NCBI GenBank assembly: GCA_051362555.1
Contig: CM120640.1
Coordinates: forward strand, 3,782,001 to 3,846,000
DNA from: Lingula anatina
Lineage: Eukaryota; Animalia; Brachiopoda
Length of the DNA: 64,000 nucleotides
Reading direction: 5' to 3'
Position numbers and translations under genes: made by a program. The notes below the pieces were generated by a model. It worked only from the letters and a program-made list of their open reading frames with translations, searched no databases and was not told the DNA's origin. Below are positions 1 to 64,000 of this stretch, piece after piece (positions within the stretch are counted from its first letter, which is position 1; every line of letters begins with the position of its first letter).

Positions 1-946
1 TACAAGTAGTTAACGCTGTTCAAATGCTCGTCTGTGTGGTACAAAAATAATACTGGGAGAAATTAAAAGGAGTCGGTGCTCGCTCTCTCTCTTTCTCTCA
101 TGACAAGTAATTAAACTTCCGGTAAAGTTTATACTTGGTATCATTACAGTATCATTTAGGGATTACTGCATACAGCTCTACTTTCAAATGAATTCATGAA
201 TGTTTGTAAACTAGGAAGATAACCCGGCTTGATACCAACACGTGCGCTATGTTTTGTTTTAATTGGGTCATGGTAATATCAGCGTCACTGATTGGTCTAG
301 AAGTTAGTTTGACCTAGTTGAAGTGGAGGTGCTCTGTGGGAAGATGTAAGCTGTAAGTTGCATGTTGTGTTGCAGGTAAAATGCTTTATTGTTTTATAAA
401 AGTCACTCTTTTTTCCATACAGTTTGTAAGATATTAATTCAAACGATGAACCTTACAGGATCTCACGCATTGCAAAGTTTCGTGAGTTTTTAGGGTTCCT
501 CGACTTAAGCATGGGGCTACATTCCAATTTTCCATTTCACAAATGTAATCAAGGAGTTATAACTCCTTGATTTAATTGTCTATGAAAATGAACGAGCTTA
601 AACCTGGATACCGCAAATAATCATAGTCAAGTGCTTTTATACTGTTTTGCTTAATTACCAAAGTGTAAGATTACACTTGTGAAAGTCCAGGGCAACTTCA
701 TTCTTGGACCCAATGATTTTTGCCTCAGAACCTGTACAGGCTACAGCATGGGTAGGTATCCTATAAGTATTTAATGCTTTAACCAAGCATGTAAGGCCAA
801 AAACTGAAGCAAGGACCCATCATGTTACATTTACTGGTATGATGGGTCCAAGCTTCAGTGAGACGTCCATTGTGATAAAAAATGCAGGATTTTTTTCAGG
901 ACCATCTCAAAAAAGACTTAATAAATGTGTCTTTTTTTTTCTTCAG

Positions 947-1518
947 TGAAAGTGCTCGACAGTTGTCCAAACACTCGTGTTACTTTCCAATGCCCTGGTG
1001 GTAATAAGATCAACATAATCAAAGAACAGTATGGCCACAACCCCTCTGGTGGCAGGTGCGGAGCACCAGGTCCTCTGGACTGTAAGATTGATGCTAAGGT
1101 AATGAAACTGATACAATAACAAGATTACAAAAATTGTAAGAATCTATACATACCTCTCTAGAAATCTTTTCTATTTTCCTTGTATCTTGCGAAATTTGAC
1201 AAAATTTTGATAACATTCCAAATTGAGTTATTTTTTTAAGTTTATTTCAAGATTTTATATAGAAAAGTTATTTAAATATCTCCAGTTGATTTTACCTAGG
1301 ATTCAATATGATGCTAGATCCTAGATTTTACATAAAATAATACAGTATTAATTTTGTTTCTTTCCAGGTCATCATACAGCGCTGCCATGGTAGGACCAGC
1401 TGTAACTCCTATGCCACCACCGGCCAGTTGACAGCTGCTCAGTGTGCGGATGTGGGATATAATTTAGATGTTCTTATCAACTATGTGCACATTGAATATA
1501 CCTGTCTACCCGAAGTCA
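947..1518 (+). CDS. SUEL/Gal_lectin-like domain of gene 1 (exons 947-1098 and 1368-1518)
   Basis: Spliced translation VKVLDSCPNTRVTFQCPGGNKINIIKEQYGHNPSGGRC...DCKIDAK|VIIQRCHGRTSC...NYVHIEYTC follows the SUEL pattern (C..C, I-I, YG, C-x-G-x-x-x-C, Y-x-x-I-x-Y-x-C). Confidence 0.7.
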
Positions 1519-4407
1519 GTAAGTGCTCTTTATTCACAGTTTAATATGTCTCACAAAATTCTGTCATGAAACCCAGGATGCTAAAATAACACCATTAATT
1601 GGAACAGGGAACCATCCCTTATTATACGTCACAGATTAAAATTCCTGGCAAATCAATTTGGTCATCTTTTAACTAGTTTTGAACCTGCAGTGTCTAATAC
1701 GTACTGCATCCTTAGCAAGGAATGAAACAACTGAATGAATCTTTTTTCAATTTGATTAATCTACATAATTTTTTTTTCAGGGGCAAGGTTGGCTTTGAAA
1801 GCGGACTGCAATCCAGGCGTCGACAGATGCGCTGACTACTTCGCTCTCTGTGATGCGCAAACACGATCATGCCAATGTGAGGAGGCATACTATGATAAAG
1901 GTGGCGCTTGTGGTAGGTTGACTGATAGTAAGGCGTGAAAGATGGAATGTTAAAATTGATCTAAACTTCATAATTATAAGTAAATATATTTATAGATGTT
2001 TAATGAGTTGGATCAGGTGAAATTTTATATTCCCATAATTTCTTAAGATTTATGCAAACTTTTGTTGATAAAATGAATGCTAATACATTTCAAGTTAGGT
2101 TGCTAATATAAACAAAATGCTTTTTCTAAAAACTAATTCATTTAGTTTGAATAATTCAGTGAATAACTGCAGTATTTTTAGTGCACTGCCTAATTATCTG
2201 AAGTTCTTTTGTGTCAGTTCCTAAAATCCTGTTAAACAAACCTTGTCAACCAGAGGAGGCATGTCTGGATCCCAATGCTTCTTGTCTCAGTGGCTTGTGC
2301 GTCTGCAATGAAGACAACTTTTATGACAAAAATGAGACCTGTGGTATGTTGGTTTGATTTGAGGAACTGTGATGAAATTTCTCAAGTGAATTTGAATTAA
2401 TAGTTATTCTGGGAAAGAAAAATTTCAAGTTATTTTAATGTTAAATATAAAAATATGGATAAATTAACCTACTAGTATACTACTTTCATACCTGGAATTG
2501 AACCTGAAGCTTATTTCTAAGAGGTGCAATCTTAAAATAGCAGTTTAGGAATTTTACATTTTTATCTTGGTAGAATAAATTTTTACAGAACAGATTTATA
2601 TTTTCATGGCAGTGCCAAAGCTGCCAGTAGGTGGAGCCTGTGTGGCTGGCACAGATATCTGCTTGGATTCTAATGCAGCATGTGGTCTCTCAAACATGTG
2701 TGAGTGCAAGAAGGAGTTCTATGTGAAAAATGGAGAATGTGGTGAGTACACCAACCGTAAATCACTTGTTATTTGCACAGTTATTATTTGATTTGCATTA
2801 GTCAACATGAATAATGATAACTACTGATTCATCTTTACAATGTGAACACCCAATGTAAGTATTTTCTAGTATTGCTAACTATAGTTCATGAACATGCACA
2901 CTTACAGTTCTGCTTGAAATTGGTCATACTGTTAGTCATACCAAGACTAATTTTGGTACTCCATGAATTTTGCTTGGTTTCTGCTCAGATGTTTTACTTT
3001 TATATTCATCAAGGCATGTGATAGATTCATATGTTACTATGTTTATGCGGAGGCAGCAGTATATCAATACATATTAATGCATCAAACTCTACATGCAGTA
3101 TTCCGTGTTGTATTTCAGTACCCTTGCTCGGTTTGGGCAGTTCTTGTGTCCAGGGAGCTGACCAGTGTGAAGATCATAATGCCAAGTGTGTGTCAGGCAC
3201 ATGTCAGTGTGTGGGGGCATACTATAATAAAGACAGTGCATGTGGTAAGTGGTTGAGGGGCACATGTCAGTGTGTGGGGGCATACTATAATAAGGACAGC
3301 TCATGTGGTAAGTGGTTGAGGGGCACATGTCAGTGTGTGGGGGCATACTATAATAAGGACAGCTCATGTGGTAAGTGGTTGAGGGGCACATGTCAGTGTG
3401 GGGGAGCATACTATAATAAAGACAGCTCATGTGGTAAGTGGTTGAGGGGCACATGTCAGTGTGTGGGGGCATACTGTAATAAAGACAGCTCATGTGGTAA
3501 GTGGTTGAGGGGCACATGTCAGTGTGTGGGGGCATACTATAATAAAGACAGCTCATGTGGTAAGTGGTTGAGGGGCACATGTCAGTGTGTGGGGGCATAC
3601 TATAATAAAGACAGCTCATGTGGTAAGTGGTTGAGGGGCACATGTCAGTGTGTGGGGGCATACTATAATAAAGACAGTTCATGTGGTAAGCGGTTGAGGG
3701 GCATGTTTCTGTATGTGAGTCCTTTTATCAAAAGGACTGTGCTCTACTTACTTTGCTTTGATTTCAGAATGCACTTGCTCATACAGGCCATGCATGATGA
3801 TTTTTTCTATATCTGCAGAATTCCTAAAGACATGTTTTCATGCCCCTTTCTTAAAATATACAGAAAGTAAACAACAGTTATTTGATAATATGATATTATT
3901 TTTATGATTTCTTTATATTTCTTGCCAGTCCTCAAGCTTGAGCTGAAGTCTAAGTGTGACCTGAGGGTTGATGAGTGCAGTGATGAAAACTCAGCATGTG
4001 TTCAGGGCACCTGCTCCTGTAACCCAGACTATTTTGAGAAGGAGAATAAATGTGGTAAATTGGGCACACCGTCTTTACTCTTTCTCTTTAGATTGTTTAA
4101 ATAAGCACATGAAAGGGATTTTATGATTCCACATATTTCAGGATATACTGTTTCTGCATTTATCTTAAAACTGAAAAATCACTTATGATATTTATTAATT
4201 GAGAATTTATGGATTATTTATTTCATATTCAATCAGAGTCTAAAGTACTGATAGATGAAAGCTGTACAAGAAGAGAAGAGTGCCTTGACCCAGTAGCACT
4301 GTGTGAGAATGGGAAGTGTAGCTGTAGAGCCACACATTACAAAAACAGGGACAGTACTTGTGGTAAGGCAATATGAAGATTTTTACCATATAATATATTT
4401 ATATTAA

Positions 4408-4460
<53 letters not shown>

Positions 4461-7400
4461 CTTGTGCACGCATTCTAACCGAGGACACACACCCGCCCGA
4501 AACCCACTAACCGAGGACACACCTCCAACCGAGGACGTCCTCGGTTGACATAAGCAGTGGAATGCATAAAGGGGCCCATTTCAAGTTAGGTGGTGAAATT
4601 TGACGCTATTCTGAGCCAGTCCTCGGTTATGCTGTATAGCGCGGGCCAAATTCCCGCCATGAGTGTATCAGAAATACTGTCCAACTTTTTGTCTGAAATC
4701 GGGCTATACACACGCGTCCTCGGTTGTGCTGTAAAGGGCGGACCAAATTCCGCGTCCTCGGTTGTGCTGTAAAGGGCAGACTAAACTGAAACTAATGTTA
4801 TATCTCAGATGTCTATATATTCAGTAAGTTCATATTTTTAAACTAAAGGTCTTTTTTATCAAATTAAGCTCTCCTAGGCCGTTACGTAACTACATAACTA
4901 TCATCGCACTGTACATATTACGGCACGCTTCTTTATTAGTACAACTGACTTGGAGTGGTTTAAATAAAGAAGAACTGTCTGAATTTGTGGCTCACTCGGT
5001 AGATCTTAGGACCGACAATCTTTTGAGGGTGCAAGAATTAAATGAAAAGGGTAAATGGATCGTCCGTAAACCCCCTTTACACTGGGGCGGCGTCCTTTGT
5101 GCGACCAAGAAACTGGCATCACTGTGGTCGTAGAAAGGAGGTACAAGCATTGCTTTGGTTGAAAAAAATGAATATTTGGTGATTGGCCAGTTGTCAGAAA
5201 GTTAAGTATTATAATTTTGTACTCTCAAATGGATCCGTACTACAGGACGCAGAAAGGCCTCACAGCAAATTAAGTATAGGCCTAACGACAGTGTTATACA
5301 AACGCAAAAAAGGTGATAGCAGAGTTGCATTTCAGTTCTTGCCCGTTCTCAAATTTACGTTTTGAATATTTTTCATGTAGATTGTTCAAGTAAAACATCG
5401 ACTTTTGTTTTTTAAATATAGAAAAGGTAATCAGTAGTCTATAGCACACAAGCAAAATTTATTTTTGAGCAAAATTGTTTCAATAACAGATCTTCGTGTA
5501 GCCCCTCCTGCCGAGCTGTGGTTTCAGATTTTTCTCAATTTTACTTGGTCGATCTTATAGATTTTTCTAAATATTCTTGGGGGAGCCCCCCCCCCCCCAA
5601 TCCCCCACCACTGTGCCACCCCTCCTCCCATAAAGAATGCATACAAATCATTTTACCATAGCCACGCCCTTCAGGGTCACCTCTTTTTATAGCGCCGGCT
5701 TGTGAGGCGATCGGCGATCATCGGCGATTATCGACTGACTTCGCTACGCTCCCTAGTGCACGAGACATCGACATACATGTAGTTCCCGAGTGGATTGTGA
5801 TGTCCTTTAAAAAAAGAAAACTAAAGGCCATTTAATAAAGGAAAACCACCACCGATATAAAGGCTTTATAGAGTATAGTTTTCATTTTTAACCAGGAAGC
5901 GAATGACGAAATATTAGTCTCGTTTTCGGTCTCATACCCTTATGGAATGAAGCCACGCGCGGCGGAAATTAACGGGGCCGTAGCGATAGTCCGAAGGTTC
6001 AATGGTCCGAATGTTCACTATAGAACCTTCGGACCAATGAACCCTTGATTAAAAAATCGATAAAAATGTTACCACTTTTCGGACCATTGAACCTTCGGAC
6101 CAATGAACCTTCGGACTATCGAGACGCCCCCAAATTAACGAAGTGAAACAACGAAAAAAAAAACGACTGTACGTTTCTCCTACGACGGCATGGTTCCATG
6201 TGGTTGCACAGTGTTTGCTCTGATTTTCTTTTATTAAGAACAGGAATGGCACTTTCAAGAGGGAAACAGTTGGTGAGTTTATTATTAAGTTTTTAAAGAA
6301 TCTTTTAATTATAAAATCGAGTGTGTAAGTTGGTTTTTCTGTTACTTTAGCTCTTATGTTATCATGAACCGATCTGGATAGATATGAAACATGACTCATG
6401 GTTGCCCCGCTCTGGGACAAGTCTTCAAAAAACTTATTTTTGTTCAGTGAAATTTTCTGCTATATCAGAATAAATTTGTTACTTGATTAATTATATTTGA
6501 TTAATTACCAGTAAGGTTTAATGAAAGCAATTATGCTGATTAGTTGACTTTTTAAAAAGCAACCCATTTATATTCCATTCTAGCTGAGACTATCCATGAA
6601 GAGGAAAAGGGTAAGCAATTACTCTGTTCAATACTTTCAATAAATAAGATGTGTTACTTATTGATCGAACTTACCTCACACAAGCATGTTATTAATCAAA
6701 CCTACTTAAGAGTAGAATGTGTGGCAATAGTACAATTCACAGATTTTATTTTTTGTCAAATTTCTTTGAGACTTTTGTAATTGTATTTGGAGAGCAATTA
6801 CCCTTTGGAATATACTGCTAAAACAGAAAATACCTAGCTATACTTTGCGTAGCCAGCTTGCTGAGCAAAACTTTGCACCTCCATAACCTGGCATTGTACT
6901 GCAACACAGCAGATAATGTGGTATACAATGAGATTAACTACTTCTAACCCCACGCCCCCCCCCCTTTTTTCATTTCAAAACAATTTGCTTGCTTAATTCC
7001 ATATTTCACTAGAATATATGATGTATATATAGCTTTGTAAATTAAGTCCCTACTATTGTCACACATCATAAATATTAAGTTTTGTCTTGAATGAAAAAGA
7101 ATACCTTCAATATTATTGTCTTGTCCTTCAAACCTTTCATAACCTGAACCAAGATTTTAAGTACATTGTACTGTGGTTACTATGACATTCTTCACGTTTG
7201 GTCTGCTGGGAGAGAGAGTACATTTAGGGATTTAAATAACAACTGGGGAAATCTATCTGCAAAAGCAGCAGCAGAAACTTAAATGATCGCTTTATATCTC
7301 AGTTCCTTCCTCATTGACAGCAACATATAGTTTTTAGGGAGAATGTGACACAAAGACCCAATGTTGTTTTTTCTTCGGCATTTCCTCCTCATTGTTTACT

Positions 7401-10400
7401 GCAATTATTATCATCAGTTAATGAAACTGAGAAAGTAATTAAGTGACAGCACATTGTTTATAATGAATGAAGTCATCAGGTGCATGTTACTGAGCGTTTA
7501 AAAGGTCTAGCGACACATTTTATCGCCAAGTGTTCTAGCAAAAAGAGAGAGAATAAGTCTGATAAATCAGGGGATTTTTAGTCTGAATTGGGGGGGGGGG
7601 GGGGGGGGATTGGGAGATATGTCCCCAAATGGGGAGATTCTCAAGGGCACCAGCAGTGTTGACAGATCTGAAATTTTTTTTCGTGAAATGAGTCTGCTAT
7701 GTAAAATTATCATACAATAGATGGTATCATACGTGCCTTAGATCTTCAGTGTGTGCAACAACAGGTGATGCTAAAAAATGTAACAAAAATGTGTGTGTTT
7801 ATGAGGGGACAGTTAGTGGTAGGCCTATTTCTATCGGTAGTTGAATAAAAATAGTCTAGTCTAGAATAATGTATGTGTGCATCTGAGATGTTGAACATGC
7901 AAAAAGTTTTTAAATTATAATAAATAAACACCAGAAATAGGAACATTTTTTAACCCTATAGAGACCGTTACCGCACCGGTGCGGTAAATTCTCCATATAC
8001 CCCAAAGGCCCAATACCGCACCGGTGCATATCTTGGAAAGATCGTCTTGTATACTCTTTTGTATCAGGAGTCACGAAATAACATACAGTTTAACATCCAG
8101 GTATGTTCCTTGTCTCTCATCCTAGCCATTTTTAAAGAACGTGAGAAATAAATTTGAGGTAGAAAACGGCAATTTTCTAGACTTAGTTGCAGTAAGTGAG
8201 ATCAAGATGGCGGCGTCTCGCCACAGTAAGGCTCATGTATACCTGATAGCAAAACGAGCATAACTTGGAAACTAATGAGAGTAACTCTCTCAAATTTTCT
8301 GTATTGAAAGCGAAGATAGTTGGTATCATCCCTGTGAATTTTCAGGCAAATGTGTGGAGAAATGAAAAAAAAAATATGCATAAGATAAATAAACTTTGTT
8401 TATTATCGCCGATTACCAAATAAGAAAGTTGTTTTTAACCGTTTTTAACTGTTGATGCTGCTTGTTAATTTCAAATGTAATTCAATTTTCATTTAGCTTA
8501 AAGTCTTGGCTTTTTATAAATGTATACTTTGTATGGGTAATAATGGCACACAAATAAATAATGGCCAATTTACTGCAGTGACCCCGCTTTTCAAGATTAG
8601 CCCACAGAATTAATTGGGCCCAGCAGAGGTTTATGGGTCAGCATTAACAGGTCTCTTAGGAGTTAAATGGCTTTGCGCCATGGCCGTGAACAGCACACAT
8701 AATGTAATATAATCTATGTTCATCAGAAAAAAAAATATTCGAAAAAAGGTTATCCTTGTCCAAGCACTTGTTGCAATATGTAGTTTTTTTTCTGCAGTTT
8801 GTTGGCTGAAACGGGTAGTGTTTTCATGTGCACGTAGATATTTCTGACATAATCTTTGCACCACAAATGGTCCTAGAATCCCCACCAGAGTTTTTCGTAC
8901 TCAGTAGTATGCCTAACTTTGTTATTTGAAAGGAGCCTAGGGGTCTGTTACTCCCCTATCAAGCATGATTATCAGTGTTAAATTTGTAAATTTGTACATA
9001 ATAGCACAATCTTTTCTTGATGTACTTGGGGTTGGCAAAGTTTTATATTTCTTAGATCATTTAACAATTACCAATCATTCTATTATAATCATTCCAGGAT
9101 GACACCACCCTAACTCCAATTCATGATGCAGAAAGGTGGATAAAAGCATGTCAAGACAAAGATGGATTTGAAGTTCGTTTTGTAAATAAAGAAAAAGGTA
9201 TTTACTTTTAGGCTATTTTCTCTCTTTTATTTTGTTAATTTTTTTGACCATTTATTTCTAGAAAGATGTAGTGATAAGTGATCAATTAAGTAAATTTGGA
9301 ACAGAAATTCTTATTTTAAAAAAATCTCTTCATGATTCACTGTGTGATAATACTTTTGTAAGGAGGAAATGCCAATTTCAGGTTCTGGAGTGTTTTCTAC
9401 AAAGACTTTTTCAAAAGGAGAGTTTATTGCGGATTATCCAGGGGAACTCATTTCGCAGAAGGATGCGAAAAAAAGGGAGAAATTAAAAGGATATACAAGG
9501 AGTCGGCATTGCTACATGTATTTTTTCAAACATGATGGAAAATTGCTGTGGTAAGACAAAACCAACATGATTTATATTGTAAGGGATATAGTTTACGCCT
9601 ATCGCATGGCACTGAGGGAAATAGCACTATTCTATTTCCCAGAGACCAGATTTCACGAGGCTTCAATAGGTCTGTTCAAGGGGAAATAGAATCGTGCTAT
9701 ATCCAAAAAAGCCATACAATAGGCCTTTTATCACACCAAAACAAACGCTAAGTTGACTTTTTAGCAATCTCCATAAATCAACATTGTTATTTCCTTCAAT
9801 CAGATATAGGCCACCCCCACTGAACATGGTAACATCACAATGCAAACCACTCATGTAGGCGTAAATTACCCCATTAGCCTTAAAAAAAAACCTGTGATTT
9901 TTATTGTCACTGCTCACAAATTTGTGCAAATTACATAGGTTGCATAACGCCTCATTGTCTTTCTGATGCTCAACCACGTTTGATTGTTTGCATGCCATGG
10001 AAGGGAAAAAAGTATTTTTTCGGAATCTGATTGGTTGTTCAGAGGGACAATAGTACTGCATCCAGTTAAATAGTACTACTTCACTCCAGCCGGGGACAAA
10101 CAAATTTTATACCAACAACAATGAAGATGTAGCCTTAAGGTGTGATAATGAAAGCTATATGTTTTAACAGAGATTGGGACACATTTGAAATATTAGGGAT
10201 AAATTTTGTAGGATTAATTGTCTGTTCTTGGGCAAAGAATATTGATATTTATGTCTTAAGTATTCCATTTCATATTTTAGAGTAAGCAACTTAGTATATA
10301 AGGTTAATATATTGTAAGGAGTTTTAAAAATATCGACTTAACAATTGGTTATAGTAAGCCCAAGGTAGTGTTTTGTGGTTACTATATTTACAGCAATAAA

Positions 10401-10675
10401 ATTTGAGGAAATGCTTTTTTTCAGTCTGGATGCAACTAAAAGCTACGAAAGGATTGGCAGGATGATAAATGACAGTCCAGAGCCAAATGCTGTAACAAAA
10501 AAGATGGTGATATCATCCACACCACACTTGGTACTGTTTGCTGCAAGAGATCTGGCTGTAGGTGAAGAAATCACATTTGATTATGGTGATGAACAAAACT
10601 TATACTGGAGAAGAAAAAAGGTATTTTTTTCTCAAAAGGACATGTTATTTAAATGCTGCAATTTCATTTTGCATG

Positions 10676-10726
<51 letters not shown>

Positions 10727-11175
10727 GGTTAGAAAATTAAAATTATTTCAAATAAGTTATCATTTATTATGCATTTTCACATGCAAAATATTTCATCAAA
10801 GTTTTAGTCAAATACATATATTAGGTAACTGTTTGTCAAAGATAAATACATAGCATGAACAACAATTTCAGGTTGCAGAAGATGCAAGTATGGAATTTGA
10901 GGCTGGTAAGTTGATTTTTTGTATTTTGTCATACAGCAGTTTTTTTATATTTGGTTATAGATATTTATGAACCTTTCTGTTTAAGTAATAAGATATCATT
11001 TGATCTTGAAGAGACCATACTTAATAATTATATCACTTTCTCATGTTAGATTCAGATTATGACCCGTTCCTGTTTGATTCAGACAATGAACTCAACATGA
11101 AAAAATATAAGGTAACTTTTTAAATTAATGTAGGATAAACATATTAAATGACAAATAGCAATTTAAAGTAAATGA

Positions 11176-11225
<50 letters not shown>

Positions 11226-14200
11226 CATATGTTACCATACTTTACCATAACATACCAATTACTAATAAGTTGTGTTGCAAAACATTCAAACAATGCTATT
11301 CATATCCTGCAGTTCTGTTTTCACCCTAACATTTACATTTACAGGTTCCTCTGTAAAGAAATAAAAGCTGACAAACGGCAAAAATAGCACAAATATACAG
11401 TCCATGTTTTTCTATTATAAAATTCATTATTCTCTGCATGATGTATTTACCACAGATACTTGTATCCGTAATTTTCATATTTCAGAAAACTGAAGAACAC
11501 TTCGAGCCCGAGATTGTTGAAAACAGTTACAGTGAGTATTAATTAATTAAGTTGTTTGTTGAAAAGTACACATTTGCATTTTTTAATAAGACATTTTACA
11601 TTTATTTATGTGATTTTGATAACTATAGGCCACCAGTGGGATATTGGGGCATAGAGTGCATTTGGCAATTGCACCCAAATTCGTGATCAGACTTAAAGAG
11701 TCTAGCAAAAGTTAAGTTTGTATTTCCGAAGCAGAGACTCTGGTACAAGATGCTTTTAGTTAGACAAAATTCAGAAGCTAGTAATTATCTCAATGAGGGT
11801 ATAAAGGTTGATTGCAATCAATGACAAATATTTAAGCTAAATTTAGGTAATTAAGACATACTCGACTATTTTTATATACAGTTTTATTGAATTTTTTTTT
11901 CACACAGGATTTTCAGTAGCTTATATATCCCATGGAACTAAATCACTTGTTAGTTTTTCAATGTCCATGTAATTTGTGGTACATAATGTAACAGTACATG
12001 AAAATTGGCCAAAGCACTCTTTGGTGCACTTTTTTCTGCCATGTTTGAATATTTGTCAGCTTTGCAGGTTTGTTTCCTGTATGGTGTCTGTCTATTTGTC
12101 AGCTGTCTAGTTTCATTACTGGTTGCTCAGTAGGCTGTTTATTGCAGGGTGTCATTTTTCCCTTTTCTCTTTTTTAAGTTTATATACCTTTGTGATTTCT
12201 CCATTTTAGGTGATGAGAGTAGCTTAATTACTCTACAAAATCCATCCTTTGAAAGGTTTATCACGTATGTATTTATGACTTCTAAAATGGCAGAGATACA
12301 TACATCCATGTATAACATTGAAACAGTTTGTTGCTAAGTCTGTTGTTAAATAATGATAAAATATTTCTTATTTTTCTTTGTATTATAGCATAGTCGTCAT
12401 GATTGGAATAATATTTCTTATTTTTATTTTTATTATTGAATAGTCATGATTAAAATTTGTTCATCTTGTTTTGAATACTTCTGAATTTATGACTTATCTG
12501 TTACTATTTGATATTCCAGAGACTCTAAGAATAACGTTGAATCCACAGAAAAGAACAGCAAAATTATTGCTAGTGAATTTGAATGTGAAACAGACGGTAA
12601 GTAAAATGGTCAGTGATGATAGTTTATGTATCCAAACCTACCAAAGTCTGATTTTGTTTGCATGCAAAACTTCCAAACTGCCAAATCCAGTTTACCCTGA
12701 TCCTAATAAATTGCTCACTAAAGAAGACTCATAAAATTATTTTAGGCTTTTAATGTGAAATATGGAATTGATACAGTAGCTTTCTTTTTACGTACAGACA
12801 CAAATGAGTCTGTACATATAGCTGTCACCTGCGTCTGTCGTGGCCGCCGCAGCCGTGCGCTCTCAGCGTAAACACGATAAGTTGAAAACCATTTAACATT
12901 TTGGCTTTATATTTACAGAGTTGATGAATATTAATATTACGCAGGTAAAAAAAATCAGCATGATTGGACTATTTTTTAAAAGTAAGACTTTTTTTTGCAT
13001 TTTCCGCACATATGCCACACCTTAAACACATTTCAAGAAGAACTGATAAGCCTATTGTCTTGAAACTCACAGGAGTGATCAGTCTTACTGAAATACAGAT
13101 CAAGTTTGAAAATAAGCTTGATTGGCTCCGTTTTGAGGGCCTTTATTTGTATATATGTGCTTTTTCCTCAAATTCAATTCTTAGGCATGTTAACAGTCGT
13201 TATTGAACTAATGAGATACATGAAAGTGTTTGACTGATATATTCTGCATCTTTACAATATTGTTAGTTGAGTATATAGAATTGATGGTAAACCTGTTATC
13301 ATGCATTGTGTAATATAAAGGGTAAAAAATAAAAATTAACTCATATTATTGCAGTCTGTCAGATTCAATCATTCACTATGTTCAGAATGGAGGAAATTGG
13401 ACATTTATAACTGTTCGTTTGACATTTTTCCCATCTCAACAATTTTCTCAGTGGATCACATAAAAATGGCAGTAAACTGTTTATTTAGTTTTATGTCTAA
13501 AAAGTGTCAAAATAGCAATAAACCCATTTCAGTACAGTGATCTCTTGTTTACATTTTGGCATTTTCAAGGTGTGAGTTTGAAGTTCCATTGGCCTGAAGA
13601 CCTATGATAGTCACATTTTCTCAATATCCATGATACTAATATTTTATTATCAAAAATTGATGGTGTTTATGCTGTTAAGCATTATGTAATATTGCATCAA
13701 AATTTGAAGAAGACCCTATTTTTTGCACTGTTTCATGATGACCATTTAGGGAAAACCATGACCATGTCACTTACTGTTAACAAAATTACAGGAAAGAAAC
13801 ATGGGACTGAAATACAGCTTCAGTTGCCAATGCAATCTGTTTGTTTTTCAGGCAGTTATACAGTTTTTTGTAAAAATTAAATTTTTCAAATATTGGCACT
13901 ATCAAGGTGTGACTTTGAAGTTCCATGGGCTTGAGGGTCTATGCTAGTCACATTTTCTGACTATCAATGATACATATATTGTATTATTAAAAATTGATGG
14001 TTATGATGCTGTTAAGCATTATGAAATATTGCATCAAAATTGAAGAAAATCCTATTTTGGTGCACTGCGGCCATGATGCCCATTTAAGTAAAACCATGTC
14101 ACTTACTGTTATCAAACTTAAAAAAAGAAACACAGGACTAAAATGTTACTTATTATTATTTTTAACTTACAAGAAAGATTTTTAGGATTGGCATGCAGCT

Positions 14201-17200
14201 CAAATTAGAAAGCCAGCTCGATTGGGTTTTCATTTATTATTGAATTTATGCAATTTTGTGTGAAATTTTCATTTTTCTCATTCTGGCATTTTCAAAGTGT
14301 TAACTTGAACTCTCATGGGCCTGCAGGCTTATGCTTGTTACTCATTTTACTCACATCGGTATTACCTGTTGAGCATAATTAAAATTTGATGCTGAATTTG
14401 CAGTTAAGCATAATATACTTTTGCATCAGAATTGACAGTAGCCTATTTTGTGCATTGTTATTTTCAGATTTTTTGCAGCATTTTTGTCTGCTTGCTTCCT
14501 GTACATTTGACAGCTTTGCTGCCTTGTTTCCAGAAAAGGTCTACCGTGGAAATTTTTTTTTTATAACTTCGCAAAGTGTTTATGGTAAAAGATCAACCTT
14601 CATTGCCCTCTTTAAAATTTCTGGCTACTGACTTCTTACTGGGCCGACCGTCATCCCACAGATAGCACCATCCAGTTTATGAATATACAATTTACAAAGT
14701 GGTGTACATATAATGATTGAAAGCTGGATAAATGGTTAGAGTACGTCATCTATTTATCCAGCCTTTATATTTCAACCATGGAGAATTTAAAATTGTATAG
14801 AGGCATGCATAAAATAAAGCCACCCACTTGATGTTGATGAAGTGAAACCCTGAGGGTAACTGACGGAATCCAGTGATAGTAACTGTACTCTGATAACTTC
14901 AGTACCAGTGTGGTGCAGCTTTAAAAATGTTCAAGTTTCGAATGTTTATTTAACATTCTGTTTGCCTCATTTTATAGGAATAATAAATCCATCAAGTGAA
15001 TTGGATGCCATTGAGGATGGGGACAAAGAATACTATCCTAGTGGCAGCACAAGTGAAAGTGAAGCAGATGAAGAAATGCAATGCTCTTTGGATGTTTCCG
15101 TTGAAACCACCCCTACAACTGTATCTGCAACTCTTACTGCCATGTCAGATACATCTGACCCTGAAGAGTCAGCCTGTAAATCCAAAGTCACCATCCAATC
15201 AACCAACAACTCACAGAAACGTAACTGGGATAAGAAGTATTATTGCCTTTTTTGTGACCTGCCTCAATCCAAGCTTCCAAGACATCTTTCCACAATGCAC
15301 CAAGAGGAGCCTCAGGTAATTGACTACCTGATAGAGGAAGATACAAAATTAAAATCCTACAAACTTGCCAAATTAAGGAACCTTGGGAACCACAAACACA
15401 ACTGTGATGTGCTGAGGAATGGAGAAGGTACATTGATTGTCGGTTATAGACCAAATACGGAGGTCTCACCAGATGATTACGGACCCTGTGAGGGATGCTT
15501 TGTATACTTAGTAAGGAGAGACTTGTGGAAACACAAATGCCCTGGAAGAGATGCATCTGCCCCCAAACCAAGGCAAGGAAGACAGGCAATAACCTGCAAA
15601 TTGCTGCTGCCAGCACCCAAAGGGATGAGCTTACCGGTTAATAGATTGCTGCGAAGCATGTTGGATGATGATGTCTCTCGTGCAGTTAGGAATGACTCTC
15701 TAATTGTAGACCTAGCTAATAGAGAATTTCTTCGATTGGGGCATAATAGAGATCAGCACAACTATATTAGGGACACTCTTCGTAGAATGGGACGCCTGCT
15801 GATACAGCTCAGAAGCCAAACAAAGAATAAACATGCTGGACTAGAGAGCTTTATTGATCCCTCAAGCTACCAGGAGGTAACCCAAGCAGCAAAAATAGTC
15901 TCTGGTTTTAACGAAGAAACGCACAAGTACACAACGCCAAGTCTTGCCCTCAAGATTGGACACACAATTAAAAAATGCGCTAAAATCTTAGAAGGTAGAG
16001 CATTGGAGCAAGAAGACAAGGAGATGGAGAAGAAGTCCAAGTCATTCAGGAAGCTCTGTGAAATGAATTGGACAGATGATATTTCGACCCATGCTCTGCG
16101 AACCTTGTACAACTGCAAGAAGAATCAGATCAAAGTTCTGCCAGTGACAGAAGACATCATGCTGCTTTCAAAGTTCTTGAAAAATGAAAGTCAACGCTGC
16201 ATAGACGAAGTGGAGAAGAGCATGGATTGCAACACATGGAACAGATTGAACAAAGTAGTCCTAGCTAGAATCATTCTATTCAATCGCCGCCGGCAAGGAG
16301 AGGCCTCCAGAATAACATTAGATGATTACCAGAATAGGCCAGCACCTAATGGGGAGAAGGTAGTTTTAGATAGTCTTACTACTGTAGAGCAGGAGTTGTG
16401 TCGAACCCTACACAGAATGGAGATCACAGGGAAAAGGGGAAGAACAGTCCCTGTTCTTCTCCCATCAGATGTGCAACAGGCGATAAATTTGCTCATTGAA
16501 ACAAGATCAAAATTTGGAGTGAGCAAAGATAACAAGTATCTCTTCCCCAGGCCCAACTATGGCAGTGAGGGTCACATCCGGGGGTCGGACTGCCTTAGAG
16601 AACTAGCACAAGAGAGTGGAGCAAAGCAGCCAGAGCTGATCAATTCCACCACCCTGAGAAAGCAGATTGCCACCATATCCCAGGTGGTAGATCTGAGAGA
16701 GAATGAGCTGGATATCTTGGCTAAGTTTTTAGGCCATGATATTCGTATACATCGGGAATATTATAGACTGCCAGAAGCAACAGTTCAGGTGGCCAAAGTG
16801 TCCAAGCTTTTGCTTGCCTCAGAGCAAGGACTGCAAATTGGAGGCAAGACTCTCGATGACATAAATGTCACCACTGAAGATGGTATGTAATAGATCCTTC
16901 TCTAGAAATCATTGTGAAACACTTCCATCCATCTCCCTGAAAACATTTCTAAATGTTAAGATGTTGTGTACCTGAGAGATATTACCAAAAATCTGTTATC
17001 ATTAAAATTTATTCAAAGTATGTAAGAGAATACACACTGAATTCTCATTTCACTAGTTGTTTTATCAATCAAACATTATACGATTTCAAATTTTAGTATT
17101 TGAAGAGGAATTGTTGGAGGACGCAGCAAATGAAGACTCTGCTCAAGGTATAGTAAAATTTGATCAAATGCTGAGTTGCACAAGTGATGTTTTTCGTAGT

Positions 17201-20200
17201 ATAGGAACATGCAGTGAGTGCACTTCTATGTGTAAACGTACAATAAAAACTGTCAGAATTATCTAGATTTACATGCTACATTTAAAGTGATAACTGTTAG
17301 TATGAAATCCTTATTTGACAATGAATACAAATGCTATTTTACCACCAAAGTGGCATTTTTTTTTTTTTTTTTTTTTTTTTTGCTAAAATGGTCATTTATT
17401 ATCCCTTTAGTATATTTACCTTTAATTTTGCTTTTTCAGATATTGTTGGTCAATTGATTCCAAGGGTCCCTTTAGATAATGGTGGAGAAGTTAATGCATT
17501 AGTGGAAAAACCAGGTAAAAAGAATTGCAAGAAATTACATACAGTAAATGTTTATCAAAATATTTGAATTATATAATGAACTCTCAAATTTCTATATTGG
17601 TATTCTAACATATTTTTTTATGGATATTACTTGTTACATGATCTAATAACATATCAGGTGAAAATATGCTATACACTAATTTTGCTGTCAAAATGCTTAG
17701 ATCCATATTCTATGGGGAAACTAAGAGGCCTTTCACAACAACTGGGCCAGGGTTTGACTCATCATGTGACATTTTGAAAGAATAACACCTAATTCTTTAA
17801 TGGAATGTCTTCAGGCAACTTTGCTGTTTTAATAGCTCTCCCCCCCCTGCAGGGAAGGCGGGTCGATTGTTAAAGGATAAAATTTTACTTTTTTAACATG
17901 TGTGATGATTTAGGCTTCAGCTCAGTTAAGCTGCAGCTCATTTGTTATGATTAGTCTCTACAGCATTAAGTCTGAATAGTTCCATACTTTTTTTATTTGT
18001 AGTCCCAAAAAAGAAGGCAAAAGGCAAAAGGCCTTGGACAAAAGAAGAAGTGTCAGCTGTATTGAAGCATTTAGGAAGTTTCCTGGTTCAAGGAAAACTG
18101 CCTGGAAAAGAAGCAATCATGGAATGTGTGGAACAAGAATCTGCTTTGGATAGCAGGAGCTGGAAAAACATTAAAGACTTTTGTAGAAACAGAATGCAAA
18201 CAAAGGATCCACTAAAACTAACTTATGCAAATTAAGCAAGTTAATTTCGAAAATCAGCATGGGGGGGGGGGGGGGTTCAAGCTGTGCTTTTTTCACCTTT
18301 TCCAGCATATTTCCAACACTGTTAACATATTTCCGATAGGCGTATTGTCATGAAACTCACAGAACTGTTGAATATTTATAAAACGCAGTTCGAAAATCAG
18401 TGTGATCTGGCCATTTTTACAAAGTTGCTGTTTTTCCTTTTTCTCAGCATAATATTATATGCGATGCAACATTTTAAAGAGAACCGATAGGTCTATTTTC
18501 ATGAAACTCACAGAACTGATGAATATTAGTTAAACGCAGGTCAAGTTTGAAAATCTTCATAATGGGCTGCTTTTTTTTTTTTCAGAAAATTTGCTGTTGT
18601 TTTTGCTTTTTTCAGCATACATGCAACACTGTAAACACAGTTCAAGGAGAAGCAATAGGTCTATTGTCATGAAACTCACAGAACTGATGATTATTAGTAA
18701 AAGGGTTGTCAAGATCAAAAATCGGCATATCCGGGCCATTTTTTGTCAAAAGTTATGCTGTTTTTTTTTCTGCCATTTTCAGCATATAAGTAACACTGTA
18801 AGCACATTTCAGGGAGAACCGATAGGCCTGTTGTCATTAAACTCACAGGAGTGATCAATGTTACCAATATACAAATCAAGTTTGAAAATAGGATTGATTG
18901 GTTGAGTTTTGTGGAAGTTGTGCCTTGTTTTGATATATATATATATATAAGTGGTTTTCCTCAGATTTGATTGTCAGGCATGTTGACAGTTTCGTTATTG
19001 AACTAACTAGATATGTAAATATGTTAGTGTTTGTCTGAAATTTTCTGCATCTTTACAACATTGCTAGTTGATTATATAAATATGACGGTAAACATGTTAT
19101 CATGTACTGTGTAATACAGTGTCTCAAAATGGAGGAAATGGGGTGATTATTTTCAAAAGTTTTGCATTTTTTTTCTCCTTTTTTCAGTGTACATGCAACA
19201 CTGTAAACACACTTCAAGGAGAACCAATAGGCCTGTTTTCATGAAACTCGGAGAACTGATGATTATTAGTAAATTAAAAAGAATGATCAAGATTGAAAAT
19301 CAGCATGACCAGGCCCTTTTCTTTCAAATGTTATGCTGGGTTTTTTTCAGCATATATGTAACACTTTAAGCATATTTCAAGGAGAACCAATAAGCCTGTT
19401 TTCATGAAACTCACAGAACTGATGATTATTAGTAAAAGAATGGTCAAGATTGAAAATCAGCATGACCAGGCCCTTTTCTTTCAAATGTTATGCTGTTTTT
19501 TTTAAGCATATAAATAACACTGTAAGCACATTTCAGGAAGAAGCAATAAATTAAAGCCTGTTTTCATGAAACTCACAGAACTGATTATTATGAGTAAAAG
19601 AATGGTCAAGATTGAAAATCAGCATGACCAGGCCCTTTTCTTTCAAATTTTATGCTGTTTTCTTTTTTTTTCAGCATATAAGTAACACTGTAAGCACATT
19701 TCAGGGAGAACCGATAGGCCTGTTGTCATTAAACTCACAAGAGTGATCAATGTTATCTATATACAAATCAAATTTAAAAATAAGATAGATTGGTTGAGTT
19801 CTGAGGGACTTCAGCTTTTATTTGTATATAAGTGGTTTTCCTCAGATTTGATTGTCAGGCATGTTGACAGTTTCGTTATTGAATTAACTACATATGTAAA
19901 TATGTTAGTGTTTCTCTGAAATTGTCTGCATCTTTACAACATTGCTAGTTGATTATATAAATATGACGGTAAACATGTTATCATGTACTATGTAATACAG
20001 TGTCTCAAAATGGAGGAAATGGGGTGATTATTTTCAAAAGTTTTGCATTTTTTTCTCCTTTTTTCAGTGTACATGCAACACTGTTAACATATTTCAAGGA
20101 GAACCAATAAGCCTGTTTTCATGAAACTCACAGAACTGATGATTATTAGTAAAAGAATGGTCAAGATTGAAAATCAGCAAGACCAGGCCCTTTTCTTTCA

Positions 20201-20211
20201 AATGTTATGCT

Positions 20212-20259
<48 letters not shown>

Positions 20260-23200
20260 CCAGCATATATGTAACACTGTAAGCACATTTCAGGGAGAAC
20301 CAATAACTTAAAGCCTGTTTTCATGAAACTCACAGAACTGATGATTATTAGTAAAAGCATATTAGTAACACTGTAAGCATATTTCAGGGAGAACCGATAG
20401 GCCTGTTGTCATTAAACTCACAAGAGTGATCAATGTTATCTATATACAAATCAAATTTAAAAATAAGATTGATTGGTTGAGTTTTGAGGGACTTCAGCTT
20501 TTATTTGTATATAAGTGGTTTTCCTCAGATTTGATTGTCAGGCATGTAAACAGTCTCATTATTGAATTTACTAGATATGTAAAATGGGTTGTTTGACAAT
20601 TTCTGCGTCTTGACAATATTGCTAGTTGATTATATAAAAATGGTGGTAAACCTGTTATCTTGTATTGTGTAAAAAAAAGTGCCAAAATGGAAATGAACTC
20701 GTATCATTGTAGTTTGTCAGATTCAATCATTCACAATGTTCGGAATGGAGGAAATTGGACATTTAAACTTGTTATATTGATATTTTTGCCATCTCAACAA
20801 TTTTCTTAGTTGATCATGTGAAATGGCAGTAAACTGTATTATTTAATGTAAAAAAGTTAAAAATGGAAAGAAACCCATTTCAGTACAGTGCTCTCTTGTA
20901 TACATTTAGCATTTTCAAAGTATGACTTTGGAGTTCCATGAACCTGAAAACCTTTGCTAGTCACATTTTCTGAATATTCATGATACTAATATTTTATTAT
21001 AAAAAATTGATGATCATTATGCTGTTAAGCATTATATAATATTGCATCAAATTGGAAGAAAGCACAATTTTGGGTGCTGCTGGCATGATGTCCTCAATTG
21101 TAAAATTGTGTACTGTGCAAGTCTGTATCCAATGGACGACACTTTGTGTTATCAAAATATAAAATTCATGATAATAAAAGAGTGCTAAATAGAAAATAAG
21201 CATTATGAAAATAAAATGTTTGAAAACGAATTTCTTTGGTCTTTTATTTTATTTCATCAGTATCCTTTCTTTTCCTAAATTAATTGATGTTTTATCTCAT
21301 AATCTTCAATTCTAAAAAAGTGGCAAAGTCCAGCATTAAATATTGTATAACTGTTCATTTAATCATCACTTCTGGTGTTATTTTGGAATTTACCTTAAAT
21401 ATGAAAGAATTTCATAAAAATGTGAATTGCTGCAAAGTAACGCTACATAAAATTTGCTTTGCATTAAAAGTACAATCATTATTACATGTAGATGCATGCA
21501 TGTCCTCGGTTGTAATGTGTAGTGTCTGTCCGTGTGTGTGTCCGTGTGTGTCCTCGTTTAGAATGTAAAATTCTTGTCAGCAAAAAATTAGTTTTTATAA
21601 AAAATTAATTTATAACATTCATACTCGAATAGATTTTACCCTAAATTGAATGTTTTTATTTTGATTTAACCAAGGAATAAGATGTCCTCGGTTGTATGGT
21701 GTTGTGCTGATGTCCTCGGTTGGTACACATAGACAAGTATGTGTGTGTGTGTGTGTGTGTGCGCGCGCGCGCTCCATTCTCTTTGAATAATCTATTGCCT
21801 TAGTATGAAATATTTTCTTATCACAATGATTGCAGTGTAAGAAGAATTGTCAAATGACACCTGAGTTTTTTTTTTTTTTTTTTTTTTTGCTATATTACCA
21901 CATTTACGTAGTATTGCATATATATTTTTAAACTTACTGTAAAAGTAGCATGTGTTGTGCTGAAGAGATGAGTTTTAAGTAGTTATAATATCTATATAGA
22001 TATAATATCCATATAAAATCCATATTTTATAACAGTTTTAAAGAAGCTTCACGAGGAGTCCTGCAGTTCGGAAGATGAATGTGCAGATGAGAATGCTGTC
22101 TGCAATCAACAGTGTAGGTGCAAAGAAGACTTCCATTTCTTTGAAAACAAGTGTGGTGAGTTTTGAATTATGTTCTTTATATTTGGACACATTTTAAATG
22201 TAAACTTTTGAAAATTGTTATAGAGCATCACAGTAAACATATCAGAATTTTTTTTACAATATTTAGTTATTTCCACTGTAATTATGTTAATCTTTTAAGT
22301 GAAAAATTTCCAATTTATGCAAAAAAATATTTCAGTTCCCCACTTTGGCCTTGGTGCTCCCTGCGTTACCAAGGCCCAGTGTGCAGACCCCAATGCAGCG
22401 TGTGATGATATCTGCCGGTGCCAGGAGGAGTATTTTGAACTTGAGGGAGAGTGTGGTGTGCTATTTAGTTTTTATGAGTTTGTTTAGAACATATGCAAAA
22501 TATTTATAAGAATATATGTGGTACAGTCAACACGACTTTTAGTCCAAATTGATAAAGACTTCAAATTTAAGTTTTAGTTTTATTATTGTAATAGTCAAGA
22601 AGACAAAAGCATTAGATACGTATTGTATCAAAAAAAATCAATTATGAGGGAAAAAGTGCTTGATTTTGTTTCCCAAATAATTTTTCGTTTAAAACAGAAA
22701 AAAAACATACAGATCTGTTATATAATTCTTCTAGAAAAGAAAGTTCCTTTGAATGAGCCATGTCCAGGTCCAACCTACCTGTGCATGGACAGTAGTGCAA
22801 AGTGCCAAGATGGCCGCTGCCTCTGCCTGGATACACACTATGAGAAAAACTCTGCCTGTGGTAAATTTGTATTCACAAGTCATATAATTGTTTATTTGTT
22901 TGAAATGGGTATCGCGGATTACGTTAGAACAAATTGATTTTATGATGTTGATGATATTTCAACAAATTTTTACTTCAGAAGTGGTTTCATGTGTATATGT
23001 AAATATTTATGGCCATTGCTTACTGCCAACAAACTGGGCAGTACAGCAGTGTATATTCATTAAGATATTCCACTTAACAAAATGATGAAAACAAACCATT
23101 TTGACTCTTAAGAATATGCAAAATACTCCCAATTTTTTCAGAATTAAAGCGCTCCCTGGCGGCCACGTGTGACCCTGGACTGGACGTTTGTAAAGATGTT

Positions 23201-26200
23201 AATGCCATGTGTGATCAGCAGGACAATATGTGCAGCTGCACTGAGGACTATCATTCAAAGTCTGGCCACTGTGGTAAGGTTCACTGCTAGCAATTTCATA
23301 TGGGGGGGGGGGGGTTCTTTTTGTGAAAAAGTGGACCTTTACCATGAAACCTTCATGAACCTAAAAAAATTTTACCCAGAGGGGACCTTTTCCCTACAAA
23401 AAAGGGGTTCCTTCTAACCCCCTGAACCCCCCTGGCTGCGGCACAGTATGGTGTTATAGAAATTGATACAGATGTTGTTATTTTTATATTTAGATGTTGG
23501 ATAAAATGATAAGATTTCTGATAAATAGAATGGACTGGCCTACATTGTTAAAAGTAATGGAAACTGGCAAATACAAAATTTTCAAATGGCATAAGTGATG
23601 AGATTAACTTATTTTTCATTTTGTTTTCAGAACCAAATATTTTAACCACATTTAACTGCACATTTGGATCAGAAGATGTGTGTGCAGATCCGAATGCTGA
23701 GTGCGCGGAGAGTGGAACATGTGAATGCAAACAGGAATTTTATTACGAACAGGAGATGTGCAGTTAGTATTGGCATTCTTAAACATTCCATTTCTTCACC
23801 ATAAATATAATTGATCTGCTGTTTGAAAAATTGCATGTATGAAAAAAACATTCAAGAAAGATATATTAAGCACACCTATGTTTAATTCTTAAATAAATAT
23901 AAGGCTATTTTTGGTAACCATTTAACCATTTTGAATAACCATAACGTTTCAAAATGGTTAAAAATGTCATCTTTATTATTGCTTTATACTGTTTGGTAAT
24001 GGCTTTCTTCCCTAGTCTCCCATTAGTTTCTGCAGACCCCTTAGTTCTGTAGGGTCCAGTGTGATGTACTTATAGTGTCTTGATATATTTCCAGACCCCA
24101 GGGGTTTCCTGGACACCCCGTGTCTACCTGGTGCCCAGTGTGTGGCAGCTTTCACAGAGTGTGTCCTGGTGCAGTGTGTCTGTGACTCTGAACATTATAA
24201 GAAGAATGATAAATGTGGTAGGTAGAAAAATTGAGGCTATAGTACATGTATGTATGTCTAATGGTAGTATATAAAGTGGAGTGGTGGCTGGCCTTTGGAT
24301 GCGTTGCTAATAGAATGGTGTTTTGTTTCCAAGGAGAAATAAAAAATGTACATTTGAAAATGTTTTTAAGTTGCATACAAAATGAAATTAGCGTGCACTC
24401 CCTATATCATATGTTCTTTTTTGCTGACTGTGTAAGTTTCCCTTTTCAGTGGAGAAATTGGGACTGTCAGTGTCCTGTGGGCAGGAGGATGTGTGTGCAG
24501 ACCCCAGTGCCAGGTGTATCAATTCTACCTGTATCTGCACTCAGTCCTTCTACCAGGACGAGGAGGAACATATGTGTAGTAAGTATAAACCCACATATGT
24601 ATATTAGTTATATATACAGTAAATGTTTCGTTACTACCTCCTGCCTGTTTCACATGTTACATCTTCATTTGTGCATGGTTTAGGTGGACTACCTTTTCTT
24701 GTGCATGTATGAATCTAAAGAACATCACTAATTTTATTTGCCCAACAATGCCTTTATGCCCAACAAATATTTTACTTTGGCCTTAGAATGAAGATTCTTT
24801 AATTTCATGTGATAATCTATAGCTGCTAAAAATGCTGAAAAGCCAAAATTGGTTGTTCATGTAGTATTTAGTGCTAATAATTTATTTCTCCTGTACTTTG
24901 AAAACAAGTTAAACACCAGTTTATTAGATTGACCATGAATTCAAACATCTGGCTGATGTAAGTGAAAAATACATATAATTCTTTTGAAAAAAAGGAAAAC
25001 AAACAAGGATGGATTATACACGTATTATCCCATTATTTCCAGAGCTGCGTGGCCTGGTCCTGAAGCCATGTCTGCCTGGTGACCGCTGCTCGGCTGACCA
25101 CACTGTCTGCCAAGATGACCGCTGTCTGTGTGAGGATGACTTCTTTCCCAAACAAGGACAATGTTGTAAGGAGACTGAATATTTAGATGATATCAAGGAA
25201 CATGAAAGTATTGTTGACTTAACTGGACAGCATTTGTTTTACCTTATAAAGGAGAACATTGACTCTATTGTCTCAATATTGGTTATCAAAAAACTAAAGT
25301 AATAAAAATGGAAATTAAGAAGAATCTTACTGACACATGTACCATTGTTCGCAACAAAATCTTTTAAAATATTAATGCACAGATATGAACATGTTGGTTT
25401 GGAATATGACATATGAAGACAAATTAACTTATTCCTAAGTATTTAAATGACAAAAAATAAGAAAGATACCAGTTAATATTTTCTCTGCATTTCTAGTGTT
25501 GAAACCTTCACCTGGAGAGCGCTGTCTTCCAGATGATGTGTGTAGAGACGTGCATTCCACGTGCTCTGGCAGTGAATGCACGTGTATAGAGTACTACCAT
25601 CTCGTAGATGGGCACTGTGGTAAGTGGAAACAAGATGGCTTTTGACAAATCAGTATCAGTACCACCTTGGCTGCTTACTTTTGTTGAGAACTATTTTAAA
25701 TTTGAGAAATCAATATTAATATCTTACCTGAAGACTTAACTATTAGGGATATTAATAACTGTTTAATGTTATGCAATTTTACATATAATTGTATGTAGAT
25801 TTCTGTAATTCTCAGTACTAGGAGGTATCCTGGGTTTGCTGTGTCTTGGTGGGGAGTGTACTGATGACTACAGTATCTGTGTGGATGGTGTGTGCCAGTG
25901 TCAGGATACACACTACCTGGAACAGGACAGATGTGGTGAGATTTCACAGCAAAAGACACTTTAAAACTGATTCAGTTGAAAAAAATTGGCTCAATAAAAA
26001 GAGATTGAGATTGTTTGCATTTTCATTTTACAATTTATGTATGCAGGTCAAATTGAGGCATCCAGTTTGGTATTTTTGTATAAAATACGTAAGACTGAAT
26101 TACTGATGTTACAATAATATCCTATCTCTGTAATTGACAAACTGCTATAAGTGACTTTCTGCTAGCTCTTGTGCTGACTTAAAGAGTAAGTTTCTACTGT

Positions 26201-29200
26201 GATATTTTAAATACTAGTTCCCAAGCTGGCACTAGGAGAGCAGTGTCCAGATCTCCCTACTGATCTACATCCCTGTGCTGATCTACATGCTAGGTGTACC
26301 AATGGAAGCTGCCAGTGCTCTGATGACTTCTTTCCAAACAATTCTACCTGTGGTATGTATGTATTATATTTCATATAGTTGTCTTGGTTTTCCTAACTGA
26401 TTTTTTATTTTTCAGTCATTTTGGATGATTTGATCATTATTTATTTACCCTCTGTATTATTTCTGTGCTTACCTGTTCAGATCAAAAATGGTTAATTGCA
26501 GTGATTCTTGCAGATTGTAATGATTATATGTAATCAAAGACATCATTAGAGAATATGAAAAATGTAAAAATGTACTTTTTTTCTTTCAGTCCTCAAAGGA
26601 GGGCTGGGTCGCCCCTGTAGAGTTAACGGACAGTGTGATGACAGATTTGCTGAATGTCTCCAGGGAACATGTGTCTGTGTAGAAACACACTTTAAAAAGA
26701 GTGACACATGTGGTACATTTGAATTATATATTTTGAGTTCCAGTCAGACAAGAAAAAGCAATATGGTCTTTTTTCACTTTCTGGTCATTCTTCTAGAAAA
26801 GAATAATGGAAAGGAAGTGTTTGTCAATGTTGTTAGCACAATTAATCTCAAATTTTAAACTGTGAGGTAAACCTGAAACTTTAATGATCAAACTTATGCA
26901 GATGTGAAGCATAAAAAGAACTAGTTGGTGCAATTCTAATTATTTTTACTAATTTAAAATATTTTTTTTTAGATCGTAAGAAGAAGCTGTACAGTGCATG
27001 TGTTGAAGGAGATGTTTGTGATGATGAAAATGCAGAGTGCCAGCAACAGCGGTGTGTATGTAAACAAGATTTCTTCCCAAATGCCCAAGATGTTTGCAGT
27101 AAGTGTCATTATTATTATAATGCAGTAAAATTTTTAATTAATGCTGTGGTTTGTTTGACAGTTTATCAAAATCAATTGCTTTCAGCAGTTTTGGTCTTGA
27201 AAAGAATTACATTTATATGGTCATTACAATTTTAATGCCAAATGTAGTAAAACCACACAACATTTACATACAGTAGATTTGGACATTTTTTTCAAGTTTT
27301 AAATACTTCCTCTGTTTTCTCTGTAGCATCCAATGGACAAGTTTTGACTCCATGTCTGCAAGGAGAACGCTGCCTGGTGACCAACTCTGTATGCGACAGG
27401 GGAGTCTGTATTTGTGACTCTGGGTATTTTGTCAAGAATGCTCTCTGTGGTAGGATGGCAGTTTGTTGTTTTGTCCACATAGGATCAGTCAATTTACAGA
27501 TCTATATGAAATTATGAATAACTGCATAATTAGCAAAAATAAATTAATTAACCAATCTGCCCATTATATAAGTGAAAAACACTTTATTTTTCACATGATT
27601 ATGTAGATTATGAAACCAAATCCTACAAACTTCTTTGTTTAAAAACTATATGTGTCTCACTTGTTTAACTGTTTCTCTTAGATAATTTTTTTTTTACTCT
27701 CCTTTTACTGTTCTCAGTTCCCCATGTATCGTACAACAGCCAGTGTGATCAGGAAGATATATGTGAGGGGGACAACGTGGTCTGTCGGGGGTCAGAGGAC
27801 TCTGACATCAGAATGTGTCAGTGTAGACACAACTATCACAGGCAGGGAGACAGATGTGGTAAGTTAAAGGGTTACTCAAGTTGAGTCACATGCTGTATAA
27901 AGTCAAAAGAGTTTATAAATCCTCAGATTTCCTGGTTTGACTGATTTGAACATTCATGAACAATCTTGATGTACTTTGATAGATGGAATAATTAATATGA
28001 TATTAAACTCATCTTAGAAAATGATAAGAATGGACAGTGTAGAAATTTTATATAAAATTTTTTTGGTCCCGTATTTCTTTTAGTACCCCTGGGTGAGTTG
28101 GGTAGAACATGTCTCCCTGGGGACAGGTGTAGTGACCCCAGTGCTGAGTGTGTTAACAACCAGTGCCAGTGCCAGGGGGACCATTTTGTTAAACATGGGG
28201 TCTGTGGTGAGTGCATGTAGTTAGTGCATATATTATGGGATAGAATATAGAAAACCATTTAGATATATGTATTTTTTACAATAACTTGCAATTTGCTAAT
28301 GTATTGTAATAGAATATAGTATTTCAATTAAAAAAACTAATCACAAATATGATTTTTAATGATGTTGATCTGTGCGGTGCATACATGTATGTATAATGAT
28401 TAAATTATGCCAGCTCATATACTAGTATATTGGTCCCCATTATTTCCATCTGGTTGCCCAGGATCTTCTAAATCACAGAAGAACAACAAGAAATTATATT
28501 TTCTTCACCTTTCAGTCCCCAAGGTGCCCCTGTCATCGACATGTCTGCAAGGAGACCAGTGTCTGGACGGGAATGCAGCGTGTAGAGAGGATGCCTGTAG
28601 ATGTAGAAATGGTTACTATGAACAGGGAGGCAGATGCAGTAAGCACATAATTGATATTTTACATTTTTCCCTACCATATATATTTTTTGTAATTTTTGTC
28701 ACATCTGTTCCTTCCAGTGTAGTTCAAATATGAAATGATAGGCACAGTAACAGTTGCTTTTATTTATTTTTTATCTCAAATGAATATGACTGGTTGAAGA
28801 TATTTTCAATGGGCTGGGTGTGGGAAACGAAGACAGAGTGTAAAACATGTTTATGGCTCACATAAAACGTGGATGGCTCACATACTAACACAGTGTGGAG
28901 TTGTAAAAGGTGATTTCATGTCTCTGAGTGTTCATTTTTTATCCAGAGGCCAAAGGCAAGCTGAACACCCCTTGTGATGATGGAAACTCTTGCAAGGATC
29001 CAAATACTTTTTGTAGCAATGGAATATGCCTCTGTAGTGAAAACTATTATGAAAAACAAAATCTCTGCAGTAAGTAGAAACAAAGTGCTTAGCTTTTGTG
29101 AAGTATGTATAAAAGAAGTTATATATATTTGTCTTGACATTTTTATGCTTTTGTATGGGTCTTGTGTATTAACTTCTAATTTAGTTTATTGATTTGCTCT

Positions 29201-32200
29201 ACTTAAGATGCATGCTTTTTATCTTTACTTCATTTTGTAAAAAAAAAAAAACAATTTTGACTAAAATATTGTCTACAATCTTAGTTCCTAAGAAAACGCT
29301 GGATGCCTTCTGCACTCCTGCTGATAAATGTGAAGACCCTCAAGCTAAATGCAGTGAAGCCACTCGGAGTTGTGAGTGTGAGGAAGGTTTCTCCAAGGAT
29401 CTTCAGCTGGATGCATGTGGTGAGGAAAGGTCCTCAAAGAAGATTAAATTATCTGCTTTTCACATTTTAATTTGCCTGATTTTGAAGTTTGTGATGTTTA
29501 GTGTCCATGTTCATATGAGATAAGGACCCAAATTTACCAAATGATATTTGAGAACTTTGTACTTTTCTAAACTTTGTAACTCAGCAGCTTACACATATTT
29601 TTTCAGTCTCAGTGTCATATGAAGGCGCAGCAGGTGGACGTTGCCTGCCCTCTGGTGGTGAGGACTGTGCAGATGTCAATGCACATTGCACAAGTGTTGG
29701 ACTGTGCCATTGCATTCTGGGATATGTGGCTCATGATGGAAAATGTGGTACGTATGTTTGTTGCGAAATTAAACCAGCAATGAATGTCCATTGTATTTAT
29801 CACCATTTCACTGTTCAAAGCTTTGTCTCTTTGTCTACCATTATTATAAAGTTCAAAATTATTTTAAACAATATGTTAAAAACATTCCAGTGCCCAAGAG
29901 GAGCATAGGTTCCATTTGTAATTCAAGCCTCACCTGCCAGGACAGCAATGCTGAGTGCAGAAATGGTGTTTGTGTCTGCTCAGATATGTTCTTTGAAGAC
30001 AGAGGGAAATGTGGTAAGAGAACTGAACAAGTTGCTATTTGCATAGTTATATTCAAAATGAAGTGTGTATTACAAGTAACAAATGTGATTATGGATCACA
30101 TCATATGTTAGAAATGAAAGCAATATATCTGTTTGTAATGTGTACTTCTGAAGTGAAAAACAAGACCAAATGTGAATTATATCCAGAAACAGCCTACTTT
30201 TAAATCAATTATCTAATCAGCAAAAAGTATTTCCATTTTCATGTTTTTCTTATTTCCAGCTGCCCGTGGCAGACTCCAGAGCCCTTGTTTACCTGGGAGA
30301 GCCTGCTCAGATCAGGACACCACCTGTGTGGAGGGAACATGTGTATGTGAGACAGGGTACAGACAGCATAGGACACAGTGTGGTAAGATACCCTGTATAT
30401 GCACAGTGTGGTATGGGTTCAAAGACTTTCCAGAATATGGTGTATGTTTGTTATAGATATGACCTTATTATTGTACTCTTGCTTACAAATGGATTAAAAA
30501 ATAGTGTAAATGTATATGTTTTCCAGGAAATATTTATTATATGCATTAATTGCCCAATGAATTTAAACAGAACTGATTTTGTAATTCCCAAAACAGTGTT
30601 TTGTTAGTAACAACTTTAAACATGGTTTTGCAAAACTCATCATAAGCAGCCTTAGCTCTTGGCAGACTTTTTGAAATGTTAAACTTAAAGAAATAGAACA
30701 TTGGTATGTATAATTTAAAAAAATTGGAGTAAAATTGGAGTTAAAAAGTTGATAGTATGGTTATTGTAGTTCCAGAGAGAAGTGTGGTAGTCTGTGATAC
30801 CATTGCTCAGTGTCCAGAGCTAGGTACTGTATGTGATGGCGGGGTCTGCAGCTGTCAAGATGGATTCTTTAGGAAACAAGACAGCTGTGGTAGGTAGAAG
30901 TGTGTGAAAGATCAAGTTGGTTTTTTATTTAAAAATGGGAGGATTTTGACAGTCAGTAATAAGGAAAAAAGAGTTTTATAGTTTTGATTACTGCTCATAT
31001 TTTAGAAACTTAATAACTGAAGTGTGTGCTTTTACAGGCCTGAAAAGAATATCCCTATGAAAACTAATTCTTGTCAAAAGGACAAAAATATGAACATTGA
31101 TAACCAACTAACAGCAACTGTCAACATAGATTTGAGACACCTACATACACTTAAATTGCATTTTAGTGTAATTCTTCACAATTCAATCTGAAAAAAATAT
31201 TATGTAAAATAAGTATAAAAAAGGAATACTAGTACATGCTGCATGGTTGAATGACAAGATATTGCATATATTAGAAATGTACTTATTCTGTAGATAATGA
31301 ATATAAAAACTTGATATAATATTATTGTTCTTGCAGTGCCTAAAGTTGCTTTGAATGCAGACTGTGAGGAGGGAGACAGTTGCAGTATTGATGGTGCATC
31401 ATGTCATCAGAACCTGTGTCTCTGTGATGTAACAACTCATTATCTGAAGGCTGGGAAGTGTGGTGAGCAAATGCAGATAATTCCTTACTTTCTCCACAAT
31501 TTACAAATTTATAATGATTTTTTTCCACCTTTTGAATGTTAATGTTGCTGTTTATGAAGATCATGACTTGCTTTTTTTCTGCTATATTAGAGCTAAGGGG
31601 TCTTCTGTCTGGGCCCTGTAGGCAGGATGGAGTATGTTCTGGACCTAACATGGCCTGCTTCAATGGCGTCTGCTTGTGTGCAGATGACGCATTTCACAGC
31701 AATGATGCATGTGGTAAGTACCTCCTTTTTGTTAATAAAAGGTTGAACATTTATTTTATATATTTGTCCAATATTGTCTTTAGTTTGAGAAAGTATTAAT
31801 AAGTACTGTTTTACATGGTTCATGGTAGACCAGATTATTACCATCTTGGAGTCATTATTATTTTTTTTATTTTTTACCTACGTTCCAGTATTGAGGTCCA
31901 ACTTTGGAGAACTGTGTACTTTTGATGAGATGTGTAAGATTGGTTTGGTTTGCTTGGACAATGAATGTACATGTCCTGAGGGGGCCTTGGCAGATAGAGG
32001 GCAGTGTGGTAAGTTATTTTACAAGAGGGGACTGTGGATGAAGGCAACATTTAAAACAATTTTAAAAAGTGAAGTACATTTTTACTTATACATGTAAGCA
32101 AGAAATAGTATATTAGTATAAAATGATATTGTTTGTTTCTATTTCTGTAGTTTTTTTCACAAACATCTTTGCTACATGGTCTTAAAATTTTTTTCAAGTG

Positions 32201-35200
32201 TCAAGCAGTAAACCTGGCCAGGTTGGCTCCTATTGTGTTCAACCAGGACACCAGTGCTTTCAGACTGACACCTATTGTTCAGAGGGAAAGCAGTGTCACT
32301 GCCTTCCAACACATTATCTAAGCAATGGTGTCTGCAGTAAGTATAACCACCATGGTAATTTTAATGGCATGTTGGCAATTATAGTAATTAGCAAAAGAAA
32401 CCCCTCTCAGAATTAGATTTGTCTTTGAATTAAAAATGTTTTTTTTATCTTGCATATGAACTTAATGTTCTTCTCCACCTTTCTCTACAATATATTTCTT
32501 AATTCATCAGTTTTGTTCTGAATTACATTCACTAGTTCCCAAAGCTCAGGTTGGTGAGGGGTGTTCAACGGATGAAGAGTGCATGGACAACCAAGCCAGT
32601 TGCAGGGAAGGTTTCTGCCTATGTAACAGAGGATCTGAACCAAGAGAACACAGATGTGGTAGGTTATTCTCAGGGATTTCATGATTTTTAGTTTTGTTTA
32701 TGCTTAGTTACATTTTTATTCTAAAACATTAGATGTGGACATAGTTTTCATTCCACTCCTCTCGCAATGTACTATTGATAGATACTCTGAGAGATGAGCA
32801 TACCAAAATCTGCATTCACATATATATTCCTTAAGTGATATGGTATTCATAATGAATGAGAGGAAAATGGAAGACTCCATTTTTCCCTATTTTTACAGTG
32901 AATGTCTGTTGAAGGGGGCCATAAGCAATTTTTAGCATTGATATCCTGTCTTTATTTTCTTTTCTAGTGAGCAGAGGTAGTTTTGGTTTGTCATGTCTGG
33001 AGTCTGGTACTTGTGTTGACCTGGGAACTCAGTGTGACAACAACACCTGTGTCTGTGGACCAGAGTTTTATCACAGGAATGGAAAATGTGGTGAGATGTG
33101 CTCAAAATGTAAAATGGTTCTAGCAGTACAAGTGCAATGTAATTACTAAGAATTATTAACTTATTAAAAATAATATTTGCCCAACACATACCTGTACTGA
33201 AATATTTTACAAAATAACACAGAGCGTCATTTAAAATAAGTTCTTCTTTTCAATTTCATATTTGAGTACATTTTTTACAGAGAGGAAGGGTTTTTTGACT
33301 GGTTCACCATGTAAGTTGTTGGACATGGGGTGCAACTCCAACGCCATCTGCAGTGCTGACATCTGCAGGTGTGAGAAACTGTCGTCTGACAGACAGGGCA
33401 AATGTAGTAAGTTGTATTGCTCTGTTAGCATTTTCCCTCTGCAAAGTAAACTATTTTTCAAAGTAAATGGGTTTTAAGAATACTAGTACTCTAGATAAAA
33501 AGTATGTAGAAGTTATTTTTATACTGTCTGGATATGACAAGAAGCAGCATATATAATAAGCACGATTACATTACATTATTTTCTTGGTAAATAAGAATAA
33601 ATGTAGTCTTTATACACAGAAGTGTCTCCATTTTTACTCAAATTTTACACAATTGTTCCAGTTCCCAGAATCCCCCTGGGTTCCCCGTGTAACACCAGCT
33701 CTGACGCCTGCCAGACACAGGACGCACAGTGTTTGGGAAGAGTCTGTAAGTGCAGCAACAGCTTCATGGAACAGAATGGAATCTGTGGTAAGCCAAAATA
33801 TATGCAAGCACCTTGTAAATGTGACTTGAAACTTTTTTTAAAATTTGCTTGGAAAAGTTTATCACCTCCTAGAAAATGTAATTGATAGTAGAAATTCTTT
33901 TATAATATGAAGTAAAACATTACTATATTATTGATAGTGGCTGAGCCAGAGGAGGGACAGTTGGGCCGACTTGACCACATGTGTGCACCTGGTGGTGTTT
34001 GCTATGACCAGCATGCAGTCTGCACTAGAGGGCGCTGTGGTTGCTCTGCTGACTTCTACCAGGATGGGAGGAAGTGCCGTAAGTAGTGTTGCGTCCTGAC
34101 TTCACTTTGAAATTGTGAGTTTTGATGAAGATGAGCATGACATTTGTACTGAGACATGTTTTATCATTTGTTAAAAAAATAATGGTTTCTTATTGCTATT
34201 GTGAATGTTGGTAGAAGACAAGTTTTGCATGGTGGAGGTACATGTATAAGGTCCCTTAAATGTATTAGATGAACGAAATCCTACACAAAACAAAATCATC
34301 TTGTAATTCAATATCTGCTGATCAGTAATTTGGCAGTTGGAAAGGTATTATACAAGCAAAGAATCAACCTGTGTCATTGACATTGTTATATTAATTAAAA
34401 AGTAACACTACATAAAAATATTTTGGTACCCCGTCAGTGAGTAAGGTATCTCTAGGCAGACCATGCGCCAATACTGCAGCCTGTGCCAGTGATAACACAG
34501 TGTGTACAGCAGAGGGCACCTGTCAGTGTGGACCTAGTCACTTTGAACTGGAGGGACAGTGTGGTGAGTTGTCTCTAATATATACTATCAGTACTAGGCA
34601 TCTATTATCTATCTTTTTTAAATTGTAGATATGTAGGCATTGTAGGCCTTTTGATCAGTAAGAATCAATGTATTTTCTTTATTTATTTGCAGTCATTTAT
34701 GTTTACAAAATAGAAGTTTGTTGTTATAAAAAATCTGTGATTTCACAAAATTTTTGTTTGTATAGTATTTCGTGTCAAATTATTAATTTAAATAATTTTA
34801 TATATATTGAATAGTCATAAAAGTATTCCACAGTTGTAAACTTACATTCTCAATTCCTGTGCTACTGATTGAGATTTTTTTCATTTCCTGCTTTTTATCA
34901 TAAAATAATTTATGTATTATTTCAGTTGGTCGTGGTGGCCTAGGAAACCCATGTCTTCCTGGCAGTGGATGTGTAGATAACAGGGCAGTCTGTATACAGG
35001 AATATTGTGTATGTCATCCCTCATTCTATCAAACCAGTAACACATGTGGTAGGTATATTGAATAAGGGCAGATTTTGAACGTCTGTGTTTGATCTGTATG
35101 TGTGCACATCACGAGGAAAGATCTTTGTTGTTGTCAATGTCACCGATTTTGAATTGTCCAATTTTGGAGATGAGGTTGAATTTTTTCATCAGTTTTAGAA

Positions 35201-38200
35201 AATGTCAACTTTTAAATTATTTAAATGATTTTTTGAATGATGTGTTCAGAAGTAAAAACTGATACTCTTATAAATGTTTTCTCACCAAGAGCCAAAGAAG
35301 AGCCTGACAGTTCAGTGTTCCAGACAGGAGGAGTGTCTTCACACCAACACGTTATGTCACAAAGGACAATGTCTGTGTAGAGCTGGCTTTGTCTACATAG
35401 CCATCATAGACAAGTGTAGTAAGTGTTTTAATATGGTACATTGCATTCTCTTTTAAAAGTACCTTTGTACAAATGTATTCACAGTAGAAAATGCAGGAGA
35501 AATTTTGAGTTTTACTGATCTTTTAAAAAACCCTGAATGTCAGTTGCATTAATGTTATGATGGCTGTCAATGTGAATGGGTGTTCTGTATGTTGAAGCTG
35601 GGAAGAAATACATGTTAATAAATGTAGAGAAAATCACTATGTGTACTCTGTTGTACTCTGTAATGTACTGAAGAATTTTGTATATTGTATTGTACGTTCT
35701 ACAATATTAAAATAATATTCCAGTGACTGTGCACCCATAAAAGTGTATGTATTGTATTAAGTTATAAAACTGTACTGATGTAGTGTATCGTCTTGTATTT
35801 GTACTGAAATGTGCTTTCTGATTCTGTGATGTATTGCATGTTCTCGTATGTTTGTCTTCTTTGTAATGTGCTGTATTGTGTTTATATATGTTTATAAAAA
35901 AAAATAATAATAAAAAACACTATGTGAATGTTATTATTTGTCTATTTCAGTTCCTCTGCAAAGACTTGGCTCCAGGTGCTCTACACATGCAGAGTGTGAG
36001 GCAAGAAATGCAGTTTGCGAAAACAGAACATGTGCATGCACTCAAAACCACCTGGAAGTACAAGGAGCATGTGGTACTTGTTTCTGTCCTTCTTGCAATG
36101 ACATAATTCAGTACTAGTTGAATTATAGCGTTTTCTTTTAAGCACTGCATTTGTGAGAACTCAAACAGAAAAATTGACATATTCTTGAAATATTAGGTAG
36201 ATTTGTTCAGAGTGTAATAGAATAAATGTGCATAGAGTAGCATCTGGGCAGTCTTTCTGCAATGTAATAATTTTCACAGCATTTCTTGGTAACCATAAAT
36301 ACAAAGTATTTCAGAATCCCAGTAAATTCATATTTCTTTTATTATTTTTTCCAGAGCCCTTGAAATCACTAAATGAGGAGTGTACAGTAGGTGCCCAGTG
36401 TCGCCCAGCTCACAGTGACTGTCTGGGTGGCAGGTGTGTCTGCACAGAGCGATATGTGGATGCCTTCCTCAATGGCCAATGTGGTAAGTGATCATTGTAA
36501 GAGATTATTTCAAAAACATGCATTAAAACATGCATTTCTTTACTCACAGTTTAGTACAGCTAGACTTGAAGTATATAAGTGCAGCCAGGAAATTTTAGAA
36601 ATTGCTAAAAACTTTCTAGCTGTTCATGTAAGTTATGCTTCATTATTTGGCACATTATTTGTTCTTTCCAGTCCCTGTTAGTACCCTTTTTGTCAGTTGT
36701 TCTACTGATCTCCAGTGTGAGACTCCCAATGCTTTGTGTAGTAATGGAGCATGTAGCTGTAAGCAAGGGTACCTGCCTGAAGGGGACAATTGTGGTATGT
36801 GGTACTATGGTATGTGGTATATGGTATGTGGTATATAAGTACAATAAGAAAGAGAAACCTGCTCTCATTTGTTTGCAAGTATTTTTAATTTTGAAAAAAA
36901 ATCAGTTTTTTTCAAATGATATTGTCCCAAGATTAAAGCATTTAAAGTTGTTAACTGAAAGGCACCTTATAATCTTTACATTGGACTGTATTTTTGTCTA
37001 CTTTCTCACATGAATATTGCATATCTTCTGATCTAGCTTCTGAGGCAGGTTTTAGTGAGCCATGTGAAAGCAGCACCCAGTGTCAGCACCCTCATACTCT
37101 GTGTAGAAATGGCCAGTGTAGATGTAGAGATGACTATGTCTTTGTAGCTGACAGGGAGAGGTGTGGTAAGTACTGCAGAAATATGGTAACTGGTTTATTG
37201 AATATCCACATGCTATGTAAGAAAAATCAGTTAAAGTGCTGACAGAGATCTCTGTTGTAGGTAGTGTAACTGTGGTAAGCTGATGAATTATAGTGATAGC
37301 TTTTCATGGTCAGAATTTACACTATTTTTGGTGGAGAAGAAATGTAGAATGGAGTTCAAGGGTATTTTTCTTGCCTATTTTATTCACCAACATGAGCAGT
37401 TCATTCACTATACAGTCATTGTTTAATAGCAGATCAGCACCTCGCTCTTTGCTGACATGTCATTACTGTCCTCTTTCTCTAGTACCTCTACAACCATTAG
37501 GCCTACCATGTGGAATAGACATAGAGTGCCGTGACCCTCACTCTGTCTGCAGAACTGGTACCTGTCAGTGTCAGAAAGGATTCACTGCACTTCATGGAGT
37601 CTGTGGTTGGTGTTCAAATTTATTGATGTATATTTGAGTGTTTTCATATTCTGTTAAAAGTAATTTGTTTTTTTTTAATGATTCTGTTGTTCTTATAAAC
37701 TGAGAATATACACGTTATGCAAAACAATTACCTACCCTTACTTTATAGAGGAATTTTTCTGATAAGACTTTTTCATTAAACAGTTATTACACATGATATT
37801 TCAGCCAGTCTCTCTGGCCTGTATGGTCAGTGTTCTAGCTCAGCCATGTGTTCTGTGCCTTTCTCAGTGTGTGATGAAGGTGGAGTTTGCAGGTGTACCC
37901 AGGGTTACTATGACAACAGTGGTGTATGTGGTAAGTCTAGGGGTGCATGTGTGTTTGTGTGCATGTGTGCACGCACGCGTGTGAGTGTGTGTTTTAGGGG
38001 TACCATGAATGGTACATTTTGTTATTTAAGTCCTATATTTGAGTTCATAACCCATCATGTCTACTTTATTTGTTCTTTGTTTGTTCTCATAATGTTTCTT
38101 GCTCTGTTTTGATCAGCTCAATGCACAAAAATATTACATATGAATATTTCAGTTTAAATATCTTGTACATGGACATACCTTTCCGTACTTGTTATTATTT

Positions 38201-41092
38201 GTGTTAAATAATTTATAGTCTCTATTACAGTGATGGCTCTCTGTTACATGTGAGATTTAATGTTTATGTCTGTTTTCCTTTAGCTGGGCAACAAGGTCTT
38301 AGAGGATTGTGCAGTTCAAATCAAGGCTGTAGGGTGACTGACTCCATGTGTAATAAACTAGGCGTCTGTCAGTGTAGAGAGGGCTATGCAGAATCTGGAG
38401 AGATTTGTGGTAAGTTACTCTGATGAAAAGTTGTTTTTTATGGTGGCATGATTTAGAAAACACCATCTTCTAATTTTTGGTCTGAATATGGCACCCCCTT
38501 GGGCTGTGGTGCATCTTCAATTTTAATCCTCCTGTTTTCAAATTAGGTTTCATTCTTGACCTCCGTCTGAATTGTAGCACCACACCCTGTTGTGTTTGTC
38601 TTGTAACCCTTTATATTTTATTTGTACCTTCATATAGTCCCCTTGTCTTCCCTTGGTGCTTCCTGTCAAACCAATGCAGAGTGTTCAGAGGCAGGGGGAT
38701 ACTGCAGCAGTGGGACTTGTGTCTGCCTGGCAACAGACTACATCAGCAATGGACTCTGTGGTGAGGAGAAGAAGAAATGTGTTAAAGCCAGTTTTTGAAT
38801 TTTTTGAGATTTTTATTGCAGTATTGCATACTGAAATGTTTTCTTGTCTTTCCTACCTAGAGCCTTATACGTGTTAACATCATACTTATATTCAGATTCT
38901 GCTTTGCACATAAATTATTTAAAAAATTTGATGAACTTTTAGTACCAAAGGCAGGGTTGGGGCAACCATGTGCTGCACCCACAGGCTGCTTGGATGGCAA
39001 GGCTGAATGCAGGGCTGGAATATGTGTGTGTAGACAGGGATACTATGATTCTGATGGCACTCAGTGTGGTAAGTAGACACAGTTCATGTCTAGTTTGGAG
39101 TATGTGTGTGTAGGAATGGATACTATGCTGATGGCACTCAATGTGGTAAGTAGACACAGTTCATGTCTAGTTTGGAGTATGTGTGTGTAGGAATGGATAC
39201 TATGCTGATGGCACTCAGTGTGGTAAGTAGACACAGTTCATGTCTAGTTTGGAGTATGTGTGTGTAGGAATGGATACTATGCTGATGGCACTCAATGTGG
39301 TAAGAAGACACAGTATCCTGAGTTGTTCCATAAATCCAATTAAATCCAAACCTGGTAATCTAAGTTTTGAATGAAATTACCTGGTTGGCCTGGATTCGCC
39401 AAGTCGTAAATTTTTCGTCTCTGGTGTCTTCATTTTGCATGCATCATGATGTGTGTGGTGTGGAAGGATGGAAGGAACATAAAAAATTGTTCTTGGTTGA
39501 AGACAGAAAGACGTTGAATGAGGATATTTTTATCATTTTTGTACTTGAATATGCATCCTCAGTTCCCAAGAAGAGTCTTGGAGATGTCTGTGCCAGGTCA
39601 GAAGAGTGTCAAGGTGACGTCATGACATGCCGTGGGTCCCTGTGTCAGTGTAGAGATGGGTTCTCTCCACAGACTGGAAGATGTGGTGAGTTAAGTCAAA
39701 ACATTTTACAGGTTGATTTTGTGATCAAAGTGTTGTTAACATTGCAGTATATAGGGTTAATTTTGATTTTCTGTAACTTTATATTATATAGAATAAATGT
39801 TGGTTGTCCATTACATGTAAGGATGTACAATATGTACATTTTCTAATTAATTTTAAGAGGATGACAATTTTAACATTTGAATATTTGTCCGGTGAACTTT
39901 TTCATAGAGTTTCAGCCAATTACCTGATGTTGATTTTCCAATTTATATTACTAATATCATATTCAAAATTTGGATAATTGTCAAGTGAATTTGTCTTGTA
40001 ATATCAGCCATTGACCTGATGAATGTTGTTCCCATCCCAGTGCCCGCAGCAGCTGTAGAGTTCCCCTGCAGTGTTGGTGTCCTGTGCAGTGATGTGAACT
40101 CAGAATGTGTACAGGGATCTTGTGTATGTCAGGCTGCTTACCAGACAGTGGAGGACACATGTGGTGGGTATTGTGTGTGTGCGTGTGTGTGTGTGTGTGT
40201 GCGCATGCGTGGGTGCGTGTGTGTGTGCGTGTGTGTGCATGCATGCATGTGAACGCTTGTGTGTGAGGGTGGATGGGCGTGTACGTAGTTTTGTATGTAT
40301 GTAAAGATATGTTAGTTTATATGCATATGGTATGTGCATGCACAGACATGTAAATGAGTGTAAATATGTGTTTGTGTGTCATCTTACCTTCAGTCTTCAC
40401 TTACCTTTACATTTTAAGAAAGAAAATGGTAACAGAAACTTGGTGGCATACACTATATTTCATTCCATTGATAGTAATAATGACTATTGAACGATCCATT
40501 TCCAGAGCCCCTGGGTACTTTGGACAGTGGCTGTCTGTTTGGCTGGGCTTGCAGAGACACCAATGCTGTGTGCAGGAATGACCTCTGCCTCTGCAAAGAT
40601 GGGTACTTCTCTAATAATGGCATTTGTAGTGAGTAACTTTTGTATTAATCTTATATTAGTTGTTTGATGGCATTTGAGAATAGACGATTTCAGATTCATG
40701 CAAAATGTCAATTTGAACTAAGTTTTTGGTAGCAGCCATGACTTATGGTAGAATAATGACACACTAAAGAATTATAAGATGAAAAATAAAAAAGACAAAG
40801 AAACGTTTGGTAAATTTTAAGAAGACTAGTACTGAGATAACAGTGCTTTGTGTATCCCCCTAGGACGTCAGCCAGATGTTGGAGAGCCCTGTAGAACTGG
40901 GGACACCTGTTCTCATGGCCTGGCTGAGTGCAGGAGTGGACAGTGCCAGTGTAGACAAGCTTACTTCAGTATTAACAAGAGCTGTGGTTAGTGAGCATAG
41001 CTAGCTCTCTCTTCTCTCTCTGTCATTCATGTATCCATGCCTCCACACATGTACGTGCATATGCACACACACACACATGCGCACACACACAT

Positions 41093-41134
<42 letters not shown>

Positions 41135-44100
41135 CAAATTTTCACTGTCATTCCAAATGAGAATACCTAACCATAATTCCAGGTCGCCTTGGTGTCTTGG
41201 GCTACCCCTGTGATACAAACCAGAGATGTACTACTTCAGGCTCTCAGTGTGTAGGAAACAAGTGCATCTGTAAGGATGGTTTCTATGAGACACAAGGGAT
41301 GTGCAGTAAGTTCTCACAGCCCAAGAGTTTTCATGTTTTGTATACATATTTTTTTCTGTTTTGGTTTTTTTTATATCATATCAACACACACACATGGCAT
41401 GTCAACTAGTATAAATAATTGTATAATTGTCATTTGCTTTAAATTGTCATTTGCTTTAAATTTTATGGTAATAAATAGTGTCAATTTCAGTTCCGTATAA
41501 TGAGATGTAATTGGTTATATCTTATATTTCTTAATTAAATTTGTCATTATTTACTGTGTTTTCTAGAGCAATCTCTTCAGCTAGGTGAGTCCTGCACAGC
41601 AGAAGACATTTGTGGTGATGAGTATGCACAGTGTACACAGGGAATATGTTCTTGTACTGAGGCATATTACACAGTGCAGGGAAGATGTAGTGAGTATATT
41701 TGCTGTGCTTAATAACACATTTTTACTTAATTATTCACACTGGTGATATTTTTATTAAAAGCTTTTTGAACGTAAAGCATTCTATTTTGAATTCTATCAT
41801 GGTCCTGTCCAAAATGAAGGAAGGATGAAATGCCTTGTTTCTTCCAACAATTTGATATACATTAAGTATCATTATATGTATACAGCATCATTGTATTCAG
41901 AATGCTATGTAAATGTTGACAATTGGAATATTTCAGTTCCCAGGGGTGTGCTGAATTCCCCATGTCTGCCAGATGCCGTGTGTTCTACCCCAGGTCTCCA
42001 CTGTAGCTATGGTCTGTGTACATGTAGACAGGACTTCTACCCAGCAGGACAGGACTGCAGTAAGTGGGACATTTCACAGTTGTTGCAGAGCACCTGTTAC
42101 AATTTGAGGACATTTTTGACGATTTCATGCTGATTTAAACTACATGTAGTACCTTGAAATTTGTAAGATACTGTCAAAGTTTAACTCAATTATACCCGTG
42201 AACAGCTGCTCCAGATGGGTGCATTTGTTATACAAACAAGCAATCAAAAAAGTTTGATTTTGTTTTTGTAAGTCACTCAGTTGCCTAGTATCATATATTA
42301 ATTGGATTTAACACCACTTAAATTCTACATTTTCAGGAGAAAAGGTCTTACTAGGTGCAGTATGTGCTGAGAGCCAGGAATGTGCTGATGCTAATGCACT
42401 GTGTATAGGAGGAGTTTGTACCTGTAAACAACCATATATACAGACCAGGCAGATCTGTGGTAAGCCTGAACTATAGTGTATTTTGAAATTTCTTAATACT
42501 GAAGTCAAAATACAAGCAGATCTTACACATGTAATTGTGACTCAAACACCGGCTTGTGAAAAAGAGTTGATAGCAGGATACAAATTTAACATTTTTTTCA
42601 TTGAAAACTCTGAAAAGGAGACTTAAGTTTTCCATTGAATCTATTTTAATTGTTTTTCATTACATTCTTTTATTGATAAATTCCTCTATATAATGTGTTT
42701 TTAAGGATATAACTTAATATTAGTAATGCGAAATTATTTGTAAACTTTCATAAAATATTTTAATCGACCTGATATCAGTAAAATTTTCTGTCAGTTTTAA
42801 ATGTCTTGTTACTAAGTACCTGTGTTTTCCTTTTAGCACTGTCTCGTGTGCGTAGAAGTCTTCATGCTAGCTGTCTAGATGGAGAAAGCTGCAGTGATCC
42901 AGACACTATGCACTGTGCACCCAGTGGTATATGTGAATGTAGACAGGGGTACTTTCCTATTGGAAATATATGCTGTATGTCAAATATCTTAGCTTAGATT
43001 GGTCAAGTATTATACCTTAGATAGGTGCCCTAAGTCTAATTGAGTTTTTATTGGAAATTTATGCAGAAGAGTGAGTGAATCTTATTGAATGTTATAAAAA
43101 TTAGCAAAGCTGTTACATAATGAAAAAAAATCAACTCATTTTTAGAGAAATAGTAACTATATGCATCCTTATGAGTGTATTATTTTGGATTGATAACTTG
43201 AACATTTAAATCTGCAAACACCAATCAGTGAAAAAGTCCTTTCTAATTTCAGCCTTGAAGAAGGCACTGCTGATAAAGTGTAGCCTGGATGTGGAATGTG
43301 CCACACCTAATGCCGGGTGTCATGGTGGTGTCTGCCAGTGTCATCCTCAAACTCACTTCACTGGTGATGCTTGCAGTAAGTTTAGAAAACAGGTTTTCGT
43401 GAATTTATAGTCATAAATTTTGTCCTCATCTCTATCAGATTTTTCATGTCTTACACTATGAAGGTTTTGAGAGGTATTTATTTTTTGACACTTGCTAAAA
43501 AGCATTGCTAACAGCAGTGTTTGGATGATAGTATACAAACACCCTTTTGTTCTATTTTATTCTATCCTGTAGAAATCAAAGGCACGCTGTCTGCCCCGTG
43601 TCTGTCAGGCTCAGGCTGTATAGACTCCAATACTGTGTGTCAGGGTGGACTGTGTCTCTGTCATCCCAGCTTTTATGAGAACAATGGAAGATGTGGTAAG
43701 TTATGTGTATTTTTTGTTTAATGTTTTCTTCTGTTCTTCAGAAGTTCAATGAATTTGTTTCTTTTGTGAAGGGGCTAGAAGCATTAATTTACAAATGTTT
43801 AAGTGGTTTTTTCTTGTCACTGTTTTTTTTTTTTTTTTTTTTTTTTTTCAGTGCCAAAGCGTCCAAACATGGCAGCCTGTGATACTAGCTCCAGTGATGT
43901 CTGCCAGGACGAGAATGCCTTCTGTAATGGAAAATGGTGCCAGTGCATGGAGGGCTTTAACCTGAACAGAGGTTCTTGTGGTATGTATCTTTTCATTTTA
44001 CAGAATTTTTCATGATTTTGGAGTTTGAAGAAAAAGAAAAAATCTGAAGATAATAATTATTTCATATGATGTAATAAATTCTTTCTCAATGCCAGTCAGC

Positions 44101-45919
44101 CAGCTCCCCCTTGGCAGTGTGTGTGAGGAGGGAGACGTCTGCCAGGGAAGGTTCTCATCATGTCAGAGCAGACGATGTCAGTGTGCACAGGGATTTCTAC
44201 AGTCTGGAACATCTTGTGGTAGGCAGATTTGAGGGAAATTATCTTGGCTCATTTAAAGTTATGTTATAGTAATTAATGTATGAGACATAAATGATAAATG
44301 AGGTGACTAAGGTAAACTGAATTTTAATTGGTTTCTAAACCTTAATTACCACATATCCACAGTTTTTATGGATTCTTGTTAAAATTATGAATGGATTAAT
44401 TGACAGTTGGCAGTGAGCAGTGTATGAAATAAAACTACTCTGTGATATGTTATTGTAAAGAGCAAGTTTTTTCAACCATGATTTAAGTCATCTTGAATAT
44501 GCTCTTTCTTGTAATTATGAAAGTTAAGACATTTTGCGACTTGCAAAGTTTCATGTTCCAAACATAAAATTTTTTTGCCTAGGGGTCTTTTATGTACATC
44601 ATGCTTTAGATGTGTAAGAATTTTAATGTTTAAATTTAGATGAACATATAGCCATTAAAATCATATAGATATGTAACATACTTCATATGAAGATCAGATT
44701 GTCATTATTCATTACAAGTAATGCTGCTTTCTTTTCTCCCCATTACATCCAGATAACCATACACTAAAAGAACAGTATAGAACACAATAATTATAATAAT
44801 TGTGTTTAAATTAAAAATTGTCTTTAAATGAGCTATTATCTTCACAGTCCCCCAAGGAGAACCAGGGAGTCTCTATGGACCATGTTTACCTGGAAGACAG
44901 TGTAAATCAGAGCACAGCACATGTGATGAAAATGTGTGTGCTTGTGCTGAGGGTTACTTTGATTCCTCCGGCACATGTGGTAAGTAGAGATAGCATGCCA
45001 AAGCAAATATGAATAATCTGTGTCATTGAAACAACTGAGCATCTTATGAAACATAACAGTAATTGGGATTTTTTTCTAGGTAAAGAATTGAAAATGTTGC
45101 CTTAATGTACAATATAGAGACTGGATTAGCAGTGGTGCCCATAAACAATATAAAGTGGATGAATTCAGTTATCATGTCTTACTTGTAGTTCTCAAGTCTG
45201 CAATAGGGGGTGCCTGCAGTAGCAGCAGGGCTTGTGGAGCTTCCAACTCAGCGTGCAGGAATCAAGTGTGTGTCTGCCAATATGGCTACCAGGAGAAGGA
45301 AGGATTTTGTGGTAAATTTGCTTTCAGCATTTTATTTGTCTTTTTTTATTGACATTTTGTTTAGCAATTGTACCTCATGTCATTAGAGTTGCCAAGAGTG
45401 AGGAACTGTAGGTATTGGTCTTGATGAAAATTATAAGGGATTTTTAAATAATAGGCCATTGGGAGAATGATGCAATTGTCATTGTTCCTTTTATGTGAAT
45501 AACTAATTGATAATTGAAAAACTTCAATTTTTAATATCTTTAATTAATCAAAAATCATCTGCCATGCCTTATATTATTTGCACTCAAGTTTGAACTTATG
45601 AAACTCTATATTTTGATAATCTTCCTCTAGTTCCCCTAGGCAACCTTGGAGACGTGTGTCTATTTGGTCACCAGTGCCTGGACATCAATGCAGTGTGCAG
45701 TAGTGGGGAATGCACCTGTCAGGAAGGATATTACAAACAGGGCGGCCACTGTGGTCAGTAGTTGTTATCTATGTTCTTTTTATTTAATTTTGTTCTGAGA
45801 TATCTTTTCAAAAAATTGTTCTCTTTTAATCCCAAAAATTTGTATACTTTGGAGATTTAAGATTTTGAAAAATTATGAAATTATGAATTGGTTGCAAAAA
45901 TTAAAAGAGAAAAGATAAT

Positions 45920-45973
<54 letters not shown>

Positions 45974-48900
45974 TTTATATAATGATAATAATGATAACAA
46001 TTTTATAATGGTAATGATAGAGAATTCCCTTACAAGTACATAATTTTTATGGCTTTGAAACATGCATGGCTATACTGATGAATACAGATACAAACTCTGT
46101 ATTATTTCAGTCCCAGTGTTACCCCTGAATGCAGAGTGTGTGTTGTCTGATGTGTGTAGAGCAGATCACGCCAGCTGTGTCTTAGGGCAGTGTCAGTGTT
46201 CTCCTCTCTACACACAAAATGGATCAGTCTGTGGTAAGACTGCACCTTGCACACCTGTAGACTGCTAGCAGAAATAGAGTTGTTTTTATAGATGTCATTT
46301 TAAAATTAGTTGGTCTTTTTTACCAATGGGTTACATTTTGCTTTGTATAATTGATTGTGATAACAGGTTATAGATTTTTTCAGGAAATTAGACATGATTT
46401 TTTCCTATTTAAATTAGAAATTAAGTATTTTTCTTGGCAGTTTTCCAATTTAAATAGACCCCAGACTTAGAACATAAGGCTGTTGAACTTTTTCTTCCTA
46501 CTTTTTTCTTACAACCCAAAATATTTGAAAATGTCTGAGAATTTTTCTATTCTGTAGAATTATGTTTTGTAATTCCCTTTTTTGCATGAGTTAAATGTTA
46601 CTATGATCTCATTCCAGCCCCCACCATCCCCCTCTCTTCTCCCTGTACAGAAGGAGATATATGTGAGGACAAGAAAGCAATCTGTACCAGAGGTTTCTGC
46701 CATTGTCAGGCAAAGTACGCCAACGTGGGGGGAATCTGCAGTAAGTGTAACACCACAGCACTATAACTGTGTCCCGAGTGTTTGTATCCATACGATAAGA
46801 TGGTTTTAGAGGCTACAACAGGATTTGCACTTTTGTTTTTGGACTGGTGGCTTCAGGTTATCATGAAGAGGGAGTGGTATAGAAATTGATGGATATGTCT
46901 TTTTTTGCCTTGAAACTTTATGCAAAAGCTGTGCAGTTTGGGGCATTTTGAAGTACACGTATAAACACCCTCAATGAACCTCAGAGTGTGTAGTTTCTTC
47001 CATTTAAAAAAAAAGAAAGCCAGAAAACAAGGGAGGGGGATTTCAAAATTGTAGAACAAAGAGAGTAAACTGATTGTAACATATATTAATTTACACTGCA
47101 TGCTTCCCACAGATATTACAATTTACTCATCATGGTAATTAGGGAGGTGTGTGCCTCTATGACTAGCAGATATGTAATTAGGGTGCGTTTAAAGTGTCAT
47201 AACCCTAGTTATTATGGATATAGGCCAGAAGTGATGTGGTTGGTGTAACTTCAGTTGACCAGGACAATAGTGGCAGATTGCCAAGGATACAGTGGTCTGC
47301 CACTTTGTCCATGGTGATTAGAGTTGAGGACAACTTCTGCTCTCAGATCTCAGATCAATTCCCTCTAGGCCTGACTTGGCCAGTGCACTTGTTTTTCATG
47401 TTCACATTTTATGACAGTAGATATCTGTTATGCAGCACTCACTCAGACTTGAACACCTAGTGCTTTCACATTATTATACTTATTCCCTCTGAGTGAAATT
47501 TTTTTCATGTCATGAGATTTGCCTTTCCATATGCTCATTTTTATGTCAAACATATCATCCACATGCAAGTGTATTGCTACCAGTTTTTTTTTCCAATGGA
47601 CTTACAATGCATCTCAGTCTCATTTCTTTTGTTTAAAATTATTATTATGTTTTAACCTTTTGTTTATATACTTGTGAAAGTGCAAGTAAATTTCAACTTT
47701 AAGTAGAGTAATTATCTCTCCAGCTCCAGTGTCTGCTGGATTGTTGTATGGCAGCTGTCTGCCTGGGGATTTTTGCACTGGCAACAATGTCATCTGCCAA
47801 GATGACCACTGTGTCTGTGTGGAGGGATTCTATGCAAGAAGAGGGGCTTGTGGTAAGTAATAGCTAGCCCATTCCATGTACATCATGAAAACATATATTG
47901 TTTTTTTTTTCATTTTTTTCGTCCTCAGGTCTCAAAATCCTTTGATTTCCAGGCACCACAAACTGTGACATAATAAACATTTCATGACCTCTGCTTCTCC
48001 TGAAAATTTAAGAGGAACTGCCCTAAGCAAAAAGTATTATTTTTCTGCCAAGTTGTCAACATATTTAAAGCGGATGCAATTAGTAGACCTTTTAAAAAAT
48101 TTTAGCATTTCAAGATGTCACCATGATCTTACAGACAATTTCTATGTCCTTCTCATTCCATAGTTTTAAAGGAAATGCCTTAAGCATAAATAGCACCAGT
48201 TAAAAAAAACAGGAACTAAGTACACTTTGAAAATAACAATGCCTTTAATTTAACATCTTATAAAATGCACCATAATTAAACAGGTACTTTCAAACTGTTG
48301 CATTTTCCAAGATCATAAAAGAATTGTCTTAAATGAAAATAACACATACATCTGCCAGCAGATTTATATAAAAAAGATTTCTAAGGTTGCCCAAACTTAA
48401 CTTCTTGGTAAAATTTATTTTCTTTTTATATAGACAGTTGACATCCCTTGTGCTTCCATGTGGGGCTTTACCATGACAGCCAACTAAACATTTTGACACA
48501 TTCAAATTACTCTGAGTGTAGCTGTTTGATTACATTGATCGCACAGCACAGATAATGAAATTCGTTGTTTTATCTCAAACCATTGTATTTGTTTCCCCCT
48601 CCCCCAGTTCCCAGCCTCCCCCCAGGGGCAGCCTGTACCCCCACAGACCTGTGTATCCAGAGAGCCACCTGTATCAGTGGCGTGTGCACATGTGACACTG
48701 GGTATATACAGGAAGACACCACTTGTGGTATGTTGTGTGTTACAGTTGCATTCATACTTCACATTTTGATATTTTATGTTTCAAATTTTTATTGATTTTT
48801 ATTGGGTGTTTTGTAATGTCTGAATTATTTTTATCTTATAATAATTACAGTTATTACTGGTGATATGTTGTATTTTACAATAATATTGTATTCAGAGTTC

Positions 48901-50155
48901 TCACTTTGATATTTGATTTCAGAAAAATGTTTGCCTTGAAATTTTATTGGGATTATTTATTCTTTATTTTTTATAATTTCCCGAGTTTTTCTTGTGATTA
49001 CAGTTGATGCGAGGCCCAGTTTGTTGGTGGAGGAACCACCTTGGACAGACAACCCTGTGTGTAAGTGATATTTGCTCTGATATTTGTAGGCATTGAAGAA
49101 AAGTTTTGATTTAGATACCTTCAAAACATTCAATGTTAACATTAACACAGTTTTCCCATCCATGTGATGAGTTTTATAAATGATAAACTTGAACTCCATA
49201 TAACAGCAATTTTCAAATGTTTTTCTTAATTTATTTTTCAGGGGTAGCATTGTTTGTTATTGCCATGTTGATAATACTGCTGTTGTTATGTGTTGCTTTG
49301 CTGTTATTATATCGGTGGTATCAAAGGTAGGGATTTTATGCGTCTTTTATTTCACAAAAATTGTTAAATGGTATATACTCTTGTACAGTTATAACAATAA
49401 CCAATTGATATTCTTACCAATATTTTTTTTACATTTCTGTCAGATAAACTAAAACTGTTTGTGTTATTAAAGAATTTGCAGTTATTTTATATTATTTTAA
49501 AAGCAGGAGAATGGAACTCCTCATACAAAATGTATTTTGTTGTAGGCGTCAACTGACAAAGCACTACAAAGACCACGAGATGTCAGACTTTGCCTACCAA
49601 CGTCACCAGTCCTATCCTTACATACCCCAAAGCCGCAACACAAGCTTTGCAACGTCTGAGAACATCCACCTTACGGATCTCCCTCAGATTCTGGACCTCA
49701 ATGGGCAGGACATCCCCAGCATGGGGAGCAGTGTCTTTGAGAGCTCAGACAGTGGATATCAGCCAGCCATAGGAGAGGGGGGCCACCCTAGATACCAAGA
49801 TGACCCCAAACATCAGGATAATTCCACCCCAAAGCCACTTAAGAAGGACAGCATCCCCCAGCCTCCACCTGTCAAGCCTAAACAGTTAAAGATGAACTCC
49901 ACGTTTCCCCGCCCCCCTCCTCCTCCTCCACAGGAAAGGCGTGGCACTGTTTTGAGTTTGGCCCGCAGACTCTCCTTCCTGCAGAAACAGCAGCGCTTCG
50001 AGTCCATGAGTCAGGACCAAGCCCAGTCAGCTCCCAACTCACCCGAGATGGACAAACCAAAACTGACCATGAGCTCATCAACACCCATGGTGAATGTTCT
50101 TGGTCATCGGCCAAGTGCATATGGAGAGATCACCGTTATGCCTATAGGTGACTGA
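947..50155 (+). CDS. Giant multi-exon type-I transmembrane protein: SUEL/galactose-rhamnose-lectin-like domain, ~70 six-cysteine EGF/EB-like modules, TM helix, cytoplasmic tail (roughly 3,300 aa; signal-peptide exon not found)
   Basis: Regularly spaced ~120-140-bp AG...GT exons, nearly all ending TGT/TGC + 1 nt | GT, each translating to C-x4/6-C-x5/6-C-x3/6-C-x-C-x~10-C (e.g. 1781-1912, 4237-4362, 24095-24217, 48608-48727). About 70 counted by eye. Linker exon 49004-49060, TM exon 49242-49326 and last exon 49546-50155 join in frame. Confidence 0.88.
3196..3703 (+). repeat. 63-bp tandem repeat, 8 copies, each a copy of the exon 3' half plus its GTAAG splice donor
   Basis: Unit translates to GTCQCVGAYYNKDSSCGKWLR (21 aa); GT donors at 3245, 3308, 3371, 3434, 3497, 3560, 3623 and 3686. 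Confidence 0.95.
4409..4458. repeat. (TG)25 microsatellite, left flank of the 17-kb element
   Basis: Direct reading of the sequence. Confidence 0.95.
4461..4777. repeat. Left terminal motif cluster: AACCGAGGAC x3 and GTCCTCGGTT x4
   Basis: Forward copies at 4477, 4509, 4527; reverse copies at 4537, 4619, 4716, 4754; perfect palindrome caaccgaggacgtcctcggttg at 4526-4547. Confidence 0.9.
5170..5400 (-). pseudogene. Possible degenerate LINE (RT C-terminal) fragment
   Basis: Reverse strand reads LYNTVVRPIL followed, after a frameshift, by CCE, resembling the post-RT motif of CR1/L2/RTE-type LINEs; stops and frameshifts present. Confidence 0.3.
5974..6131. mobile_element. 158-bp foldback MITE with 8-bp target-site duplication AAATTAAC
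   Basis: Ends GGGGCCGTAGCGATAGTCCGAAGGTTCAATGGTCCGAA and (reverse complement) GGGGGCGTCTCGATAGTCCGAAGGTTCATTGGTCCGAA; AAATTAAC at 5966-5973 and 6132-6139. Confidence 0.85.
6596..18235 (+). CDS. Spliced SET-domain / C2H2 zinc finger / tyrosine recombinase / Myb-SANT-like protein (~990 aa)
   Basis: Proposed exons 6596-6610, 9098-9197, 9382-9550, 10425-10620, 10872-10905, 11050-11111, 11486-11531, 12522-12596, 14978-16882, 17097-17147, 17440-17514 and 18003-18235 sum to 2961 nt in one frame. An upstream in-frame exon 6246-6272 is possible. The small acidic linker exons are least certain (tandem CAGAG acceptor at 12517-12521). Confidence 0.75.
7954..8662. mobile_element. Non-autonomous piggyBac-like element (709 bp) with TTAA target duplication
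   Basis: TTAA|CCCTATAGAGACC ... GGTCTCTTAGGAG|TTAA; imperfect 13-bp TIRs; no transposase ORF. Confidence 0.6.
9098..10620 (+). CDS. SET domain exons, KMT5A/SETD8/PR-Set7-like
   Basis: Spliced: KDGFEVRFVNKEKG|SGVFSTKTFSKGEFIADYPGELIS...HCYMYFFKHDGKLLC|LDATKSYERIGRMINDS...PHLVLFAARDLAVGEEITFDYGD, which parallels the SETD8 motifs GRGV..., CYMYYF...CVDAT, GRLINHS and PHLILIASRDI..GEELLYDYG. Confidence 0.9.
9580..10160. mobile_element. Probable non-autonomous repeat in a SET-gene intron
   Basis: 20-bp inverted repeat at 9621-9640/9681-9700 (one mismatch) and an inverted TTATCACACC/GGTGTGATAA pair at ~9728 and ~10139; boundaries approximate. Confidence 0.35.
10678..10723. repeat. (AT)n microsatellite (a second one at 11178-11220)
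   Basis: Direct reading of the sequence. Confidence 0.9.
12785..14678 (+). mobile_element. HINE/Helentron-associated-like non-autonomous element in the SET-YR gene intron
   Basis: Starts in a T-run with hairpin GTACAGAC...GTCTGTAC, then a GC-rich patch and internal ~350-bp degenerate repeats (about 13556, 13894, 14282); ends ...ccatccagtt. No clear 3' sub-TIR seen. Confidence 0.4.
14978..16882 (+). CDS. Large exon: C2H2 zinc finger plus tyrosine recombinase catalytic domain
   Basis: CLFC...RHLSTMH (about 15244-15300); YR-type motifs in canonical order: FNRRRQGE (R, ~16285), GKRGR (K, ~16430), STTLRK (R, ~16655), FLGH (H, ~16735), HREYY (Y, ~16760); no stops over 635 codons. Confidence 0.88.
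18003..18235 (+). CDS. Terminal exon, Myb/SANT-like helix-turn-helix preceded by a basic NLS-like stretch
   Basis: VPKKKAKGKRPWTKEEVSAVLKHL...PGKEAIMEC...LDSRSWKNIKDFCRNR...stop at 18233-18235; W-T-x-E-E and R-S-W-x-x-I-K are Myb-like. Confidence 0.65.
18250..20480. repeat. ~160-170-bp satellite array with higher-order repeats inside the element
   Basis: ATGAAACTCACAGAACTG-type anchor at about 18350, 18501, 18669, 19241, 19404, 19566, 20121 and 20323; a spacer block ATAAGTGGTTTTCCTCAGATTTGATTGTCAGGCATG recurs at about 18946, 19828 and 20511. Confidence 0.85.
21502..21737. repeat. Right terminal motif cluster: GTCCTCGGTT x3 plus one 1-mismatch copy, ending in ACAAG
   Basis: Copies at 21502, 21550 (GTCCTCGTTT), 21684 and 21712; ACAAG at 21733-21737; 21544-21565 is a 21/22 inverted match to 4471-4492. 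Confidence 0.9.
21740..21772. repeat. (TG)11 then (CG)n, right flank of the element
   Basis: Direct reading of the sequence. Confidence 0.9.
39017..39312 (+). repeat. 77-bp tandem repeat (4 copies) of exon 3' end plus splice donor
   Basis: TGTG|GTAAG donors at 39069, 39146, 39223 and 39300. Confidence 0.92.
45922..45973. repeat. (TAA)n microsatellite
   Basis: Direct reading of the sequence. Confidence 0.9.
49242..49326 (+). CDS. Transmembrane exon of gene 1
   Basis: Translates WVALFVIAMLIILLLLCVALLLLYRWYQR: a hydrophobic run followed by basic stop-transfer residues, in frame with flanking exons. Confidence 0.9.
49546..50155 (+). CDS. Last exon of gene 1: ~200-aa cytoplasmic tail
   Basis: Part of ORF 49511-50155; TAG acceptor at 49543-49545; low-complexity Ser/Pro-rich sequence ending SAYGEITVMPIGD*. 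Confidence 0.88.
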
Positions 50156-50662
50156 ACTGTACTTTAATATTTTAACAGTTCTGCCCATAGGTGATTGACA
50201 TGTAACAGTCATGAAACGAGTCATTTGTTAACATATCCTACATATGTTTCTATTACATCTGGGGTTGATTAAAGATTTACACAACCAAAAGGTTGTTTCT
50301 TCACTTGCTTTAAGGTTAAGATTTTCAGTTTTGACATAAATTATCAAACTATTTCCATTTTCACTAAGTTGTCCTCTTTACTTGTTAGCAAGTATGTGAA
50401 AGGGTTAATGTTACCTTACCCACCCTTCTTTTTAATTAGAGTCAAGTGCGGTGACAATAAATATTTTAAATGCTCAGAGAAAAAGAGTTAATTCATGACT
50501 GTATGTTGTTATTCCATTTACTTACAAAACGCTTGTCATTATGCCAGATTTGATTAAGATTCCATCATTTTAACCTATGTGACCTTGTATGACCAAGTAG
50601 TGTCCTACAGCGACTCTCTTTTACGCTGCAGCAATAGAGTCCTGTCTTTGCATTTTAGTCAT

Positions 50663-50985
50663 AACTACCTCCAACAACGTGGAGGTAATGTTTTCATAAC
50701 CTTTTTCTGTGGCAATCGATAGATTTTTGAGTAAATTGTTCACAAATGGCTCAAGAAAGTAATGATTAGATTTTGGTGTTGATACATTTATTAACAAATA
50801 AATTACTTAATAATTAATTTTTTAAAATAGATCATAAATGGACCAATTTAATAAAATTTTCAGGTTAAGTCAAAAATGGACAAAGGCAGAAATGAAAAGA
50901 CTTTGGTGATGATCCATTAATTTATTAATTAACTATGACTTAATTATATGTATTGGCAGAGGTTACGCAGAGTGCTTTTCTAGTT
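50663..50985 (+). mobile_element. Short HINE/Helentron-type non-autonomous element
   Basis: 5' hairpin TACCTCCA...TGGAGGTA followed by ATGTTTT; 3' end TTGGCAGAGGT...GAGTGCTTTTCTAGTT, a layout typical of DINE-1/HINE-like elements. Confidence 0.55.
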
Positions 50986-53431
50986 ATTTATGTAGCACTC
51001 ACATATTTATTGTATTGATCAAAGCGTTATATCAATTGTAGTATGATTTTTAAGAATAAGCAACAAAGAATAGAAATAGATACCTGTTTGTAGTGAGGAA
51101 GGTGATAGATCTTGTATAATCACTTGACCTCCCAGTTGATATTCCTGGGGCCGTAGAATGGCTGGGGGGCAACTGTGAAGACTCCAGTCTGAGATGGCGG
51201 CCTTAACATGGCTATGCTTTCCCCGCTGGCTAAATGAAGTCCAGTGGTTATATTATTATACATGATATTCATGATGGGTGCCACTTTGATGTGGATTTAG
51301 TATTGACGAGGTGTAGCACGTTTGTAATATCAGATGTTTAAAAAACTTTCATGTCGGAAGATTTTTTTTTTGTTGTTTTTGTATTTCAAGTCATCTCTTG
51401 TTATTATGATTTTTAAAATTTTTTAAGGTCATGTAAAATTGATCTTATGGTTGAAAACAATAAACTTATTATACATGATATTCAAAACATTTAATTAACA
51501 AATGTGATATTTTATTAACATACGTAAGATATTGATAGCCATATGAACCCTAGGAACGAGAAAACAGCGACTTTGACTTGTGTATTAATGAGACCCGAGT
51601 TGCTAAATGTCATTCCTTACTCTTGATATTATCTTCATGTAACCTGTGAAATATGCACGTGATTAATATTAACAAACCAAGTGTATTAAAATCCTCCAGT
51701 TATTTTAATCTGCATTACAAAATATCCAAAAACAAGTTTGGTCACTGCCAGAAGCGTCTTCTTCCTCCCTGGTTGGTAAACAGTTCAAGCCTATAGCCAT
51801 GTGGTTTGCTGCTCTATAATTAGATATTTGAATTATTAGAAATGTGAATTTTATATAGTTTACATGCACTTGCTTTGCGATATGAGTTAGGGCTCTACAT
51901 TCGCAATATCTGGATGGTGAGAATCTTTCTTGGCGTTCTATTTTAGTCTGATGACGATCAGACGCGATACAAAGGGCAATTGTGTCATTTTCTTTTTTGG
52001 TAGCTAATTTTTTCCTGAACAGTGAATTTATATTTCCTTAAATCCAGTAATATCTGCATTGGAGTTAGTTTAACAAAATTGTGAATAAAAATGCGTTATA
52101 TGAATTATTACTTTGTGCTTCATCCGAGGAGAGACCCGGGGAAAACTACAAATGCCTCTTTGTAAGCAATTAATTGATCCACTGAAGTTTTCCAATTTAG
52201 AGATACATTACATTATTGTCTTTTGCTTCATGTTAATAAATTTGGGATCAATGATTTGCTAAGTGGTATCTACTCACTGGCAAAACAATTATATGTGTAA
52301 AACGACAACAAAACCAGTTTCTTTCCCTTCCCCAGGACTTACTCGAGTAGACAGCGCGTAATCATGATTTTTTTCTTATTACTTTCAACTATGAAACGTT
52401 TCTGTTTCAAATGGGCGGGTTTACGCGTAAAATTTAAATTTTATTATGCCTACGTAATAAAATTAAATATCTGAAACTTTCAACACCTTTACCGCAGTCT
52501 CCACGGTGTACCACACCCCAAACCGTCGACAACATTATATTTGTAAACCCGTTTTTTAGATCTTAAGTTTCTGATGCTGAGTCTCGTCTTGGAGAAAGAG
52601 ATTGGTGCAGCACTGTCGGGGCGGTGAAAATAAAAAAATTAAACTCCAAAAAGTCGTTTGTAAGCCTTTAATCACTTTTTTTAACTTTATAAATTCTTAA
52701 ATCAAGATTTAAAAATCTGATCTACCAAACATTGTAAATCTACACCAAATCAAACAAATAATATTAAGAAAATCTACATGCTGAGCAAGTGAAGGCGAAG
52801 CTGTGTATGAAATTAACAACCTTTTAGCTCGAAGGGAAATATTGCACAGAATAATTAATATGATCAAAAACATTGCGGCCGTCTGTGTCGCATACAAATT
52901 ACGACCTACACCCAACGAGAACCACAGGAAACTTTTGCCTCTAGTCTTCAGCAAACTTCGACTTGTAGTCTATGTCTTTTTTCTAAAAAGTGCGGCGAAG
53001 TTAATTGCTTGAAGTGTCGTGCTTATCAAAGGTTATGAATTACACGTCACGGTAGGGTGTGCGCACGTGGAAGTTCTCGTGGTTGGCTGTCAGCACGCGG
53101 CCAGTTTGGCAAAACCTTTACATCACTCGTGCCACTCTGTCACAGGTCAGACAACCAGGCAGGTGAGAAGACGCACCTTACCTGACAAATTCTTAATCGG
53201 TGATGACACCTGGTAAATAGGGTGGATCCCTGCTGCAGAACAAGAAATAGTTCCTAGCTGTAAGAAATTAAGCAGAAAGAGTGGTAACTTCTTGGGGGAA
53301 AACTCCCCTCTTTTTCAGATCGAGTGTCCGCAGGTTCGGCAACACAGATCTGACAGTGAGGCGTGTAGCTGTGATTTTATAAAGGAACACTTATACATTT
53401 ATTTGTGCTTCAATGTGCTGTGGAACTTACG

Positions 53432-56147
53432 ATGGGATCTAACTTCAAAGATAAAGGGATCCTGTGCCTCCTGGTGATCCTAGGATGTATTCTGGAGATA
53501 TCGCAATCTCAAGAAGGTAAGAAAAACATTGCTGTACGGTGAACTTTAGTCTGTTACAAACAACTATTATTGTCTTTTCAATTTTTGCCCTTGTAAACCA
53601 TTACCAATTTTAAAAGAAGATAAGTAAATTAATATAAAGCGTATTTAAAAGATCAACTTTGGAATCCCTTTGTCAGCTGATGTGATTTTAAGCTTTTGTG
53701 ACTTTTCGGGCATCTTTTTTCTTTTAACATTTAGTGCGCATATAACCAGTTCTTATGTAAACAGTGTATGCCCAATTTAAAGCGCACATTGCCAAAGATA
53801 ATCAATTACTTCAAAATTAATTTTGACAAAAAAAGTTCCCTTCTTTTCGTTTAAATGAATTCAGAAAGCAAACATGTTTGAATCGAGGAACACCATGCAG
53901 AATTGAAGGTAAAATTCTCAAGCTCGCCATGTGACCATTTTTATTTTCTGTTTCTGTTTATATCTATTTATTACCTTATCACACATTCAATAACACAAGA
54001 AAAACAAATAACAGAGGAAAACAAAATTTCTTCTTCCGGATTAAAAACGTTGCCAAGTGCGTTATTCTCAGCTAATTTATGTTAGCAATGATTGCGTCAT
54101 GGCAGGACGCATAGAATATGCATTGACAAACCAAGCAGATTCTGTTTTCAATATCTTTGCGTACCATGGTACTACAATGCCAGCACACTCCTATTAAATA
54201 TATTTTCATTGCCCAAACTTACAACTGCTGCAGGCAATATAGACATATATGTTGTTGCTGAACTGAGAACTAACCTAGGGCTTATTGGGCAAGTGCCTGT
54301 CAGACAGTGAACACCAAAACGTCTGTGTAAAGCATACGGCCAATTCTCTAGTAGACCATGTAAAGAAAAAAATCATAATGACAACGTATGCTGATTAGAG
54401 TAAGGACTTAAAAATTTGAATATTAACCGAACATGATTTGCTTTTTGAAAACCACTCTTTAAACCGTCAAAACAGGTTCTTGCATGTTTTTGATGCCCTC
54501 ATGCCCTTCGATCTACTAGGGAAGCACATGGCAACATATTGATACCTCACCGTACATGTATATCCCTTTTATAATTGTTTTTTATAAATAGATACCCATA
54601 GTATGTAGATTTAATAAACGGTGTGATAACTGTAAGCTACACAATACAGGTATCAAACATGTGCATCTCTACTAGTGCTAGAGATAGTAGGGCTAGATAA
54701 TTTAACAGTACAGTTCATGGCAAAAAAAAAAAAAAAAAAAAAAAACAGGTCGAAGGTCAATTTCAAGGTCATATTAATATTCCGACTATATTATGTGCTA
54801 TTCAAATTCAGTAGTAGTGTATCTCTGCTGCTTTGCAGATACAAGGGCTAAAAAATTTGCAAAATTCAGTTCACGATTGAAAAGTAGGTCAAAGGTCAAA
54901 TTCAAGGTCACTTTAACATTGCCAATATTTGGTTTGCTATGCTAGTTCAATAGTAACTATATGGGCGTATTTATGCTAGTTTGGAGTATTTCCAATTTTA
55001 TTTTGAAAACTTTTAACATTGAGCTTTGCACCTTTGTACTATTTGAAATAGCTTAACAACTAAATCGTGTAAAACCCGTTTAAAATGTCAATTATTTAGT
55101 TAAAAAAGGCCAGATTTATTAGTTTCTGTCACCAGAGATATATGAAAAGAAGAATTCGGGAAAATATCCTTAACTTCATTTTTACTTTTCTGTTTGCCTC
55201 GAAAGTACGGTACCTATATACTGAAAATAATAATTCACAAGTGAATAGAAAAGACTTATATTTAACACTAATCATTTGCGTTTTATGTACAAAATTTGCA
55301 AAAGCAAATAGATATTGTATCATGATAGATATATGACGGTTTATTACAGGATGGCCTCCTGTAGGCCTAACTACAATGGACCGCGACAGTAAAAGTACGT
55401 GTAAGGTGTGAATAATGTACATCTTAGCAAAGTTGCCCGTTTTTTTTTATTGATAATCACATAAATAAAAAAGCAATTTAAAACCCAAAAATAGGCGAAG
55501 AAACTGGCAATATCACTTTAAAAAAATTAATTTGAAGGTAAAGAGCAAGCAACCATTTCATAGTCCCAAGTGAAACGTTAGCTATTTATTTTACTACTGC
55601 GACAAATTTGCTTAATTGGTTGTATATTGTCGATCAAATTTCTTTTGATATTGTACCTAGATAAATTAAATTTACCATGTTTGTTACAAAATAAGAAAAT
55701 TTCTCCATTCTAGCAAGGCACGAATTAATTATTTTTTTCACGATTTACACAAAAACTAAATTTATCAATTTTTGTCACTAGAGATTTAGAAAAAGTAGAA
55801 TTAACGAATATATCTTTAACTTCATTTTTCACTTTTTTTTTCTTCAAATGGACCTATATATTCAGAATGAGTGATAGTTTCAAATAGTATAACTAAGATA
55901 AATATCAAAGCGTGTCGTTTCATATACTAACTTTTACTTCAATTAAAATTACTTGCCGATTTGATTATTCTTTATTATCTAATGTAGTCAATATATTTGA
56001 TCATAGCAAACTGCTTTTACATTTCTTATGAAATGAGGCATTTCTTTTCAAAGCACTGAAAAAAAAACAGCTTATTTTGATTTAAAAAAAAAAAAGATCT
56101 AAATTTTTTTTGTTTTTTTCTCCCCCCTTTTTTGTCTTTTTCTTTTT

Positions 56148-56197
<50 letters not shown>

Positions 56198-59100
56198 GAG
56201 ATGGTTGAAGTATGGCGCTCGAGAAAATCTCCCTCTCTGGCAATTGTCATTCCAAACAGGTATGAATAATTATATAGTTAATTGACCATTAGACGAAATG
56301 CATTGTAGAATGATCGATATTGTATGCTTTTAGGTCATATCAAAAATGCGTAATATAATTACGCAGGTTTGAGTGCTACCACGTGTACTCATTCCAAACA
56401 AATTTACCGCCGTCATACAATGCAGTAGTTGAGATTGCGCATAAGTTTACCTATTTTTTCAACTTCCGCTTTTAAAAACTACCGGTAGAGGAAAAGGCTG
56501 TAAGGATGTTGCAGAATTTAGGGGATATAAACAGCTTGCAGGAGTGAATGGCAAGACAGTGAACCACTAGTGTCTAGTTAATTTTGTGTATATTTATCGA
56601 TGGCTTCGACTATGAACAAAAGCCACTCGATCAGCTTTCCATCTCAAGATTAAATAGTTAATCATATCTCAGAGAACAGAAAATATGCTGAACAACTAAG
56701 ACTAGACGGAAAGAACTTTTTTTAAAAAATCAGATGTTAATCTTGATTAAAATTCAAGTGCAAGTGATGTACAGCATCATTTATCAAACTTCAAACTCCA
56801 CATATTTGCAATAGGCAACAATAGGGTTATGATGGAGTGATAAACGGTAATTTTTTTTCCTTGGAGGAGGGAAGGTGAGGGGGTTAGATATCATTCCAGT
56901 GTATTTTCATTTGTAGTTTATCACCATGAAATTGTAATTACAATTGAATTTTCTCTTTCAGTAATTCAGTTGAACTTGTGTCTCAATACAAGACTGGTCA
57001 TCCCTCCATGTACAGGAGGAAAGAAGATCAACATAATTCTAGAAAGCTATGGGCGTAATCCTGAGGGTGTAGAACGCTGCCAACCCCACCCAACAATAGA
57101 CTGCACTATACGTGGAGATGTGTTTATCAACCTTTGCCAGGGGAAAACTGAGTGTTCCCCAAGATTCCGACCTGTCCCTTACTATCCTATTAAAGCAAGC
57201 AAGTGCCCTCAGATAGAAACTGATGATGTGGAAATTTTAACCAACTACCTACATTTAGAATACCAGTGTCTGGACAGAATACGTAAGTGGTAGTATATCC
57301 ACTACAGTAGCAGTGTATGGTATGTTTTGTTTATATTTGTGTGATAATCATATAAAATAATAGCTGTTAAAATGAATGAGGTGCCAGTAGATCTATAATA
57401 ATAACTTTTTTTTTTCGCATAATTGGTACGGTATTTTATTTAAATGGACTTCTACACTTCAGTTTATTTTGTGTTGGAGTAGGCTTAAACCCTGTCCTTA
57501 AACTGAAAGTTAAAAACAAGACTTTTTCTTTGTTCCTTTGCAATGTTTTCTGGTCTCTAACTGCAGGTTCTAGAATTAGTTTGAACCAGCCCTGTGAGCT
57601 GAATCTGGACCGCTGTAAAGACAACAATGCTCACTGTGACCCTGACTTCCTACAGTGCAGGTGTGTCAAAGGGTACTTTGCTAAAATCATCAACGGAAAT
57701 CCAGTTTGTGGTGAGCAATATTTAAAAATCTCTTTTTAAATTTTTATTGACCAGGTTAACTTTTTTGTAAATGGTAATCAGGACAAATTAAGTTTGTTTT
57801 CATAACACATTTTTCACTTCATATTTTATGGTTCTTTATTTTTATTTTTTTAAATTTTAATACTGTTTTTGTAATTTCATTACCACTACATTAGATGCAG
57901 TATATCTTATTTGTGCTAAAGAGCTAGGTGCCAAGAAGCAGTATAGTTTCCCTTTCAGTAGAGATCTATGCACCATGTAAATAAAGATAAAAAAAAAAAA
58001 GATGGAAGGTACATGTATGCATACTGGCTTCAAAAATTTCCAAAGAGGTACAAGTTGTGTTAATGTCAATATACTGTTCCCTATGGGTATTTTTTAAACA
58101 TTGCAGCAGTATAGCAAGACTTACACATTAGGATATCACTTCTAGAAATTTTGAATTCAATTTTAAATATGTTACCTTGGGCTAGGGAACTGCTCATTAA
58201 AAAATTGAACTCAGCGCCATGCTATTACCATCCCTCAGGATACAAGATCAGGTTTTTTAATGGCACAGATGTTACTATGCTACTGTAGGTGCAGCATTTA
58301 TATTGAATTAATGTGTGTTTTCAAAGTTGGAATAGTCGTAAACCCAGGGCAGAAATATGACAATTACACAGTGTAAGTTCTTAATGTACATGTACCTCCT
58401 GCTTCTAGAGTAGCCTGATTTTCTGTTTTTTTTTTTTTTTTTTTTTTTTTTTCAACCATATTTCTGCCTTGTCTTTGTCTGTGTCCACCTGTAATATATT
58501 GTCTTGTATAATATGTTTGTAGTCACTTTGTAGTCACTTTGTAGTCACTCCAATTCGCTAGGTTTTACTTGTCACCTGGATTGATCCCAAAGATTTTTTC
58601 ATATCAGCTGGCATGCTGATCTAGATTTAATGACCCATTTTATATGTGTAAAAACATTTCAAATCTGAGTCATTGCAGTAGTAAGTGGTAGAGATGTACT
58701 AGAAAATAGTACATAAGTGCATGGACATAATAAGAGAACTTTCCTATTTAGGTCCAAGATAAGTGCAAGCTGGTGATGGCATTGTCTGGTTTTCTCTGTT
58801 TTGTCAATAATATAGGAGGAGTTGACTTTGTCTTTCTTAATTTTGTCACAGTGTAAAGCTGATTACACTCACAGCTATGTCTCTCTCCTATTTCCTATTG
58901 TTCACTTAAATCAGATAATTCATATAGCTGCCTTTTACCCAGTAGAAAGGTGTCAAGGACACTAGTGACAGTTTAACAGGTATCTCCAGCCTTTAGTTGG
59001 TAACCACCACTAACAGGTAGACTTATTACCTGCGCAGTTGTCCTACCTGAATAAAGGGGTGAATGGTGGATCAGTTAAAAAGTTTATTGCTGTAATTATC

Positions 59101-62100
59101 TATATCTTCATTATTTTCACCAGCCTAACTACTTGTACAAGCAAATGTACCTTTACAATTGGAATCATACATGCTGTTTTACCCCTATAAGCACAGCTGA
59201 AGTCAGAGATGTGTAGAAGTGAATGGTTAAGAAATTGACGTAGATAATTTAAAAACTCGCATTTCTACTTTGTCTTAGTCCCCCACATTCCCCTGAATGG
59301 TCTGTGTGCAGTCCCAGACATATGTAACAGTACCAACGCCGAGTGCAGAGGAGGGCGCTGCAGGTGTAAACCAGATTTTTATGAGAAATATGGAAGCTGC
59401 GGTGAGTTTTTATTGTGTCAAAAAATCCTCAATGAGATCAAATGTTTATGTATTACCATGTTTATTGGAAATACTTCCTTAATAGAGTAATATTAAATAA
59501 TATGTATATTTTATTGGGAAATGTTCAATTAACTTTCGTTTCCAAATTTTTATGCACTTAATATAATCATGTTAATGGTTAAGGAAAAAAGGTACAATTT
59601 TTACCAGATATATAAAAAATAACATATACCTTTAGTTTTTGATATACTATTTTGATCAGTTTTATAAATGTATAAAGATACATGTATGAATTGAATTTAA
59701 AAATGAAATTTACCCACATTTCACTGATAACCTGTGTAACTCCTTGCAGACTATAAGATAGCCCTGGGTTCCCGGTGTCAGAGTGCCTTGGACCAGTGTG
59801 TGGACCAATTTGGACGCTGTCAGTCTGGGATATGTCGGTGTATCCAGGGATACTTCCCCAAAGCTGGCATGTGCCGTAAGTATCTGTGCTTAACATTATG
59901 ATAACTGAAGTTTTTTAAGTCTAATACTGCACAATATTGGTCTAGTTGATGATGGTGCATTGTCTACTGATTGAAAATAAAGGTGAACTATTTTCAATAC
60001 AATACATTGCATATATCCAGTTTAGATTTTAAAAAAGTTCTTTTTTTTTGTGAAATACATCTGGATAAATTACCAAACATAGTATTATATGCTTTATATT
60101 AATTATTATATCATTTATTGTAACGTTGGTTTTAAGTCTAAAATCTCAGTAAGTAGAAAGGCCTATGATTGCCTGCCCCAAAGGTTTGCTTCATCCCTTT
60201 AAAGTAGTGAAATTACACTAAAAATAAAAATAGTGTCTTTATTTGAAAAAAAAGCAATAGATTTTATTAGTACCACCAGCGTGTACGCTGGCGGTACTCA
60301 TGGTTTTAGTCCCGACCCGTCTCGTCCGGCTCCGCCGGCTCCGTGAGCTCCGTGAGCTCCGCCGGCTCCGCGTACTGGCGCCGGATACAAGTCACCGTTA
60401 CCGCTTCTCCTCCTAGACCACAAGGACCCCTGTCCCCATCTCTTGGATTTAGGTCACATATAACCTCAACTTGAACCCCCAGGTTTTTTTTGTCTCAGTC
60501 GGTGCATTGACCTGGGCGTGACGCTCGTTGAAATGCACCCTTGTCAAAATTTTTGAAAATTCAATGCCAATTATCTACCCTATGGAAGGAATTATGGGAA
60601 AAATTTCTACAGACGTCTTCCCAAAAGTCATATGTGTAGATTACAAATATGCCCTTGGATTTGACCTTTGACCTTTATTCCAAGGTCAAAGGGGCCAAAA
60701 TTTTCCAAAAAAACAAATTTTTTACGAAAAAAAAATTATTTGCGCTGTTATTCAGACACTACACAGACTTAACCAATAATATTATTGGAAAGTGTTACCC
60801 TTTGGGTCATCTTTCATCTCCATGAATTTGGGGTCAATCAGTGCATTTTCACGGGAGTAGCAGCCATAAGATACGGAAACTAAAAACTCTAATTCGTCTC
60901 TAATTCAGAAACCGTTAATGCTAGACACCCGTTCTTTTTTGCATTTTGTAGAGCATGTAAAGCCCAACATTGGGTGTGGTCTCTGTTTTTTTGTATTTTA
61001 TATGGTTTTCGTGTTATGCTGTATTAAAAAGTACATTGTGGTGGCACATTATTGTAACTCAGAATTGTAACATATAGTCCCTTATATCTCCAAAACTGGC
61101 AGAGATACGTCAATAGTTACTATTAAAGTTGAATAGGAAGTCATATACTGGCAATCTGAGCGTGACCTTGAAATTGACCTTTGACCTACTTTTCATCATG
61201 AATTGAACTTTGCAAATTTTGGTTCTCTTTTATCTCCAAAACTGGCAGAGATACACCCATAGTTGCTATTGAATTTGAATAGAAAGTCATTAGAGGCAAT
61301 TTACTGTGACCTTGAAATTGACCTTTGACCTACTTTTCACCATGAACTAAACTTTGCAAATTTTTGTTCCCTTTTATCCAAAACTGGCAGATATAGGTCA
61401 ATAGTTACTATTAAAGTTGAATAGGAAGTCATATACTGGCAATCTAAGTGTGACCTTGAAATTGACCTTTGACCTACTTTTTACCATGAACTGAACTCTG
61501 CTAATTTATTTCCCTTTTAACTCCATACCTGGCAGAGATAGGTCCATAGTTACTATTGAAGTTGAATAGGAAGTTATATACTGGTAATCTTACTCTGATC
61601 TTGAAATTGACTTTTGACCTACTTTACACCTTAAACTGAACTTTGCAACTTTTTTAATGCTTATACTTTCAAAACTGGCAAAGATACGCCCATAGTTACT
61701 ATTGAATTTGAATAGAAAGTCATTAGAGGCAATTTAATGTGACCTTAAAATAGACCTATAACCTACTTTTCACCATGAACTGAACTTTGCAAATTTTTGT
61801 TCCCTTTTATCACCAAAACTGGCAGAGATAGGTCCATAGTTACTATTGAACTTGAATAGGAAGTCATATACTGGCAGGTCCATAGTTACTATTGAATTTG
61901 AATAGAAAGTCACTAGAGGCAATTTCCTGTGACCTTAAAAGTGGCCTTTGACCTACTTTTCACCATGAACTGAACTTTGCAAATTTTTGTTCCCTTTATC
62001 TCCAAAACTGGCAGATATAGGTCCATAGTTACTATTGCACTTGAATAGGAAGTCATATACTGGCAATCTAAGTGTGACCTTGAAATTGACCTTTGACCTA

Positions 62101-63562
62101 CTTTTCATCATGAATTGAAATTTGTAAAATTTGGTTTCCATTTATCTCCAAAACTGGCAGAGATAGGTCCATAGTTACTATTGAACTTGAATAGGAAGTC
62201 ATATACTGGCAATTAACTGTGACTTTAAAATTGACCTTTGACCTACTTTTTATGATGAACTGAATTTTGATTGTACCATTTTTGGTTATATTTTTTGCAT
62301 ATTTTGAGAATTCTTGTTGATTGCATTTTATAGAGCTTGTCAAGCATAAGACTGGTGGTGGTGTCTCTTTTTTTTTGGGGGGGGGGGGCGGGGGCGAGGT
62401 CCATATGAATGCGCTTGCTCCAGCTGGTGGTACTATATCAGGAGGCGGTATCGCCTTTCTGATCCTCTAGTTATTATTATTATTCACTTAGCTTTAAACA
62501 ACTATGGAAAAGCAGTCTTAATAAAAGTGAATACAAATCAAGCATTTTGTGTCTGGAGATATTTATAGACTAATGGTTGATAATTTTTTGTTAATTTTTT
62601 TCTACTAATTTATCCACTAATTTGGATTCAAACTAATTTTACCTCCTTGGGCTATGATGTGTTCTTCAGGTCCCTCCATCCCCCTGGGTGACCGCTGTGC
62701 CCCTGACGAGGAGTGTGCAGATGTGGCAGCTACCTGTCAGGCAGGGGCGTGTAGATGTAACAAAGACCACTACGAGAAAAGTGGACGATGTGGTATGTTA
62801 ACTGACCAATCAGTAGCAAACTTTTCTTTACAGTTGCACTTATACTTGGAGTTACAGTTTGAGTATTTTGATCAAACAAAAAAAGTCAAAGAAAACCAGC
62901 AAGCGCTGAGCATTATTTATGAAAACTCTGTATGTCACAAGTTTATTTTCTCTGTTATTTACAATGATTATATTGCCAGTTAGAAATCATAAGATGATAT
63001 GTTAGTGACTGACTTTTTGTAATATTCATTTTTCAGTTGCAAAACTTGGTCTCAATGATGGCTGCTCATCTCAGGATGTGTGTAAAGATGAAAATGCTGC
63101 CTGCTTGGTGGGAGCCTGTTATTGCAAAGGAGAATATTATGAAAAGAATGGCAAATGTGGTAAGTTATATGCTACAAGTAACACTGATTGCTGTTATATC
63201 TCTTTTATATTTTGTCCACAGTTTTACAGATGTCAATCTTGCTAATGCTACTGAACCCGTTGTCAACTTTTTTGTCCTCACAGTATAACATTACGTGTAT
63301 GTTGAAATTTTCAAATGCCTTTATTACCAGGAAAACTTTTTATCTTAATCAAAATTATTGTTTCAGACTGCCCATTATAGTTGGGTAAAGGAAATTAATT
63401 TCCTTAGTCAATAAAGATGACTGAATTTTATTCCAGTTCTGAAGATTCCGCTTAACCAGAGATGTACGGAATCTGTGGACCAGTGCGCAGACCCCAACTC
63501 CAACTGTAAAGATGGCCGCTGTCACTGCACTGACACATTCTTTGCTAAGAACATTAAATGTG
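53432..63562 (+). CDS. Tandem paralogue (gene 2): signal peptide, SUEL-lectin-like domain, EGF/EB-like modules; 3' end beyond the window
   Basis: Exons 53432-53516 (MGSNFKDKGILCLLVILGCILEISQSQE, signal-peptide-like, phase 1), 56962-57282 (lectin: GGKKINIILESYGRNP...CQGKTEC...NYLHLEYQC), 57567-57710, 59279-59401, 59750-59875, 62670-62792, 63037-63159 and 63437-63562. Confidence 0.85.
54710..54985 (-). repeat. Two degenerate inverted copies of the ~145-bp satellite monomer found at 61080-62260
   Basis: AAAAGTAGGTCAAAGGTCAAATTCAAGGTCAC is the near reverse complement of GTGACCTTGAAATTGACCTTTGACCTACTTTT. Confidence 0.75.
56152..56196. repeat. (TG)n microsatellite (others at about 40172-40236 and (CA)n at about 41084-41130)
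   Basis: Direct reading of the sequence. Confidence 0.9.
60262..62472 (+). mobile_element. HINE / non-autonomous Helentron (~2.2 kb) with an internal ~145-bp tandem array
   Basis: Sub-TIR AGTACCACCAGC at 60269-60280 with a nearby inverted copy at 60287-60298 and a 3' copy GCTGGTGGTACT at 62423-62434; GC-rich microrepeat at 60325-60371; 3' hairpin ATCAGGAGGCG-GTA-TCGCCTTTCTGAT, then CTAGTT; about 8 monomers at 61080-62260. Confidence 0.85.
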
Positions 63563-63719
63563 GTAAGTGGTGCATTTTGTATGCCATGGTTTAAATTTAC
63601 TTAGAGTCACATGTCATTAAGCTTTATGCTCCTGCTAAATTAATTTAGTAAACAAAATTAAGGTACGGGATTTATCAATCCTGTTCAAGTAATATAATAG
63701 AGATTCACTATTTACTTAA

Positions 63720-64000
63720 AGGGATAATAACTCTTCGTTTCGGCCAAAAAATGAATTTTCCTGGAGTAAACAACAATTTTCCCATACTTACCAATGGTTA
63801 ATGAATCCATTTTTACATTCAAAGTTAGTCCCTGGTTTTTTTCTAAAAAGTTTGGTTTTTTGTTAAAATCTCTTAAGAGATTTTAACAGACTGTAGCCAT
63901 CAATGGAGATCACGTGGTCTAAAGACAAGCTCAGATATCAGAATAATAGCTATAACTGCCGTTTTTATGGTAAAACAGAATGTATTATATTTCTATGAGT
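63720..64000. mobile_element. Possible start of a TTAA-inserted (Kolobok-like) non-autonomous element, truncated by the window
   Basis: TTAA|AGGGATAATAAC start only; the other end is not visible. Confidence 0.25.

Follow-up and report, generated by a model that had tools for sequence, protein, structure and literature searches.

CryptonV is a lineage of tyrosine recombinase (YR) DNA transposons with microsatellite-specific families, according to the one-line description in PMC8869645 (citing Kapitonov and Jurka 2012, Repbase Reports 12:2034), and it appears as a group in Repbase tables. CryptonA, -I, -F and -S elements resemble the unit described here in being YR-only, in having abundant non-autonomous derivatives and in a circle model of movement, as given in the accessible text of Kojima and Jurka 2011 (PMC3212892). 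The same text describes canonical Cryptons as having short terminal direct repeats and no terminal inverted repeats (TIRs), the CryptonA/I of animals as having neither terminal repeats nor a C-terminal domain, and CryptonA and CryptonF as carrying DUF3504 and GCR1_C, respectively. For Chlamydomonas, the available part of PMC9977147 reports site-specific Crypton insertion and clean excision. Capture of a SET domain by other DNA transposons is on record for oomycete HarbingerS, MuDR and proto-Helentron in the accessible sections of PMC12730594 and PMC4067079.

The window analysed here is a 64-kb stretch of Lingula anatina DNA. It contains a unit of 17,281 bp (4459-21739) that is probably a full-length, potentially autonomous CryptonV-type YR DNA transposon inserted in (TG)n with a predicted SET-recombinase fusion; the CryptonV assignment rests on the published description of host, content and target. 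The likeness lies in an animal host, a YR without reverse transcriptase (RT) and a microsatellite target, which this copy occupies with both ends. In contrast, neither fusion to a SET domain, nor a size of 17 kb, nor subterminal arrays of a motif is mentioned in the accessible descriptions of CryptonV. The preliminary description had proposed an undescribed system; a mobile, YR-only, microsatellite-inserted and SET-fused element is upheld, whereas an undescribed class is not, since CryptonV is in print, if only in the brief entry of PMC8869645. A SET-YR transposon was not found among the papers listed by literature searches, and the accessible text of PMC4157794, PMC13465017 and PMC5718144 gives no account of one; Repbase Reports, Dfam and the 2020 Kojima review may describe the fusion.

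In the broad sense the unit is a Crypton (eukaryotic DNA element, YR, no RT). It departs from CryptonA in lacking DUF3504 (PF12012) and in having a C-terminal domain and terminal motif arrays, from CryptonF in lacking a C-terminal GCR1_C, and from DIRS/Ngaro in lacking RT/RNase H. DUF3504, DUF3435 and GCR1_C had no match in the query or in the 37 homologues scanned. Starships, with their DUF3435 captains, are also large YR-mobilised eukaryotic elements and gave an Atlas feature neighbour (0.89, a lead only), but they are fungal and cargo-rich, whereas this unit has one gene, no DUF3435 match and no cargo genes. Endogenous nimaviruses share a YR integrase with a C2H2 finger and insertion into simple repeats but comprise hundreds of kb of viral genes (accessible text of PMC10871703). 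The SET-carrying transposons of oomycetes differ in host and in their DDE or HUH enzymes, and the SET of proto-Helentron is a separate, Clr4-like ORF, whereas here a KMT5A-type SET is fused to the YR (accessible sections of PMC12730594 and PMC4067079).

Insertion site and termini

The host is a tandem EB-module gene, and the unit splits the (TG)n tract of one of its introns. This intron lies between an EB-module exon (4237..4362, forward strand; Pfam EB, E = 1.9e-6, exon scan) and an exon encoding a six-cysteine module (22036..22156, forward strand; inspected by eye). It measures ~17.67 kb, or ~0.39 kb without the unit, against a median gap of 625 nt among the 47 host exons detected by the exon scan, and the intron was correctly called oversized from the start. 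The target microsatellite consists of (TG)25 on the left (4409..4458) and (TG)11 followed by CG repeats on the right (21740..21772), both on the forward strand, in agreement with the (TG)n first noted on both flanks.

The limits of the unit were set by its symmetric ends and lie 2 nt further out on each side than the 4461..21737 given initially, the unit itself being retained. The left end (4459..4763) has a CTCTTGT terminus, three inward copies of AACCGAGGAC (4477, 4509 and 4527) and four reversed copies (4537-4763), and the right end (21502..21739) has four inward-facing copies and an ACAAGTA terminus. All 11 copies of this 10-bp motif in the window lie no more than 305 nt from the two ends; 0.86 were expected, and 11 were reached in 0 of 100 shuffles. 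The outermost copies point inward, each 18 nt from its TG tract, and over their outermost 30 nt the left and right ends are complementary at 20 positions. Long TIRs were ruled out, the best local alignment of the ends reaching only ~68 columns; of the matching inverted ends proposed earlier, the inverted motif arrays stand and the 300-bp matching TIRs do not. The TG overlap at the termini could be the short direct repeat of Cryptons.

The predicted SET-recombinase gene

A 13-exon gene predicted on the forward strand (6596..18236) encodes 1,005 aa in the order SET, linker, zinc finger, YR and helix-turn-helix (HTH). The model has one open frame and predicted GT-AG at all internal junctions, and homologues have the same domain order; it is least certain in its first coding exon and in six small exons of the linker. 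The unit has no further stop-to-stop frame longer than 149 aa, indicating that it contains no unspliced RT or DDE gene and bearing out the initial statement that neither enzyme was visible. Cargo genes were ruled out; ~14 kb of the unit consists of introns, untranslated DNA and repeats. The large size is attributed to introns and nested repeats, not to additional genes. A nested non-autonomous element with ~13-bp imperfect inverted ends and TTAA on both sides occupies part of intron 1 (7950..8666; raised contig depth), and high-copy repeats in intron 9 (12915..14459) are akin to a 3' block of ~160-bp tandem and dispersed high-copy repeats (18288..21093). The nested insertions within introns show that the element lineage is not brand new.

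Exons 2-4 (9098..10620, forward strand) encode a KMT5A/SETD8-like SET domain. SETD8 is nearest (E = 4e-13 and 8e-12; structures matched include PDB 5TEG and 1ZKK), and other families gave E values of at least 1e-6, except 4LDG. Across two exons, 53 of 108 residues (49%) are identical to human SETD8, with the insert region included. The query differs from KMT5A/SETD8/PR-Set7 in the fused recombinase, in RMINDS in place of the RxxNHS motif, and in a Phe that precedes the last catalytic Tyr by two residues. This Phe stands at the position that we take to be the Tyr334 product-specificity switch of SETD8. A SET domain was found in 62 of 240 homologues and in 59 of the 120 long ones.

The odds that the predicted SET domain of this protein is an active methyltransferase are about even. 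The query and 31 of 35 members of the family have N-D instead of NHS, and because of this change the label of a chromatin-modifying domain, used in the preliminary description, is unproven. A catalytically dead SET that acts only as a nucleosome-binding module, in an element otherwise as described, has just short of an even chance, a judgement that concerns the SET step only. Besides the altered motif, BRCT, FHA or Tudor-like domains replace the SET or stand beside it in some relatives (possibly gene-model chimeras), and the SET and YR trees conflict among invertebrates, which suggests exchange of modules. The SET tree has no outgroup, since none of 15 KMT5A candidates was significant. Against a dead domain, the GxG loop, N110 and the post-SET Trp are retained across fish, newt, echinoderms and oyster, and the active-site tyrosines Y57 and Y148 are kept in 32 of the 32 sequences with letters there and in 39 of 39, respectively, as selection for cofactor binding would predict.

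Exon 10 (14978..16882, forward strand) encodes two Cys/His clusters and the core-binding and catalytic YR domains, with R690, K737, R812, H838 and Y847 in model numbering. The fold is the core-binding plus catalytic fold of Xer/Cre (structure model, pLDDT 91.8); the best Foldseek matches were XerH/XerA (E = 1e-4 to 4e-4), the comparison with VIA gave Z = 14.2 and rmsd 4.6 over 299 aligned residues, and PF00589 matches in homologues were weak. The catalytic R/K/R/H/Y, assigned by motif, are conserved in 115, 114, 114, 116 and 115 of 116 homologues. In HxxR, however, the query and 115 of the 116 have Thr where tyrosine recombinases have His. The last exon (18003..18236, forward strand) encodes a conserved three-helix HTH-like domain and the stop. 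Its homeodomain/Myb matches were all non-significant, and Pfam, PDB-sequence and Foldseek searches gave no significant match. The SET and YR of the single SET-ZnF-YR-Myb protein first proposed were thus confirmed; the zinc-finger-like region is defined by its conserved Cys/His only, its Pfam and PDB matches being non-significant, and the Myb part is recognizable only as a three-helix HTH. None of 95 pattern matches in viral contigs was related to this YR, which rules against a viral origin, and no relative was among the leading BFVD matches.

Copies, relatives and alternative assignments

In run X6, the left end lies on one contig of depth 5,270 and the right end on one of depth 5,263, ~55-fold above the host flanks (91.5 and 97.9), contig depth not being a copy number. 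SET-exon contigs had depths of 34-43 and the YR contig 107. Run X6 is identical to the window in the left host flank and may not be independent of it. In run X9, from a different study, the end contigs reached thousands versus 60.5, the depth of an 851-nt contig that tracks the left flank up to 4382 and continues with 182 unplaced letters. An empty allele would require 26 nt, ~107 nt and a short tract, which these letters fit; an empty allele is suggested, and a different polymorphism is possible. Another X9 contig (depth 466) joins 4879 to 20318, weakly, with a short side of 25 nt. Gaps in coverage were not counted as evidence: in run X9 they affect parts of the exons for the SET and the zinc fingers, and in run X11 both ends and the YR were almost uncovered and both host flanks and the internal repeats were covered. 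Run X10 contributed two placed records.

All named homologues are from animals. Near-identical relatives lie on several contigs within single fish genomes: six proteins on six contigs in Alosa (90-99% identical), three in zebrafish (95-99%) and three in Vanacampus (99%). Together with the deep end contigs, this dispersal supports the mobility claimed at the outset. The predicted SET-YR pairing occurs widely among fish and marine invertebrates and is usually labelled as an ordinary unknown gene.

The right-end microsatellite pattern was found in only 4 of 80 related loci, and a left end in a microsatellite in none of the 80. Loci L027, L080 and L011 have GTA and then TG repeats at the end and motif arrays inside; L027 has ACAAGTA in common with this unit and L011 has GTCCTC. 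Locus L067 has (TAG)n at the end and a GTCGCC array inside. Near related loci, 3 of 11 microsatellites of at least 24 nt had at least 4 motif copies on the inner side, against a background of 7%; L011 has 3. At L080, an array of motifs was also present upstream without an adjoining TG tract.

That the unit works in the same way but belongs to a distinct group of YR transposons in animals, one that has no name and is not CryptonV, appears rather improbable. Such a group would agree with the lack of DUF3504, DUF3435 and GCR1_C matches, with supplementary files on YRs in which the family motifs do not occur (PMC10871703, three files; PMC13465315, one file), and with the very large size of the family, which is unnamed and comprises 4,058 clusters (50% identity, E <= 1e-30). 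The nearest Atlas clusters are labelled 'hypothetical protein'. However, animal hosts, YR-only content and a microsatellite target all match CryptonV as its one-line description stands. Absence from Repbase of a family so abundant in zebrafish and oysters would be unlikely, and one Atlas neighbour (0.91) is a Myb-type cluster of cnidarians, the animals from which CryptonV was named.

It is very improbable that two non-autonomous ends, moved by another transposase such as a DDE enzyme that uses subterminal repeats, enclose the SET-YR gene as cargo or as a host gene that is domesticated or immobile. In favour of this reading, some DDE families typically have arrays of subterminal motifs, 12 introns are predicted in the gene, the sequence upstream of it is rich in CpG, and the TG tract could conceal a target duplication. 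Against it, the YR has kept its catalytic residues, near-identical copies are scattered within fish genomes, the same end anatomy with different motifs is found 3' of YR genes in other animals, and the intron that holds the unit is otherwise small and belongs to an unrelated gene.

Proposed mechanism and implications

For the preferred CryptonV-type element, the protein would bind the subterminal 10-bp motifs, probably via the Cys/His region or the C-terminal HTH, bring the ends together and excise a circle. The circle junction would have inverted ACAAG/CTTGT arms flanking a 6-8-bp TG-containing spacer. Recombination of this spacer with a TG tract of the host, again by this protein, would place the element in microsatellites without a true target duplication. 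Many internally deleted copies may also be moved by this protein. The SET was presumably captured from KMT5A/SETD8 and most likely engages the histone H4 tail, which would either tether the recombinase to chromatin or mark chromatin locally.

A stronger reading, possible but unlikely, is that the recombinase carries a working KMT5A-derived methyltransferase that places an H4K20 mark on the transposon's own ends or on its microsatellite targets, in a large, still active family of animal recombinase transposons misfiled as 'uncharacterised' or KMT5A-like host genes. If so, integration would be coupled to chromatin state and the Tyr-to-Phe switch would make this copy a dimethylase; the SET-YR fusion and its function would then be undescribed, even should a repeat library already contain the ends.

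CryptonV-type elements are in print as scarcely more than a name. With an intact copy, defined ends and an open gene, the targeting of a dinucleotide repeat by a single recombinase becomes testable, as does the possible editing of chromatin by an animal transposon through an enzyme that it encodes. Delivery of 17 kb to TG repeats would be a possible insertion tool for low-risk sites. High-copy ends within TG tracts could disturb microsatellite markers. Many 'SET-domain' or 'KMT5A' annotations in fish, echinoderms and oysters are probably transposons, which would inflate SET gene counts.

Insertion site and ends of the element

The microsatellite-flanked unit of the preliminary description is real. 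It is bordered by (TG)25 on the left (4409-4458) and (TG)11 on the right (21740-21761), and the host intron measures about 17.67 kb with the unit and would measure about 0.39 kb without it. The host gene consists of tandem six-cysteine exons (47 detected by script, with a median gap of 625 nt), and three of the four exons tested passed the Pfam EB cut-off. Two tandem arrays in this gene (63 bp x 8 at 3121-3703 and 77 bp x 3.8 at 39016-39314) duplicate the 3' half of an EB exon with its splice donor, giving multiple possible donors. A proline-rich tail exon seems to close the gene, followed by an exon resembling SUEL lectin (E 0.0015 in Pfam, under the cut-off; together at 49448-50155 and 56844-57293) that may start a second EB-repeat paralogue. 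A 145-bp tandem repeat block occupies 61078-62269, and part of it recurs in inverted orientation 6-7 kb upstream (54740-54960).

All 11 copies of the motif AACCGAGGAC in the 64-kb window lie at the two ends of the unit (0.86 expected; 0/100 shuffles matched the observed count). At each end the outermost copy points into the unit and stands 18 nt from the TG repeat; both termini share CTTGT at positions 3-7. Matching inverted ends had been proposed; inward-facing arrays were found, but not long matching TIRs, as 20 of the 30 outermost nucleotides match and similarity stops there. Judged by sequence, the ends are putative binding-site arrays.

The predicted gene has 13 exons (6596-18236), all with GT-AG junctions, and in the genomic model a single open frame of 1,005 aa; two alternative donors are possible at exon 8. 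Coding DNA makes up about 3 kb of the unit and internally repeated DNA about 4.4 kb, and intron 1 contains a nested element flanked by TTAA. No further reading frame in the unit exceeds 149 aa, which rules out cargo genes as the source of its size. Very high-copy repeats at 5950-6135, 12915-14459 and 18288-21093, also deep in sequencing run X11, are probably nested independent non-autonomous elements or satellites.

Sequencing runs and probable copies

At least half of the left-junction words were present in 9 of the 12 runs listed (three studies). Contig depth, which does not equal copy number, was 5,270 and 5,263 for the single left- and right-end contigs of run X6, compared with 91.5 and 97.9 for the host flanks, 34-43 for SET-exon contigs and 107 for the YR contig. 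The end contigs of run X9 reached thousands versus 60.5 for the flank. Such depths are what many internally deleted copies, a few YR copies and probably a single full copy on one haplotype would give. The X6 YR contig differs from the window at four positions, two of them in the exon and both silent; that of X9 carries two amino-acid changes. X9 also holds a weakly supported joint linking 4879 to 20318, and one of its contigs suggests an empty allele.

Recombinase and relation to known systems

The tyrosine recombinase assignment was upheld. The exon-10 model (pLDDT 91.8) structurally matched XerH, XerA, integron integrase, Cre and phage integrases, and the motif-assigned residues R690, K737, R812, H838 and Y847 are conserved in 114-116 of 116 homologues; the His of HxxR is replaced by Thr in 115 of the 116. 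The proposed zinc fingers stand as two conserved Cys/His clusters, with no significant zinc-finger match. The last exon, described as Myb, has a predicted three-helix fold (pLDDT 93.9), a fair lead rather than an established result, as all homeodomain and Myb matches were non-significant.

The family comprises 4,058 clusters at 50% identity (E<=1e-30); every named member is from an animal, and none was found in viral contigs. Near-identical homologues lie on separate contigs in Alosa (six, 90-99%), zebrafish (three, 95-99%), Vanacampus (three, 99%) and Ostrea (two pairs, 93% and 97%). Among 80 metagenome loci, the majority short, three (L027, L080 and L011) carry their own motif arrays 3' of the YR, then GTA and TG repeats; in L067 the right end downstream of the YR lies in (TAG)n. 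At least four motif copies stood on the inner side of 3 of 11 microsatellites of at least 24 nt in these loci (background 7%), and none of the 80 showed a left end inside a microsatellite. In L080, palindromic arrays of one 10-bp motif flank the YR gene (520-1240, 7815-8170), and a TG tract adjoins only the right one.

By published description rather than by sequence, the unit works like CryptonV, YR transposons with microsatellite-specific families (excerpted in PMC8869645); both encode a YR and are microsatellite-inserted. Features of CryptonA, CryptonF, Starship and DIRS were looked for and not found in the unit. SET capture is shared with oomycete DNA transposons (excerpts of PMC12730594 and PMC4067079). 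A literature search, with Repbase and Dfam entries outside its scope, found no SET-YR transposon in print.

If it follows the known biochemistry of YRs and the model for Cryptons (PMC3212892 and PMC9977147), the predicted protein would bind the terminal motif arrays and synapse both ends. The excised circle would carry two short inverted arms flanking a 6-8-bp TG-containing spacer and would then be recombined into another TG tract. Subfamilies would differ in the motifs and target repeats used.

The SET domain and its possible exchange

Both SET exons tested matched human KMT5A/SETD8 best, in agreement with the histone-methyltransferase domain first recognized. By hand count, 53 of 108 residues are identical, versus at most 39% identity to 32 other family SETs. 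The NHS motif reads NDS in the unit, and N-D occurs in 31 of the 35 non-redundant family SETs with letters at the site; family SETs retain the catalytic tyrosines and the post-SET Trp. The Phe that precedes the last Tyr by two residues is specific to the unit (0/39 other family SETs), at what we take to be the Tyr334 site of KMT5A. The H4 tail is the likely target of the SET domain, and the chances that the domain methylates are about even. Phe at the SET switch position permits more than one methyl group (an excerpt of PMC3874154), and Y334F structures are tabulated in part of PMC3529403. Four echinoderm SET-YR proteins (P0123, P0126, P0143 and P0150) retain N-H, form a separate group in the SET tree (no outgroup) and are the best candidates for an active enzyme.

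Domain order is kept in homologues. Of 240 homologous proteins, 62 had a detected SET, among them 59 of the 120 that exceed 970 aa; many short matches are probably single-exon calls, so the absence of SET in them is little informative. SET and YR distances are correlated (rho 0.62, 0/999 permutations, kin not corrected). The SET tree, built without an outgroup, conflicts with the YR tree among invertebrates, which suggests module exchange or recapture.

Six oyster homologues (P0130, P0206, P0208, P0174, P0179 and P0180) have an N-terminal BRCT or FHA replacing or accompanying SET; these may be real modules or chimeric gene models. Several other fusions (chromo/MPP8, NCK2a, HECT and GST) look like gene-model chimeras with host genes. 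Some relatives carry BRCT, FHA and Tudor-like domains, which is consistent with a swappable chromatin module.

Follow-up and report, generated by a model that had tools for sequence, protein, structure and literature searches.

The window, the whole 64-kb stretch of Lingula anatina DNA that was analysed, carries on its + strand an animal gene in which cysteine-rich, EB-module-like exons recur regularly a few hundred bases apart. Pattern matching gave 66 matches in the window, and the gene, which spans 2244-32007 and beyond, has at least 66 such exons. At 3031-3870, part of one module has been amplified as a short tandem array, and a Pfam 'Atracotoxin' match to this host repeat (3031-3867) was taken as spurious, the sequence being a cysteine-rich tandem repeat. 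Two successive host exons lie at 4263-4361 and 22062-22154, and the element of ~17.3 kb found between them is therefore inside one host intron. The features of the element and its borders are as follows.

4263-4361, + strand: host EB-module-like exon left of the insertion (pattern match)
4409-4458, no strand: (TG)25, left half of the microsatellite inferred as target (direct sequence)
4459-21739, + strand: whole element, ~17.3 kb, counting the flanking CT and TA (boundaries inferred, within a few bases)
4461-4487, + strand: left imperfect terminal inverted repeat, CTTGT-N11-AACCGAGGACA (direct sequence)
4477-4536, + strand: three inward-reading 10-mers, at 4477, 4509 and 4527 (motif scan of the window)
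4526-4547, no strand: 22-bp perfect palindrome made of two 10-mers (direct sequence)
4537-4763, - strand: four outward-reading 10-mers, at 4537, 4619, 4716 and 4754 (motif scan of the window)
9098-10620, + strand: SET-domain exons at ~9098-9198, 9382-9551 and 10426-10620 (Pfam SET, E 1.2e-5 and 8e-10; splice sites placed by eye)
14978-16882, + strand: large uninterrupted exon with C2H2-like finger, core-binding helices and tyrosine recombinase (YR) catalytic domain (homologues and model)
18004-18236, + strand: last exon, a 76-aa three-helix helix-turn-helix (HTH) of homeodomain/Myb-type fold, candidate reader of the 10-mer (homologues and model)
21502-21721, - strand: four inward-reading right-end 10-mers, at 21502, 21550 (with one private mismatch), 21684 and 21712 (motif scan and run contigs)
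21711-21737, - strand: right imperfect terminal inverted repeat (direct sequence)
21740-21761, no strand: (TG)11, right half of the microsatellite inferred as target (direct sequence)

To the left of the element stands (TG)25-CT and to its right TA-(TG)11. There is no target-site duplication, as the left flank is TG-CT and the right flank TA-TG, and no direct repeat other than TG borders the element. Without the element, the intron would be of ordinary size and would contain one TG tract. Both the apparent targeting of TG and the exact crossover are inferred from one locus, the single insertion site seen. The end contigs assembled from X1, a public DNA run, extend 5 nt beyond the left block and 3 nt beyond the right, and those of run X3 extend 39 and 28 nt, which does not of itself fix the boundary.

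Several further repeats lie within the element. Two nested high-copy repeats are found at 5087-5257 and 5974-6131. The second is palindromic and MITE-like; its depth in X1 sums to more than 300,000, and reads from it are numerous in both RNA runs. An imperfect tandem repeat family of ~160 bp occupies 18270-20900 and has a homologous block at 12900-14450, in the intron preceding the YR exon. A 54-bp inverted repeat (76% complementary) at 9597-9724, in a SET intron, is probably another small insertion.

Examination of the coding sequence suggested, by a tentative exon chain, a spliced product consisting of SET, zinc finger, YR and HTH domains, in which the chain of small exons linking SET to the YR exon is likewise tentative. 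Only SET, YR and HTH were found by scanning open reading frames of at least 100 aa and by Pfam, and the YR was accompanied by neither a reverse transcriptase nor a DDE enzyme. The same scans revealed no DDE gene in the element interior, nor was a second boundary pair found there, and Pfam gave no match in the element to DUF3435 or, at E<=0.1, to DUF3504. The SET exons had almost no reads in the RNA runs X10 and X16, of which ~6% and 25%, respectively, were read, and nothing firm on expression follows.

Of 7,993 candidates that were scored, 237 are relatives of the YR exon at E<=0.001. The best 120 of these include sequences from molluscs, echinoderms, a hemichordate, an annelid and fish, and the named ones among them are annotated as uncharacterised or hypothetical. 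Searches of the PDB by sequence gave no YR match; YRs were obtained only by the fold search. The structure model, built on 105 aligned sequences (pLDDT 92), has the core-binding and catalytic domains of the YR fold, with XerH (E 5.7e-5), IntI (8e-4) and XerA as the leading matches, then Cre, Tn1549 Int and lambda Int. When compared with a viral structure library, the model matched phage integrases and VLF-1. With residue numbering started at 15208, R362, K409, R484, H510 and Y519 are kept in 104, 103, 103, 104 and 103 of the 105 aligned sequences, respectively, and from the YR motif we take them to be candidate catalytic residues. The position of the canonical HxxR histidine is T481 in 98 of the 105 sequences.

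The initial annotation had also pointed to Myb-like and finger domains in the protein, and candidate counterparts of both were seen. A C-C-H-H motif in the N-terminal part is similar to a C2H2 finger, with a weak match (E 0.31); of the 105 sequences, 101-102 keep its residues C13, C16, H26 and H31. The last exon is modelled as a C-terminal HTH of three helices, homeodomain/Myb-like, with a best Z of 7.3 and an rmsd of 2.3 over 60 residues; homeodomain and Myb rows were tied at Z 5-7, a middling range under 8. This exon had no Foldseek match at E<=0.001 and no Pfam match, and homologues of it occur in 25 of the best 120 of the 237 YR relatives. The extra domain varies among the 12 relatives scanned, with SET in three (one weak) and BRCT, OTU and HECT in one each. 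The relatives with SET, BRCT, OTU protease and HECT extras are P0101, P0002, P0004, P0038, P0115 and P0104, some of which may be gene-model fusions.

We then considered the two ends of the element. The proposed layout of CTTGT-N11-AACCGAGGACA was borne out at both by the letters themselves: the left end (4461-4487) reads CTTGT gcacgcattct AACCGAGGACA, and the right end, as the reverse complement of 21711-21737, reads CTTGT ctatgtgtacc AACCGAGGACA, with identity at 20 of the 27 positions. A scan for the 10-mer with at most one mismatch returned 11 copies in the 64-kb window against a shuffle mean of 0.86, with none of 100 shuffles reaching 11. Each copy lies within 302 bp of an element end, which confirmed the earlier impression that the motif is restricted to the ends. 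Seven copies, all exact, span 4477-4763 on the left, within 302 bp of that end, and four span 21502-21721 on the right, within 236 bp of theirs. The earlier count of seven and four is thus correct with one mismatch allowed, but the fourth right copy, at 21550, is inexact in the window, leaving three exact ones. A G at 21557 is present in X1, X3 and X9 contigs and in 26 of 26 X10 reads, where the window copy differs, and with this G the imperfect right 10-mer becomes exact in the family sequences. The 22-bp palindrome mentioned in the initial annotation was located within the left array, at 4526-4547. CTTGT precedes the 10-mer at the terminal spacing in 2 of the 11 copies, both of them terminal, and the terminal 10-mers start exactly 16 bp from the first base of CTTGT, both ends alike. 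These motifs are probably, in our estimation, the two ends of a 17-kb animal tyrosine-recombinase transposon lying in a TG repeat.

The 11-bp spacer had been described as differing between the ends. In its bases it does, as 4 of 11 are identical, but it is not free spacer: 9 of 11 positions are of the same purine/pyrimidine class, mostly alternating, and the 11 nt preceding all 11 copies of the 10-mer share a weak consensus, CTATACATTCC. Pairwise identity of these blocks is 0.39 versus 0.28 when shuffled (0 of 5,000 shuffles as high) and 0.37 when the duplicated copy at 4754 is left out. The adjacent 11-nt blocks are less conserved yet still above shuffle, 0.30 versus 0.25, and part of the spacer signal therefore reflects shared descent of the repeats. 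No variant of the left spacer was found among the run sequences aligned, and the right spacer was comparable only up to 21728. The spacer is not neutral: it forms the degenerate first half of a repeat of ~21 bp. In plain terms, the ends are an imperfect terminal inverted repeat of 27 bp, the inner ~21 bp of which recurs subterminally.

This ~21-bp unit is longer than the footprint of one HTH, and it bears on a reading, in our judgement unlikely, in which the whole terminal unit of 21-27 bp is contacted by the N-terminal finger together with the core-binding part, the internal copies are loading sites, and the HTH acts elsewhere, for example on the target. The conservation of the four finger residues agrees with such a role. 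The conservation of the adjacent blocks counts against it, as the spacer signal comes in part from repeat descent, and so does the typical length of YR core sites, 11-13 bp in the available text of PMC3212892, which would stop before the 10-mer.

The abundance of the ends was estimated from contig depth in three DNA runs (X1, X3 and X9), which is not equivalent to copy number. In X1, 4461-4739 lies on one contig at a depth of 5,269.7 and 21483-21728 on another at 5,263.2, each with one difference from the window. The unique interior is at 37.3 and the right host flank at 97.9, giving end ratios of 141 and 54. In X3, the ends are at 117.5 and 62.3 versus 7.07, and in X9, for the right end only, contigs of 5,979-7,743 compare with flank contigs of 18-71. 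The ends are multicopy, near-identical and far more abundant in this species than the middle of the element. That the two ends share the same, very high depth suggests many near-identical copies in which the ends are kept and the middle is missing, and by the depth of ~5,265 versus 37 in X1, the element appears to be an interspersed multicopy one with non-autonomous derivatives. The flanks of other copies are not visible, as the left alignment began at the end itself and the right alignment skipped 21729-21898. No joint between the two ends, and no circle junction, appeared in these alignments, each of which covered one end. Most likely, the element was recently amplified.

The interior differs between runs. 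In X3, the interior was assembled, at a depth of 5-14, but not the right host flank, which hints at several full-length copies. The abundant left part in X3 continues past 5086 into sequence absent from the window, so the common short copies differ from the window copy from there on. X9 contains 0.10 of the words of 4461-10600, and a full-length copy could be absent from it.

The excess of ends over interior would be accounted for by internally deleted copies moved in trans. It would also be accounted for if the ends were a separate non-autonomous inverted-repeat family, served by another transposase such as a DDE enzyme, that had received or captured the SET-YR gene, which we consider quite improbable. 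The ~50-140-fold greater depth of the ends in X1, not shared by the interior, is in keeping with such a family. DDE elements typically have terminal inverted repeats and subterminal repeats, which fits the ends seen here, and CryptonA and CryptonI are without terminal repeats in the text available (PMC3212892). The ends and the YR gene are also seen travelling together at one locus only, which argues against our main reading, as do the middling HTH match, the threonine in place of the HxxR histidine, the single insertion site and the absence of such ends from the one related locus described below. Against a separate family stand the lack of a target-site duplication and of any second boundary pair or DDE gene inside the element, together with the X3 interior and a junction geometry, detailed below, that agrees with YR sites.

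Reads in X10 cover both ends (21505-21730 and 4461-4870), nearly all with the first mate on the + strand, and X16 has next to no reads at the left end. The X10 end reads are probably read-through of a copy elsewhere. Being stranded over both ends, they would also suit 10-mers that are host transcription-factor sites of an enhancer or promoter, which might for instance be put together on a circle, much as the joining of Starship ends by circularisation led to higher recombinase expression in the part of 10.64898/2026.09.21.753150 available to us. The fixed distance of 16 bp to CTTGT at both ends suits recombination geometry and not an enhancer, and we regard this explanation as very improbable.

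The reading we prefer, and hold to be moderately probable, is that the locus contains a 17.3-kb YR DNA transposon in a (TG)n tract, with the 10-mer as the likely binding site of the protein that the element encodes; this protein would bring the ends together, excise the element as a circle and reinsert it in TG. Excision would join the ends as ACAAG-TA-(TG)1or2-CT-CTTGT, and the circle junction would then be an inverted CTTGT around an overlap of 6 or 8 bp, the usual YR geometry; in the accessible passages of PMC3212892, a typical YR site consists of inverted repeats of 11-13 bp separated by 6-8 bp. The central TG of the overlap would provide microhomology with the target, and crossover of the circle with (TG)n through this TG would yield the junctions seen here. 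For IntDOT, a match of one or two bases at the cut can be enough, according to the available portion of PMC2817482. Circles are proposed as the route by which Cryptons move (PMC3212892, in the passages available) and are shown as intermediates for the YR transposons of fungi known as Starships (10.64898/2026.09.21.753150, likewise in part).

The core site of each YR protomer may comprise CTTGT and the 6-8 nt of spacer that follow it. The spacer alternates between purine and pyrimidine much as (TG)n does, such that one core-binding domain could accept both end and target. The 10-mers, seven on the left in mixed orientation and four on the right, would be asymmetric accessory sites. Their likeliest reader would be the C-terminal HTH, acting two turns from the cut and beyond the normal core footprint. 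The SET domain may be exchangeable cargo that acts on chromatin.

The initial annotation had suggested a core site plus arm sites, as for the integrases of lambda or Tn916, with the Myb-like or finger domain bound one helical turn from the cleavage site. Part of this survives, as the ends belong to a YR element, are multicopy and have a geometry that fits a core-plus-accessory layout. The free spacer does not survive, as described above, nor does the distance of one turn: with cleavage placed just outside CTTGT, the 10-mer would start 16 bp and be centred ~21 bp from the cut, or two turns away. A lambda-like two-site system, in which the body of the YR would read TG-like cores and the C-terminal HTH the asymmetric arms, with a circle, integration into (TG)n, a SET domain of its own and recent amplification, is possible, and we put it forward tentatively.

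Judged from its sequence, the element is a Crypton in the broad sense, that is, a eukaryotic DNA transposon with a YR and without reverse transcriptase. Some CryptonV families insert in microsatellites, as stated in the available text of PMC8869645, and the window copy, at its one locus, splits a (TG)n tract in this manner. It is likely a CryptonV-like, microsatellite-targeting YR transposon and a probable member of CryptonV. By description CryptonV is the nearest known group, and the element shares with it (Repbase; Kapitonov and Jurka 2012, cited in PMC8869645; PMC5753468) the features of an animal YR DNA transposon inserted in a microsatellite. The passages on CryptonV available from these two papers mention no inverted ends, 10-mer arrays or SET and HTH domains, whereas the element here has all of these.

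CryptonA, I, F and S are likewise YR-only DNA transposons with a circle model, and abundant non-autonomous derivatives of CryptonI and CryptonA keep a few hundred bases of each end, as the ends here suggest for this element (Kojima and Jurka 2011, PMC3212892, for the parts available). In the same passages of PMC3212892, these four groups are without terminal inverted repeats, in contrast to the 27-bp imperfect inverted ends found here; CryptonF and CryptonS have direct repeats of 4-6 bp instead of inverted ends with subterminal repeats; and CryptonA and CryptonI lack a C-terminal domain, unlike the present protein with its C-terminal HTH. CryptonA carries DUF3504, which had no match in the element at E<=0.1.

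The integrases of Tn916 and Tn1549, which are factor-assisted bacterial YRs, act by a core and arm mechanism. With these, lambda Int and IntDOT, the element shares the YR fold and asymmetric extra sites located further in, as far as the available text of PMC2817482 describes them. Systems of this type have imperfect inverted repeats around a short overlap and need little homology with the target (PMC2817482, in the passages available), and the junction predicted here has an overlap of 6 or 8 bp. Their arm-binding domain is N-terminal, whereas the candidate here is the C-terminal HTH or the C2H2-like finger. Sequence identity between bacterial YRs and the element protein is 11-16%, and neither an excisionase nor a bending factor was found in the element. 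The element may work like a core-plus-arm integrase.

Starships, the fungal DUF3435 elements, are also large eukaryotic YR elements with a circle intermediate (10.64898/2026.09.21.753150, available in part), and some have asymmetric terminal inverted repeats (PMC13465315, available in part). DUF3435 clusters were weak Atlas neighbours at 0.89, a lead only, and the element has no Pfam match to DUF3435. Starships are fungal and laden with cargo, whereas the present element is animal.

Related ends were sought as CTTGT-N11-AACCGAGGAC in metagenome contigs (at least 118 stretches) and viral contigs (13), and none of the at least 131 loci was element-like. Three of these, picked out because they had another motif or a TG tract, proved to be unrelated tandem repeats or chance matches. 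Related loci sought by protein numbered none in viral contigs, none in metagenome contigs and one in genome contigs, L132, with 39% identity and with no recognisable ends and no exact 10-mer. L132 holds at 2652-4316 and 8200-8821 an intron-containing relative of animal type with a duplicated HTH exon, and its contig, filed in a bacterial genome bin, is most likely host contamination.

No description of this end structure, or of a SET-YR-HTH animal transposon, was found in the openly accessible papers searched. The available portions of PMC10871703, PMC13465315, PMC5718144, PMC7599744, PMC3706591, PMC8969392, PMC13465017 and PMC3537659 contain no such ends or domain set. The element is most likely an unreported instance of a catalogued but barely described kind of transposon.

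Crypton-type elements of animals are known almost only from sequence catalogues, and for Cryptons the circle model is a proposal, according to the available passages of PMC3212892. At this locus the ends are sharp, near-identical and abundant, the catalytic exon is uninterrupted and the circle junction can be predicted exactly, so that excision, the targeting of microsatellites and the recognition of the ends are open to direct testing. A YR able to place long stretches of DNA in TG repeats could also be useful as an integration tool. Relatives of the YR are widespread, from molluscs, echinoderms, a hemichordate and an annelid to fish among the best 120 of 237. With these ends, the way in which animal YR transposons move can be tested exactly and at low cost.
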